From: Candidatus Thorarchaeota archaeon
Lineage (GTDB): Archaea; Asgardarchaeota; Thorarchaeia; Thorarchaeales; Thorarchaeaceae
Length of the DNA stretch: 32,000 bases
Direction: 5' to 3'
Assembly: GCA_008080745.1 (NCBI GenBank)
Contig: SHMX01000004.1
Coordinates: 330,001-362,000, forward strand
In this document: positions 1-32,000 of the stretch, one piece after another
Position numbering within the stretch: position 1 is the first letter of the stretch
Layout of the letters: every line of letters begins with the position of its first letter
Notes under the pieces: model-generated
Databases searched by the model: none
Told to the model about the DNA's origin: nothing
What the model saw: only the letters and a program-made list of their open reading frames with translations
Program-made: the position numbers and the translations under genes

Positions 1-1
1 T

Positions 2-124
2 ACACTTGTAAATCGAATAATGGAACGTTGTCAAGGGAAGATCCTGATTGAAGATAGAGCTGTAGATGGTAGATCTCAGGGAACTAAATTTATTATACAT
101 ATTCCCCGTGTGCGTGGGGGATAA
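2..124 (+). CDS. 3' end (partial) of a sensor histidine kinase, HATPase_c C-terminus
   Basis: Frame 2 reads TLVNRIMERCQGKILIEDRAVDGRSQGTKFIIHIPRVRGG*, with TAA at 122-124. This fits the post-G2-box helix, G-x-I-x-I-E-D strand and G-T-x-F-x-I-x-I-P end of archaeal HATPase_c domains. Not in the ORF track; truncated by the window edge. Confidence 0.75.
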   Translation, partial: TLVNRIMERCQGKILIEDRAVDGRSQGTKFIIHIPRVRGG

Positions 125-130
125 TTATTC

Positions 131-496
131 TTATCGAGATTCGTAGTCTTCTATTGCTTTATGCAATGCCTCTGCTGCAAGATTGCTACAGTGCATCTTT
201 TGTGGTGGTAGCCCATCTAAAGCCTCAGCAACCTGACTACGTGTAATCTCCTTTGCTTCTTCTAAGGTCTTACCGATTGCCATCTGTGTCGTCATAGAGG
301 AGGTTGCAATTGCAGCTACACAACCAAATGTTTCCACCTTGATATCCTTTATCACACCATCAATGACTCGGATATACATTTTCAGCATATCTCCACAAAC
401 GGGATTTCCCACAGTTCCTACGCCGTCAGGGTTTTCCATTTTTCCCATATTTTGGGGGTCTCTAAAATTTTCCATTACCTTTTTGGAGTATGCCAT
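131..496 (-). CDS. iscU: IscU/NifU-N-type Fe-S cluster scaffold protein
   Basis: YSKKVMENFRDPQNMG, GNPVCGD (Cys plus conserved Asp), TFGCVAAIATSS and LPPQKMHCS: all three scaffold Cys and the LPPxK chaperone motif are present. Lies directly downstream of iscS. Confidence 0.96.
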   Translation of the reverse strand: MAYSKKVMENFRDPQNMGKMENPDGVGTVGNPVCGDMLKMYIRVIDGVIKDIKVETFGCVAAIATSSMTTQMAIGKTLEEAKEITRSQVAEALDGLPPQKMHCSNLAAEALHKAIEDYESR

Positions 497-555
497 TGAG
501 AATACCTCTTGTTTTCCCGGTTAATTGGTATCTATAATATTTGCTCTGATGGCAT

Positions 556-1773
556 TTACCAATCATCTTCTGGGAGATCGTGATGATGATCATGCTCATC
601 AGAATCGTCATTTGCAAAATATACTCCTGTTTTGAGTGGGCTAAATTCTCTCAGTCTTTCTACTGCAGGAACTAATGATTCTACTAATTCATCTATTTCT
701 TCTAGAGTGTTATATCTGGAGAATGACACTCGAACTGACCCATGTGATATTTCAGGGGGAAGTCCGATTGCTTTCAATACATGACTACCCTGCAGAGTCT
801 TTGATGAACATGCTGAACCAGTAGAAACAGAGAAACCATCCATATCTAATTGGACTAGTATTGATTCTCCTTCTATTTGTTCTATAACAATACTGAAAAT
901 ATTAGGTAATCTCTTTTCCGGGTGGCCGGTTACTCGATAATCTGTTAGATTTTCTGCTAGCTTTTCCTTTAGATGTTTACTAAGTTTTTCAAAGTGTTCA
1001 ATCTCATTGGCACTCCAGATTTCCACTGCTTTCGCAAAACCCACTGCTCCCGGAATATTCTCAATGCCTGGTCTCAGCCTTCGTTCTTCGTCTCCACCTT
1101 GCGTAATATTGGATATTTTGGTCCCTCTTTTGATATAGAGCACTCCAATCCCTTTAGGACCATGGATTCTGTGTGCGTCGATACTAATCAAATCCACAGG
1201 AATTTTCTTTGTATCCAATGGTATCTTCAAGTAACTTTGGCTTGCATCTGTATGAAATATTATCCCGTTCTTCGATGTGATCTTTGCAATATCTTCAATG
1301 GGTTGAATGGTGCCAATCTCTCCATTTGCATGTTGGATAGATATTAGAAATGTATCCTTTTGGATTAAATCTTTGAGATGGTCAAGGTCAACTCGTCCAG
1401 TTTCATCAACATTGACAGTGTCGATTTCAAAATTAAATTCCTTCAATGAATGAATCGTCTTTAGTACCGATTGTGTTTCTATGGGGCTAGTAATGACATG
1501 TTTTCGAGAACCGCTCTTTGCCTTTACTGACCCTTGGATAGCAATATTGTTTGATTCAGTTACACCTGATGTAAAAACAATTGCTCTAGAATCTGCATTA
1601 AGGGATTCTGCTATTATCTTTCGGGCATTTTCCAGTCCGGTTAATGCCCCAACATCTTGTGCATGACTTAGCTCAAGTCCTGCGGTCCCATAAAACTCCC
1701 GAAAATAAGGGAGCATGGCTTCAATGACTCGTTCGTCAACTCTGCTTGAATTTGCACTATCAAAATATGCCAT
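556..1773 (-). CDS. iscS: IscS/NifS-family cysteine desulfurase homolog (405 aa), PLP site degenerate
   Basis: Class V PLP fold motifs FTSGVTESNN, HANGEIGTIQPI, FHTDASQS, GPKG, RPGIEN and VSTGSACSS. The start is moved from 1845 to the ATG at 1773 (MAYFDS), one base after the upstream regulator's TGA (1777-1775). The PLP Lys is Arg (AGA, 1170-1168) and the EH His is Thr (ACA, 1476-1474). Confidence 0.9.
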   Translation of the reverse strand: MAYFDSANSSRVDERVIEAMLPYFREFYGTAGLELSHAQDVGALTGLENARKIIAESLNADSRAIVFTSGVTESNNIAIQGSVKAKSGSRKHVITSPIETQSVLKTIHSLKEFNFEIDTVNVDETGRVDLDHLKDLIQKDTFLISIQHANGEIGTIQPIEDIAKITSKNGIIFHTDASQSYLKIPLDTKKIPVDLISIDAHRIHGPKGIGVLYIKRGTKISNITQGGDEERRLRPGIENIPGAVGFAKAVEIWSANEIEHFEKLSKHLKEKLAENLTDYRVTGHPEKRLPNIFSIVIEQIEGESILVQLDMDGFSVSTGSACSSKTLQGSHVLKAIGLPPEISHGSVRVSFSRYNTLEEIDELVESLVPAVERLREFSPLKTGVYFANDDSDEHDHHHDLPEDDW

Positions 1774-1774
1774 A

Positions 1775-2227
1775 TCACTTGACACCGTCTTTACATGCCC
1801 TGCAATCCTCTGGAACATGTACACAGTGCTCGCGATGTATGTCACACATTATTCCCTTATCACGGAGAACCTTAATTATTCGATTAATCTCGTGAGTCAT
1901 ATTTTCGTAAATTTTAGACCTTTCTTCTTCGTTTTCTACTTTATCCCAAGTATCAAGAATTTTATCAACTGATTTGTCTATCTCCGGTTGGACCTCATCT
2001 GGAATCTCTATTTGATCTCCTCTGGATCTCTTGGAACGAGGAAGTTTGTATTGACTAACAGCCGCTTCGGTGACCCCCAACATTTTGGCTATGTTCTTTT
2101 GTGGCCTACCCCGTTCAATCATCTTCATAGCTATTTCTCTTCTGATTGCTGGTAGAACATACCATACTTCCAATTCTTGGGGCATTAGCCAGGTTCTCTT
2201 GGGTTTTCTTCTGGATTTTGATGACAA
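1775..2227 (-). CDS. Archaeal HTH transcriptional regulator (COG2522-like) with Cys/His-rich C-terminus
   Basis: MPQELEVWYVLPAIRREIA followed by HTH PQKNIAKMLGVTEAAVSQY; C-terminal CDIHREHCVHVPEDCRAC. TTG start preceded by AGGAGG. First gene of the iscS-iscU unit. Confidence 0.85.
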   Translation of the reverse strand: MSSKSRRKPKRTWLMPQELEVWYVLPAIRREIAMKMIERGRPQKNIAKMLGVTEAAVSQYKLPRSKRSRGDQIEIPDEVQPEIDKSVDKILDTWDKVENEEERSKIYENMTHEINRIIKVLRDKGIMCDIHREHCVHVPEDCRACKDGVK

Positions 2228-2323
2228 TTCGGTTCCTCCTATAACAGCTAGGAACTAATTCACTATTGTTTATATTTCGCACTACGTCATATAAGACTAT
2301 TGCCTTCGACATAGTTAATTTAG

Positions 2324-2341
2324 GATTGCCTTAGGGCAATC
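2324..2341. promoter_or_regulatory. Candidate operator: inverted repeat GATTGCC-ttag-GGCAATC in the divergent regulator/cobB intergenic region
   Basis: Perfect 7-bp arms (2324-2330 and 2335-2341); the half-site ATTGCCTT recurs at 2299-2306. Confidence 0.4.
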
Positions 2342-2392
2342 ATTGCGAATAACTTACGCTTATTAAAGGATACTATTGTTAATCTATCCGCT

Positions 2393-3121
2393 ATGAATGA
2401 TATTCTAAAATTAGCTGCTTCCACAATACAAGGTTCAGAGTATTTAGTTTCACTTACTGGTGCAGGAATCTCAAAAGAATCGAATGTACCAACTTTTCGT
2501 GGTGCTGATGGTCTTTGGAAAAATCATGATGCTATGGAATTGGCTACTCCTCAAGCATTTAGAAAGGATTCCAAACTCGTCTGGGAGTGGTATTCTTGGA
2601 GACAGGGTCTAATTGCTGAATGTTCTCCAAATCCTGGTCATGATACATTAGCAAAGTGGGAACAACAAGGGCTACTAAAATGTCTAATCACTCAAAATGT
2701 AGATGGTCTTCATAGAAGAGCTAAATCTGAAAAAGTTTTAGAGGTACATGGAGATTTATGGGCAATAAAGTGCACCGAATGTTCCTATCATTCTAGACTG
2801 AGCAAACCTGCAGATGGAATCCCCAAATGTCCCGAATGTGGTTCAAAGTTGCGACCTGATGTTGTTTGGTTTGGTGAGTCACTGAATCCTGAAATCATGA
2901 AATCAGTGTATAGAGAATTAGAATTAGCTGATACTATCATAGTCATTGGTACTTCTGCATTGGTTCAACCAGCTGCATCATTTCCATTGCTGGTAAAACA
3001 ACAAGGCGGAAAAATCATTGAACTGAACATCGAGGAAACACCCCTTACTAGATATGTTGATGTGCATATTTCCGGTCCCTCTGGTGTAATGCTTCCAAAA
3101 ATAGATGAGTTACTTGAATAA
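2393..3121 (+). CDS. cobB: NAD-dependent protein deacylase, Sir2/CobB family
   Basis: TGAGISKESNVPTFRG, TQNVDGLH, HGDL, Zn ribbon CxxC...CxxC, RPDVVWFGE, GTSALVQPA and ELN motifs. Confidence 0.96.
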   Translation: MNDILKLAASTIQGSEYLVSLTGAGISKESNVPTFRGADGLWKNHDAMELATPQAFRKDSKLVWEWYSWRQGLIAECSPNPGHDTLAKWEQQGLLKCLITQNVDGLHRRAKSEKVLEVHGDLWAIKCTECSYHSRLSKPADGIPKCPECGSKLRPDVVWFGESLNPEIMKSVYRELELADTIIVIGTSALVQPAASFPLLVKQQGGKIIELNIEETPLTRYVDVHISGPSGVMLPKIDELLE

Positions 3122-3123
3122 TT

Positions 3124-4032
3124 CTATTTTCGAATTGCCCGCAGCTTCCCCCTCGCCCATTCAGCTTCTCTTTGTTTACCTAGTTGTTCGTAGAGAAGGC
3201 TGAGTTCCTGCCAAGCGATGGGTTGCATAGGGTCGATCAGAACAATCCGTTCGTATGCACTTGCAGCATCACGAATATTACCTGCTCTTTGAAGTGCAAT
3301 CGCCATCCCTAAGAGTGCTTCCACTGAGTCAGGATTTAGTTTGACAGCCTCTCGCATGACTCTAGCCGCATCCGTGAAACGTTCCTCCTTAAGGAATGCA
3401 GTTCCAAGCTCTATCCAAATCTGATAGTCTGATGGGTCTATTTTGCTTGCTCGGAAGAGAGCTTTACTTGCATCCTCAAATCGGTTCATTTTGAGCAAGA
3501 CTTTTCCGAGGTTAAACCATCCCTCTTTTGAATCATAATTTATCCTAGTTGCCTGATAGAACGCTTTAGCGGCCTCTGAATCCTCTTTGAGATTCAAGAG
3601 TACATGACCCAGTCTAACCCATGCTCTTTCGTCCTCTTCATTACTCTCAAGGTATTTCTCAAAAGCATATTTTGCTTTTTCCCATTCACTTTGAACAAGA
3701 TATTGTTCGCCCAGAACTAGCCATTCCTCTGGTGTGAGTACCTCTTCTGGCTCCTCAATAGTCGGCTCTACTATATCTTCAGACTCAACAACTTCAGGGA
3801 GCTTTCGGTGATCTTTTACTTCGTACCCTTCTCCTAGTTTTTCAACTGCTTGATGCAATTGCTCGATTGTTTCTCTGGCACTTTCTGGACTGAGATTCTC
3901 TAGGTCCATACCAATGAATGCAGCACTGATGTCTCCTTGTACTTCTGCTAGAATAGACTCGACTTCAGCAGCAAGTCTCAGACCTTCAGTGATGTCCTTA
4001 TCGTCATTTGTTTCGCTATCTTGGCTCTGCAT
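3124..4032 (-). CDS. Tetratricopeptide-repeat protein with acidic N-terminal region
   Basis: About 6 TPR units (e.g. AWVRLGHVLLNLKEDSEAAKAFYQATRINYD, IWIELGTAFLKEERFTDAARVMREAVKLNPD) after about 100 acidic residues. Confidence 0.85.
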   Translation of the reverse strand: MQSQDSETNDDKDITEGLRLAAEVESILAEVQGDISAAFIGMDLENLSPESARETIEQLHQAVEKLGEGYEVKDHRKLPEVVESEDIVEPTIEEPEEVLTPEEWLVLGEQYLVQSEWEKAKYAFEKYLESNEEDERAWVRLGHVLLNLKEDSEAAKAFYQATRINYDSKEGWFNLGKVLLKMNRFEDASKALFRASKIDPSDYQIWIELGTAFLKEERFTDAARVMREAVKLNPDSVEALLGMAIALQRAGNIRDAASAYERIVLIDPMQPIAWQELSLLYEQLGKQREAEWARGKLRAIRK

Positions 4033-4228
4033 TGAAAGATCCCCTTGTAATATATGGATGAACCTAACTCATTATTGGTAAGAATCCGAGATATGTTCTT
4101 TTTGCTTGGTGTTTTTTCATAAGAAAAACTGCCTTTAGAGCCTTACGCCCCTATATTGTACCTAATTTTCCCTGATGTAATAGAATTGGTAAGAGATAAA
4201 TGCTTGAATAAATGCACTCGTTAACAAG

Positions 4229-5233
4229 GTGAGTTCATTGAAAGTCCTTGTGACTGGTGGTACCGGATTTATTGGCCGTAGATTAATTAAGAAATTAGTA
4301 GATGAGGACCATGAGGTATATGCTTTTGTCCGTTCTACGAGTAATCGAAGTGGATTACCAGAAAGTGTGATCTTTAGAGAAGGAGACCTGTTGGATTCAG
4401 AGTCTCTAGAAGAAGCCGTAGAGGGAATGGATGCAGTTATTCATTTGGCTGCTTACTTTGATTTTTATCCAAAGGATGTTGATTTGTTATACAAAATCAA
4501 TGTAGATGGTACAAAGAATCTCATGAATGCCTGTGTTGGCACCTCAGTAGCACGTTTCATCTACTGTTCCACTACGGAAACAATTGGACCTGTTCGCTAT
4601 CCTCCAGCAAGCGAGGATACGGAATTGCGTCCACAATTCGATTATGGGGAGAGTAAGGTATTAGCTGAGAAGGCAGTTAGAGAAATATCCAGCGATACTG
4701 ATCTTGCTCATATTATAATTCGCCCCACAGGAGTATTGGGTGAAGGCGACCTTTATACTGCATATGAACTCATCAAAGCACTGAATGATGGAGAGATACC
4801 GGTACTTCCTGGGGACGGAAACAAACATGTCATGTACACACATGTCGATGATGTGGTTCGTGGCTTTGTTGCTGCCTTGACATCTCAATCTGCACTAAAT
4901 ACCACTATCATTCTCTGCCCTGACGAGCCCATGAAATACAAGGAATTGGTTGAATTCCTGACCAATTATCTGGGAGTAGATGCTCCAAAGAGGCGTATTC
5001 CCACCTCTCTCGCAAAAATTGGTATAGGACTGTTAAGCCCCATAAAAAATCGTGGACGGAATACTTTCCTATGGCATACCCAGACAATTCAGAGTATGGA
5101 TGAGGACCGTTGGTATGAGAATAAACGTGCCAAAAGATTGCTTGGTTGGTCTCCCAAGTTTACAATGCAAGAGGGACTGAAACGAGCAATTGACTGGTAC
5201 TATGAACATGACTATCTCGAACGGAGACAATAA
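4229..5233 (+). CDS. Extended SDR, NAD-dependent epimerase/dehydratase family
   Basis: VLVTGGTGFIG Rossmann motif, VIHLAA, NVDGT, YGESK (YxxxK), IIIRP. GTG start. Confidence 0.9.
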   Translation: MSSLKVLVTGGTGFIGRRLIKKLVDEDHEVYAFVRSTSNRSGLPESVIFREGDLLDSESLEEAVEGMDAVIHLAAYFDFYPKDVDLLYKINVDGTKNLMNACVGTSVARFIYCSTTETIGPVRYPPASEDTELRPQFDYGESKVLAEKAVREISSDTDLAHIIIRPTGVLGEGDLYTAYELIKALNDGEIPVLPGDGNKHVMYTHVDDVVRGFVAALTSQSALNTTIILCPDEPMKYKELVEFLTNYLGVDAPKRRIPTSLAKIGIGLLSPIKNRGRNTFLWHTQTIQSMDEDRWYENKRAKRLLGWSPKFTMQEGLKRAIDWYYEHDYLERRQ

Positions 5234-5235
5234 TC

Positions 5236-6828
5236 ATGGACCCAATCATTTCAATATTTCTAATCATATTGCCAATTATTCTTGCTTTCGTAATGCTTGT
5301 CTTTCTGAAAAAGGCTGCTGACACTACTGGCGTTGTTGTCTGGCTTGTAACATTGATTATTTCCATTATTGCTTTTCAAACAGATCCTGGCATCGCATTA
5401 TTAGCCAGTGTTGCGGGAATTGTGCGTTCATTTCCGATATCGCTGATGGTCGCAACCTCAATCCTGATGATTACTTGGATGCAAGAAACTGGTGCATTAC
5501 AACGTCTTATTGTGTTCTTCAAGACTCTAGGTGGTGGAAGTCGTCCTATGCAAATCATGCTGATTAGTCTGGGACTCGGACTCTTTCTTGTGGGAATTGG
5601 AGCTACCCCAGTTTCCATGTTACCCCCTGTCATGTTAGCTCTCGGATTCAATCCATTGGTCGCTGTTGCATTACCCTCTATTGGATATGATCCACTTACA
5701 ACTTTTGCACTTCTTGGAGTTCCTGCTGTTGTTTTTACTGATGTGTATAATGCCTCCGCAGGTACCAGTCTGGCACTCTGGGAAACTGGAAGTGTTTTTG
5801 CACTATTTATGCCTGTTATCACGACAGGTATCGCTCTATCTATGCTATGGATTGCTGGCGGTAAGGAAATGCTGAAGGACAAAGAGGGTGTTCTTCTTGC
5901 TGTTATCTGTGGAGTTACTGCTGGTGGTATTGCCATCATAATGAATCTCCAGTTTGTTAATCTGACAACGTTGACCAATGTCTTTGCTGGCGCAGCAGTA
6001 ATGGGTATATTATTCCTCTATACACGGTTGAGGAAACGCTCCTTTATTGATAGGAGTATTCTTGATGAGAAGGATCTTGAGATAGAACAAAACATGGATC
6101 TCAAACGAGCTAGTATTCCATGGGTTATTCTAGTCATTTTATGTCTCGCCACGAACTTGATTATGCCTATCCGAGATTTTCTCTTTACCGACTTAGCTCT
6201 GCCTATTATCATTCCAGGAACAGCTCCTATTGCTACACGCTTCTTCTGGCAGGCATATACTTTGATGTTGATTTCTACATTCGCAGCAATGCCTTTCTTT
6301 AAGACTGACAAGGAAGTACTTGGTCGCACTTTCAATAAATTCATGGCACGGGCACCCCGTCCTGTACTAGCCGCTGCAATCTTCTTCGCAATGGCAGAAG
6401 TGATGGTTAGAAGTGGTTACGTATGGGTTGATGGTCTCTGGACCTTGCTTGAACCAACTAACAACATGATCTATGTCTTAGCAACCGCAACATCTAGTAC
6501 TATTGGAATCGCATATCCACTCACAGCTGCATTTCTTGGACTGCTTGGCGGATTCATCTCGGGGTCTGAAACATCGGCAATTGCTATGTTCACTGATTAT
6601 CATTATACAACTAGCACATTGATTGGTGCAAATCCAGTGGTAGTATCAGCTTCTAATGGTATAGGTGGAGGTCTCGCAAGTGTTCTCAGTCCCGCAAAGA
6701 TTCAGAACGCTGCTGCTGTAATCGATAAGATCGGCATTGAAGGAGAAGTAATCAGATATGGTGCTGTTGTTGCATTAATCATGACAGCTGCAGTTGCCAT
6801 CATGACAATGATCTGGGCATTTGTTTAG
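5236..6828 (+). CDS. lctP: L-lactate permease (LctP/GlcA) family transporter
   Basis: Multi-pass hydrophobic protein of 530 aa with family-like segments LGGFISGSETSAIAMF and SNGIGGGLASVLSPAKIQNAAA. Starts 2 nt after the SDR stop. Confidence 0.8.
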   Translation: MDPIISIFLIILPIILAFVMLVFLKKAADTTGVVVWLVTLIISIIAFQTDPGIALLASVAGIVRSFPISLMVATSILMITWMQETGALQRLIVFFKTLGGGSRPMQIMLISLGLGLFLVGIGATPVSMLPPVMLALGFNPLVAVALPSIGYDPLTTFALLGVPAVVFTDVYNASAGTSLALWETGSVFALFMPVITTGIALSMLWIAGGKEMLKDKEGVLLAVICGVTAGGIAIIMNLQFVNLTTLTNVFAGAAVMGILFLYTRLRKRSFIDRSILDEKDLEIEQNMDLKRASIPWVILVILCLATNLIMPIRDFLFTDLALPIIIPGTAPIATRFFWQAYTLMLISTFAAMPFFKTDKEVLGRTFNKFMARAPRPVLAAAIFFAMAEVMVRSGYVWVDGLWTLLEPTNNMIYVLATATSSTIGIAYPLTAAFLGLLGGFISGSETSAIAMFTDYHYTTSTLIGANPVVVSASNGIGGGLASVLSPAKIQNAAAVIDKIGIEGEVIRYGAVVALIMTAAVAIMTMIWAFV

Positions 6829-6838
6829 CCCTTAAGAA

Positions 6839-6865
6839 TGGAGAGATTGGACTCTCCACTTTTCC
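6839..6865. terminator. Hairpin between convergent genes (TGGAGAG-attgga-CTCTCCA then CTTTT)
   Basis: Perfect 7-bp stem (6839-6845 and 6852-6858) in the 39-nt gap between two convergent stop codons. Confidence 0.5.
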
Positions 6866-6867
6866 TC

Positions 6868-7743
6868 CTATTTTACATTGATTTCATCATAGAGATGGGT
6901 CATCCCAACTATCATCATTGGAAGTACAACAAATCCATCAAAGAAGGCACCCAAACCTGCGATTGCAACCAGAAAACTCTGGAATGGATCTGTCCCTGGT
7001 GTGACAAAGCCAAAGAAGAATACATGAAGTACAATCGGAATAAACCACACAATGAGCATAAAGAGATAGAATAGCCACATTAGGAACACCTCTTTGATAT
7101 TGCTCTTCACTAAATTGAATGAGTTCACAAGACCTTCAATTGCACCTTTTCCAGAAACAACACTTGGTACATACATCATCAAAAGCCCCATCATAACAAA
7201 GAATATTGCTAAACCAATGAAGCCAATAATCCAATCTAGAGGATATACTACTGGTCTTCCTACAATCTCCGTTAGAATAACTACAGTGATACTTCCTGGT
7301 GCTAAGGAGAGAAGAGATAAGACAATTCCTGTAATTAGGTATCGTTCTTTTCCTCTCTTCAACCAATCAAATGGTTTTATGGGAAAGTCAGTGCTTTCAA
7401 AGAGAATGGATCTCACCAATCCGTATATAGGAAATACAAACCATACGCCAATTGCATAGAGAGGGACAATGATTGAAATGATTAGACTTGGCAGAAGAAG
7501 GGTAATATCTCCTTGAGTAAGAATGGGCCACCATGAAGTAAGGTAGTCCATAAATGCATCAACGAATGTAATTGATGGATTAATAATCACTATTCCCATT
7601 GCAACTACGAGACTGAATAAAGAGAAAACAATACCAATCACTATTGCCATCGGGATTTCAGCAATGACGAATTTTAGGAAATTATCTTTCCAGACTTGAA
7701 AACTGGTTTTGATACGGTTAGTTGTCGTTGTCATGTCTGCCAT
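6868..7743 (-). CDS. Hypothetical integral membrane protein (about 6-7 TM)
   Basis: Long hydrophobic segments. The pattern GAIEGLVNSFNLVKSNIKEVF resembles uncharacterised membrane-anchor domains; no specific family recognised. Confidence 0.75.
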   Translation of the reverse strand: MADMTTTTNRIKTSFQVWKDNFLKFVIAEIPMAIVIGIVFSLFSLVVAMGIVIINPSITFVDAFMDYLTSWWPILTQGDITLLLPSLIISIIVPLYAIGVWFVFPIYGLVRSILFESTDFPIKPFDWLKRGKERYLITGIVLSLLSLAPGSITVVILTEIVGRPVVYPLDWIIGFIGLAIFFVMMGLLMMYVPSVVSGKGAIEGLVNSFNLVKSNIKEVFLMWLFYLFMLIVWFIPIVLHVFFFGFVTPGTDPFQSFLVAIAGLGAFFDGFVVLPMMIVGMTHLYDEINVK

Positions 7744-7807
7744 GTCCTTTCTTTACGTACGAATATATTATTTAATTAGAGCTATATTTCACTTGCTCTT
7801 TCAACCA

Positions 7808-8677
7808 TTATTCAACATTAACCAGTTTTGTTATCTTTGAAATGATTTTGTCAAGTATATCTGGGTTCTCAAAGCTGAGATCTATCGCCTCCTCGGGACA
7901 TAATTCGACACACCTTCCACAACCTCTGCATTCCTCCGTTATCATGGCTTTTCCATTTACCATTCTTATCGCGTCTGCAAAACATCCTGCATCGATGCAG
8001 GTTCTACATCCAATGCAATCTTCGGATACTTCAACTTTCACACCTTCAAGACGCTTGATTTTCTTTGAGATATTGGGATGAATATGAGGTATCACTCGCC
8101 AAAGACAACAGCAGGAACAACAATTGCAGATACTCAATAGGTTCTCTATCGGTCCCACATTCAACCATACAGCATCAAGCTTCTGTCTACCTATCATATG
8201 GACAAGTCCCTCCTCTCTACACCTTCTCAAGTGTTCCTTTGCAGCTTTAGCAGATACCAACCTACCTAATTCAGGATTAATGTCTGCGGCAGCTTTTCCC
8301 ATGAAGATACAACCTAAATCTCGCGAATGACTTTCACATTTCATCGAGGTACGACAGGGGCAAAAATCCATCAGAAAAATATTCTCTGCTCTATCGAGAA
8401 AATTTTCTAAAATTTGAGATGGAACTACTCTACTCTCGGGAGCACCGATTTCTTTGTTAATTGGAATTACAATGTCTTTCGGGAGATATGTGATATCGTC
8501 TCCTTCAAACAAGGCATAATCTATGACTCTACCAATTAGAGGTGCATTAGTGAGTTTTGCAATGTTGATTACCTGTCGAAATGTCTTCAAGACAATCTGA
8601 ACAAACCAATATGGTGATCCCATACACTCTTTAGAAATATCATCACTTTTATCTCCACTTGCTTCTATTAGTATCAA
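7808..8677 (-). CDS. Multi-Cys 4Fe-4S binding protein with C-terminal 2[4Fe-4S] ferredoxin domain
   Basis: CPCR...C...GC, ICNCCSCCCLW, then CIGCRTCIDAGC and CRGCGRCVELCP. TTG start 3 nt after the phhB stop. Confidence 0.88.
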   Translation of the reverse strand: MILIEASGDKSDDISKECMGSPYWFVQIVLKTFRQVINIAKLTNAPLIGRVIDYALFEGDDITYLPKDIVIPINKEIGAPESRVVPSQILENFLDRAENIFLMDFCPCRTSMKCESHSRDLGCIFMGKAAADINPELGRLVSAKAAKEHLRRCREEGLVHMIGRQKLDAVWLNVGPIENLLSICNCCSCCCLWRVIPHIHPNISKKIKRLEGVKVEVSEDCIGCRTCIDAGCFADAIRMVNGKAMITEECRGCGRCVELCPEEAIDLSFENPDILDKIISKITKLVNVE

Positions 8678-8680
8678 GTC

Positions 8681-9025
8681 TTATTCTGCCAACTCGTCAA
8701 TCTTGGCAGCCATTACAAAGTCGTTGTCATGTAAGCCATCGATTGCATGAGTCCAGAGCGTGAGAGTAACTTCATTCCAGTGAATTGCGATATCGGGGTG
8801 ATGTCCTTGTTCTTCTGCTAAGTCTGCTACTTTGTTCACAAAATTCATGGCCTCTTTAAAATCCTCGAATTTGTATGTCTTCTTTATTTGGTCTGGTCCT
8901 TGCTTATCATGTTCCCAACCAGAAACTGCATCCATCATTTCTGATATCTTTGATTCTTCTAGAGGTGGTATACCTCCCTCACAGGGAACACATTTCATGC
9001 CTAACAGATCTTCTCGAGATGTCAT
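8681..9025 (-). CDS. phhB: Pterin-4-alpha-carbinolamine dehydratase
   Basis: CVPCEGG N-terminus, FEDFKEAMNFVNKVA, EEQGHHPDI (HHP catalytic motif), LWTHAIDGLHDNDFVMAAKID. Confidence 0.93.
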   Translation of the reverse strand: MTSREDLLGMKCVPCEGGIPPLEESKISEMMDAVSGWEHDKQGPDQIKKTYKFEDFKEAMNFVNKVADLAEEQGHHPDIAIHWNEVTLTLWTHAIDGLHDNDFVMAAKIDELAE

Positions 9026-9123
9026 AATTAACTATTGATAATATAATATTTACATCTTCGGGTCTGTTAGTATTATTGTTTCAAATGAGCAACTATATGA
9101 GTTTCATCAGAGAATAGTAGAGT

Positions 9124-9972
9124 ATGAATCTGGAGAAAATCACATCTAACGTTTATGCGGTGACCGATGGAATCAATGGTGGAAACATGGGTGCAATTGT
9201 TTTCAATAATGAAGTTGTGGTAATCGATTCTGGAATGGCACATACATTATCTATTGAGGTTGCCAATGAATTACGGCTATTAGGCTCTTCGTTGAATTAT
9301 CTCGTTTTTACTCATTATCACTCTGATCATATTATGGGCGCTCAAGCATTTGATCCCATAAAACGTGTATCCTCAAAACCAACTAAGCGTAATATCGAAA
9401 ATATGATTGAAAGCCGCATAGAAACAGGGGAGTTGAGGAAGAACTGGGAATCGGTTAAAGATTCAAGACCGAATCTGTGGCAGTCTCTTCAGACATTAGA
9501 GGTCGTGATTCCTGAAATTGTATTTGAAGATAAGATGATAATCGATTCATCTGAAGATGTCATTGTGAGGCATTTGGGCGGGCATACCGATGGTTCATCC
9601 GTAGTTACATGTGACTCGGAGAGTGTTGTTTTTGTTGGAGACCTGATATTCAATGAGCAATTTCCTTATGCTGGAGACCCCACAACAAATCCAGACGACT
9701 GGATAGAAGCAATGCACTACTTACGACAGCTTGGGCAAGAGATTGTTATACCTGGTCATGGGCAGGTAGGAACTCAAGACACAATTGAGGAATATATAGA
9801 ATTTCTAACATCTTTTAAGGGGTCAATAACAACTGCAATCTCAGAACATCTCTCTCCTCAAGAGTATTTAGAACAAAAACTCTATCCCGATTTCTATACT
9901 ATGGGGTCCGAGAAGTGGATTGAATTGTCTGTAAAACACTGGTTTTCGTTTTACGGAGAAACACACAAATGA
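9124..9972 (+). CDS. Metallo-beta-lactamase-fold hydrolase (cyclase-like)
   Basis: VIDSG, THYHSDH (HxHxDH), GGHT, VGDL and PGHG. Confidence 0.9.
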   Translation: MNLEKITSNVYAVTDGINGGNMGAIVFNNEVVVIDSGMAHTLSIEVANELRLLGSSLNYLVFTHYHSDHIMGAQAFDPIKRVSSKPTKRNIENMIESRIETGELRKNWESVKDSRPNLWQSLQTLEVVIPEIVFEDKMIIDSSEDVIVRHLGGHTDGSSVVTCDSESVVFVGDLIFNEQFPYAGDPTTNPDDWIEAMHYLRQLGQEIVIPGHGQVGTQDTIEEYIEFLTSFKGSITTAISEHLSPQEYLEQKLYPDFYTMGSEKWIELSVKHWFSFYGETHK

Positions 9973-11885
9973 AACTCCTACAACCCCTCGCGGGAAAAAT
10001 TCAGCTAAAGAACCGAATGGTCTTTCTAGCAACCCACTTGGGCTATTGCGAAAATGGTATTGTGTCCAAGCAACTCACTAAATTCTATGAAACACGTGCA
10101 AAATACCATCCAGGTCTCATCATCGTTGGTGGATGTTATACCGAGCATCTTGGAATGAGTAGTCCAACGATGATTGGAATTAGTGATGACAAATTTGTTC
10201 CTGGACTGGAAAAGCTTGTGAAGATTATTCATTCTTATGATGTTCCTGTCGCTGCCCAGCTATATCATGCTGGCCGATATACTCATTCCCTATTATTGGG
10301 TCAAAAGGCTGTTTCATCTTCGGCTGTCGAATGTCGTCTTACCCGTGAAACCCCTAGAGAATTGTCTATTGATGGAATAAAAACCACAGTTGAGAATTTT
10401 GCTAAAGCCGCAGAGCGAGCAAAAGAAGCTGGTTTTGATGCAGTTGAAATTCTAGGTTCTGCTGGCTATCTTCTGAACCAATTTCTTGCCAAAGCAACTA
10501 ATCATCGTAGTGATGAGTATGGTGGTGATCTACGAAACAGAGCTAAGTTCCCTATTGAAGTGATTACAGCAATTCGTAAAATTGTTGGAAAAGATTATCC
10601 CATTATCTATAGAATAAGTGGTGATGATTTTATTCCTGATGGAAACACATTGGAAGACAATAAGGTGCTTGTTCCATGGTTAGTGAAAGCAGGAATTGAC
10701 GTTCTTGATGTAACAGGAGGATGGCATGAAACCAGAGTACCCCAGATAACGATGGATGTGCCTAGAGGCCATTATGCATATTTAGCCGAAGCATTAGGTG
10801 AAACTGTGGACGTCCCTACCATAGCTTGTAATCGGATAAATAGTCCAACAATTGCAGAAAAGATACTCCTTCGCGGTAAAGTTGATTTGATTGGAATGTC
10901 CAGAGCCTTTCTTGCAGATCCTGCATTTCCAGAGAAGGTTCGAAGTGACAAAATAGATAGAATTCGACCTTGTGTTGCCTGCAATCAAGGCTGTCTTGAT
11001 CGCGTTTTTGAAATGAAACCTGTGACCTGCATACTCAACCCTGAGGCTGGCTTTGAAACAAAAAGGGCTATCTCTGTAGAGAGTTCAGCTGGTAATATTG
11101 CTATAGTTGGAGCAGGACCATCAGGCTTGGAGGCTTCACGAGTGTTAGCGACAAGAGGTTTCAATATTACTCTCTTCGATTCTCGAAATCAGATTGGAGG
11201 CCTCCTAAGGTTTGCAGCAAGAACTCCAAAACGTGGCGAATTTGCCTCATATCTAACCTATATGCAAAACGAGCTAGAACGTCTTGGAGTAAACATGCGC
11301 CTGAATACCACCTGTACCGCTGATATGCTCCGTGAAGAAGGTTATGATTCTGTTTTTCTCGCTTCTGGTTTTCTTCCTACTATTCCTGAAATTGATGGTT
11401 TAGAATCCCCCTCAGTATTATCTGCAGTTGACTTGCTAGAAAATCAAAATGAGAATCTAGGTCAGGTTGTTGTCATGGGTGGGAATATTATGGGCTGTAG
11501 TGCCGCTCTCTATGCAAATAATCATGCAGAAAGTGTATATCTGTTTGATTCTGAATCACGAATTGGTCATGATATCGGCCTTACTTCGAAGTGGGTATTT
11601 ATCAAAGCATTGAAAGATAGGGATATTGAAATTCGCACAGAAGTAGATGTCACGCAATATACTGGTAAGTACATCATGATGAGTGTAGAAGATACAACAT
11701 CTATGTTTTTAGCTGATACACTAATCGTTGCCAGTAATCTTGAGCCAAACCTGCGTTTGGTTGAAGCTATGAAAAAAACTGATATGAATTTCATTCTTCT
11801 AACTGATAAGAAGCATGCATTAGATTTGTTGTCAACTATTCATACAGCATATCAAAAGGCATGTTCCTTCAAGTTAGATAGATGA
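9969..11885 (+). CDS. NADH:flavin oxidoreductase, 2,4-dienoyl-CoA reductase (FadH)-like, TIM barrel plus 4Fe-4S plus FAD domain
   Basis: QLYHAGRY, EILGSAGYLLNQF, RSDEYGG, GGWHETRVP, CVACNQGC-x11-C cluster motif, IVGAGPSG. ATGA overlap with the upstream gene. Confidence 0.88.
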   Translation: MKLLQPLAGKIQLKNRMVFLATHLGYCENGIVSKQLTKFYETRAKYHPGLIIVGGCYTEHLGMSSPTMIGISDDKFVPGLEKLVKIIHSYDVPVAAQLYHAGRYTHSLLLGQKAVSSSAVECRLTRETPRELSIDGIKTTVENFAKAAERAKEAGFDAVEILGSAGYLLNQFLAKATNHRSDEYGGDLRNRAKFPIEVITAIRKIVGKDYPIIYRISGDDFIPDGNTLEDNKVLVPWLVKAGIDVLDVTGGWHETRVPQITMDVPRGHYAYLAEALGETVDVPTIACNRINSPTIAEKILLRGKVDLIGMSRAFLADPAFPEKVRSDKIDRIRPCVACNQGCLDRVFEMKPVTCILNPEAGFETKRAISVESSAGNIAIVGAGPSGLEASRVLATRGFNITLFDSRNQIGGLLRFAARTPKRGEFASYLTYMQNELERLGVNMRLNTTCTADMLREEGYDSVFLASGFLPTIPEIDGLESPSVLSAVDLLENQNENLGQVVVMGGNIMGCSAALYANNHAESVYLFDSESRIGHDIGLTSKWVFIKALKDRDIEIRTEVDVTQYTGKYIMMSVEDTTSMFLADTLIVASNLEPNLRLVEAMKKTDMNFILLTDKKHALDLLSTIHTAYQKACSFKLDR

Positions 11886-11945
11886 TACATCATAAAATCA
11901 ATATGTTTCCTTACAATATATTTGTCATGGAGGCTTCTCTGAATC

Positions 11946-13181
11946 ATGGACTCTGATGATACCTCTTCCCATGTGTCAGATCTTATCAACCTGGGTCTTG
12001 AGTGTTTTAGAAAAAGAGAGTACAAGAAATCTGAGGCGTATTTTCATTCTGCACTAATGATTGATAAGAGCAATCCGGTAGTATGGTTTAATCTTGGTTT
12101 TGTTCAGATGGTATCGGAAAAGTTTCAACAGGCTCTTGAAACCTATCAGAAAGCCACTGAAACTCTATCCAATTTTCCCGAGGCGATATATGGTCAAAAA
12201 TTAGCGGCTATTGCTACTGAACAAAATGAATTGGCACCAGACGAAGTATCTCAGATTACTGAAGGTTATTCCAATTCCTGGTTCCGGCTTGGTGTTCACC
12301 TTCATTCTAAAGAATACTACAAATTAGCTGAGCTATGTTGGAAACGGTCAGTTAGAATTGACTCAGCAAACGCAAATGCTTGGTTCAACCTAGGACTAGC
12401 TTACAAGTCTGAAAATCGGTTTCATGAATCTGAGATGGCATTTCGAAAAACCATAAACCTAAATCCCACACATCAAAAATCGTGGGTTCAATTGGGTTTG
12501 CTAATGGAAGAGGAGGGTAGAGTAACCGAATCTCAACATGCGTATTTGCAGGCTTTGAAGATAAATAGCCAAAATATCATGGCACTCTATCAGTTCGGAC
12601 TATCTCTGTTAAAACAGGAACAATATGAGAATGCGGAAAGAATTTTTCGCCAGATATTAGAAATAAAACCTGTACACGTCGAATCACATATTTCGCTTGG
12701 GCTTTTACTTATGAATCTGAAACGGGATGATGAAGCGGCAACCATGTTCCAAAACGCAATTTCTATAGAACCACAGAATGCCGAGGCATGGTTAAATCTT
12801 GCTGCTCTTTATCATTCGATGGGTTTCTTAGAAGATGCGATTCGTTTGTATCAACACACTGTGAAGATCGACCCTGAAAATGCTATTGCTTGGTCAAATC
12901 TTGGGATTCTATTTGGGCAGATAGGGGGTTTCAAACAAGCAGAAGATGCATGTCGCATATCACTTGAACACGAACCTAACGAGCCTTACCTCTGGCATAA
13001 CCTTGGAGTTACTCTTGCTCAACAGAAGAAAAACAAAGAAGCAGAAGCTGCCTTAGAAACTGCTCTAGAACTTGATGAATCACTCTCTCAGACATGGTGT
13101 CAAATGAGCATAGTCCTTGAGCGTTTAGGTAAGTATGATGAAGCAGAGTATGCTTACCAGCGATGTGTAGAAGGATTATGA
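11946..13181 (+). CDS. Tetratricopeptide-repeat protein (about 10 repeats)
   Basis: Repeated 34-aa units such as AWFNLGLAYKSENRFHESEMAFRKTINLNPT and AWLNLAALYHSMGFLEDAIRLYQHTVKIDPE. Confidence 0.9.
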   Translation: MDSDDTSSHVSDLINLGLECFRKREYKKSEAYFHSALMIDKSNPVVWFNLGFVQMVSEKFQQALETYQKATETLSNFPEAIYGQKLAAIATEQNELAPDEVSQITEGYSNSWFRLGVHLHSKEYYKLAELCWKRSVRIDSANANAWFNLGLAYKSENRFHESEMAFRKTINLNPTHQKSWVQLGLLMEEEGRVTESQHAYLQALKINSQNIMALYQFGLSLLKQEQYENAERIFRQILEIKPVHVESHISLGLLLMNLKRDDEAATMFQNAISIEPQNAEAWLNLAALYHSMGFLEDAIRLYQHTVKIDPENAIAWSNLGILFGQIGGFKQAEDACRISLEHEPNEPYLWHNLGVTLAQQKKNKEAEAALETALELDESLSQTWCQMSIVLERLGKYDEAEYAYQRCVEGL

Positions 13182-13189
13182 TGAAAGAA

Positions 13190-14473
13190 TCAGACCGCAT
13201 TCAGCTTAATCTCGATAACACTTCCAGTGACTTCTTCTTTTTCTATTACATCTCTAACACTGATGTCTATCATTAACAATCGTGCCAATCGAATGACAAT
13301 ATTAAGCCCAATACCTAGCCGTTCACTATCTACAGAAAGTTTGTTGATACATGTTTTGATTTCATCATCCATTCCCCCTGCATTATCCTGGATCAGTAAT
13401 GACACACCCTCATGTTTGACGACACTTATCCGAATGTTTGACTTCAGGTCGGTATGCGTGACTGCATTATCGATGATATTCCAGATGATTTGTTTCAAAA
13501 GAGGAGATTCCAATATGATATACTCTTCTTCGTTATCAATGATGAGCGAGTTCTCATCGAGCTCATGTTCTATAATCACTTGTTTTCGTACTTCTAGTAG
13601 CATCTTAACGAGTTCTATCTCTTTCTTCTCCGAGTTTCCTGATACGAGAGATCTGATAGTGTCTCGTGTATTACTCATAAAAGCAAGAGCAGAGGTCAGT
13701 GATTCCTCAGCAATTGTCCAATAGTGTTCATTATCATCATCTTCGATTTCCATAAGATCCAATGCTGTAAATGCAATATTGATGTAATTTCTCAAATCAT
13801 GTGTAATGAGACTGCTCATCACTTGTGACATACTCAGGTGTTCCTCGACCTCATGCCTTGTGTCTTCAATATACATCAAGAAGAGCATCATATTTGTCAT
13901 TGAGAGTCCAGTGGATTGAAAATATGATACTGGATAAAAGAGCGAAGAAAATGAGTATCCCATAAGTAGAATACATGAACCAGACCAAAAGAAGAAGGAT
14001 ATCCCAGTAAATGTCTGAATCTTTGTATGATTCATCTCTTTTAGAATGGACTTGCCAGCGTTGTAAAGTGCTAATGCCATTAGGGGAAGTACAACCAGAG
14101 ATGATAGAATAGGTGGTAAGCTGAATAGTACAAGAGGCACATATGTAACCAGTATTATTGCAAGAATAATAATCCTCACTTTTCTTTTCTCTAGTGTTTC
14201 TATTGGTTGAAATCTAAAACCCCTCAAAAGCAAGAATACTGCTGAGATTCTGATTGATATCTCTCCCAATGTTCCGAGATAATATATATTGGTATAGAAA
14301 ATATTTGTTGGCACCCATGCGAAAGTAAACAATAGCGTTGATATTGCCCAATATTTGTACATCTTCTTTGAAGAATACACATAGATACCAATAGTGGCAA
14401 GTACGGTGAAAAAAGTCATGGCTACTAGTGATAATAGTAGGAGTGTTGGATCTTCTTGAAAGATTTGCAGCAA
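13190..14473 (-). CDS. Membrane-bound sensor histidine kinase (about 7 TM)
   Basis: Hydrophobic N-terminal half; H-box ITHDLRN, N-box WNIIDNA, G1 QDNAGG, G2 GIGL. TTG start after GAAGGTGA. Confidence 0.87.
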   Translation of the reverse strand: MLQIFQEDPTLLLLSLVAMTFFTVLATIGIYVYSSKKMYKYWAISTLLFTFAWVPTNIFYTNIYYLGTLGEISIRISAVFLLLRGFRFQPIETLEKRKVRIIILAIILVTYVPLVLFSLPPILSSLVVLPLMALALYNAGKSILKEMNHTKIQTFTGISFFFWSGSCILLMGYSFSSLFYPVSYFQSTGLSMTNMMLFLMYIEDTRHEVEEHLSMSQVMSSLITHDLRNYINIAFTALDLMEIEDDDNEHYWTIAEESLTSALAFMSNTRDTIRSLVSGNSEKKEIELVKMLLEVRKQVIIEHELDENSLIIDNEEEYIILESPLLKQIIWNIIDNAVTHTDLKSNIRISVVKHEGVSLLIQDNAGGMDDEIKTCINKLSVDSERLGIGLNIVIRLARLLMIDISVRDVIEKEEVTGSVIEIKLNAV

Positions 14474-14696
14474 AGGTCACCTTCTTGGATTAGTCAATGT
14501 CAGATGTCGATGTGGTACCTCTAAGCTCCTCATCATAAATATACATCAATTTCTCTTATTGTACTTGCGATTTCCGCTTCGTCAAATAAGAATGCAGTAT
14601 ACGGCATAGGCCAATGTTTTGAAAACAAGAATGCCTTTGGCTATAGCCTTAAATGAAGCTAAATCAAAGGCTCATTAATCAAAGGAGGAATCCTAT

Positions 14697-15863
14697 TTGG
14701 CTATGGATGGTTACGATAGACGAGTCATCAGTTATCCCACTTTCACAGAATTAAGTAATATCCTAACCCAGTGGTTCGATATCCTCCATAATGTGCTAGA
14801 ACACGGAATGCCCACATTCATCGTAAAGTGGAGAGAGGATCACGTACCCTCTAAGGAACGGCAAAGAGAGGTCTTTGACGAGCTGGATGCACGTGCAGAT
14901 GCTTTGAATTCGTGGGCATTGGTAAGGTGGAGAAACAAAGAATTGGGTGAATACTATATTCGATTCGTACCTATCGAGACCCAAGAAAAGAGTGATTCCA
15001 CAACCAACTACATTCTATTCATCGCCACATTAGCTACAATGGGAATAGGTGGATTTCTCCAAGCAACAAGTCCTGTCTTCCTGACCTTGTTCTATCCAAG
15101 AGGATGGAATCTTTTCGATGTATTCCTTACCACTATTATTTTCATGGCCTCTATCATGGGCATCATATTTACTCATGAGATGGGACATTACCTTACTGCT
15201 CAAAACAGGGGAATAGAAGCGACTCTTCCCTACTTCATCCCGGGATTACCTGAACTTGGAGGAACTTTTGGTGCATTTATTCAGCAAAAGAGCCCTCCGA
15301 AGACACTTCGTGATTTGTATGATCTTGGTGTTGCGGGCCCTCTAGCAGGATTTGCTGTAACTCTTGTTGTTCTCCTTACCGGGTTCTTTTTGTCCGTGCC
15401 CGTGACTGCTGAACAACTCGTTGCAATTGAAAACGCATTTCCAAACATGACCGGATCACTACCAGTACCATACATCTTTGTATTACTTGAGATGCTCTTT
15501 CAAGACTCTATCCCTGCTGGCGGAACAATATATCTTCATCCAGTCGCTTTCGCTGGCTGGGTGGGCTGCTTGGTTACAGCTCTTAATCTATTTCCAGCTA
15601 GCCAGTTAGATGGTGGTCATGCTCTTCGTGCAGTTGTCGATTCTGAACAACACAAATACATTGGCTATGCCGCGATTGCATTGATGTTCTTGCTTGGATT
15701 CTTCCTTATGGCAATCCTTGTCTTTCTGCTCAGTCGTGGTGGAGAACATCCAGGCCCACTAAATGATACCATCCCCATTTCAAATGGTAGAAAATTAGTC
15801 TTCGTTCTAGCAATGATTATTCTTATCCTATCGATTCCGCCGCTTGGATTCTCATTCTTTTAG
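14697..15863 (+). CDS. Site-2 protease family intramembrane Zn metalloprotease (M50)
   Basis: HEMGH (HExxH), GTFGAFI, AGPLAG and NLFPASQLDGGH. GGAGGA RBS upstream. Confidence 0.93.
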   Translation: MAMDGYDRRVISYPTFTELSNILTQWFDILHNVLEHGMPTFIVKWREDHVPSKERQREVFDELDARADALNSWALVRWRNKELGEYYIRFVPIETQEKSDSTTNYILFIATLATMGIGGFLQATSPVFLTLFYPRGWNLFDVFLTTIIFMASIMGIIFTHEMGHYLTAQNRGIEATLPYFIPGLPELGGTFGAFIQQKSPPKTLRDLYDLGVAGPLAGFAVTLVVLLTGFFLSVPVTAEQLVAIENAFPNMTGSLPVPYIFVLLEMLFQDSIPAGGTIYLHPVAFAGWVGCLVTALNLFPASQLDGGHALRAVVDSEQHKYIGYAAIALMFLLGFFLMAILVFLLSRGGEHPGPLNDTIPISNGRKLVFVLAMIILILSIPPLGFSFF

Positions 15864-15879
15864 GCTAAGAAATAAAATT

Positions 15880-15914
15880 GAAAAATAATGGAAAAAGGGA
15901 GTTAGTATCTCCCT
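15880..15914 (-). terminator. Hairpin plus U-tract after tbp
   Basis: AGGGAG-ttagtat-CTCCCT (15896-15914), followed on the minus strand by TTTTCCATTATTTTTC. Confidence 0.5.
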
Positions 15915-15933
15915 AGATTCCTTATGTTGGTCT

Positions 15934-16512
15934 TCAGTCCCAATCTTCGCCTTCAGGTATTCGCATGACACCCAATTCGAGAAGCCTGTCCATTACTTTC
16001 TCTGCAGCTTCATCAATCTGAGGTTCGAACTTTGCTCCAGTGATAACAAGCTTTCCTGATCCAAATAATAGAATAACCACTTTGGGATCTCTCATTCGAT
16101 AGATTAAGCCAGGAAATTGTTCTGGTTCATAAAGTGTATTTTCGAGTTTCATTGCAGCGAGTTCAAGATTTAGTTCTGCTCCGAGACTTGCACTTGCAAC
16201 AATATTTTGAACTACAATAATTGGTTTACCAGAAATTTCTATACCTGCTTCACGGATATTTTTGACAATCTTGTGGACTGCACGTTTTGCCTCTTTCTCG
16301 CTCTTGGCACCAGTACAGACCATCTTACCACTATTAAAGATCAGAGTGGCTGTCTTTGGTTTTTTCAAACGGTACACAAGGCCGGGAAATTGTTCAGGAT
16401 CAAATTCAACGTTTGGCATAGTTGCAGCAATCTCATCCAGGTCTAATCTCTGGTTGAGAATGACCGATGCTACTACGTTCTCTATTTTGGTCTTTGGCTT
16501 CGGTCGGGGCAT
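15934..16512 (-). CDS. tbp: Archaeal TATA-box binding protein
   Basis: Two direct repeats (IENVVAS...PEQFPGLVYR...LIFNSGKMVCTGAK and VQNIVAS...YEPEQFPGLIYR...LLFGSGKLVITGAK) and an acidic C-terminal tail. Confidence 0.99.
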   Translation of the reverse strand: MPRPKPKTKIENVVASVILNQRLDLDEIAATMPNVEFDPEQFPGLVYRLKKPKTATLIFNSGKMVCTGAKSEKEAKRAVHKIVKNIREAGIEISGKPIIVVQNIVASASLGAELNLELAAMKLENTLYEPEQFPGLIYRMRDPKVVILLFGSGKLVITGAKFEPQIDEAAEKVMDRLLELGVMRIPEGEDWD

Positions 16513-16531
16513 ATCGGGTTCCTCTCTCCCT

Positions 16532-16556
16532 TTATATACTAGGGCTTAGTATATAA
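16532..16556. promoter_or_regulatory. tbp promoter region: inverted repeat TTATATACTA-gggct-TAGTATATAA
   Basis: Perfect 10-bp arms 20-44 nt upstream of the tbp ATG; each arm contains a TATA-like element. Confidence 0.55.
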
Positions 16557-16775
16557 GTCGCCTTATAAAGGCTATGCAATTTACACAAATAAACCGTTGA
16601 ATAAAACAATGATGCCACGATTTTTTTGATTTTTTATTATTCAGCAAACAGATATGAATGGCTTTCAAATTGGATAAATTCTTGTAACTTATGGTGTGAT
16701 ATGTTTTCTCAGTGATTGAGACGTGTGATTTTTACTTGCATTAATTGACAAACATTTCTTATAACAGATTTCGAT

Positions 16776-17039
16776 TTATCGATATACCGCTATAACACCA
16801 TATCTACTATTTGACGGTGTGTATTTTCCTGATAGAATACATAGCCCTAGTATGAACGCAACTATCGAGATAAGAAAAGGGACGAATGCAAATATCTCTG
16901 GAATATCCATTGATTCACTTTGATTAAGAGCATTTAATCCTAGAAAACCAGCAAATGCTGCAAAGATAAAGAGACATAAACCATATCCACAACGGACCGA
17001 CTTGGACATCTTTTCCTTTTTTGACATAATTTCCATCAC
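16776..17039 (-). CDS. Small hypothetical membrane protein (2 TM)
   Basis: Two hydrophobic helices and a basic N-terminus; start abuts the stop of 17044..17463. Confidence 0.6.
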   Translation of the reverse strand: MMEIMSKKEKMSKSVRCGYGLCLFIFAAFAGFLGLNALNQSESMDIPEIFAFVPFLISIVAFILGLCILSGKYTPSNSRYGVIAVYR

Positions 17040-17043
17040 TTCT

Positions 17044-17463
17044 TCAACTATCGTATTTAATGCGAATATACACTGAGATGATTGCCCCTATGCCTATGCA
17101 GATGATTCCTGCATAAAAGGAGAATAGACCACCATATCCTACCAGACCATTATATATCAGATACGCTGCTACGATGAGAAATACTACAATAGCGAGATTC
17201 AAGTAGAGTTTCGTTCTATCTGTATTACCTTTGGATTTTGGTTTCTTCTTTCTTCTCGATTTCTTTGTTTCTTTCAGTTTAATGGTTTGTAAAAGAAGAA
17301 GTATTAGCAATAAGGCACAGATAAGCAGAATTAGACTCCACCAAAATGGTGGTGGATCCGGGAACACAAAAAATTCAATGAATCCAAGTATGGTGGCACC
17401 TACTATAATTATAGTATAGTTCCGTTTTTCTTCTGGTCCCATATTTTTAATATACTGCATCAT
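17044..17463 (-). CDS. Hypothetical membrane protein (4 TM, Lys/Arg-rich central loop)
   Basis: Two hydrophobic hairpins separated by KLKETKKSRRKKKPKSK. Confidence 0.65.
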   Translation of the reverse strand: MMQYIKNMGPEEKRNYTIIIVGATILGFIEFFVFPDPPPFWWSLILLICALLLILLLLQTIKLKETKKSRRKKKPKSKGNTDRTKLYLNLAIVVFLIVAAYLIYNGLVGYGGLFSFYAGIICIGIGAIISVYIRIKYDS

Positions 17464-17879
17464 AAAAATAACCTAGCAAAAGGATTATGATAATCTGATA
17501 ATAGAGAATAAGAATCGCGTTAGAACAAATCGCATGAGAATCATTTATTGTAAATGCTTCCTATTTTGATTGGAGATGACCGGTAGTACAGCTATATACA
17601 CTCTAAACAGAATTAACATCCATTACTAGGCAAGTCGATATGGGTGGCGGGCAGTAGCGGATATCGTTTAGAAATGTGTATGCAGAAATTTGTTTTCGTA
17701 GTGATATTTGTGTCAACGTTGGTGTTGCAATTCTGGATTTCGCTCTCCATCTTTTTTATAGAATGCAATCAGACTGCATCCTATCAGTGCATGATATTAC
17801 ATCTTTGCGTATTTTGAAACCTGTATTATGAATCATATGCATTACTTTCTTAGTTAGAAAATCTGATAGTACCAATGCA

Positions 17880-18299
17880 ATGAAACGTATCTTGTTTGTA
17901 TGCACAAAAAACGCTGCCAGATCTCAGATTGCCGAAGGCCTTCTGAAACTTCTTGGAAAGGCAGAATATGAGGTTTCAAGTGCTGGCTTGGAGGAAGCCC
18001 CGGAGGTCCATCCTCTTGCAATAACTGTTCTCAGAGAACGGGGGTTTGATTCTTCTGGAATGTACTCAAAGAAAATTGATGAGGAATTACTCAAGCAAGA
18101 ATTTGATCTTGTTGTGACAGTATGTGACCACGCAAAGGACAATTGCCCATTATTTCCAAAAGCGAAGAAGACGATACATTGGTCTGTCAGAGATCCTGCA
18201 AAGAAAAAAGGTACCTACTACGAGTTGCTTGAAGCTTTCAGAAAAATAAGGCGTGAATTAGAGAAACAGATAAAATCAGATATCATTGATAGATTGTAA
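17880..18299 (+). CDS. arsC: Arsenate reductase, thioredoxin-type ArsC (LMW-PTP fold)
   Basis: FVCTKNAARSQIAEG P-loop (Cx5R), SAG, VTVCDHAKDNCP redox Cys pair, HWSVRDP. Confidence 0.85.
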   Translation: MKRILFVCTKNAARSQIAEGLLKLLGKAEYEVSSAGLEEAPEVHPLAITVLRERGFDSSGMYSKKIDEELLKQEFDLVVTVCDHAKDNCPLFPKAKKTIHWSVRDPAKKKGTYYELLEAFRKIRRELEKQIKSDIIDRL

Positions 18300-18522
18300 T
18301 TATGGATTCTAGATGTTTGCTACTCAATCCAAACACCTCTATTTTCTAAGACACTCTATTTGATGTCATAAATTTGATTCTAATTGAGATAGTATTCTAT
18401 TTGTAATAATTAGCGTGCAAATATGAGCTGATGGGAATTTCTGATATGCTCCATTATTTTTTGGTAACTAGACTAGGATTAATAAACAAATTTGTAAATC
18501 TTTCAGAAAAGGATGTGTCATA

Positions 18523-18687
18523 ATGGGATTACATTGTCATGATATGAAAAAAGGACAAGTCTACTATTGTAGTGACTGTGGCTTAGAAATTAAAATAATG
18601 GCTGAATGCACCCAATGCTGTGGTGATGAGGATTCTTGCAGCTGTACCTTCAGTTGCTGCGGAAATGAGCTTAAACTGAAGAAATAA
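18523..18687 (+). CDS. 54-aa Cys-rich mini-protein, desulforedoxin/metallothionein-like
   Basis: Translated by hand: MGLHCHDMKKGQVYYCSDCGLEIKIMAECTQCCGDEDSCSCTFSCCGNELKLKK*, 10 Cys. Purine-rich AAAAGGA upstream and a terminator-like hairpin downstream. Below the ORF track's length cut-off. Confidence 0.85.
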   Translation: MGLHCHDMKKGQVYYCSDCGLEIKIMAECTQCCGDEDSCSCTFSCCGNELKLKK

Positions 18688-18700
18688 CCCTATATTGAGA

Positions 18701-18735
18701 GAGTCAGAATTTTTCTGACTCGTTATATTTTTTTA
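18701..18735 (+). terminator. Hairpin plus U-tract after the Cys-rich mini-protein
   Basis: GAGTCAGAA-ttt-TTCTGACTC perfect 9-bp stem (18701-18721), then GTTATATTTTTTT. Confidence 0.6.
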
Positions 18736-18801
18736 CACTTTAGAAGCAACATTGCTTACAACCTAATACTTAATCTTCATAGTTGTCCTACTTTACCGGA
18801 T

Positions 18802-19266
18802 GTGTATATCTTGCAGAGAGTTGGTAACAAAAGATGGATCAAACCAGCAATCATTCTTATTATTGCGATTCTATCAACCCCATATGCACTGTTGGAGAGT
18901 GCGGGATTAGGAAGTAGTAATCTTCACATTCGAGCTCCATTTTGGGAATACGTTCAATCTTTTTATTTTTCTGGATTTCAACTCCTCGATTTGACTTCTG
19001 TTATTTCTGGCCTTCCATTCTTGATTTTGCGACTATTTTCACTAGTTGTTGTTATCGCTTATTTTCAGGGTAGAATCAGCAAGAATATCACATTATTATT
19101 GAGTAGCATTATCGAACTTGGACCTCTAGTAGTTACTGCAATGGGCATATTAGAAATGGTCAATTCTCCTGCTTATATCGTGATGTGGCCCTTGCCCATT
19201 TTGCTTGGTATAATTTTGATTCTTATTCAGACAATATCAGTAAACGAGCCAACATCTCCGTTTTGA
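18802..19266 (+). CDS. Hypothetical membrane protein (about 4 TM)
   Basis: GTG start, four hydrophobic segments, no family recognised. Confidence 0.65.
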   Translation: MYILQRVGNKRWIKPAIILIIAILSTPYALLESAGLGSSNLHIRAPFWEYVQSFYFSGFQLLDLTSVISGLPFLILRLFSLVVVIAYFQGRISKNITLLLSSIIELGPLVVTAMGILEMVNSPAYIVMWPLPILLGIILILIQTISVNEPTSPF

Positions 19267-19307
19267 AAATGGATGAAACTAGACTGAGCGTAAGGAAACT
19301 GGATACA

Positions 19308-19354
19308 AAAAAAGTGAAAATAAAAAGAAAATCACAAGGAGTGACATCCTTGTG
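19308..19354 (-). terminator. Hairpin plus U-tract after dpsL
   Basis: CACAAGGA-gtgaca-TCCTTGTG perfect 8-bp stem (19333-19354), followed on the minus strand by TTTTCTTTTTATTTTCACTTTTTTT. Confidence 0.65.
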
Positions 19355-19366
19355 TCTTAGATTGCA

Positions 19367-19864
19367 TTAGTACATGTCTTTTGCAATCATCATATCTTCT
19401 ACTAGTGCTTGAAGATCCTCTTCGTGCTCTACTTCATCTTCAAGAATTTCTAGAGCAAGGTTGTATGTCACAGGATCTTTGTCTTTGGTCAATTCCAGTA
19501 TCTTTGAGTATACATCGATTGCACACTGTTCAGCCTCTATGTTCTGATTCAATAATTCTTTGACTGATGGTTTGCTTGGTTCAGCATATCCACAATTAGT
19601 GTGTTCGTACCAATCCTCTGGTTTGAGGATTGGAGTTCCTCCTAACTGGATGATTCTTTCAACTAACATATCCGCATGTCTAAGTTCATCGAGTGCATGT
19701 TCCATAAGTTCAGCTACAACTGCACCCCTCATTGGACCTACTGCGACTTTAGCTCCTACCCAATATTGATAGTATGCTAACCATTCGTCAGCAAAGGCCT
19801 TGTTAAGGTGTTTAATTAGTAGTTCTACATCGAGTTTAACGATTTCTCTTCCTCGTTTTCCCAT
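19367..19864 (-). CDS. dpsL: Dps-like (DpsL, thioferritin) ferritin-family protein
   Basis: MGKRGREIV, LNKAFADEWLAYYQYW, HALDELRHAD, RIIQLGG, the two DpsL Cys (TNCGY and AEQCAI) and DEVEHE. Likely start is the ATG at 19864 rather than 19870. Confidence 0.9.
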   Translation of the reverse strand: MGKRGREIVKLDVELLIKHLNKAFADEWLAYYQYWVGAKVAVGPMRGAVVAELMEHALDELRHADMLVERIIQLGGTPILKPEDWYEHTNCGYAEPSKPSVKELLNQNIEAEQCAIDVYSKILELTKDKDPVTYNLALEILEDEVEHEEDLQALVEDMMIAKDMY

Positions 19865-20153
19865 AATCATTCTATCCTAATGATTTATTGACCCCGTCCA
19901 AATTTTCATTTTATTTCCAATTCAGACACAGGCGAGTAAATCAACTATAGTGTAGCTTCCTGTCTCTAATAAACCCTTGTTAACCTCCATGATATTATAC
20001 TGCTAGTAAATCATCTCCTTTATCGGAATCTTTTTACATACATAACGAATAATTAACTATAGATAATGAGATGAATAATAGTTGGAATTCTTGTAGTACG
20101 AATTTCCTGCCATCCATCATGCCATCGTTGTACCTGAGAAGAGAGTAAACCAC

Positions 20154-22736
20154 GTGAAAATAAAACGAGTAAGAAGATACAGAGGTCCCAGCATCTATAG
20201 TACAGATATATCAGTAATCAAACCGATAGTTCTTATTGAGGACTCGGATCATATCGCATCTTCGAAAATAGACTCAATTCTGTCCGAATTTGAAATAATA
20301 AATCAAGAAGATGAACTGCATGCTGATAATATATGGGATATCCTCCCCTCTTTGACACTTGCTCTTTTGCAGAATTCTGGCGGAAAACACCTTCAAACTG
20401 CAAAGAGTCTGAATAAATCTGACACAAGGTATGAGTATATAGTTGAGATGGATTTGGAACCAGTGGCGGTATCGGCTGCTTATGAATCGGTCAATATTAT
20501 CAATGATTTAATCAAGGGTGAAAAACCCAACATTTCGAAGATTTTGGAAGAGCTATCTGAAGAACGATATCGTTATGATTTAGGTCCAAGTACAAAATCT
20601 ATTGTAAAAGCAGCTCAAGATAGAGATATTCCGACAATTCGTCTCGATCAATACAGCCTAGTCCAATTAGGTTTTGCCTCGAAAAACAGAAAGATTGAGG
20701 CTGCAACAACTGACGATACGTCTTTTGTTGGTATGGAGATTGCACAATCCAAGTTGATGTCTAAAATAATGCTTCAGAGAGCAAAGCTACCCTATGTTCA
20801 AGGGGAGATGGTAGTTTCAAAAATTCAAATCGAATCAATTGTAGAACAATTAGGTTTTCCTCTGGTTGTAAAACCAGCTGACGCAAGTAAAGGCAGAGGA
20901 GTTACAACCAACATTGAAAATATCGATGATATTTATACGGGATATGAGAAAGCAAAAGAATTCTCAGAGTATATTTTAATTGAGCAATTTGTAGAGGGAA
21001 GGGATTACCGTGTTTTAGTTGCAGGCGGTGAAGTACTAGCAGTAGCTGAACGTATTCCAGCCCATGTTATTGGTGATGGAGAAAAAACTGTTTCAGAATT
21101 GATAAAGTTGGAGAATAACAATCCCCTTAGAGGAGAAGGACATGAACTACCTCTTACGAAAATTTCTGTTGACTCTAGTCTAAAGAAAACCCTCGAATCT
21201 CAAAATATGGATCTTGAAACTGTTCCTAAAGAGGGAGAATTTGTGCAACTAAAGCCAACCGCTAATCTCAGCACCGGGGGAATCGCCATCGATAGAAGTA
21301 AAGAGATTCATCCCGATAATGAGGAGATGGTAATACGATCATCTAGGATTGTTGGACTCGATGTCTGTGGTATCGATTTGATTACAACTGATATCTCAAA
21401 ATCTCTCTGGGAAACAGGAGGGAAAATAATAGAACTGAATACAGCTCCTGGTCTCCGAATGCATCTATTCCCTACTGAGGGCGAAGCCCAAAATGTAGGT
21501 GAGAAAATATTGGATACTCTTTTTTCCAAAGGTGAGAATGGTAGAATCCCCATTGTAGCGATAACTGGAACAAATGGAAAAACAACAGTCACTCTATTGA
21601 CGTCCCATATACTCAGACTAGATGGAAAAAGAATAGGAATGATTACTACTGAAGGAATTCATGTTCAAGGGACTAGAATATTCCGCGGTGACTGTACTGG
21701 TCCATGGTCTAGTGGTGCGATTCTTCGAGACCCTACTGTGGACATAGGCGTATTCGAAACGGCCCGTGGTGGTATTCTAAAACGTGGTCTCGGTTTCGAT
21801 AGAACTCAGGTTTCTGTGTTTCTCAATGTTAGTGAGGAACATCTTGGTGAGCACGGGATTAATACAGTGGACGAGATGGCAGAAGTCAAAGCCTTGCTCT
21901 ATGATATTGTAGATGTTGATGGATACGGAGTGATAAATTGTAGTGATGATAGGGTCTGGAAAGAATCAAAGAGAATAGAAGGGAAAAAGATTGGTTTCTC
22001 TATTGACCCAGATAACCCTCGTCTAGCAGAATTGGAAGAACAAGGTTTTCCTTATATTACTGTGAAATCCAACAGAATTGTGATTGTGGATTCGGGACGT
22101 TCAATCGAAGTATCAGAATTAGATGCTATTCCCTTGACTTACGAAGGGATTGCAGAGTTTAACATAGAGAATGTTTTAGCAGCTTGTGCTGTAGCATATT
22201 CCATGGATGTTTCTGTTGATGTCATTCAATCAGGATTGCTATCATTTTCTCCCACTCCAGAACTGAATCCAGGAAGAGCTAATCTCATAAGAATTGGAAA
22301 TTCATACATCTTTGTAGATTATGCGCATAATATTGCTGCTATGAAATTAATAGCTCGTTTCTTGGGACGTTTGAAATCTAGATGGGGTCTTAGAACACTA
22401 AAAGCCGTAGTGAGTCTTCCTGGAAATAGACGAGAAGTAGAATATTATAAAATCATGCGAATTATTGCTGATTCTTTCGATGAAATCTATATCAAAGAAG
22501 ACAAGGATCTTAGAGAACGAGAAAGGGGCGAAATGACTGAGATTCTCTCCAATACACTTCTCGAATCAGGTTTTCCTGAGGATCACATCTATACTGGTTT
22601 CGTAGAACCAGAGGGACTTCAACAAGCTCTCCAAGATTTGCATGATGATGACTTGATTTTCGTGAATTTCGAAGATGTTGATATTATCCTATCAACAATT
22701 CGTGAATTCAAGAGAAAGAAAATAGGGGGACTCTAA
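20154..22736 (+). CDS. cphA: Cyanophycin synthetase (CphA1-type: N domain, ATP-grasp G domain, Mur-ligase M domain)
   Basis: RGP N-terminus, LGPST, VQLG, VVKP, VAERIPAHVIGDG, TANLSTGGIAID, HPDN, GIDL, ELNTAPGLRMH, RIPIVAITGTNGKTT, GDCTGP, FETARGGILKRGL, EHLG, PGR, DYAHN and IKED, in CphA1 order. GTG start. Confidence 0.95.
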   Translation: MKIKRVRRYRGPSIYSTDISVIKPIVLIEDSDHIASSKIDSILSEFEIINQEDELHADNIWDILPSLTLALLQNSGGKHLQTAKSLNKSDTRYEYIVEMDLEPVAVSAAYESVNIINDLIKGEKPNISKILEELSEERYRYDLGPSTKSIVKAAQDRDIPTIRLDQYSLVQLGFASKNRKIEAATTDDTSFVGMEIAQSKLMSKIMLQRAKLPYVQGEMVVSKIQIESIVEQLGFPLVVKPADASKGRGVTTNIENIDDIYTGYEKAKEFSEYILIEQFVEGRDYRVLVAGGEVLAVAERIPAHVIGDGEKTVSELIKLENNNPLRGEGHELPLTKISVDSSLKKTLESQNMDLETVPKEGEFVQLKPTANLSTGGIAIDRSKEIHPDNEEMVIRSSRIVGLDVCGIDLITTDISKSLWETGGKIIELNTAPGLRMHLFPTEGEAQNVGEKILDTLFSKGENGRIPIVAITGTNGKTTVTLLTSHILRLDGKRIGMITTEGIHVQGTRIFRGDCTGPWSSGAILRDPTVDIGVFETARGGILKRGLGFDRTQVSVFLNVSEEHLGEHGINTVDEMAEVKALLYDIVDVDGYGVINCSDDRVWKESKRIEGKKIGFSIDPDNPRLAELEEQGFPYITVKSNRIVIVDSGRSIEVSELDAIPLTYEGIAEFNIENVLAACAVAYSMDVSVDVIQSGLLSFSPTPELNPGRANLIRIGNSYIFVDYAHNIAAMKLIARFLGRLKSRWGLRTLKAVVSLPGNRREVEYYKIMRIIADSFDEIYIKEDKDLRERERGEMTEILSNTLLESGFPEDHIYTGFVEPEGLQQALQDLHDDDLIFVNFEDVDIILSTIREFKRKKIGGL

Positions 22737-22738
22737 AA

Positions 22739-25252
22739 TTGAAATTGGAGATATCTAAACAACTATTCTTTGGTCCGAATATTTATGTCAATTCTCCGGG
22801 GGTTCTATTTACCTTATCTGTAGATAACAGTGTATCGATTGATAATATCATTCTTGGCGAATCATTTGGCGATGCTTCATCCTTCAAAAGTGCACCTATT
22901 GACATATCTGGAATGAATATCCTTGATGGAATCATTAGTATCGTTTCATACTTTTTTGAAAAACAGAATCGACCTCTAGAATTTCTTACTATAAGTAGTG
23001 AAAAAGAAGAAAATACAGCATTCATAAAGTCGATTTTTCCTCAAGTGATAGGGCACGCTCTAGAATATGTGACCCAGATATTCAGCGACATCTCTTCAGG
23101 GACTACTATAACGGAGAAAGAATGGACTGAACAGTATAATCGTTTCTTTTTGCTCCATGGTGTAGGAATCAATACTAGGCTCATAGCAGATAAGGCACAC
23201 TCTCTAGGGATTCCTGTTCAATCAATACATAGATCCATGATTCAATTTGGTTATGGAAAAAACCGCAAACTTGTTTGGAGAGGCGTACCCGAAGAATCCA
23301 GTGTTCTGGCAGTTGACATAGCAACATACAAATCATCACTGAATAGAATCTTAGAAGATCTGGGATATTATATCCCTCGCAGCCATCTTTCTCTCGATTT
23401 GGAGGACGCAAAACAGATTGCTGATTTACTCGAGTATCCCGTTGTAGTAAAATCTTCTCAAGAACGATTTGGCCGTGGCACATTTGCAGATATTAGAAAC
23501 CCCAGTGAGCTAGAAGAAGCTTACAAGAATTGTAGTTCTTCTGAAGAACGAGTTATTATCCAAGAATTTGTTGGAGGAAATCTGTACCGACTAGTCGTAA
23601 TAGGAGAATCGGTCTTAGCTATTCAGAATAGTACCCCATCAATAACAGGTGATGGTGAACACACCATAAATGAACTAGTAGAGCGAGAAAATAATCGTCC
23701 GATAAGAGGTAATCTTGACGATGCTCCATTATCTAGGATTCCTATTGGACTTGATATGCAACTGACTCTTCAAAGACAGGGATATTCTCTTGATGATGTA
23801 TTAGAAGAGGGAGTTACGGTTCACCTTAGTAGTGTATCAACTGTTGATACTGGAGCAGGTAGTACAGATGTCACCCACAATCTTCATCCACTGAACGAAT
23901 TTCTAGCAAAAAGAATCTCTAAAGCTCTAGGATTATCTATAGCTGAGATTCACATTGTAAGTGATACAATATCTCAACCGTTAGTAGAGGGTCGGGGGAA
24001 GATAGTAGCTTTATCACCCCGAGTAGATCTGAGAACATATCATTATCCCTTAGATTCAGATCGCCCTGATATAGAAAAAATAATGATTGAGAGTTTCTTT
24101 GGGGACGAAGATCCATCAATTCCTCTGATTGCAATATCCGGAAGTCATGGAAAGACAATTGTTACCGCCATTCTAGACCATCTTCTTCGATTAACCGGGT
24201 ATTCAACGGGATTGGCGAACTCTGTTGGTTTGTATATTGATGGGTCGCAAGTTTCTAGAAATTCTGGAGCAAGCATTGATGGTCATAAAGCCATAATGAT
24301 AGATCCTAAGGTCGATTTTGCAATATTAGAACAAAGCTCCCTTGATTCAAAAAGAGAGGGATTAGCATTTCATCGGGCTAGCACTTCTGTTATTTTGAAT
24401 TCTTATGAACGAAGAGAGGTCTACCCTGAGCTTCATGAAGAGATACATCAAGGAAGAGTACTCCTACTTAGATCAACAAAGCCTGATGGATTTTGTGTGT
24501 TGAATGTTGCAATTCCCGAGTTTGACGAACTTGTTAAGGAATCGGCTGGTGAGATAGTACTCATAAGTTTAGACTCAGAACATCCCCGACTAAGGGATAT
24601 CCAGCAGGAGAAACACGTCATTGCTACAGTCATGGGCAAGATGCTTGTGTTGAAGGACAAGGGAAAGATAATACCTCTTGTGAATTATCAGAATGCACCT
24701 CTAACATTTGAGGGAATTGCCGAGTTCAATATTGAGAATCTATTAGCTGCTGCAGTCACAGCCTACGTTAATGGTGTGGAACCGAGCGATATTAGAAATG
24801 CACTACTCTCATTTTCTAATCGTCCAAAACAGTTACCAGGTGCTATGAACCAGTTGGAAATTGATAATAGAACCGTGTTCGTTGATTTAGCAACCAAACC
24901 GAGCAATATCACAATTGCGTCAAGATTTGTTGACCGATACAGAAGAAAAATGGATTTGGGAAATCTATATGGTCTTCTAAGATTGCCAGAGAGAACTGCT
25001 AGTAAAGATATAGAAAAAACACTGACCGAGGTGGCTACTCACTTCGAGAAGGCTCTGGTCTATGATGTGGAACACCCAGATATTATTGCTCAATGTGGAG
25101 GATGTTTTGATGTTGTTGACGATTTTAACGAAGGATTTCAATCTATCTGGTCATTTCTTGAAGATAACGATATTCTTCTCATTACGACAATAAAGCCAAA
25201 TGAAGTCTTAGAATACATCGATGAAATAAAGGAGAATATGAACAAGGAATGA
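22739..25252 (+). CDS. Cyanophycin synthetase paralog (CphA-prime-like), catalytic motifs degenerate
   Basis: Collinear with the upstream CphA over 837 aa (GPN, IQFGYG, ITGDGEHTINELV, HPLN, IPLIAISGSHGKT, PLTFEGIAEFNIEN), but the ExN, NLSTGG, ETARGG, DHLG and DYAHN motifs are lost. TTG start 2 nt after the cphA stop, with GGGGGA upstream. Confidence 0.88.
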   Translation: MKLEISKQLFFGPNIYVNSPGVLFTLSVDNSVSIDNIILGESFGDASSFKSAPIDISGMNILDGIISIVSYFFEKQNRPLEFLTISSEKEENTAFIKSIFPQVIGHALEYVTQIFSDISSGTTITEKEWTEQYNRFFLLHGVGINTRLIADKAHSLGIPVQSIHRSMIQFGYGKNRKLVWRGVPEESSVLAVDIATYKSSLNRILEDLGYYIPRSHLSLDLEDAKQIADLLEYPVVVKSSQERFGRGTFADIRNPSELEEAYKNCSSSEERVIIQEFVGGNLYRLVVIGESVLAIQNSTPSITGDGEHTINELVERENNRPIRGNLDDAPLSRIPIGLDMQLTLQRQGYSLDDVLEEGVTVHLSSVSTVDTGAGSTDVTHNLHPLNEFLAKRISKALGLSIAEIHIVSDTISQPLVEGRGKIVALSPRVDLRTYHYPLDSDRPDIEKIMIESFFGDEDPSIPLIAISGSHGKTIVTAILDHLLRLTGYSTGLANSVGLYIDGSQVSRNSGASIDGHKAIMIDPKVDFAILEQSSLDSKREGLAFHRASTSVILNSYERREVYPELHEEIHQGRVLLLRSTKPDGFCVLNVAIPEFDELVKESAGEIVLISLDSEHPRLRDIQQEKHVIATVMGKMLVLKDKGKIIPLVNYQNAPLTFEGIAEFNIENLLAAAVTAYVNGVEPSDIRNALLSFSNRPKQLPGAMNQLEIDNRTVFVDLATKPSNITIASRFVDRYRRKMDLGNLYGLLRLPERTASKDIEKTLTEVATHFEKALVYDVEHPDIIAQCGGCFDVVDDFNEGFQSIWSFLEDNDILLITTIKPNEVLEYIDEIKENMNKE

Positions 25253-26064
25253 AGACCCGTTTTGTATTAATTGGCGGAAATGAAGATCACTATCCAGAAG
25301 AACCGTTATTTCTTGCAATATCTGAGAATCTAGATTATAACGCGACTCTGCTCATTGTTCCAACAGCTAGTGGTTATCCGGAATCGACATCTAAAACGTA
25401 TAGACTGCTCTTTCGGAATATGGGCTTTAGTGACGTTCAAATCTTGGATGTGTTGAACCGAGATGATAGTTATTCTCAAAAGAACATCCGCAAAGTGGAG
25501 GAATGTGATGCCATATTCTTTGTAGGTGGGGATCAATCTCGTCTTACAAGAAATGTGCGTGGTACAGACCTACATACTGTCTTTCGTGAACGAATTCAAG
25601 ATGGTATTATTGTAGGAGGCACCAGTGCGGGTGCAATGGCATTGAGTGAAAAGATGATTGCGGGAGGAAGCCCTGGACATGCCCTGAGAAAGGGGGAAGT
25701 GAATCTCTCTGAAGGTCTGGGAATTCTTCCACATCTCGTTATTGATACACACATGATAACTCGAAATCGATATTGGCGACTTGTCCATGCTTTGGCTGAA
25801 TATCCAGATAAGATTGGAATAGGAATATCTAATGATACAGGTGTAATGATCGAGGATACCACATTGACAACTCTAGGAACTGATCTCGTTGCGATTCTAC
25901 GAGGTGATAAGATTGTCTTCAATAATTCTCCTAAGATAGACGAATCAGAGCGAATTGGAGTTGGTCCCCTTAATTGTACAATCTTACCCGCAGGCTATTC
26001 CTATAGTCTTGACACTCAAGAGATACAAGAAGCAGACCTGACATTTCCATATACTCACAAATAA
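25249..26064 (+). CDS. cphB: Cyanophycinase (peptidase S51)
   Basis: LIGGNED, IVPTAS, FFVGGDQSRL, GGTSAGA (Ser nucleophile), IDTHMITRNRYWRL (His plus three Arg). GISNDT stands in place of GIDEDT. ATGA overlap with the previous gene. Confidence 0.92.
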   Translation: MKTRFVLIGGNEDHYPEEPLFLAISENLDYNATLLIVPTASGYPESTSKTYRLLFRNMGFSDVQILDVLNRDDSYSQKNIRKVEECDAIFFVGGDQSRLTRNVRGTDLHTVFRERIQDGIIVGGTSAGAMALSEKMIAGGSPGHALRKGEVNLSEGLGILPHLVIDTHMITRNRYWRLVHALAEYPDKIGIGISNDTGVMIEDTTLTTLGTDLVAILRGDKIVFNNSPKIDESERIGVGPLNCTILPAGYSYSLDTQEIQEADLTFPYTHK

Positions 26065-26071
26065 TCACGAG

Positions 26072-28141
26072 TTGGTAAAAATGACTATTTACAAGATGGC
26101 ACTCGAAGAATTCAATCCTACTATCGCCAAGGATATAATTCGAAGACTCTCAATGATTCATAGACCTCAATTTTCGTCCAGCTATTCAGATGCGGTGACA
26201 GAAGTCGAAAAATTTCTTAAAGAATATGATATTGACTATCAAATCAAGAAATTTCCAGCAGACCGTAGAACGAAATTCAACAACTTTCCCTCTTCTCCTT
26301 TATGGGTTCCTAAAAGTGGCTTTTTGGAGATTATCGATCCCGATGTTTCGGAAATAGGTCTCAAATCTCTATTACCAAATAAACGCCTTGCAAGTTTTAG
26401 AGAAGTCCCCTTGTCTATTATACAGCGGAGTATTCCAACTCCTTCAGGCTCTGTAGAATGTGAGTTGGTTGATATTGGTCGTGGATATTCTGATAGAGAT
26501 TATGAGCATATAGATGTGGAAGGAAAAGTTGTTTTAACTTCATCAAATCCAGATAGAATTAGAAAACTTGCAGTTCACAAATATGGAGCCGTCGGTATTG
26601 TTACTGATAGAAGAGAAAGTTTTCCTCTTCAAGAAGAACCTGCACTTAGTAACTATAGACTTTATTCTAGTTTCTGGTGGTATGACGAAGACCCCAGCGC
26701 ATTTGGATTTGTTATCACTCCCTTTCATGGAGATCGACTTAGAAATTATTTGAAGAATAATCAAATCTTTGTTCGTGCCCAGATTGACGCTGAATTTCGA
26801 GATGGAGAGTTTGAGGTCGTTGTAGCGGAGATTAAAGGAAAAACAGACCAAGAAGTCATTGTCACCTCTCATCTAGATCATCCAAAACCCAGTTCTGTTG
26901 ACAATGCTGCAGGGGTTGCTACTTCATTGGAACTAGCTAGGACTCTGAAAGCTCTCATTGATAATGGATCTCTTAACACGCCTATTAGGACGATTAAGTT
27001 CGTTTTTATGAATGAATTCACTGGTTCTTCAGCGTATATTCGAGATAGAATGAATGATGGGTCCCTTGAAAGAATTGTAGGCGGAATTAACATTGATATG
27101 GTGGGTAATGACCAAGAACGTACTGGTGGGTCTTTTCTCGTAGTGCTACCCTCTCTAGCGAATTATTCATACATAGGCCCTGTTGCTAGTTGGCTCTTCT
27201 CCTATTTAATCGGGCATGAGCCAGACTTCGCAGGAAGTCAAGATGTTGCTGACTTCAAGTGGCAGATTGTTCCATTCAGTGGCGGCAGTGATTATTACAT
27301 CTACAATGCTCCCAGTATTGATGTACCTATGATTGGAGTAACAAGCTGGCCTTATACTTACTATCACACCGATAATGACCTACCAGAGATGATATCGGAA
27401 AAAATGATTAAGAAGTACGGTGTATTTGCATCAAGTCTTATCTATCTACTTAGTGATCTCGATGAGCTCTCTGTACCCTGGCTTATTGATATGATAATAT
27501 CCGAATTCGGAAAGAAGGTCGATCTGATAAGTCAAAATCTTCTAACAACAATAGTTACATCTCGAGGAATTCGCATCGGAAAAGGAAAGAAATCTCTAAT
27601 TCAGAGTCAAGATTGGGCATACAATCGCATGATACTACTACGGGAGTCTTATCATGAAGCAATTCTCTCCATTAGACGATTAGTTCCCGATGTATCAGAT
27701 AATTTGATTTGGGACGCTTTTGAAGAGATGAACGATTCTATCAAGATTGAGAAGGAACGATTAGAACGAATTTTTGAGCAATGGGATATCCCTCAGTCTC
27801 GAGAGGAGAAACATGAGGATATGGCAAATCTAATTCCTATTAGAGAGGTTGGTGTGGGTCCAATTGACAGAAGCTATTTCTATTCGGAACTATCATACGA
27901 AGAAGAACGGGAGATTCGAAGAATAGTAGGAGACCTAAGTGTTACTACACTTCCAGTGTTTACACTCATCGATTTCTGGATTGATGGTAGAAACAGTGCA
28001 AAGAAGATTGCTGATAATGTCTATGCTGAAACAGGTTTTAATCTGGATGAAGTTGTCTATAAGCTTCTCGGATTTCTTGAAAAACATAATCTCATTCGAT
28101 TTGGGAAAAATGAAGATACTCAAAGTGAGAAATCTCATTAG
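26072..28141 (+). CDS. M28-family Zn metallopeptidase with PA domain and C-terminal winged helix (DUF4910-like)
   Basis: PA-like insert (DIGRG...DVEGKVVL), ligand motifs SHLDH, VDNAAG, NEFTG, NIDMVG, GGSD and YYHT; C-terminal WIDGRNSAKKIA...LGFLEKHNLI. Starts 7 nt after the cphB stop (TTG; alternative ATG at 26081). Confidence 0.85.
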   Translation: MVKMTIYKMALEEFNPTIAKDIIRRLSMIHRPQFSSSYSDAVTEVEKFLKEYDIDYQIKKFPADRRTKFNNFPSSPLWVPKSGFLEIIDPDVSEIGLKSLLPNKRLASFREVPLSIIQRSIPTPSGSVECELVDIGRGYSDRDYEHIDVEGKVVLTSSNPDRIRKLAVHKYGAVGIVTDRRESFPLQEEPALSNYRLYSSFWWYDEDPSAFGFVITPFHGDRLRNYLKNNQIFVRAQIDAEFRDGEFEVVVAEIKGKTDQEVIVTSHLDHPKPSSVDNAAGVATSLELARTLKALIDNGSLNTPIRTIKFVFMNEFTGSSAYIRDRMNDGSLERIVGGINIDMVGNDQERTGGSFLVVLPSLANYSYIGPVASWLFSYLIGHEPDFAGSQDVADFKWQIVPFSGGSDYYIYNAPSIDVPMIGVTSWPYTYYHTDNDLPEMISEKMIKKYGVFASSLIYLLSDLDELSVPWLIDMIISEFGKKVDLISQNLLTTIVTSRGIRIGKGKKSLIQSQDWAYNRMILLRESYHEAILSIRRLVPDVSDNLIWDAFEEMNDSIKIEKERLERIFEQWDIPQSREEKHEDMANLIPIREVGVGPIDRSYFYSELSYEEEREIRRIVGDLSVTTLPVFTLIDFWIDGRNSAKKIADNVYAETGFNLDEVVYKLLGFLEKHNLIRFGKNEDTQSEKSH

Positions 28142-28208
28142 GAGTCAAATTTGATACGGTGACAGGATTTTTGGGTTGGATATTTCATGAAGACGGGAAT
28201 CGGTAATA

Positions 28209-28538
28209 TTATTCCTGCAAATTATCTGATTCTTCATCAACCCTGAGAACCAGAGGTCTTGCTTCTAGTATTGATTGAACAATTTTACTACGTCCACTCT
28301 GGAGAAATCTCCAAATAGTTCCTCTAGATACGCCCATTATCTGGCCAGCTTGTTCCTGATACATACCATCATAATCTACCAACTTTATCGCTTCGAATTC
28401 TGCAGCATCAAGAAATATCTGTTCTCCTTCACTAGAAGGTTCAGGTATCATCTTTCGAGCTTCAGGTATTGTGCTGATCTCGGGTTGAATTGGTAATCTC
28501 CCACGTCTTCCTCGTCGTCGTCGTCTCATTTTTCTCAC
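28209..28538 (-). CDS. DUF134-family predicted DNA-binding protein
   Basis: Poly-Arg N-terminus, IFLDAAEFEAIKLVDYDGMYQEQAGQIMGVSRGTIWRFLQSGRSKI (HTH). GTG start, alternative ATG at 28529. Confidence 0.9.
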   Translation of the reverse strand: MRKMRRRRRGRRGRLPIQPEISTIPEARKMIPEPSSEGEQIFLDAAEFEAIKLVDYDGMYQEQAGQIMGVSRGTIWRFLQSGRSKIVQSILEARPLVLRVDEESDNLQE

Positions 28539-28619
28539 TCTTCAATTGTGTGTAATATATATTTTAGTTGCTCTAGCACCATCATTCGTTATATTTTTGA
28601 ATAACCTTTATATACACTG

Positions 28620-28646
28620 TTAACTATATTATAGTTAATTAACTAT
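28620..28646. promoter_or_regulatory. Three alternating TTAACTAT half-sites forming two overlapping palindromes
   Basis: TTAACTATA-t-TATAGTTAA (28620-28638) overlaps ATAGTTAATTAACTAT (28631-28646); both are perfect. Confidence 0.45.
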
Positions 28647-28869
28647 GTTTAACGGTCGAAATGTTATGAATATCCCTCGGTTAAAGCACATGTTGAAATC
28701 GTTGTCCAAGAAACAGAATCTGCGAACAAAACTTCTGAGGTCTATTGGAAAGAAGAATATTGATTCTGAAGACCGATTCTATCTCTCTGATTGTGCTAAA
28801 TCAATGCAATTCGAAAAACACACCGATTTCTTGAATGAATCTGGCTACAATTGTGGCATCGCGCATTAA
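28645..28869 (+). CDS. Small hypothetical protein (basic), doubtful
   Basis: 74-aa ORF filling an otherwise empty gap; no family recognised and no clear RBS. Confidence 0.35.
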   Translation: MFNGRNVMNIPRLKHMLKSLSKKQNLRTKLLRSIGKKNIDSEDRFYLSDCAKSMQFEKHTDFLNESGYNCGIAH

Positions 28870-28936
28870 TAATGATCAACCGCTTCAGTTATTATTTGAT
28901 AACATAATTATGGACCATTTACAAAATTTTATATTC

Positions 28937-28972
28937 GTTCATATGCACAGTATTATTATCGTGCGTATGCAC
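28937..28972. promoter_or_regulatory. Tandem near-palindromic operators, consensus GTGCATATGCAC
   Basis: GTTCATATGCAC (28937-28948) and GTGCGTATGCAC (28961-28972), each one mismatch from the perfect palindrome, just downstream of TTTTATAT (28927-28934). Confidence 0.55.
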
Positions 28973-28988
28973 ATAATGAGATGATCTA

Positions 28989-29270
28989 ATGAGATACGGA
29001 AGACGCGGAAGAGGCGGTGGATATGGTCGAGGAGCATATCCCGGAAACGGTCCGTTCAGTCATTTGCCACCATGGGAGCGACCTGGTTGGATTTATGGAC
29101 GCGGTGCTTGTTGGACTATGGGTTATTGGAACGAAGATGGTACACCTATGCCAACGGAGAATATTGATAGTCTCAAACGGCAACGGGATCTCCTTCAAAC
29201 TCAACTTGAAACCATGAAGCAAGAGCTTGAACGAATAGAAAATCGTATGAAAGAACTAGAATCCCAGTGA
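28989..29270 (+). CDS. DUF5320-like Gly/Arg-rich protein with C-terminal coiled coil
   Basis: MRYGRRGRGGGYGRG, PPWERPGW, GRGACW, then heptads LKRQRDLLQTQLETMKQELERIENRMKELE. This family usually accompanies DUF134. Confidence 0.85.
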   Translation: MRYGRRGRGGGYGRGAYPGNGPFSHLPPWERPGWIYGRGACWTMGYWNEDGTPMPTENIDSLKRQRDLLQTQLETMKQELERIENRMKELESQ

Positions 29271-29305
29271 AGGAATTACCTTCATTGGTTATTCTATTTT
29301 ATTTT
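29265..29305 (+). terminator. Hairpin plus U-rich tract at the DUF5320-like stop
   Basis: CAGTGAAGG-aatta-CCTTCATTG stem (one G-U pair), followed by GTTATTCTATTTTTATTTT. Confidence 0.5.
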
Positions 29306-29430
29306 GTAAAAATATCTTCACACAATTAGAGTGGTTTTGAATATCAATTCTCATCTTTATTTCTAAAAGCCTATTAGGAATGATTTATTGACAATGAATA
29401 AAACATTCATGATTCATTGGAGATTTGTAA

Positions 29431-29655
29431 ATGAGTTCACACATTTTACTAAATCAAGTGGATAGACTCATCAATTCCGGTGCTGTAAGGATTTTCATTC
29501 CAATAAGCGTCCTCAACCAAATTGATGACAATGTCCGTGATGCAATTTCTCGTGTCTGCAAAGGTAATGATATAGAATTACAATTGACCACAAGCGATCG
29601 AGTAAAAGGTTTGGTCCATATGCCTGATGGTGAAAAAGTAATGATTGAGCTGTAA
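29431..29655 (+). CDS. Small hypothetical protein (74 aa)
   Basis: GGAG RBS upstream of the ATG; globular alpha/beta-like composition; no family recognised. Confidence 0.65.
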   Translation: MSSHILLNQVDRLINSGAVRIFIPISVLNQIDDNVRDAISRVCKGNDIELQLTTSDRVKGLVHMPDGEKVMIEL

Positions 29656-29679
29656 CGACCTAAACAAATTCATTGATTT

Positions 29680-30039
29680 TTAAGGACTCCGTGATTCATT
29701 AAGATATTCAATGTACTCTATCCCCCATTTATGAATGGAGTCGAGAACTTTTTTCAATGTCTTTCCGATTTCTGTAAGTGAATATTCAACTCGTGGGGGG
29801 ACTTCTTTGTATACTTCACGTGTCACAATCCCATCTGTTTCTAGTTCGCGTAAATGCTTGGTAAACATTCGTCGTGTAACGAATGGCATCTTTTTGTGAA
29901 GCTCCCCCGATCTATGTGTCCCATTCATGAGGTGATAGATTATCAGTGGTTTCCATTTTCCTCCAATAACTTTGAGGGTCACCTCAACAGGGGGACCATG
30001 TTCACCAAATTTACGGAGTTCTCTCTTAGAACTAGCCAT
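29680..30039 (-). CDS. HxlR/DUF24 (MarR-type wHTH) transcriptional regulator
   Basis: PVEVTLKVIGGKWKPLII, MFTKHLRELETDGIVTREVYKEVPPRVEYSLT. Confidence 0.95.
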   Translation of the reverse strand: MASSKRELRKFGEHGPPVEVTLKVIGGKWKPLIIYHLMNGTHRSGELHKKMPFVTRRMFTKHLRELETDGIVTREVYKEVPPRVEYSLTEIGKTLKKVLDSIHKWGIEYIEYLNESRSP

Positions 30040-30044
30040 ATAAT

Positions 30045-30094
30045 CACTCTCTTGATAGTATCAGGTTTGTTCCTATGTTACTTCCTTGATAGTA
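30045..30094. promoter_or_regulatory. Two near-identical 16-bp boxes YACT-N8-AGTA between hxlR and the NmrA-like gene
   Basis: CACTCTCTTGATAGTA (30045-30060) and TACTTCCTTGATAGTA (30079-30094), 13 of 16 positions identical. Confidence 0.5.
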
Positions 30095-30162
30095 CTTCCC
30101 TAAATACTCCTACTACTAGGATTAGTTTAGATAATGCCGATTCATTTGAAGTGATTATTGAT

Positions 30163-31038
30163 ATGAAATCTAAATCTGAAGTCCTAATCATAGGAGCTCC
30201 TGGCAATGTTGGTAGTTATGTTGTTGATTATGCGTTAGCCCAAAAAATGAAATTACGTATTGCTGCATATGATTTTAATGATGCTAAAGAGTCCTTCAAA
30301 GATGATGTAGATATCTGTTTTTTTGATTTTTTTGATCAATCAACATATGAATCAGCTTTCTCAGGAATTAAACAAGCTTTCATTATTCGACCTCCTCAGA
30401 TTGTTGACACAAAGGAGGGGATGATTCCCGCACTTCAATTTGCTGAAGAAGTCGGAGTGGAGCATATGGTATTTCTATCACTGTCCGGCATTAATCGTAG
30501 AATGCCTCACTACTATGTGGAACAGTTTTTGAAGAGGAGCTCAATGCGATACACCTTTTTACGAGCTGGATTCTTCATGCAAAACTTTTCCACTCGATTC
30601 TTACAAGATATTCGTGATCGTGACGAGATTTTTGTTCCTGCTGGAAAGGGGAGTATATCTCTCATAGATACGCGTGATATAGCTTCTGTTGCAGTTTATG
30701 CACTTACGAACCAAGCAAAAGAAAACCGAATATACGAACTTACAGGTAATGTTTCGCTCAATTATTACGATATCGCGAATGTATTTACTAAAATTCTGGG
30801 GAGAGATATTGTTTATCCGAAGCCATCTCCTAAAGACTTCAAAAAGAAACGATTAATGCTTGGGTGGCATCCTGAAATGATTGAGGTATTGGATATGTTA
30901 TTTAGAATGGTTAGATGGAGATTAGCTGGAAAAACATCAGATAATCTTGAGAAATTATTGAACCGAGAACCCATTACATTGGAAAAATTTGTTGAGGATC
31001 ATAAGTATCTATGGATGAAGAATACGGGAGGAGTATGA
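30163..31038 (+). CDS. NmrA-like atypical SDR, NAD(P)H-binding (291 aa)
   Basis: The start is moved from 29854 to the ATG at 30163 (MKSKSEVLIIGAPGNVG), because the extension would overlap the divergent hxlR. Further motifs: YTFLRAGFFMQNF, IDTRDIA and YELTG. Confidence 0.9.
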   Translation: MKSKSEVLIIGAPGNVGSYVVDYALAQKMKLRIAAYDFNDAKESFKDDVDICFFDFFDQSTYESAFSGIKQAFIIRPPQIVDTKEGMIPALQFAEEVGVEHMVFLSLSGINRRMPHYYVEQFLKRSSMRYTFLRAGFFMQNFSTRFLQDIRDRDEIFVPAGKGSISLIDTRDIASVAVYALTNQAKENRIYELTGNVSLNYYDIANVFTKILGRDIVYPKPSPKDFKKKRLMLGWHPEMIEVLDMLFRMVRWRLAGKTSDNLEKLLNREPITLEKFVEDHKYLWMKNTGGV

Positions 31039-31039
31039 T

Positions 31040-31471
31040 ATGATCATTTTCGGTTCGACTAGCCCGATACTGGTTGATATCAATCTGTTTATCCAAGTGG
31101 GATTAATTACAATGTTATTATTTGGAATCTACAAAAGGAAACCCTTCCTGTTTCATGGAAAAGTAATGGCGATTTCAACATTAGTGAATCTCATTACAAT
31201 TATTGGTGTGATGATTCCTTCACTTATTGTCAATTGGAATTCCTTTTTCTCTCTTCCAACGCCCCCTGGTCCAAGTATAATTCTGATACATAGCTTGGTG
31301 GGACTTATTGCAATTGCATTTGCAATCCTCTTTACATCACGTTTCTTGCTAGCTCTGAAGAACTCGGAACCACTATTATGTGGCAAACGCAGGACAATGT
31401 GGGTTACTGCAATTCTATGGCTTTACTCCTTTGGTGGTGGACTAGCGTTCTATATCTTCTATTATCTCTAG
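31040..31471 (+). CDS. DUF420-like membrane protein (4 TM)
   Basis: Four TM helices with intramembrane His (FHGKVM, LIHSLVG). Starts one base after the upstream stop. Confidence 0.7.
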   Translation: MIIFGSTSPILVDINLFIQVGLITMLLFGIYKRKPFLFHGKVMAISTLVNLITIIGVMIPSLIVNWNSFFSLPTPPGPSIILIHSLVGLIAIAFAILFTSRFLLALKNSEPLLCGKRRTMWVTAILWLYSFGGGLAFYIFYYL

Positions 31472-31656
31472 TAATGACTATCCAATTATGAACGAATATA
31501 CCCGTACGAATCATAAAATTTGTACACCTTCAATATCGCACTTTATCTCTGATTCTTAGTAGATACTCGACCCAAAAACAAATCTGTTTGTTTTCTTAGA
31601 TTCCTCCACATCTAAAACCATAAAAATAACTATTGTTAATTATTATTGTGATATGA

Positions 31657-32000
31657 ATGACGGAAAGAAATGAGAGGCGCATAAAGCTAGTAAAATCTCC
31701 CAAGATTGCTTTAGAAGGTGCAGGAGTAAAAATTTCTAGAGTTTTTGGCTATAACGATGTAAACATAATGGATCCATTTCTGCTATTGGATGATTTCGGA
31801 TCTGATAATCCTGCGGAGTTTGAAAAGGGATTTCCATGGCATCCGCACAGAGGTATCGAAACTATAACGTACATGCTTGATGGAAAAGTAAGACATCGTG
31901 ATAGTACAGGTGGTTCGGGAGTAATAGAGCCCGGTGGTATTCAATGGATGACTGCTGGGAGTGGAATTATCCATGAAGAGATGCCGGTTTCAGATAATAG
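31657..32000 (+). CDS. Pirin family protein (5' part, truncated by the window end)
   Basis: Translated by hand: MTERNERRIK...EGAGVKISRVFG...DPFLLLDDF...GFPWHPHRGIETITYMLDG...HRDSTG...QWMTAGSGIIHEEMP. Pirin metal ligands H, H, H and E are present. Not in the ORF track. Confidence 0.95.
   Translation, partial: MTERNERRIKLVKSPKIALEGAGVKISRVFGYNDVNIMDPFLLLDDFGSDNPAEFEKGFPWHPHRGIETITYMLDGKVRHRDSTGGSGVIEPGGIQWMTAGSGIIHEEMPVSDN

Follow-up and report, generated by a model that had tools for sequence, protein, structure and literature searches.

What can an IscS homologue contribute to Fe-S cluster assembly when the lysine that should form the Schiff base with PLP is missing from it? This question is raised by a gene in the window analysed here, the whole stretch of 32,000 nucleotides (C4:330001-362000 of a 3.16-Mb, 98%-complete MAG from marine sediment), in which a regulator gene, the IscS-like gene and a gene for the scaffold protein IscU follow one another as an operon flanked by unrelated genes (Table 1). 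A preliminary description had taken the product for a probable pseudo-desulfurase paired with IscU, and further for an independent, possibly PLP-free version of a sulfide-using IscS-IscU complex with relevance to Fe-S biogenesis in archaea related to the ancestors of eukaryotes.

Table 1. Positions in the window of the genes, codons and motifs discussed
Feature	Position	Strand	Remarks
IscU scaffold	131..496	(-)	121 aa, stop codon included; Pfam NifU_N, E 2.4e-43
IscS-like (MisS-like) protein without PLP lysine	556..1773	(-)	405 aa, stop codon included
Acidic His-rich C-terminal tail	559..612	(-)	Residues 388-405: NDDSDEHDHHHDLPEDDW; predicted disordered
Cys322 codon TGT	808..810	(-)	Loop TGSACSSKT, probably mobile; invariant in clade
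Arg202 codon AGA	1168..1170	(-)	Schiff-base lysine position, motif IDAHRIHGPKG
Asp199 codon GAC	1177..1179	(-)	Phosphate-binding Ser position (E. coli Ser203)
Thr100 codon ACA	1474..1476	(-)	PLP-stacking histidine position, motif PIETQSV
GTAGLELSH motif	1663..1689	(-)	In place of GNPSS-xH, with two-residue insertion
Putative HTH regulator	1775..2227	(-)	150 aa, first gene of operon; C-terminal C-x2-H-x3-C-x6-C-x2-C

The IscS-like protein starts with MAYFD at an ATG at 1773, one base past the TGA of the upstream gene, and has the class V aminotransferase fold (Pfam Aminotran_5, PF00266, E 5.8e-74). The nearest NCBIfam models are NifS and IscS, yet it scores under every equivalog cut-off (411 versus 530.75 for NifS, 331 versus 643 for IscS). 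Its top PDB match is Archaeoglobus fulgidus IscS2 (4eb5/4r5f, E 1e-94 to 4e-95), and its AF2 model (pLDDT 86) gives TM values of 0.88-0.95 to NFS1, A. fulgidus IscS, E. coli IscS and NifS in Foldseek, the closest structural matches being those to NFS1, over about 400 columns. Confidence is low in the GTAGLE region, the DEERRLRPG loop, the Cys loop and the tail, and because of this low confidence the loop that carries Cys322 is probably mobile. Among the features of a type I cysteine desulfurase that were tested, the fold and the loop cysteine are present, while the Schiff-base lysine and the stacking His, phosphate Ser, trans Thr and Asn contacts to PLP are missing. The individual residues had been read correctly from the outset: the open reading frame, the codon (1170-1168) and the PDB alignment all place Arg202 at the position of E. 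coli Lys206, exactly on Asp199 of A. fulgidus IscS and on the engineered lysine of 4r5f in the printed alignment; Thr100 (1476-1474) stands at the position of E. coli His104; the motifs DNAATT and GNPSS are altered, to FDSANSS and YGTAGLELSH; and the translation retains both Cys322 (GSACSS) and DASQ, the latter at residues 176-179.

A search of 5.8 billion proteins returned about 60 orthologues that share 62-80% identity with the target, beyond which the matches fall abruptly to about 50%. These orthologues are labelled Thor-, Loki-, Hermod- or Prometh-archaeota (Asgard MAGs), and the lysine is absent from all of them, which bears out the earlier argument, drawn from several changed PLP contacts, against a single sequencing error. 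The closest orthologue, from another genome of the same genus (80% identity), likewise has Arg and Thr at the two positions. Among the species-representative genomes of the same class, 27 genomes from 8 genera have an orthologue, with the same spread of residues at the lysine position. Across the clade this position holds His (63%), Leu (20%), Arg (13%) or Val (3%), and that of the stacking histidine holds T (.45), V (.42) or H (.10), so that neither of the two replacements, which the preliminary description had proposed to check for fixation, is fixed. As the residue at the lysine position varies in this way, "Arg instead of Asp" has no special meaning, and the proposal of an Arg version distinct from the Asp version falls; judged from the orthologues, the position is unconstrained and offers no alternative to Asp. 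The same variation led to the rejection of Arg as a functional stand-in for Lys or Asp.

The erosion extends well beyond these two residues. In the canonical set used for comparison, i.e., the 135 lysine-bearing sequences among the 150 nearest 50%-identity cluster representatives, Lys and His occupy the two columns in 100%, and the stacking His, phosphate Ser, trans Thr and Asn contacts are each conserved in 76-100% of lysine-bearing relatives. In the clade, the phosphate-binding Ser position is Asp in 97% (versus Ser in 76% of lysine-bearing relatives), the Asn of GNPSS (99% in those relatives) is replaced by Thr30 in 100%, Gly40 by Asp in 100%, the Asn at E. coli position 155 (97%) by Gly (Gly151 in the target), the trans Thr at position 237 (99%) by Val or Ile (Ile237 in the target), and Asn282 by Thr. 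Six or seven cofactor or substrate contacts, with roles assigned after the E. coli IscS structure, are changed throughout the clade, more than in A. fulgidus IscS. Retained are Thr72, Asp176, which we take to be the pyridine-nitrogen ligand, Gln/His179, His201, Arg348, presumably the substrate arginine, and the loop TGSACSSKT. At the same time, Thr30, Gly32 and Glu34 of GTAGLELSH are invariant or nearly so, and Glu34, Asp40, Glu225, Asp228, Glu229 and Arg232 form a set of new invariant charged residues, which suggests that they build a network of salt bridges or that the old pocket has acquired a new ligand site; the retention of Asp176, His201, Thr72 and Arg348 would leave room for a ligand there. 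With the stacking His, the Ser, GNPSS and the trans position lost and a carboxylate where the phosphate would sit, we infer that no cofactor is bound in the old pocket, and the Asp at the phosphate-binding position together with the lost trans Thr would argue against even non-covalent binding of PMP. The earlier proposal of a possibly PLP-free protein is plausible on these pocket losses. As a side observation, in an alignment of the 150 nearest representatives with ten further sequences, Lys or Arg occurs three residues after the loop cysteine in 19 of 23 lysine-less and in 26 of 137 lysine-bearing members; the counts are not phylogenetically independent, and the lysine-less sequences come from several lineages.

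Such losses have not been accompanied by decay. Compared with the same-genus orthologue, pN is 0.12 and pS 0.80 (pN/pS about 0.15), and an alignment of 49 sequences from the wider subfamily has 43 invariant columns; judged from these comparisons, the protein is under purifying selection. The letters themselves were checked in Logan contigs from the only two DNA runs that contain the stretch, both of one study and possibly from the source sample. Between 100 and 2300 these contigs, with word depths of 44 and 121, show zero differences and agree on AGA at 1168-1170 and ACA at 1474-1476, the two codons for which a look at the reads had been advised.

The lysine loss can be placed in the wider family, in which 137 of the 150 nearest 50%-identity cluster representatives have the lysine and 13 do not. 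In a quick ML tree of 77 rows, the Asgard clade, a bacterial clade and a few archaeal sequences, all with the two-residue insertion in the GTAGLELSH region that marks the wider subfamily, form a group with 98% SH-aLRT. This group includes a Promethearchaeota protein with Leu at the lysine position, another protein with Thr, and two lysine-bearing members (Asgardarchaeia and Aenigmarchaeota), while in its bacterial clade (Thermacetogeniaceae, Chloroflexota, Halanaerobiales) the lysine is replaced by Thr and the stacking His by Asp. The A. fulgidus-type Asp clade lies across a 98% SH-aLRT split from the target group, and contains an Odinarchaeum protein as well as the second IscS copy of the target genome. 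The tree requires six changes of the lysine state, and an AU test with all lysine-less rows held together gave p 0.24, by which a single clade is not rejected. On the strength of the ML tree and the opposite erosion patterns, a loss in the target lineage separate from that of the A. fulgidus Asp-type is favoured; the independence claimed at first is supported to that extent, with a single origin not rejected.

An addition seen in the clade is the C-terminal tail. In most members it reads acidic-HHHD-[LIV]P-x-[DE][DE]W and comes after EFSPL, then YFA and an acidic run; the terminal Trp is found in most clade members, not in the nearest orthologue, and the tail is lost or altered in one genus. 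HHHD is common to the clade and its Promethearchaeota sister P0126, whereas bacterial, Asp-type and canonical relatives end near SPL, without the tail. The final [DE][DE]W resembles the C-terminal motif of eukaryotic CIA, a reading that was dropped. It ends 4 ORFs genome-wide (0.56 expected), which besides the IscS-like protein are an HTH-like protein, a small protein of unknown function and a ferredoxin-type protein, and these are too few and too unrelated for a genome-wide recognition tag.

As had been proposed, the protein has a canonical IscU as its neighbour: the next gene (131-496) encodes all cluster ligands (Cys34, Asp36, Cys59, His102, Cys103), and these are invariant. In this IscU the Hsp70-recognition motif LPPVK of bacterial IscU is represented by a conserved LPPQK or LPPHK, and the N-terminal Tyr3 is invariant. 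With an IscS-like and an IscU-like gene and neither chaperones, ferredoxin nor A-type carrier, the operon has the composition that defines MIS, the minimal Fe-S system made up of MisS and MisU only. IscU lies within 1.5 kb downstream of the IscS-like gene in most loci, in some of them with an additional gene between the two, and is absent from that range in 5 of 27. Complex prediction for the IscS-like protein and IscU gave an ipSAE of 0.44 (best control 0.01), with at least 65% contact agreement between runs and a partner pLDDT of at least 88; of the solved complexes, 58 of 80 reached the mark, as did 2 of 110 mismatched pairs, and a pass of up to 0.60 counts as weak. The prediction hints at pairing with IscU, and since like complexes have been solved, the pass may reflect likeness only.

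The first gene of the operon lies directly upstream of the IscS-like gene in all 27 genomes. Translation may begin at TTG (2227) or at an ATG 14 codons further in, and a Pfam search gave no family and only weak HTH matches. Among 120 listed of its 438 homologues, all named ones are labelled Asgard (Thor-, Loki-, Prometh-archaeota). In the motif C128-x2-H131-x3-C135-x6-C142-x2-C145, Cys128, His131, Cys142 and Cys145 are conserved in 100% and Cys135 in 84%, and the protein is a candidate Fe-S or metal-sensing regulator. No inverted repeat that might serve as an operator was found in the 165-bp region upstream of it. Relatives share the gene order lactate permease, epimerase, TPR, SIR2, regulator (window 131-6828). 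Only some of the genera have the IscS-like/IscU pair, and this patchy presence implies an insertion or deletion just behind the regulator gene. In relatives without the pair, a 165-aa version of the regulator persists at the same SIR2/enoyl-CoA-hydratase locus; for this reason the regulator is not exclusive to the IscS-IscU operon.

The rest of the genome bears on where sulfur for this IscU could come from. A second Fe-S cassette (C1:237373-240300) comprises TusA, TusA, a DsrE2-like protein (120 aa, YVCEAS), an IscS of the A. fulgidus type with Asp at the lysine position (SSND), and a 263-aa IscU whose C-terminal half is thioredoxin-reductase-like. SmsC and SmsB are also encoded. The genome search that had been recommended for a canonical SufS or IscS yielded one SufS-family protein with both Lys and Cys, with no SufE or SufU seen adjoining its gene, and no lysine-bearing type I IscS. 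A further SufS-like type II protein (C2:383445-384668) has lost its Schiff-base lysine (SGNIGLLGP for SxHK) and kept its cysteine (RSGLICAHP), and is by its motifs a second kind of pseudo-desulfurase in the same genome. The A. fulgidus-type signature is found in the other copy of this genome and, among 40 paralogues sampled from the class, in 30. In some relatives of the class a lysine-bearing type I IscS (AGHKLYAPKG) forms part of a reading frame some 750 aa long, suggestive of a fusion protein. Neither type I IscS homologue of the target genome has the catalytic lysine, and therefore its two IscU scaffolds must obtain sulfur other than by the PLP chemistry of their own partners. Sulfide use, as first suggested, is one option for the target complex; a purely sulfide-using reading is not imposed, because the genome has a lysine-bearing SufS and an Asp-type IscS with TusA/DsrE.

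The explanation that we consider probable, as a whole, is that the protein is a PLP-independent type I desulfurase fold, likely devoid of PLP and PMP and without desulfurase activity, in which cysteine no longer yields sulfur through PLP chemistry and which has been retained to partner the adjoining IscU. By analogy with the (IscS-IscU)2 complex of A. fulgidus, Cys322 on its loop would reach the IscU assembly site, where it could supply the fourth ligand to the nascent [2Fe-2S] cluster, or accept and relay sulfur. The sulfur would come from outside the IscS-like protein, either as free sulfide of the sulfidic marine sediment or as persulfide made elsewhere, for which the SufS-family enzyme or TusA/DsrE of the genome are candidate sources. 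A. fulgidus IscS, with Asp199, has been shown to lack desulfurase activity and to ligate the IscU cluster through its Cys (PMC8918507; PMC7585200; PDB 4eb5/4hvk), and is a valid precedent, as had been argued; sulfide has also been shown to feed IscU-dependent assembly in E. coli in vivo without IscS (PMC13015791). The presence of a second IscS/IscU pair in the genome bears on whether the target protein pairs with its own IscU, and counts against this explanation.

The alternative that survives best differs in the origin of the sulfur. Here the dead protein would receive a persulfide on Cys322 from the SufS-family enzyme or from TusA/DsrE and pass it to IscU, with cysteine or carrier-bound sulfur, not free sulfide, as the ultimate source. 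The genome has a SufS-family protein with Lys and Cys, the Asp-type IscS is directly preceded by TusA, TusA and DsrE2, TusA or TusA-DsrE2 is also part of the operon in sister lineages of the target, and the conserved substrate-side Arg348 and Cys loop would suit such a relay. Yet all 27 genomes lack TusA and DsrE within 1.5 kb of the target-type gene, the only carriers in the target genome belong to the other cassette, and no SufE or SufU is seen beside the SufS-like gene, and we regard this relay as a possibility of rather modest likelihood.

A role in iron handling appears doubtful. According to this idea, which is compatible with the main explanation, Fe(II) would be bound by the remodelled pocket (Glu34, Asp40, Asp199, Glu225, Asp228 and Glu229 beside His201 and His204) together with the acidic HHHD tail, and passed on to IscU in a frataxin- or IscX-like manner. 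Clade-specific invariant acidic residues do lie at or near former cofactor contacts, and the acidic-HHHD tail is conserved in the clade and its sister. In IscS and NFS1, the latter being the closest structural match over some 400 columns, a C-terminal segment lies against IscU (3LVL, 5WKP). However, the tail is predicted to be disordered, is lost or altered in one genus and lacks the terminal Trp in the nearest orthologue, and acidic His-rich tails are common and unspecific. The idea may be extended, no less speculatively, to a dead desulfurase turned iron-handling subunit, in which pocket and tail would capture Fe(II) for IscU, Cys322 would hold the cluster, and the regulator (Cys3-His/Cys4) would sense cluster status and autoregulate the operon like IscR or SufR.

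That the protein is still an enzyme, using non-covalent PLP/PMP or another lysine for desulfuration or a related reaction, is very improbable. The residues that such chemistry might employ have been kept (Asp176, Thr72, His201, Arg348), Lys325, three residues after Cys322, is invariant in the clade, and A. fulgidus IscS unexpectedly holds PMP (PMC8918507). On the other hand, the Schiff-base Lys is gone along with the stacking His, phosphate Ser, trans Thr and two Asn, His, Leu, Arg and Val are all accepted at the Lys position, and A. fulgidus IscS is inactive even with its lysine restored (PMC8918507). Finally, a sequencing or assembly error or a decaying pseudogene can be practically dismissed: AGA is one base away from AAA, but some 60 orthologues lack the lysine, several independent positions are altered, the frame is intact with low pN/pS and many invariant motifs, and the contigs of both runs are identical at depths of 44 and 121.

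Among the versions compared here, the target clade shows the deepest erosion; it is without the carrier genes that accompany other lysine-less IscS proteins, and in their stead has an acidic His-rich tail and a putative dedicated regulator. It offers a clean test case for what a dead IscS adds to cluster assembly (ligand, relay or iron delivery), as well as for the regulation of Fe-S biogenesis in anaerobic archaea. No link to eukaryotic Fe-S biogenesis, as it had been suggested, was found, and the locus has no direct bearing on eukaryotic ISC, which is of alphaproteobacterial origin.

Lysine-less IscS has already been described in archaea, in A. fulgidus and as IscS1 of M. acetivorans; a description of the target clade was not found in the searchable literature (MisS/MisU, Asgard Fe-S biogenesis), a scope outside which many subscription papers lie. 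The closest known system is A. fulgidus IscS2-IscU (PDB 4eb5, 4eb7, 4hvk; D199K 4r5f), with which the target shares the type I fold (TM 0.94-0.95) with Lys replaced, the loop Cys with Lys at Cys+3, the MAYFD start, and an adjoining IscU with all cluster ligands; with its lysine lost, its loop cysteine kept and a place beside IscU, it resembles the inactive paralogues of the A. fulgidus type. Nevertheless, the two have lost different parts of the pocket. In A. fulgidus IscS the GNPSS motif, the stacking His and the phosphate Ser are intact and the trans Thr is represented by Ser, and all four are lost in the target, whereas Gln183 of the A. fulgidus protein has become Ala and its substrate Arg354 Gln, where the target keeps Gln179 and Arg348. 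In place of the A. fulgidus signature (SSND, Gln183 to Ala, Arg354 to Gln, GNPSS and His kept), the target shows DAHR, GTAGLE and Thr100, and it adds the two-residue insertion, the acidic HHHD tail and the upstream regulator. The bacterial Thr/Asp-type (Chloroflexota, Thermacetogeniaceae, Halanaerobiales), accompanied by TusA/DsrE carriers like the IscS1 cluster of M. acetivorans, belongs to the same insertion-bearing subfamily, has an adjacent IscU and keeps the Cys loop and the Arg. It departs from the target in the fixed Thr and Asp at its Lys and His positions, in its retained phosphate Ser and in the absence of a tail; its neighbours are TusA-DsrE2 and an IscU fusion with FeS_assembly_P, whereas the target clade has no carrier within 1.5 kb. 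Sulfur carriers accompany both the sister lineages, with TusA or TusA-DsrE2 in the operon, and the Asp-type. With canonical MisS, IscS, NifS and NFS1 the target has in common the fold, the dimer-type architecture, the mobile Cys loop and the pairing with a U-type scaffold, and it differs from them in the loss of the catalytic Lys and most PLP contacts. The target is a distinct new lineage of a known oddity and not a new kind of system; what is new is an Asgard lineage with deeper pocket erosion, an apparently unconstrained Lys position, an HHHD tail, a carrier-free operon and a candidate Cys/His HTH regulator, and the coexistence of this lysine-less copy with an Asp-type cassette in one genome.

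Follow-up and report, generated by a model that had tools for sequence, protein, structure and literature searches.

A four-gene cyanophycin-type cassette with an eroded second synthetase and an M28 metallopeptidase in a Thorarchaeota chromosome

Within the 32,000-nucleotide stretch of Thorarchaeota DNA analyzed here (the window), four co-oriented and tightly packed cph-type genes occupy positions 20154–28141, and on balance they probably form an acquired module made up of an active cyanophycin synthetase (CphA1), a non-catalytic partner (CphA'), a Ser-His-Asn cyanophycinase (CphB) and an M28 peptide hydrolase. Multi-L-arginyl-poly-L-aspartate, or cyanophycin, is a nitrogen and carbon storage polymer, and its metabolism has so far been characterised in bacteria only; surveys of cyanophycin genes cover bacterial genomes only (PMC10206079). 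An earlier note on this DNA, made from the letters alone, knew of no demonstrated archaeal cyanophycin system. That statement stands as regards experimental proof, as archaeal cyanophycinases have been discussed while archaeal cyanophycin has never been shown experimentally (PMC9723716). It does not stand as regards the genes: Bulzu et al. reported synthesis and degradation genes in the Heimdall MAGs LC_2 and LC_3 (bioRxiv 10.1101/385732), cyanophycin genes in Asgard MAGs are thus already in print, and the Thorarchaeota cassette is not the first case. A Lokiarchaeota-labelled orthologue has also been named cyanophycin synthetase by NCBI.

The cassette and its chromosomal setting

All four genes lie on the forward strand: cphA1 (20154–22736; 860 aa, GTG start), the paralogue cphA' (22739–25252; 837 aa), cphB (25249–26064; 271 aa) and a gene for an M28/DUF4910 metallopeptidase (26072–28141; 689 aa). 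They are separated by a 2-nt gap, a 4-nt overlap and a 7-nt gap; the last becomes 16 nt if the M28 gene starts at the ATG at 26081, which is probably its true start because three orthologues suggest it. The open reading frame positions and the family scores agree with the four-gene description given earlier. An oligo-T run is present 3' of the fourth gene, at about 28166–28170. Upstream of cphA1 is an AT-rich intergenic region of 283 bp (19871–20153, forward strand), presumably the site of the cassette promoter; its left part is conserved ferritin upstream sequence, in which a 23-nt block (19933–19955) is identical in the same-genus genome G001, and its right part entered together with the cassette genes.

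The chromosomal flanks are a ferritin-like gene on the left (19367–19870, reverse strand; Pfam Ferritin, 105.5 bits) and a DUF134 gene on the right (28209–28538, reverse strand; Pfam DUF134, 82.2 bits), both syntenic in G001. Blastn matches window positions 11343–19955 and 28255–28536 to adjacent parts of one G001 contig (C115), and the two flanks, colinear in both genomes, are 77 bp apart there and 8299 bp apart here; by this colinearity a segment of 8.3 kb, at about 19980–28240, is present here and absent from G001. The gene for the TATA-binding protein (TBP; 15934–16512, reverse strand; Pfam TBP, 210.5 bits), which serves as an archaeal host marker, lies 3.6 kb upstream of the cassette, and its product is 95–98% identical to the TBPs of many Thorarchaeota MAGs, so that a host described before as possibly Asgard can be named as Thorarchaeota.

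That a bacterial segment was joined to archaeal DNA through mis-assembly or binning might be suspected from the mostly bacterial occurrence of cph genes, from the estimated contamination of this MAG (4.8%; the genome is 98% complete) and from its five small contigs with a GC content of 62–65%. Against this, the contig that encloses the cassette is 416.7 kb long and shows Thorarchaeota synteny on both sides of it, and two per-run Logan contigs (215,683 bp) bridge the cassette, covering 13001–31000 without any difference, although the runs may be the source sample itself and the Logan contigs are therefore evidence of linkage only. Cassette composition is typical of the genome (GC 39.2% versus 41.2%; tetranucleotide distance at the 89th percentile, no outlier), the cassette CphA1 groups with other archaeal CphA1, and another genome of the family carries the same cassette well within a contig of 148.6 kb. 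The contig that holds the window is no chimera: the flank synteny with G001 and the per-run assemblies across 18 kb place tbp and cph on one molecule, as the earlier note had assumed, and a mis-assembly, the chance of which we put at next to nothing, is already contradicted.

An intact synthetase and an eroded paralogue

The first gene scores 893.7 bits against TIGR02068 (cut-off 850) over residues 72–852 and 572.8 bits against PDB 7LG5 over residues 108–844, has N-G-M architecture with ATP-grasp, Mur_ligase_M and Mur_ligase_C matches, and by these sequence matches is assigned as cyanophycin synthetase 1 (CphA1), the predicted polymer maker. The ligase motifs ascribed to it before are all found, in both active sites (NLSTGG 371–376, E427-x-N429, GTNGKT 472–477, ETARGG 535–540 and DYAHN 722–726). 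The catalytic residues of the G domain are all present (K240; R286, the Arg309 equivalent; N371–G376; E427/N429), as are those of the M domain, including the PGR Arg and with E-H as the acid-His pair, and CphA1 is intact in all four cassette copies compared. Bacterial cphA1-cphB clusters (Synechocystis, Acinetobacter baylyi; 7LG5, 7WAC, 3EN0, 7UQV) likewise encode this core pair of enzymes within a single operon, and their CphA1 agrees with that of the cassette in N-G-M architecture and in the motifs of the G and M sites. CphA1 would then be an active enzyme in which the ATP-grasp G domain lengthens the poly-Asp backbone and the Mur-like M domain attaches Arg to each Asp side chain.

The cassette synthetase departs from its bacterial counterparts in two respects. 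First, the Cx19HxxEH zinc site, an N-domain motif described for CphA (PMC9262961) that makes primers, is not found in residues 1–170 of the first gene product, whereas 219 of the 238 compared sequences carry the motif; it is absent from the N domains of both cassette CphA1 and CphA'. About 80% of CphA1 have the site, which is therefore not an obligatory feature of the enzyme. Because its N domain has no such site, CphA1 should need primers. Second, the position of SuCphA1 His267, whose replacement in H267A inactivates that enzyme (PMC9262961), is Lys246 here; it is Lys across the archaeal clade and Gln in Thermoanaerobacter CphA1.

The second gene encodes a full-length CphA paralogue in which both ligase sites are eroded. 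It scores 420 bits against TIGR02068, under the cut-off of 850, and a search for Mur_ligase_C detects no match in it. ExN has become A/S-x-S, NLSTGG is degenerate, the DH pair is lost, PGR has become PGA and DYAHN has become DLATK; the lost catalytic residues, Mg ligands among them, are common to all four CphA' orthologues and affect both sites. What survives is, in the M domain, the P-loop (GSHGKT) and the ETARGG Glu and, in the G domain, the ATP-grasp Lys (VVVK) and the equivalent of Arg309. The protein appears to be a CphA homologue by descent and not a functional CphA1 member, and only about five CphA' sequences are found among 15 billion proteins.

Erosion of the active sites has not been accompanied by decay of the gene. 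CphA' has no stop codon over 832–842 codons at 40–66% identity, and its altered motifs have in turn been conserved (LPGAMN, VDLATK, GSHGKT). Its dN is 0.247 versus 0.238 for CphA1, of which the dN values alone are usable, synonymous sites being saturated in every pair and NG86 undefined. These comparisons indicate that CphA' is under strong constraint. In phylogenies the CphA' tree mirrors that of CphA1, a branch with support of 91 has CphA' and the archaeal clade together on one of its sides, a grouping of CphA' with the CphA1 of the cassette withstands the AU test (p-AU 0.58, no rejection), and the best non-CphA' matches of CphA' are archaeal-clade CphA1. It would thus derive from a duplicated archaeal-clade cphA1, most simply in tandem; the catalytic residues of both sites would have been lost, while its fold was retained together with the P-loop of the M domain and the dimer surface of Gcore. 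Fuser and Steinbuchel are said to have treated cphA/cphA' of beta-proteobacteria in 2007. Two cphA genes in series are also known from Accumulibacter, Tetrasphaera and 'Group 1' clusters (PMC10687191), where two synthetase paralogues stand side by side as in the cassette; the archaeal CphA', by contrast, forms a lineage of its own that is closest to archaeal-clade CphA1, and erosion affects its two active sites (motifs were read in the archaeal copies only).

A model of a heterodimer of the CphA1 and CphA' G domains scores 0.62, compared with 0.07 for the best of three controls; of 80 solved complexes 58 attain that mark, as do 2 of 110 mismatched pairs. Contacts agree between runs to 84% or more, the pLDDT of the partners is 79 or higher, and the interface is the Gcore–Gcore surface. 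Homo-oligomers of CphA1 are solved structures, the result may reflect likeness only, and the model would probably pair any two CphA G domains as well. Given the strong constraint that still acts on CphA' and its modelled pairing with CphA1, a partner of CphA1 that has no catalysis of its own is the most likely reading, and its predicted place is that of a subunit of mixed CphA1/CphA' oligomers with a role as scaffold, in polymer or primer binding, or in regulation.

The same constraint on a full-length protein, together with the retained P-loop, ETARGG Glu, VVVK Lys and Arg309 equivalent, could be taken to mean that CphA' is still an enzyme, either a ligase of altered chemistry or substrate (another amino acid, for example) or one acting on dipeptides in the manner of CphA2. 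We regard this as unlikely, since both ExN Mg-binding residues and the NLSTGG loop are replaced in four of four orthologues, as are the M-domain Asp-His pair, the Arg731 equivalent and the DYAHN His; the D585A/H586A exchange inactivates SuCphA1 (PMC9262961). The cyanobacterial, dipeptide-polymerising CphA2 (PMC10273328) is, like CphA', a paralogue of CphA that coexists with CphA1 and whose M domain does not function, but it has, and needs, an active G domain and its M domain is reduced, whereas CphA' has lost the G-domain Mg ligands and keeps a full-length M domain with its P-loop.

Cyanophycinase and the M28 peptidase

The third gene product scores 202.9 bits against TIGR02069 (cut-off 126.6) and 147 bits against PDB 7UQV, and was also aligned to 3EN0. 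It shares with bacterial CphB the S51 fold and the catalytic Ser (GTSAG) and His (DTH), and differs in having Asn at the triad Glu position (GIGISNDT). Asn is found there in four of four cassette CphB, while other archaeal CphB, 3EN0 and 7UQV have Glu. The exchange may signify low or changed activity; CphB is proposed to be a Ser-His-Asn variant of the S51 exo-cyanophycinase that would release beta-Asp-Arg.

For the fourth gene product, nothing is found in NCBIfam, and its Pfam matches are to Peptidase_M28 (72.5 bits, cut-off 21.3) and DUF4910 (51.9 bits) only. In an AF2 model (pLDDT 89.9) the protein consists of protease, PA-like and helical domains and a small domain at the C terminus. PA-domain M28 aminopeptidases (2EK8, BSAP/YwaD 6HC6, 3K9T) and GCPII/PSMA match the fold at VIA Z 27–32, and the five co-catalytic metal ligands are conserved; the closest fit given is to 3K9T (Z 31.7, rmsd 2.7 Å over 358 residues), with Z of about 30 to 2EK8 and BSAP and of 27–29 to GCPII and TfR. 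In GCPII/PSMA and TfR the protease, apical and helical domains follow in the same order. The metal ligands (H267, D277, E315, D342, H432) are invariant in 32 family members. Unlike the M28 aminopeptidases and GCPII, the family has Asn or Pro before the ligand Glu and an extra C-terminal domain: at position 314, that of the canonical general-base Glu, sequence alignment gives Asn in this protein and Pro (27), Ala (3) or Gly (1) in the other 31 members. Because the general base is so replaced, the chemistry of the family is uncertain.

In our proposal this M28/DUF4910 peptidase, a candidate cyanophycin-peptide hydrolase built like the PA-domain M28 aminopeptidases and GCPII, would process cyanophycin-derived peptides and most likely split beta-Asp-Arg into Asp and Arg. 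The known cyanophycin dipeptidases IaaA, IadA and CphZ (PMC10206079, PMC9974463) are hydrolases whose genes cluster with cphA1 and cphB as the M28 gene does here, and CphZ is a zinc metallopeptidase, as the M28 protein is predicted to be. The M28/DUF4910 fold is unrelated to the Ntn-asparaginase, amidohydrolase and M14/AstE folds of the known dipeptidases, and the protein belongs to none of the Asparaginase_2, isoaspartyl-dipeptidase and AstE/AspA M14 families; should it prove to be a dipeptidase of cyanophycin, the class would be a new one. The argument that it must be one, there being no IaaA or IadA in the genome, was considered and is weakened by two findings: Asparaginase_2 genes occur in relatives, among them cassette-bearing genome G392, which encodes such IaaA-like proteins elsewhere, and an AstE/AspA-family protein, a CphZ-like candidate, occurs in this genome and in all Thorarchaeota relatives checked, with or without the cassette. 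Because such alternatives exist, a dedicated new dipeptidase is not required. When the earlier note called degradation "complete", it went beyond what the genes support, for completeness depends on the predicted role of the M28 protein as beta-Asp-Arg dipeptidase.

The protein might, then, not be the terminal dipeptidase at all, but trim chains into CphA1 primers or have some other role (protein processing, a different peptide pool). Another primer source would be useful to CphA1 and CphA', which have no primer-generating N-domain site; the altered general base and the IaaA-like genes of G392 point the same way, as do three M28/DUF4910 relatives of ~30% identity that have no cph genes nearby and adjoin an unannotated ORF of ~375 aa. 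On the other side are the linkage of the M28 gene to cphB and the rest of the cph genes, kept in every cassette seen, the lack of any IaaA or IadA match in this genome, and the nature of M28 and GCPII enzymes, exopeptidases that attack terminal residues, for which a dipeptide is a better fit than a cut within a chain. We hold such a role to be a possible but distinctly less favored alternative to hydrolysis of the dipeptide.

Distribution, origin and meaning

The same four-gene order is found in three other Asgard-type contigs, L012 (= G392), L013 and L107, and in part on a 3.1-kb JGI contig, which answers the search of archaeal genomes for this synteny that had been suggested earlier. The cassette proteins are 40–74% identical between contigs, and because the order is repeated at such distances the arrangement is judged to be far beyond chance. 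The neighboring genes differ at each locus, and the tandem cphA pair is present in only 2 of the 86 genomes of the family; recurrence of one order, each time at a different locus, points to a mobile module that is rare in the family. The cassette ends show neither a tRNA gene nor a flanking direct repeat, and no inverted repeat there is convincing; the ORFs scanned to the left and right include no integrase.

The cassette CphA1 is sister to one archaeal clade of single cphA1-S51 clusters (SH-aLRT 87), and a search of genome contigs with it gave one match, in a Heimdall MAG, at 41% identity. CphA1 of another family (f14) falls in a different clade, placed among bacterial sequences; these positions indicate that Asgard lineages took up cphA1 at least twice. 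The Heimdallarchaeia LC_2 and LC_3 and the Asgard contigs L109 and L111 have cphA1 and cyanophycinase, as does the cassette, but those loci have a single cphA1 and an S51 enzyme with normal Glu, without cphA' or the M28 gene. The empty site in G001, the rarity in the family, the CphA tree and the motif tables together bear out the earlier suggestion of lateral acquisition as a unit and remodelling relative to bacterial kits. The module of ~8.3 kb, lying between the ferritin and DUF134 genes in the chromosome of a marine-sediment Thorarchaeon, would have arrived, or spread among Thorarchaeota and Asgard genomes, as one unit.

The eroded sites of CphA', the Asn of the CphB triad and the Lys at the His267 position, together with a deletion scar in genome G017, where the cassette was lost by internal deletion, are also what a decaying relic might leave in an organism that no longer makes the polymer. 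We think this very improbable: none of the four ORFs is broken, either here or in three other cassettes diverged to 40–55% identity, with synonymous sites saturated, and the "eroded" positions are identical in all copies and therefore old and kept. The favored reading, of an active CphA1 with a non-catalytic partner and two hydrolases, can be taken further, to a heteromeric synthetase in which a dead CphA' subunit is obligatory, compensating or regulating around the missing N-domain site, coupled to a new M28/GCPII-like dipeptide hydrolase. We offer this stronger form tentatively, as rather doubtful; if true, there would be a working, mechanistically distinct nitrogen-storage system in Asgard archaea.

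The general picture of cyanophycin is unchanged by the cassette. New relative to bacterial kits, beyond the Asgard host, are a conserved, eroded second synthetase, the altered catalytic triad of the cyanophycinase and the presence of an M28 metallopeptidase. The cassette thus offers a clean, testable case of a putative pseudoenzyme subunit in a polymer synthetase with known homo-oligomeric structures, a predicted natural Ser-His-Asn cyanophycinase, and in the M28 protein a candidate fourth class of cyanophycin dipeptidase. To Asgard biology it adds, as predicted from the genes, a horizontally mobile module for nitrogen and carbon storage in sediment Thorarchaeota.

Gene content and genomic setting of the cassette

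The cassette consists of four genes on the + strand. The first, cphA1 (20154–22736; 860 aa), is assigned with 893.7 bits to the NCBIfam cyanophycin synthetase equivalog (TIGR02068; cut-off 850), and its residues 108–844 can be aligned with the solved Synechocystis enzyme (SuCphA1; 7LG5). The second, cphA' (22739–25252, 837 aa), reaches 420 bits on the same model (cut-off 850), and a Pfam search detected no Mur_ligase_C domain in it. There follow cphB (25249–26064, 271 aa), encoding a cyanophycinase with 202.9 bits on TIGR02069 (cut-off 126.6), and a gene (26072–28141, 689 aa) with the Pfam domains Peptidase_M28 and DUF4910, for which an NCBIfam search returned no NCBIfam name. The intergenic spacings in the earlier note (2 nt, a 4-nt overlap and 7 nt) were correct on ORF calling; the true start of the fourth gene probably lies nine bases further on, at the ATG used by its orthologues.

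A TBP gene whose product is 95–98% identical to TBPs in dozens of Thorarchaeota MAGs lies 3.6 kb upstream; the contig is 416.7 kb long, in a 3.16-Mb genome with a completeness estimate of 98%. A cphA-lacking genome of the same genus (G001) is colinear with the window over 11343–19955 and again from 28255, and between these two stretches it has 77 bp where the window has 8299 bp; thus the cassette is a clean insertion or deletion in the interval between the ferritin and DUF134 genes. In addition, two marine-sediment metagenome runs, assembled separately, gave 215,683-bp contigs that span 13001–31000 with zero differences. These contigs confirm linkage and not independence, since they may derive from the source sample. 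Together with the colinear flanks they place tbp and cph on one molecule, the point on which the earlier note had wanted a check. A chimeric contig is excluded for practical purposes by the archaeal synteny on either side of the cassette, the per-run contigs and a cassette composition that is ordinary for the genome.

Two further observations concern this genome. Outside the window, contigs C14, C15, C17, C18 and C19 (2.4–14.6 kb) have a GC content of 62–65%, versus 39–43% in all others, and probably represent contamination of the MAG. A 23-nt block at 19933–19955, upstream of the ferritin gene, is 100% identical in G001, in surroundings that are only ~70–76% identical, and may be a conserved regulatory site.

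The synthetase and its eroded paralogue

When 238 CphA sequences are aligned, cassette CphA1 proves to have all motifs of both the ATP-grasp and the Mur-like site. In place of His267 of SuCphA1, a residue whose exchange for Ala abolishes activity (PMC9262961), it has Lys, a residue common to the whole archaeal clade; Thermoanaerobacter enzymes have Gln. The alignment also shows that the Cx19HxxEH zinc site, which about 80% of CphA1 use for primer production (PMC9262961), is absent from cassette CphA1, CphA' and all related archaeal-clade CphA1; because its N domain lacks this site, the cassette synthetase should be primer-dependent.

All four copies of CphA' have A/S-x-S in place of the magnesium ligands E-x-N, together with a degenerate NLSTGG loop; the Mur-like (M) domain has lost its Asp-His pair, PGR arginine and DYAHN histidine to substitutions. 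The P-loop GSHGKT, the Glu that follows it, the ATP-grasp Lys and the equivalent of Arg309 are retained. The substituted residues are themselves conserved among copies, and the closest-pair dN is 0.247 for CphA' versus 0.238 for CphA1 (synonymous sites are saturated); conserved replacements and a dN like that of CphA1 indicate that CphA' is kept by selection for something other than canonical chemistry.

A maximum-likelihood tree unites the four CphA' in a single long-branched clade whose branching order mirrors that of the four cassette CphA1, which are sister to an archaeal clade (family f30 and two MAG proteins; SH-aLRT 87). Heimdall-type CphA1 (family f14) is placed apart, among bacterial sequences, which means that Asgard lineages took up cphA1 on at least two occasions. 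One branch has CphA' and the archaeal clade on one side (support 91); a tree constrained to group CphA' with the cassette CphA1 fits slightly better and cannot be rejected (p-AU 0.58). When 1.84 billion representatives were scanned exhaustively with HMMER, CphA'-type sequences accounted for only two entries; next came archaeal-clade CphA1 (370 and 345 bits) and then ordinary CphA1 (294 bits or less). The simplest reading is that CphA' arose as a tandem duplicate in the cassette ancestor and then diverged rapidly.

The large dimer interface of solved CphA1 tetramers is formed by the Gcore–Gcore contact, which also has a part in binding primers (PMC9427784). Modelled together, the ATP-grasp (G) domains of CphA1 and CphA' scored 0.62, a mark that 58 of 80 solved complexes attained, as did 2 of 110 mismatched pairs; the best of three controls scored 0.07. 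Contact agreement among runs was at least 84% and partner pLDDT at least 79, with a modelled interface formed by CphA1 residues 164–205 and CphA' residues 163–203. The model supports CphA1–CphA' binding; however, the pass may stem from family likeness, since CphA1-family homo-oligomers are solved, and what the model shows is a CphA-like dimer surface kept by CphA', not proof of mixed oligomers.

The cyanophycinase and the linked peptidase

In each of the four cassette CphB, Asn (GIGI-S/T/G-NDT) replaces the triad Glu that is found in the solved enzymes and in other archaeal CphB. The M28 protein has a high-confidence predicted fold (pLDDT 89.9) that best matches 3K9T (Z 31.7, rmsd 2.7 Å, 358 residues), with 2EK8 and BSAP at Z about 30; PA-domain M28 aminopeptidases are thus the best-fitting class, and the three-domain architecture of GCPII and the transferrin receptor matches at Z 27–29. 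The five metal ligands are invariant in 32 of 32 family members; the general-base Glu that usually precedes the ligand Glu gives way to Asn, Pro, Ala or Gly in these proteins.

The M28 protein is suggested as a candidate beta-Asp-Arg hydrolase because its gene is linked to cphB in every case, and because the Arg of beta-Asp-Arg, with its free alpha-carboxylate, would resemble the C-terminal residue taken off by GCPII-type enzymes. A third argument, that neither IaaA nor IadA was found in the window's genome, is weak because relatives, including the second cassette-bearing genome (G392), have Asparaginase_2 genes, and because the window's genome, like every Thor relative checked, has an AstE/AspA-family gene. 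In the window's genome (98% complete) Asparaginase_2 (PF01112) was not detected; G001, G392 and G017, another genome of the family, have one or two each.

About 80 relatives of the M28 protein are known at ~30% identity, and no cph genes lie near them in the three contexts examined (L112, L113, L114). In these three contigs a ~680-aa M28/DUF4910 gene has directly downstream an unannotated 372–377-aa ORF with no Pfam hit, and the two may be a conserved two-gene unit.

Distribution, mobility and known systems

The earlier note had proposed a search of archaeal genomes for the four-gene synteny; the order cphA1, cphA', S51 (the cyanophycinase family), M28/DUF4910 recurs in three other contigs: a 148.6-kb contig of GCA_014730275.1 (L012, contig C34 of G392), a 15-kb contig of GCA_975970015.1 and an 8.9-kb Logan contig (L107). 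A fourth, a 3.1-kb JGI contig, has a partial cassette (cphA'-S51-next gene). GCA_014730275.1 carries the NCBI label Candidatus Lokiarchaeota archaeon but, by coordinates that match G392, shares its family with the window's Thorarchaeota genome.

Cyanophycin synthesis and degradation genes were published for Heimdallarchaeia MAGs in 2018 (bioRxiv 10.1101/385732), archaeal cyanophycinases were treated in 2022 with the remark that there was no experimental evidence (PMC9723716), and tandem copies of cphA were already known in bacteria (PMC10687191). In the literature we found no description of the Thor-type cassette, with its paralogue eroded at both sites, Asn-triad CphB and linked M28 peptidase, nor of an entire archaeal CphA1 clade lacking the N-domain zinc site. 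Another layout of archaeal cph cluster, differing from the Thor cassette, is seen in L109 (GCA_012974725.1), with cphA1, two S51 genes (259 and 409 aa) and an aspartate aminotransferase-like gene. Actin and Arf/Ras-type small GTPase genes adjoin this cphA1; the content is Asgard-like, and the label Candidatus Korarchaeota looks wrong.

Identity between cassettes is 40–74%, with all four proteins diverged to a like degree, and the adjoining genes are different at every locus. CphA is present in 11 of the 400 genomes of the phylum and in 2 of 86 in the window's family, both with the tandem pair. In G017 (contig C38, ~11620–12540; L003/L126), a 308-aa ORF flanked by thermosome and POR genes fuses the first ~270 CphA1 codons to the last ~40 M28 codons, and its CphA1 part is 88% identical to the Logan copy; by its sequence this ORF is the scar of a cassette deletion in another Thor genus. 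The cassette is a conserved, mobile and rare module.

Follow-up and report, generated by a model that had tools for sequence, protein, structure and literature searches.

We found that the Asgard archaeal DNA analysed here (the window, a stretch of 32,000 nucleotides) carries two adjacent cyanophycin synthetase genes, and that the product of the second, CphA', is a pseudoenzyme as judged from its sequence: its catalytic residues are lost, and the gene is intact and selected across orthologs. Although no recognisable active site is left, the conservation of CphA' roughly matches that of the enzyme CphA. The reading that we favor, with evenly balanced confidence, is that CphA' may form a hetero-oligomer with CphA, as a subunit that has no catalytic role and probably binds a nucleotide.

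Organization of the cph cluster

The features of the cluster are listed in Table 1. The stop codon of cphA (22734-22736) leaves a gap of 2 nt before the cphA' start, and an ATGA at 25249-25252 overlaps the cphA' stop with the ATG of the cyanophycinase gene. Junctions that overlap or abut on both sides of cphA' were also found in the L001 locus and the L024 locus, and the L002 locus has a 13-nt gap before cphA' and an overlap after it. In agreement with the preliminary description, which had reported an intact 837-codon frame with a ribosome-binding site, the frame is open from its TTG and preceded by the GGGGG run.

The order cphA-cphA'-cyanophycinase (S51)-M28 is the same in all four known loci, with the M28 peptidase in the matching cluster position in L001, L002 and L024. 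CphA of this type, which we call Loki-type (at least 49% identity to the window CphA), was represented by only four among 5.8 billion sequences, each of them encoded directly upstream of a CphA'. No ABC exporter or DUF1854 gene was found beside the cph cluster of the window. The two DNA datasets that carry the window sequence are marine sediment metagenomes from one study, from which the assembly may itself derive, and no RNA dataset carrying it was listed.

Table 1. Features of the cph cluster in the window
Feature	Position	Strand	Evidence or remarks
cphA, complete cyanophycin synthetase, 860 aa	20154-22736	+	TIGR02068 893.7 bits versus cut-off 850; catalytic motifs intact; N-domain Cx19HxxEH absent
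GGGGG, ribosome-binding-like run	22725-22729	+	9 nt ahead of the TTG of cphA', within the 3' end of cphA; direct sequence reading
cphA', full-length CphA1 paralog, 837 aa, no recognisable active site left	22739-25252	+	TTG start; motif alignments, AF2 model, Foldseek
CphA' N domain, aa 1-140	22739-23158	+	about 18 residues deleted at the canonical Cx19HxxEH place; pLDDT 80-92
CphA' G (ATP-grasp) domain, aa 141-460	23159-24118	+	Mg ligands D/E/N replaced by H405, A424, S426; ANLSTGG lost
CphA' Mcore, aa 461-705	24119-24853	+	Mg-ATP pocket kept; ARGG and GDxTGP lost
M-domain P-loop GSHGKT, CphA' aa 468-473	24140-24157	+	identical in 5 of 5 CphA' sequences
CphA' Mlid, aa 706-837	24854-25249	+	GDRRD lost; 13-aa deletion takes out the LRGR motif
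Cyanophycinase (peptidase S51), 271 aa	25249-26064	+	TIGR02069 202.9 bits
M28/DUF4910 metallopeptidase, 689 aa, last gene of the conserved cluster	26072-28141	+	Pfam matches

Erosion of the active sites and retention of the fold

Aligned over 687 residues, CphA' and the neighbouring CphA are 30% identical (E 3e-96). CphA' scored 420.0 bits on TIGR02068, below the curated cut-off of 850, as compared with 893.7 bits for CphA. Conservation was assessed over the 140 columns in which an alignment of 71 canonical CphA1 sequences showed at least 90% conservation, using the CphA and CphA' sequences of the window and of L001, L002 and L024. All four Loki-type CphA sequences kept 104 of the 140 columns, and all four CphA' sequences kept 54; the remaining CphA' columns had changed to one new fixed residue (24), were changed and variable (32) or were mixed (30). 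The motif erosion of CphA' is thus far beyond chance, and the nine motif substitutions quoted in the preliminary description are all present in the alignments.

CphA' resembles CphA1 (TIGR02068; structures 7LG5/7LGQ of Synechocystis sp. UTEX2470 and 7WAC/7WAE of Trichodesmium erythraeum) in its N-G-M architecture, its length and its Mcore Mg-ATP ligands, but differs in lacking the G-domain Mg ligands, the equivalents of H267, R309, D585/H586, R731 and H748, the ARGG, GDxTGP, GDRRD and RGR motifs, and the N-domain Cx19HxxEH. When the roles of the G-domain residues were assigned from published work (PMC9262961 and PMC9427784), the Mg ligands D, E and N were found to be replaced across the four orthologs by H/H/T/H, A/A/S/A and S/S/S/S, respectively. 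The position of H267 is occupied by F/F/Y/F (F244 in the window) and that of R309 by N/N/A/N, with a deletion of one residue there in the window copy, and ANLSTGG is lost in all four. In the M domain, R or S takes the place of D585 (R558 in the window), R, Q or P that of H586 (R559), A that of R731 (A702) and T that of H748 (T719, within DLATK), and loss of the four M-domain motifs is accompanied by a 13-aa deletion. The catalytic losses, including those at the H267, D585/H586 and R309 sites, are common to 5 of 5 CphA' sequences. Mutation at these sites is known to be severe: SuCphA1 is inactive when it carries D585A/H586A or H267A (PMC9262961), and mutation of R309 kills CphA1 (PMC9427784). 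The N-domain site is absent from CphA', from Loki-type CphA and from the CphA of another archaeal family, f27. This primer-generating site is present in 83% of CphA1 and is not strictly defining.

Despite these losses, the Mg-ATP ligands of Mcore (K472, T473, S495 and E531) and the adenine-stacking F663 are invariant in CphA'; their equivalents in TeCphA1 are K499, T500, T522, E558 and the adenine-stacking F692 (PMC9427784). The earlier statement that only a P-loop remains therefore understates what is retained, because the complete Mcore Mg-ATP pocket is conserved. These data suggest that the M domain of CphA' probably binds Mg-ATP or ADP, without ligation. The AF2 model of CphA' (pLDDT 88.3, pTM 0.83) had TeCphA1 (7wae_A) as its top Foldseek match, with a TM of 0.79 over the full length, and its sequence matched 7wac with an E of 3.7e-77. 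The architecture of N, ATP-grasp G and Mur-ligase-like M domains is present as well (Pfam ATP-grasp and Mur_ligase_M; AF2). Ortholog identities for CphA' and CphA were 0.31 and 0.31 in N, 0.49 and 0.57 in G, 0.58 and 0.64 in Mcore, and 0.46 and 0.50 in Mlid, Mcore being the best-conserved module of CphA'.

The newly fixed residues of CphA' include H470, H516, E560, T719 and K720, and the PGAMN and DLATK motifs. From the alignments, the 24 newly fixed positions hint that the old M site has acquired a specific function of its own, beyond that of a mere scaffold. The charge and pI of the CphA' domains showed nothing distinctive. Complementary degeneration was rejected: conserved CphA1 positions that Loki-type CphA has lost and CphA' keeps came to only 6 trivial ones of 40, none of them catalytic, and the position comparison found no feature that is missing from CphA and supplied by CphA'.

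Among known paralogs, CphA2 (7TA5, 8FXH) is like CphA' a CphA1 paralog with a disabled site, one active site being disabled in CphA2. However, CphA2 has an active G domain, a truncated inactive M domain and about 590-640 residues (PMC10273328), whereas the dead G domain, the full Mcore and Mlid and the 837 aa of CphA' rule out its assignment as CphA2. The same distinction had been drawn beforehand, and it is borne out by a predicted structure with the complete set of N, G, Mcore and Mlid and by the TM of 0.79 to TeCphA1.

Selection on CphA' and its origin

The four CphA' orthologs are intact and full-length, with 42-48% identity and with no stop codons or frameshifts. The dN of CphA' was 0.48-0.59 as compared with 0.44-0.49 for CphA, so that CphA' evolves about 1.1-1.2 times faster, and its dN resembles that of three neighbouring functional genes. 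Since synonymous sites were saturated (pS 0.76-0.85), dN was compared with that of the neighbour genes and no dN/dS ratio was taken. CphA' is under purifying selection and is not decaying. The preliminary description had argued for selection instead of decay, and had named loss or frameshift at orthologous loci as evidence against a pseudoenzyme; none was seen in the four loci, which share the same gene order and in which dN is near that of the active neighbour.

The tree of CphA' has the same topology as that of CphA, (L002,(window,(L001,L024))), with terminal branches of 0.25-0.80 for CphA' and 0.24-0.65 for CphA, and the stem of CphA' is 3.25 substitutions per site long. CphA' was placed inside the archaeal CphA clade. 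The free tree pairs it with f27 CphA, and a position as sister to Loki-type CphA was only 3.5 lnL worse (p-AU 0.10). A degenerate bacterial sequence, P0133, was left out of the tree because it falsely joined two long branches; its grouping was a long-branch artefact, as constraining the archaeal sequences to one clade improved lnL by 62 over the free tree with P0133.

Betaproteobacteria indeed have cphA genes in tandem (PMC5178258), as had been noted, and the locus of Ralstonia wenshanensis p56D2 (L021) is an example. This Ralstonia/Cupriavidus type of pair is like the archaeal one in that two full-length cphA genes stand side by side and the substrate-site motifs have degenerated in one of them, the other being complete. 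However, the degenerate Ralstonia copy lies upstream of the complete one, whereas cphA' lies downstream of cphA; the Ralstonia pair adjoins an ABC transporter and a DUF1854 gene, whereas cphA' stands between cphA and cyanophycinase. CphA' has also lost several features still present in the degenerate Ralstonia copy: the peptidase motif of the N domain, the Mg ligands of ATP-grasp, DH and PGR, and both H and N of DDAHN (canonical DYAHN). The two Ralstonia copies are each other's sisters in the tree, and a clade of CphA' with the degenerate one was rejected (45.8 lnL worse, p-AU 9.4e-5), indicating independent origins; under a looser constraint, joining CphA' with both Ralstonia copies, lnL was 12.4 lower and the grouping was not rejected (p-AU 0.11). 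Of the two origins weighed in the preliminary description, descent from the betaproteobacterial gene is thus rejected and CphA' falls inside the archaeal clade, and a local duplication with the neighbouring CphA as sister is only the stated 3.5 lnL below the free tree.

Possible roles of CphA'

According to the hypothesis of a hetero-oligomer, a duplicate of cyanophycin synthetase would have arisen within the archaeal CphA lineage, lost the ability to add aspartate, to add arginine and to cut primer in a single early burst of change, and afterwards been held by purifying selection. Translational coupling would lead to its production together with active CphA. CphA' would most likely replace one protomer of the usual CphA1 dimer or tetramer, assembling through the conserved Gcore/Mcore oligomerisation modules; polymerisation would then be carried out by CphA only, and a nucleotide held by the M domain of CphA' might make the assembly more stable or link it to the energy state. 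In favor of this hypothesis are the pairing of the two genes at all four loci, their tight junctions, the matching trees, the purifying selection, the retained fold and Mcore pocket, and the catalytic losses common to all orthologs. From these data we infer that CphA' would bind CphA physically, bind a nucleotide and perhaps act as a regulator.

A complex of the two proteins had been proposed for structure prediction. An interface predicted between the G domains of CphA (138-466) and CphA' (136-462) scored 0.54, as compared with 0.00 for the best of three controls, with at least 93% contact agreement between runs and a pLDDT of at least 80 for the partner. Among solved complexes, 58 of 80 reach the pass mark, as do 2 of 110 mismatched pairs, and the passes with scores of 0.60 or below comprise only 7 of the 80 solved complexes and both of the passing mismatches. 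The prediction weakly favors CphA/CphA' binding, and the pass may reflect likeness instead of binding by CphA', because the CphA1 Gcore homodimer is already solved. A precedent exists in engineered SuCphA1 heterodimers: a live protomer paired with one that is dead in N, G and M (N+G+M+/N-G-M-) still polymerises when primer is given, with activity equal to that of the other tested combination (Sharon et al. 2022, PMC9262961). The cphA/cphA' gene pair resembles a possible natural version of this heterodimer, although the engineered dead protomer is four point mutations away from the live one and CphA' is only 30% identical to CphA. In the L011 locus, where a single-copy f27 archaeal cphA is directly followed by cyanophycinase, CphA appears to be partner-free, and a CphA' partner is therefore no general requirement. 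The newly fixed residues of CphA', with their hint of a new function in the M site, and the lack of any feature supplied by CphA' to CphA also weigh against the hetero-oligomer.

A more specific form of the proposal, which we consider unlikely, is that CphA' is an obligate triple-dead protomer whose rebuilt M site (H470, H516, E560, T719 and K720), together with the conserved Mg-ATP pocket, would serve as an allosteric sensor of the energy or amino-acid state, deciding between synthetase and cyanophycinase. If true, this would be a kind of regulatory subunit not described for any cyanophycin system. Slightly better placed, but still rather doubtful to us, is that CphA' works free of CphA as a non-catalytic binder, either of cyanophycin, at the granule or as a holder of primer, or of a nucleotide or amino acid that it senses, with an indirect effect on synthesis or degradation. 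The retained Mcore pocket and the new fixed residues lining the former M site are consistent with such a role, as is the conservation of the N domain and Mlid, modules that help to guide the polymer in CphA1 (PMC9262961; PMC9427784); furthermore, co-expression of synthetase and cyanophycinase from an operon should need some control. However, holders of the polymer terminus are lost at both active sites (R309, ANLSTGG, ARGG, GDxTGP and the RGR segment of Mlid), CphA' has no distinctive charge pattern, and a subunit is suggested at least equally by the kept Gcore/Mcore modules, the coupled translation and the G-G interface, itself weakly supported. An enzyme with altered chemistry, e.g., an M-domain ATPase or ligase with a rebuilt pocket (H470, H516, E531, E557, E560 and K720) that modifies cyanophycin or yields another product, seems improbable to us. 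In its favor, the 24 canonical positions are newly fixed in 4 of 4 CphA' sequences, several of them, near the former M site, as His, Glu or Lys, and Mcore is the best-conserved module. The GSHGKT P-loop variant, which we take to be close to the MurC type, and DLATK, presumably akin to the MurD-type D-x-K-A-T motif, also point this way. On the other hand, the second-metal/catalytic His (H586), both Mlid phosphate contacts (R731 and H748) and all three ATP-grasp Mg ligands are gone, the segment matching the site of the incoming amino acid in Mur ligases is deleted, and the corresponding SuCphA1 mutants (D585A/H586A and H267A) are inactive (PMC9262961).

It is very improbable that CphA' is an archaeal member of the betaproteobacterial type, in which a degenerate copy would supply the primer-cutting N-domain peptidase absent from the complete synthetase. 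Such a division fits the tandem arrangement with cphA and Ralstonia wenshanensis, whose degenerate upstream copy keeps C...HxxEH and whose complete downstream copy is without it. In contrast, the Cys and HxxEH are missing from both Loki-type copies, with the deletion of about 18 residues of CphA' at that very place, and the rejection of a common clade (p-AU 9.4e-5), the residues kept by the Ralstonia copy alone and the ABC exporter and DUF1854 genes of its locus speak against it as described above. Least credible of all is an ordinary pseudogene in slow decay. The loss of nearly all catalytic residues and a TIGR02068 score below the threshold would be expected of one, but not four intact orthologs, a dN like that of three functional neighbours while pS is saturated, a fold predicted with high confidence and many invariant positions.

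We return to the hetero-oligomer as the favored reading. With no recognisable active site left, an effect of CphA' on CphA must be structural or regulatory. Second, degenerate cyanophycin synthetase genes beside bacterial cphA have been known since the early 2000s, and we know of no established function for them in bacteria. To our knowledge, cyanophycin metabolism has never been shown in these Asgard archaea, in which the cluster represents a complete set for cyanophycin synthesis and degradation. Our literature search found no paper joining cyanophycin with 'pseudoenzyme' and only passing mentions joining it with Asgard or Lokiarchaeota; archaeal cyanophycin metabolism had a passing mention only in the searchable literature (PMC9723716), and a 2023 survey of cyanophycin genes did not discuss archaea or duplicated cphA1. 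In Ralstonia, the primer-cutting site kept by the degenerate copy blurs the question of what a second copy does, and the archaeal CphA' offers a clean natural case. The use of CphA1 in polymer production is limited by oligomer architecture, and for this reason a natural heteromer would be informative for biotechnology.

Loss of catalytic residues and maintenance of CphA'

We mapped the residues of CphA', the degenerate CphA paralog of the window, onto the numbered solved CphA1 enzymes and their published roles. In the G domain, H/A/S take the place of the three ATP-grasp Mg ligands in three CphA' orthologs, and T/S/S in the fourth; the equivalent of H267, whose Ala mutant is inactive in CphA1 (PMC9262961), is F or Y; that of R309, which cannot be changed to Ala without an almost complete loss of activity (PMC9427784), is missing through a one-residue deletion, and ANLSTGG is absent. 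In the M domain, D585/H586, the double mutant of which is inactive (PMC9262961), has become RR, SR, SQ or SP; R731 and H748, through which Mlid contacts the phosphates of ATP (PMC9427784), are Ala and Thr in all five CphA' sequences; ARGG, GDxTGP and GDRRD are absent, and a 13-residue deletion has removed the LRGR segment. The N domain lacks Cx19HxxEH, the primer-generating peptidase site of CphA1 (PMC9262961), with about 18 residues deleted at that site. An alignment of 71 canonical CphA1 has 140 columns with a conservation of 90% or more; of these, 104 are kept by CphA throughout its four orthologs and 54 by CphA'. The two window proteins are 30% identical over 687 residues. The preliminary description of a full-length CphA paralog with eroded active sites is confirmed; every motif replacement it listed was found in the CphA' sequence.

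The gene of CphA' is not decaying, and its product is maintained, in agreement with the earlier proposal of selection on the fold. Pairwise dN between CphA' orthologs was 0.48-0.59, near the values of its neighbours (CphA, 0.44-0.49; cyanophycinase, 0.40-0.51; M28 peptidase, 0.41-0.48), synonymous differences were saturated (pS 0.76-0.85), and no copy contained a stop codon. Ortholog identities of CphA' and CphA, respectively, were near-equal throughout the modules (N, 0.31 and 0.31; G, 0.49 and 0.57; Mcore, 0.58 and 0.64; Mlid, 0.46 and 0.50). The AF2 model of CphA' (pLDDT 88.3, pTM 0.83) resembles the solved TeCphA1 of Trichodesmium erythraeum along its full length (TM 0.79).

The ATP pocket of Mcore is invariant in CphA', with the P-loop GSHGKT (K472, T473), S495 (equivalent to T522), E531 (E558) and F663 (F692), and N497, which stacks on adenine in CphA1, is replaced by His. 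MurC shares the P-loop variant GTHGKT. At 24 formerly conserved positions, all four CphA' carry one new fixed residue, including those of PGAMN and DLATK, two motifs that all five sequences share without change. It follows from the invariant pocket and the newly fixed positions that the old M site is not drifting but is under constraint in a new form.

Distribution and pairing of cphA and cphA'

In a set of 5.8 billion proteins, CphA' had just two closest relatives, 48% and 44% identical to it, of which one carries the label Candidatus Lokiarchaeota; below them came ordinary bacterial CphA1 of about 30% identity. A further full-length ortholog (P0127) and a fragment (P0128) came from searching 1.84 billion representatives exhaustively with a profile. 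The four known CphA' loci are all metagenome-derived, and the window DNA occurs in marine sediment metagenomes. The assembly of the window (3.16 Mb, 98% complete), which shares its family with the Lokiarchaeota-labelled genome, carries only two cphA-like genes, cphA and cphA'. The cluster is rare, occurring in 2 of 401 genomes of the phylum, and was not found in the sole other genome of the genus (97% complete). In the other Asgard families f10 and f27, cphA is single and its motifs are intact; in the f27 locus L011, cyanophycinase follows it directly. A short X run (masked bases) inside the EVNAAPG motif of the L011 cphA arose in assembly or masking and does not represent a real insertion.

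The four genes of the window are closely spaced in the same direction, and the order cphA, cphA', S51, M28/DUF4910 recurs in all four loci with a full-length CphA'. A 2-nt gap separates the cphA stop from the cphA' start, with a GGGGG run 9 nt upstream of the latter, and the cphA' stop overlaps the cyanophycinase ATG (ATGA). The cphA' junctions in the other three loci overlap or abut, except for a 13-nt gap after cphA in L002. Only four proteins were at least 49% identical to the window CphA, each the upstream neighbour of a CphA', so that the pairing holds in four of four cases in both directions.

The M28/DUF4910 metallopeptidase ends the cluster in every one of these loci. Since none of the four cluster genes matched the known beta-Asp-Arg dipeptidase families, this peptidase is a candidate for the final degradation step.

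Coordinates of the genes and segments discussed
Locus	Feature	Position	Strand	Remarks
Window	cphA	20154-22736	+	860 aa; TIGR02068, 893.7 bits (cut-off, 850 bits)
Window	N-domain part of CphA lacking Cx19HxxEH	20154-20594
Window	cphA'	22739-25252	+	837 aa; TIGR02068, only 420 bits
Window	cyanophycinase, peptidase family S51	25249-26064	+	TIGR02069, 202.9 bits
Window	M28/DUF4910 metallopeptidase	26072-28141	+	last cluster gene
L001	M28/DUF4910 metallopeptidase	12035-14074
L002	M28/DUF4910 metallopeptidase	12425-14464
L024	M28/DUF4910 metallopeptidase	6383-8419
L011 (f27, genome G296)	cphA ORF	1001-3652	-
L021 (Ralstonia wenshanensis)	ABC transporter and DUF1854 gene	1-2661		transporter divergent; ahead of the cphA pair
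L022 (Roseateles sp. XES5)	'Mur ligase family protein'	8315-10120		601 aa
L023	P0133	8001-10709		902 aa

Possible roles of CphA' beside CphA

The window CphA, its three orthologs (together, Loki CphA) and the single-copy f27 CphA all lack the N-domain Cx19HxxEH, and would therefore be expected to depend on primers, unless these are supplied from another source. Residue 246 of the window CphA is Lys at the position of H267 in SuCphA1 (Synechocystis sp. UTEX2470), as is common to f27 CphA and not to bacterial CphA1 or f10 CphA; residue 562 is Glu at the position of D585, a conservative change specific to Loki CphA. Both substitutions are probably tolerated.

CphA1 enzymes are dimers or tetramers with a large Gcore-Gcore interface and Mcore contacts (PMC9427784), and engineered heterodimers polymerise with primer even when one protomer is dead in all three sites (PMC9262961). 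Given the obligate pairing, translational coupling, co-divergence and retained oligomerisation modules, the most economical reading is a CphA/CphA' heteromer in which CphA' would take the place of one protomer; we give it about an even chance. An interface prediction for the two G domains lends this binding weak support: the CphA-CphA' score was 0.54 against 0.00 for the best of three controls, on a scale where 58 of 80 solved complexes and 2 of 110 mismatches reach the interface mark, 7 of the 80 complexes and both passing mismatches doing so at or below 0.60. The runs agreed in at least 93% of contacts, with a partner pLDDT of at least 80. As the CphA1 homodimer is already solved, the pass may reflect mere likeness.

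A comparison of conserved CphA1 positions found no catalytic feature missing in CphA and supplied by CphA', so that any benefit from CphA' must be structural or regulatory. The constraint on the M site is the main reason for keeping in view that CphA' may bind a nucleotide or another ligand. That CphA' acts as a free-standing binding or sensing protein seems rather unlikely, and that it is an enzyme with a changed activity still more improbable, with little weight left for other explanations. The earlier interpretation of CphA' as a hetero-oligomer partner, scaffold or nucleotide-sensing switch is partly supported.

Origin of CphA' and its bacterial counterparts

In maximum-likelihood trees, CphA', Loki CphA and f27 CphA formed one clade (SH-aLRT 100). 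The CphA' stem measured 3.25 substitutions per site, and the topology and branch lengths within CphA' mirrored those of partner CphA. The two Ralstonia copies were mutual sisters, and the grouping of CphA' in one clade with the degenerate one of these was rejected (p-AU 9.4e-5), and with it the descent from betaproteobacterial CphA-prime that the preliminary description had considered. The duplication may lie in the Loki lineage or earlier, before the f27 split. The overall picture is a single duplication within Archaea, followed by a burst of change and, from then on, steady constraint during joint inheritance with the partner.

In the pair of Ralstonia wenshanensis, which adjoins an ABC transporter and a DUF1854 gene, the degenerate copy is the upstream one. 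This copy has lost R309, ANLSTGG, ARGG, GDxTGP and GDRRD, but retains the ATP-grasp Mg ligands, DH, PGR, the H and N of DAHN, the P-loop, and C...HxxEH, which its complete partner lacks; Loki CphA', in contrast, has no recognisable active site, so that a division of the active sites between the two copies cannot account for it. P0133, a stand-alone cphA-like gene with no adjoining cphA, whose contig carries genes of bacterial type (LptD, SLT/LysM), shows its own erosion pattern (DH to DF, ARGG and GDRRD lost) and constitutes a further, independent lineage of degenerate CphA. In Roseateles sp. XES5, a gene annotated as 'Mur ligase family protein' directly follows cphA, which cyanophycinase precedes; similar genes, matching only the M half of CphA, occur on Deinococcus and Legionella plasmids. 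With CphA', the known 'second cphA' theme has a new and more extreme variant, which evolved independently and occurs in Asgard archaea.
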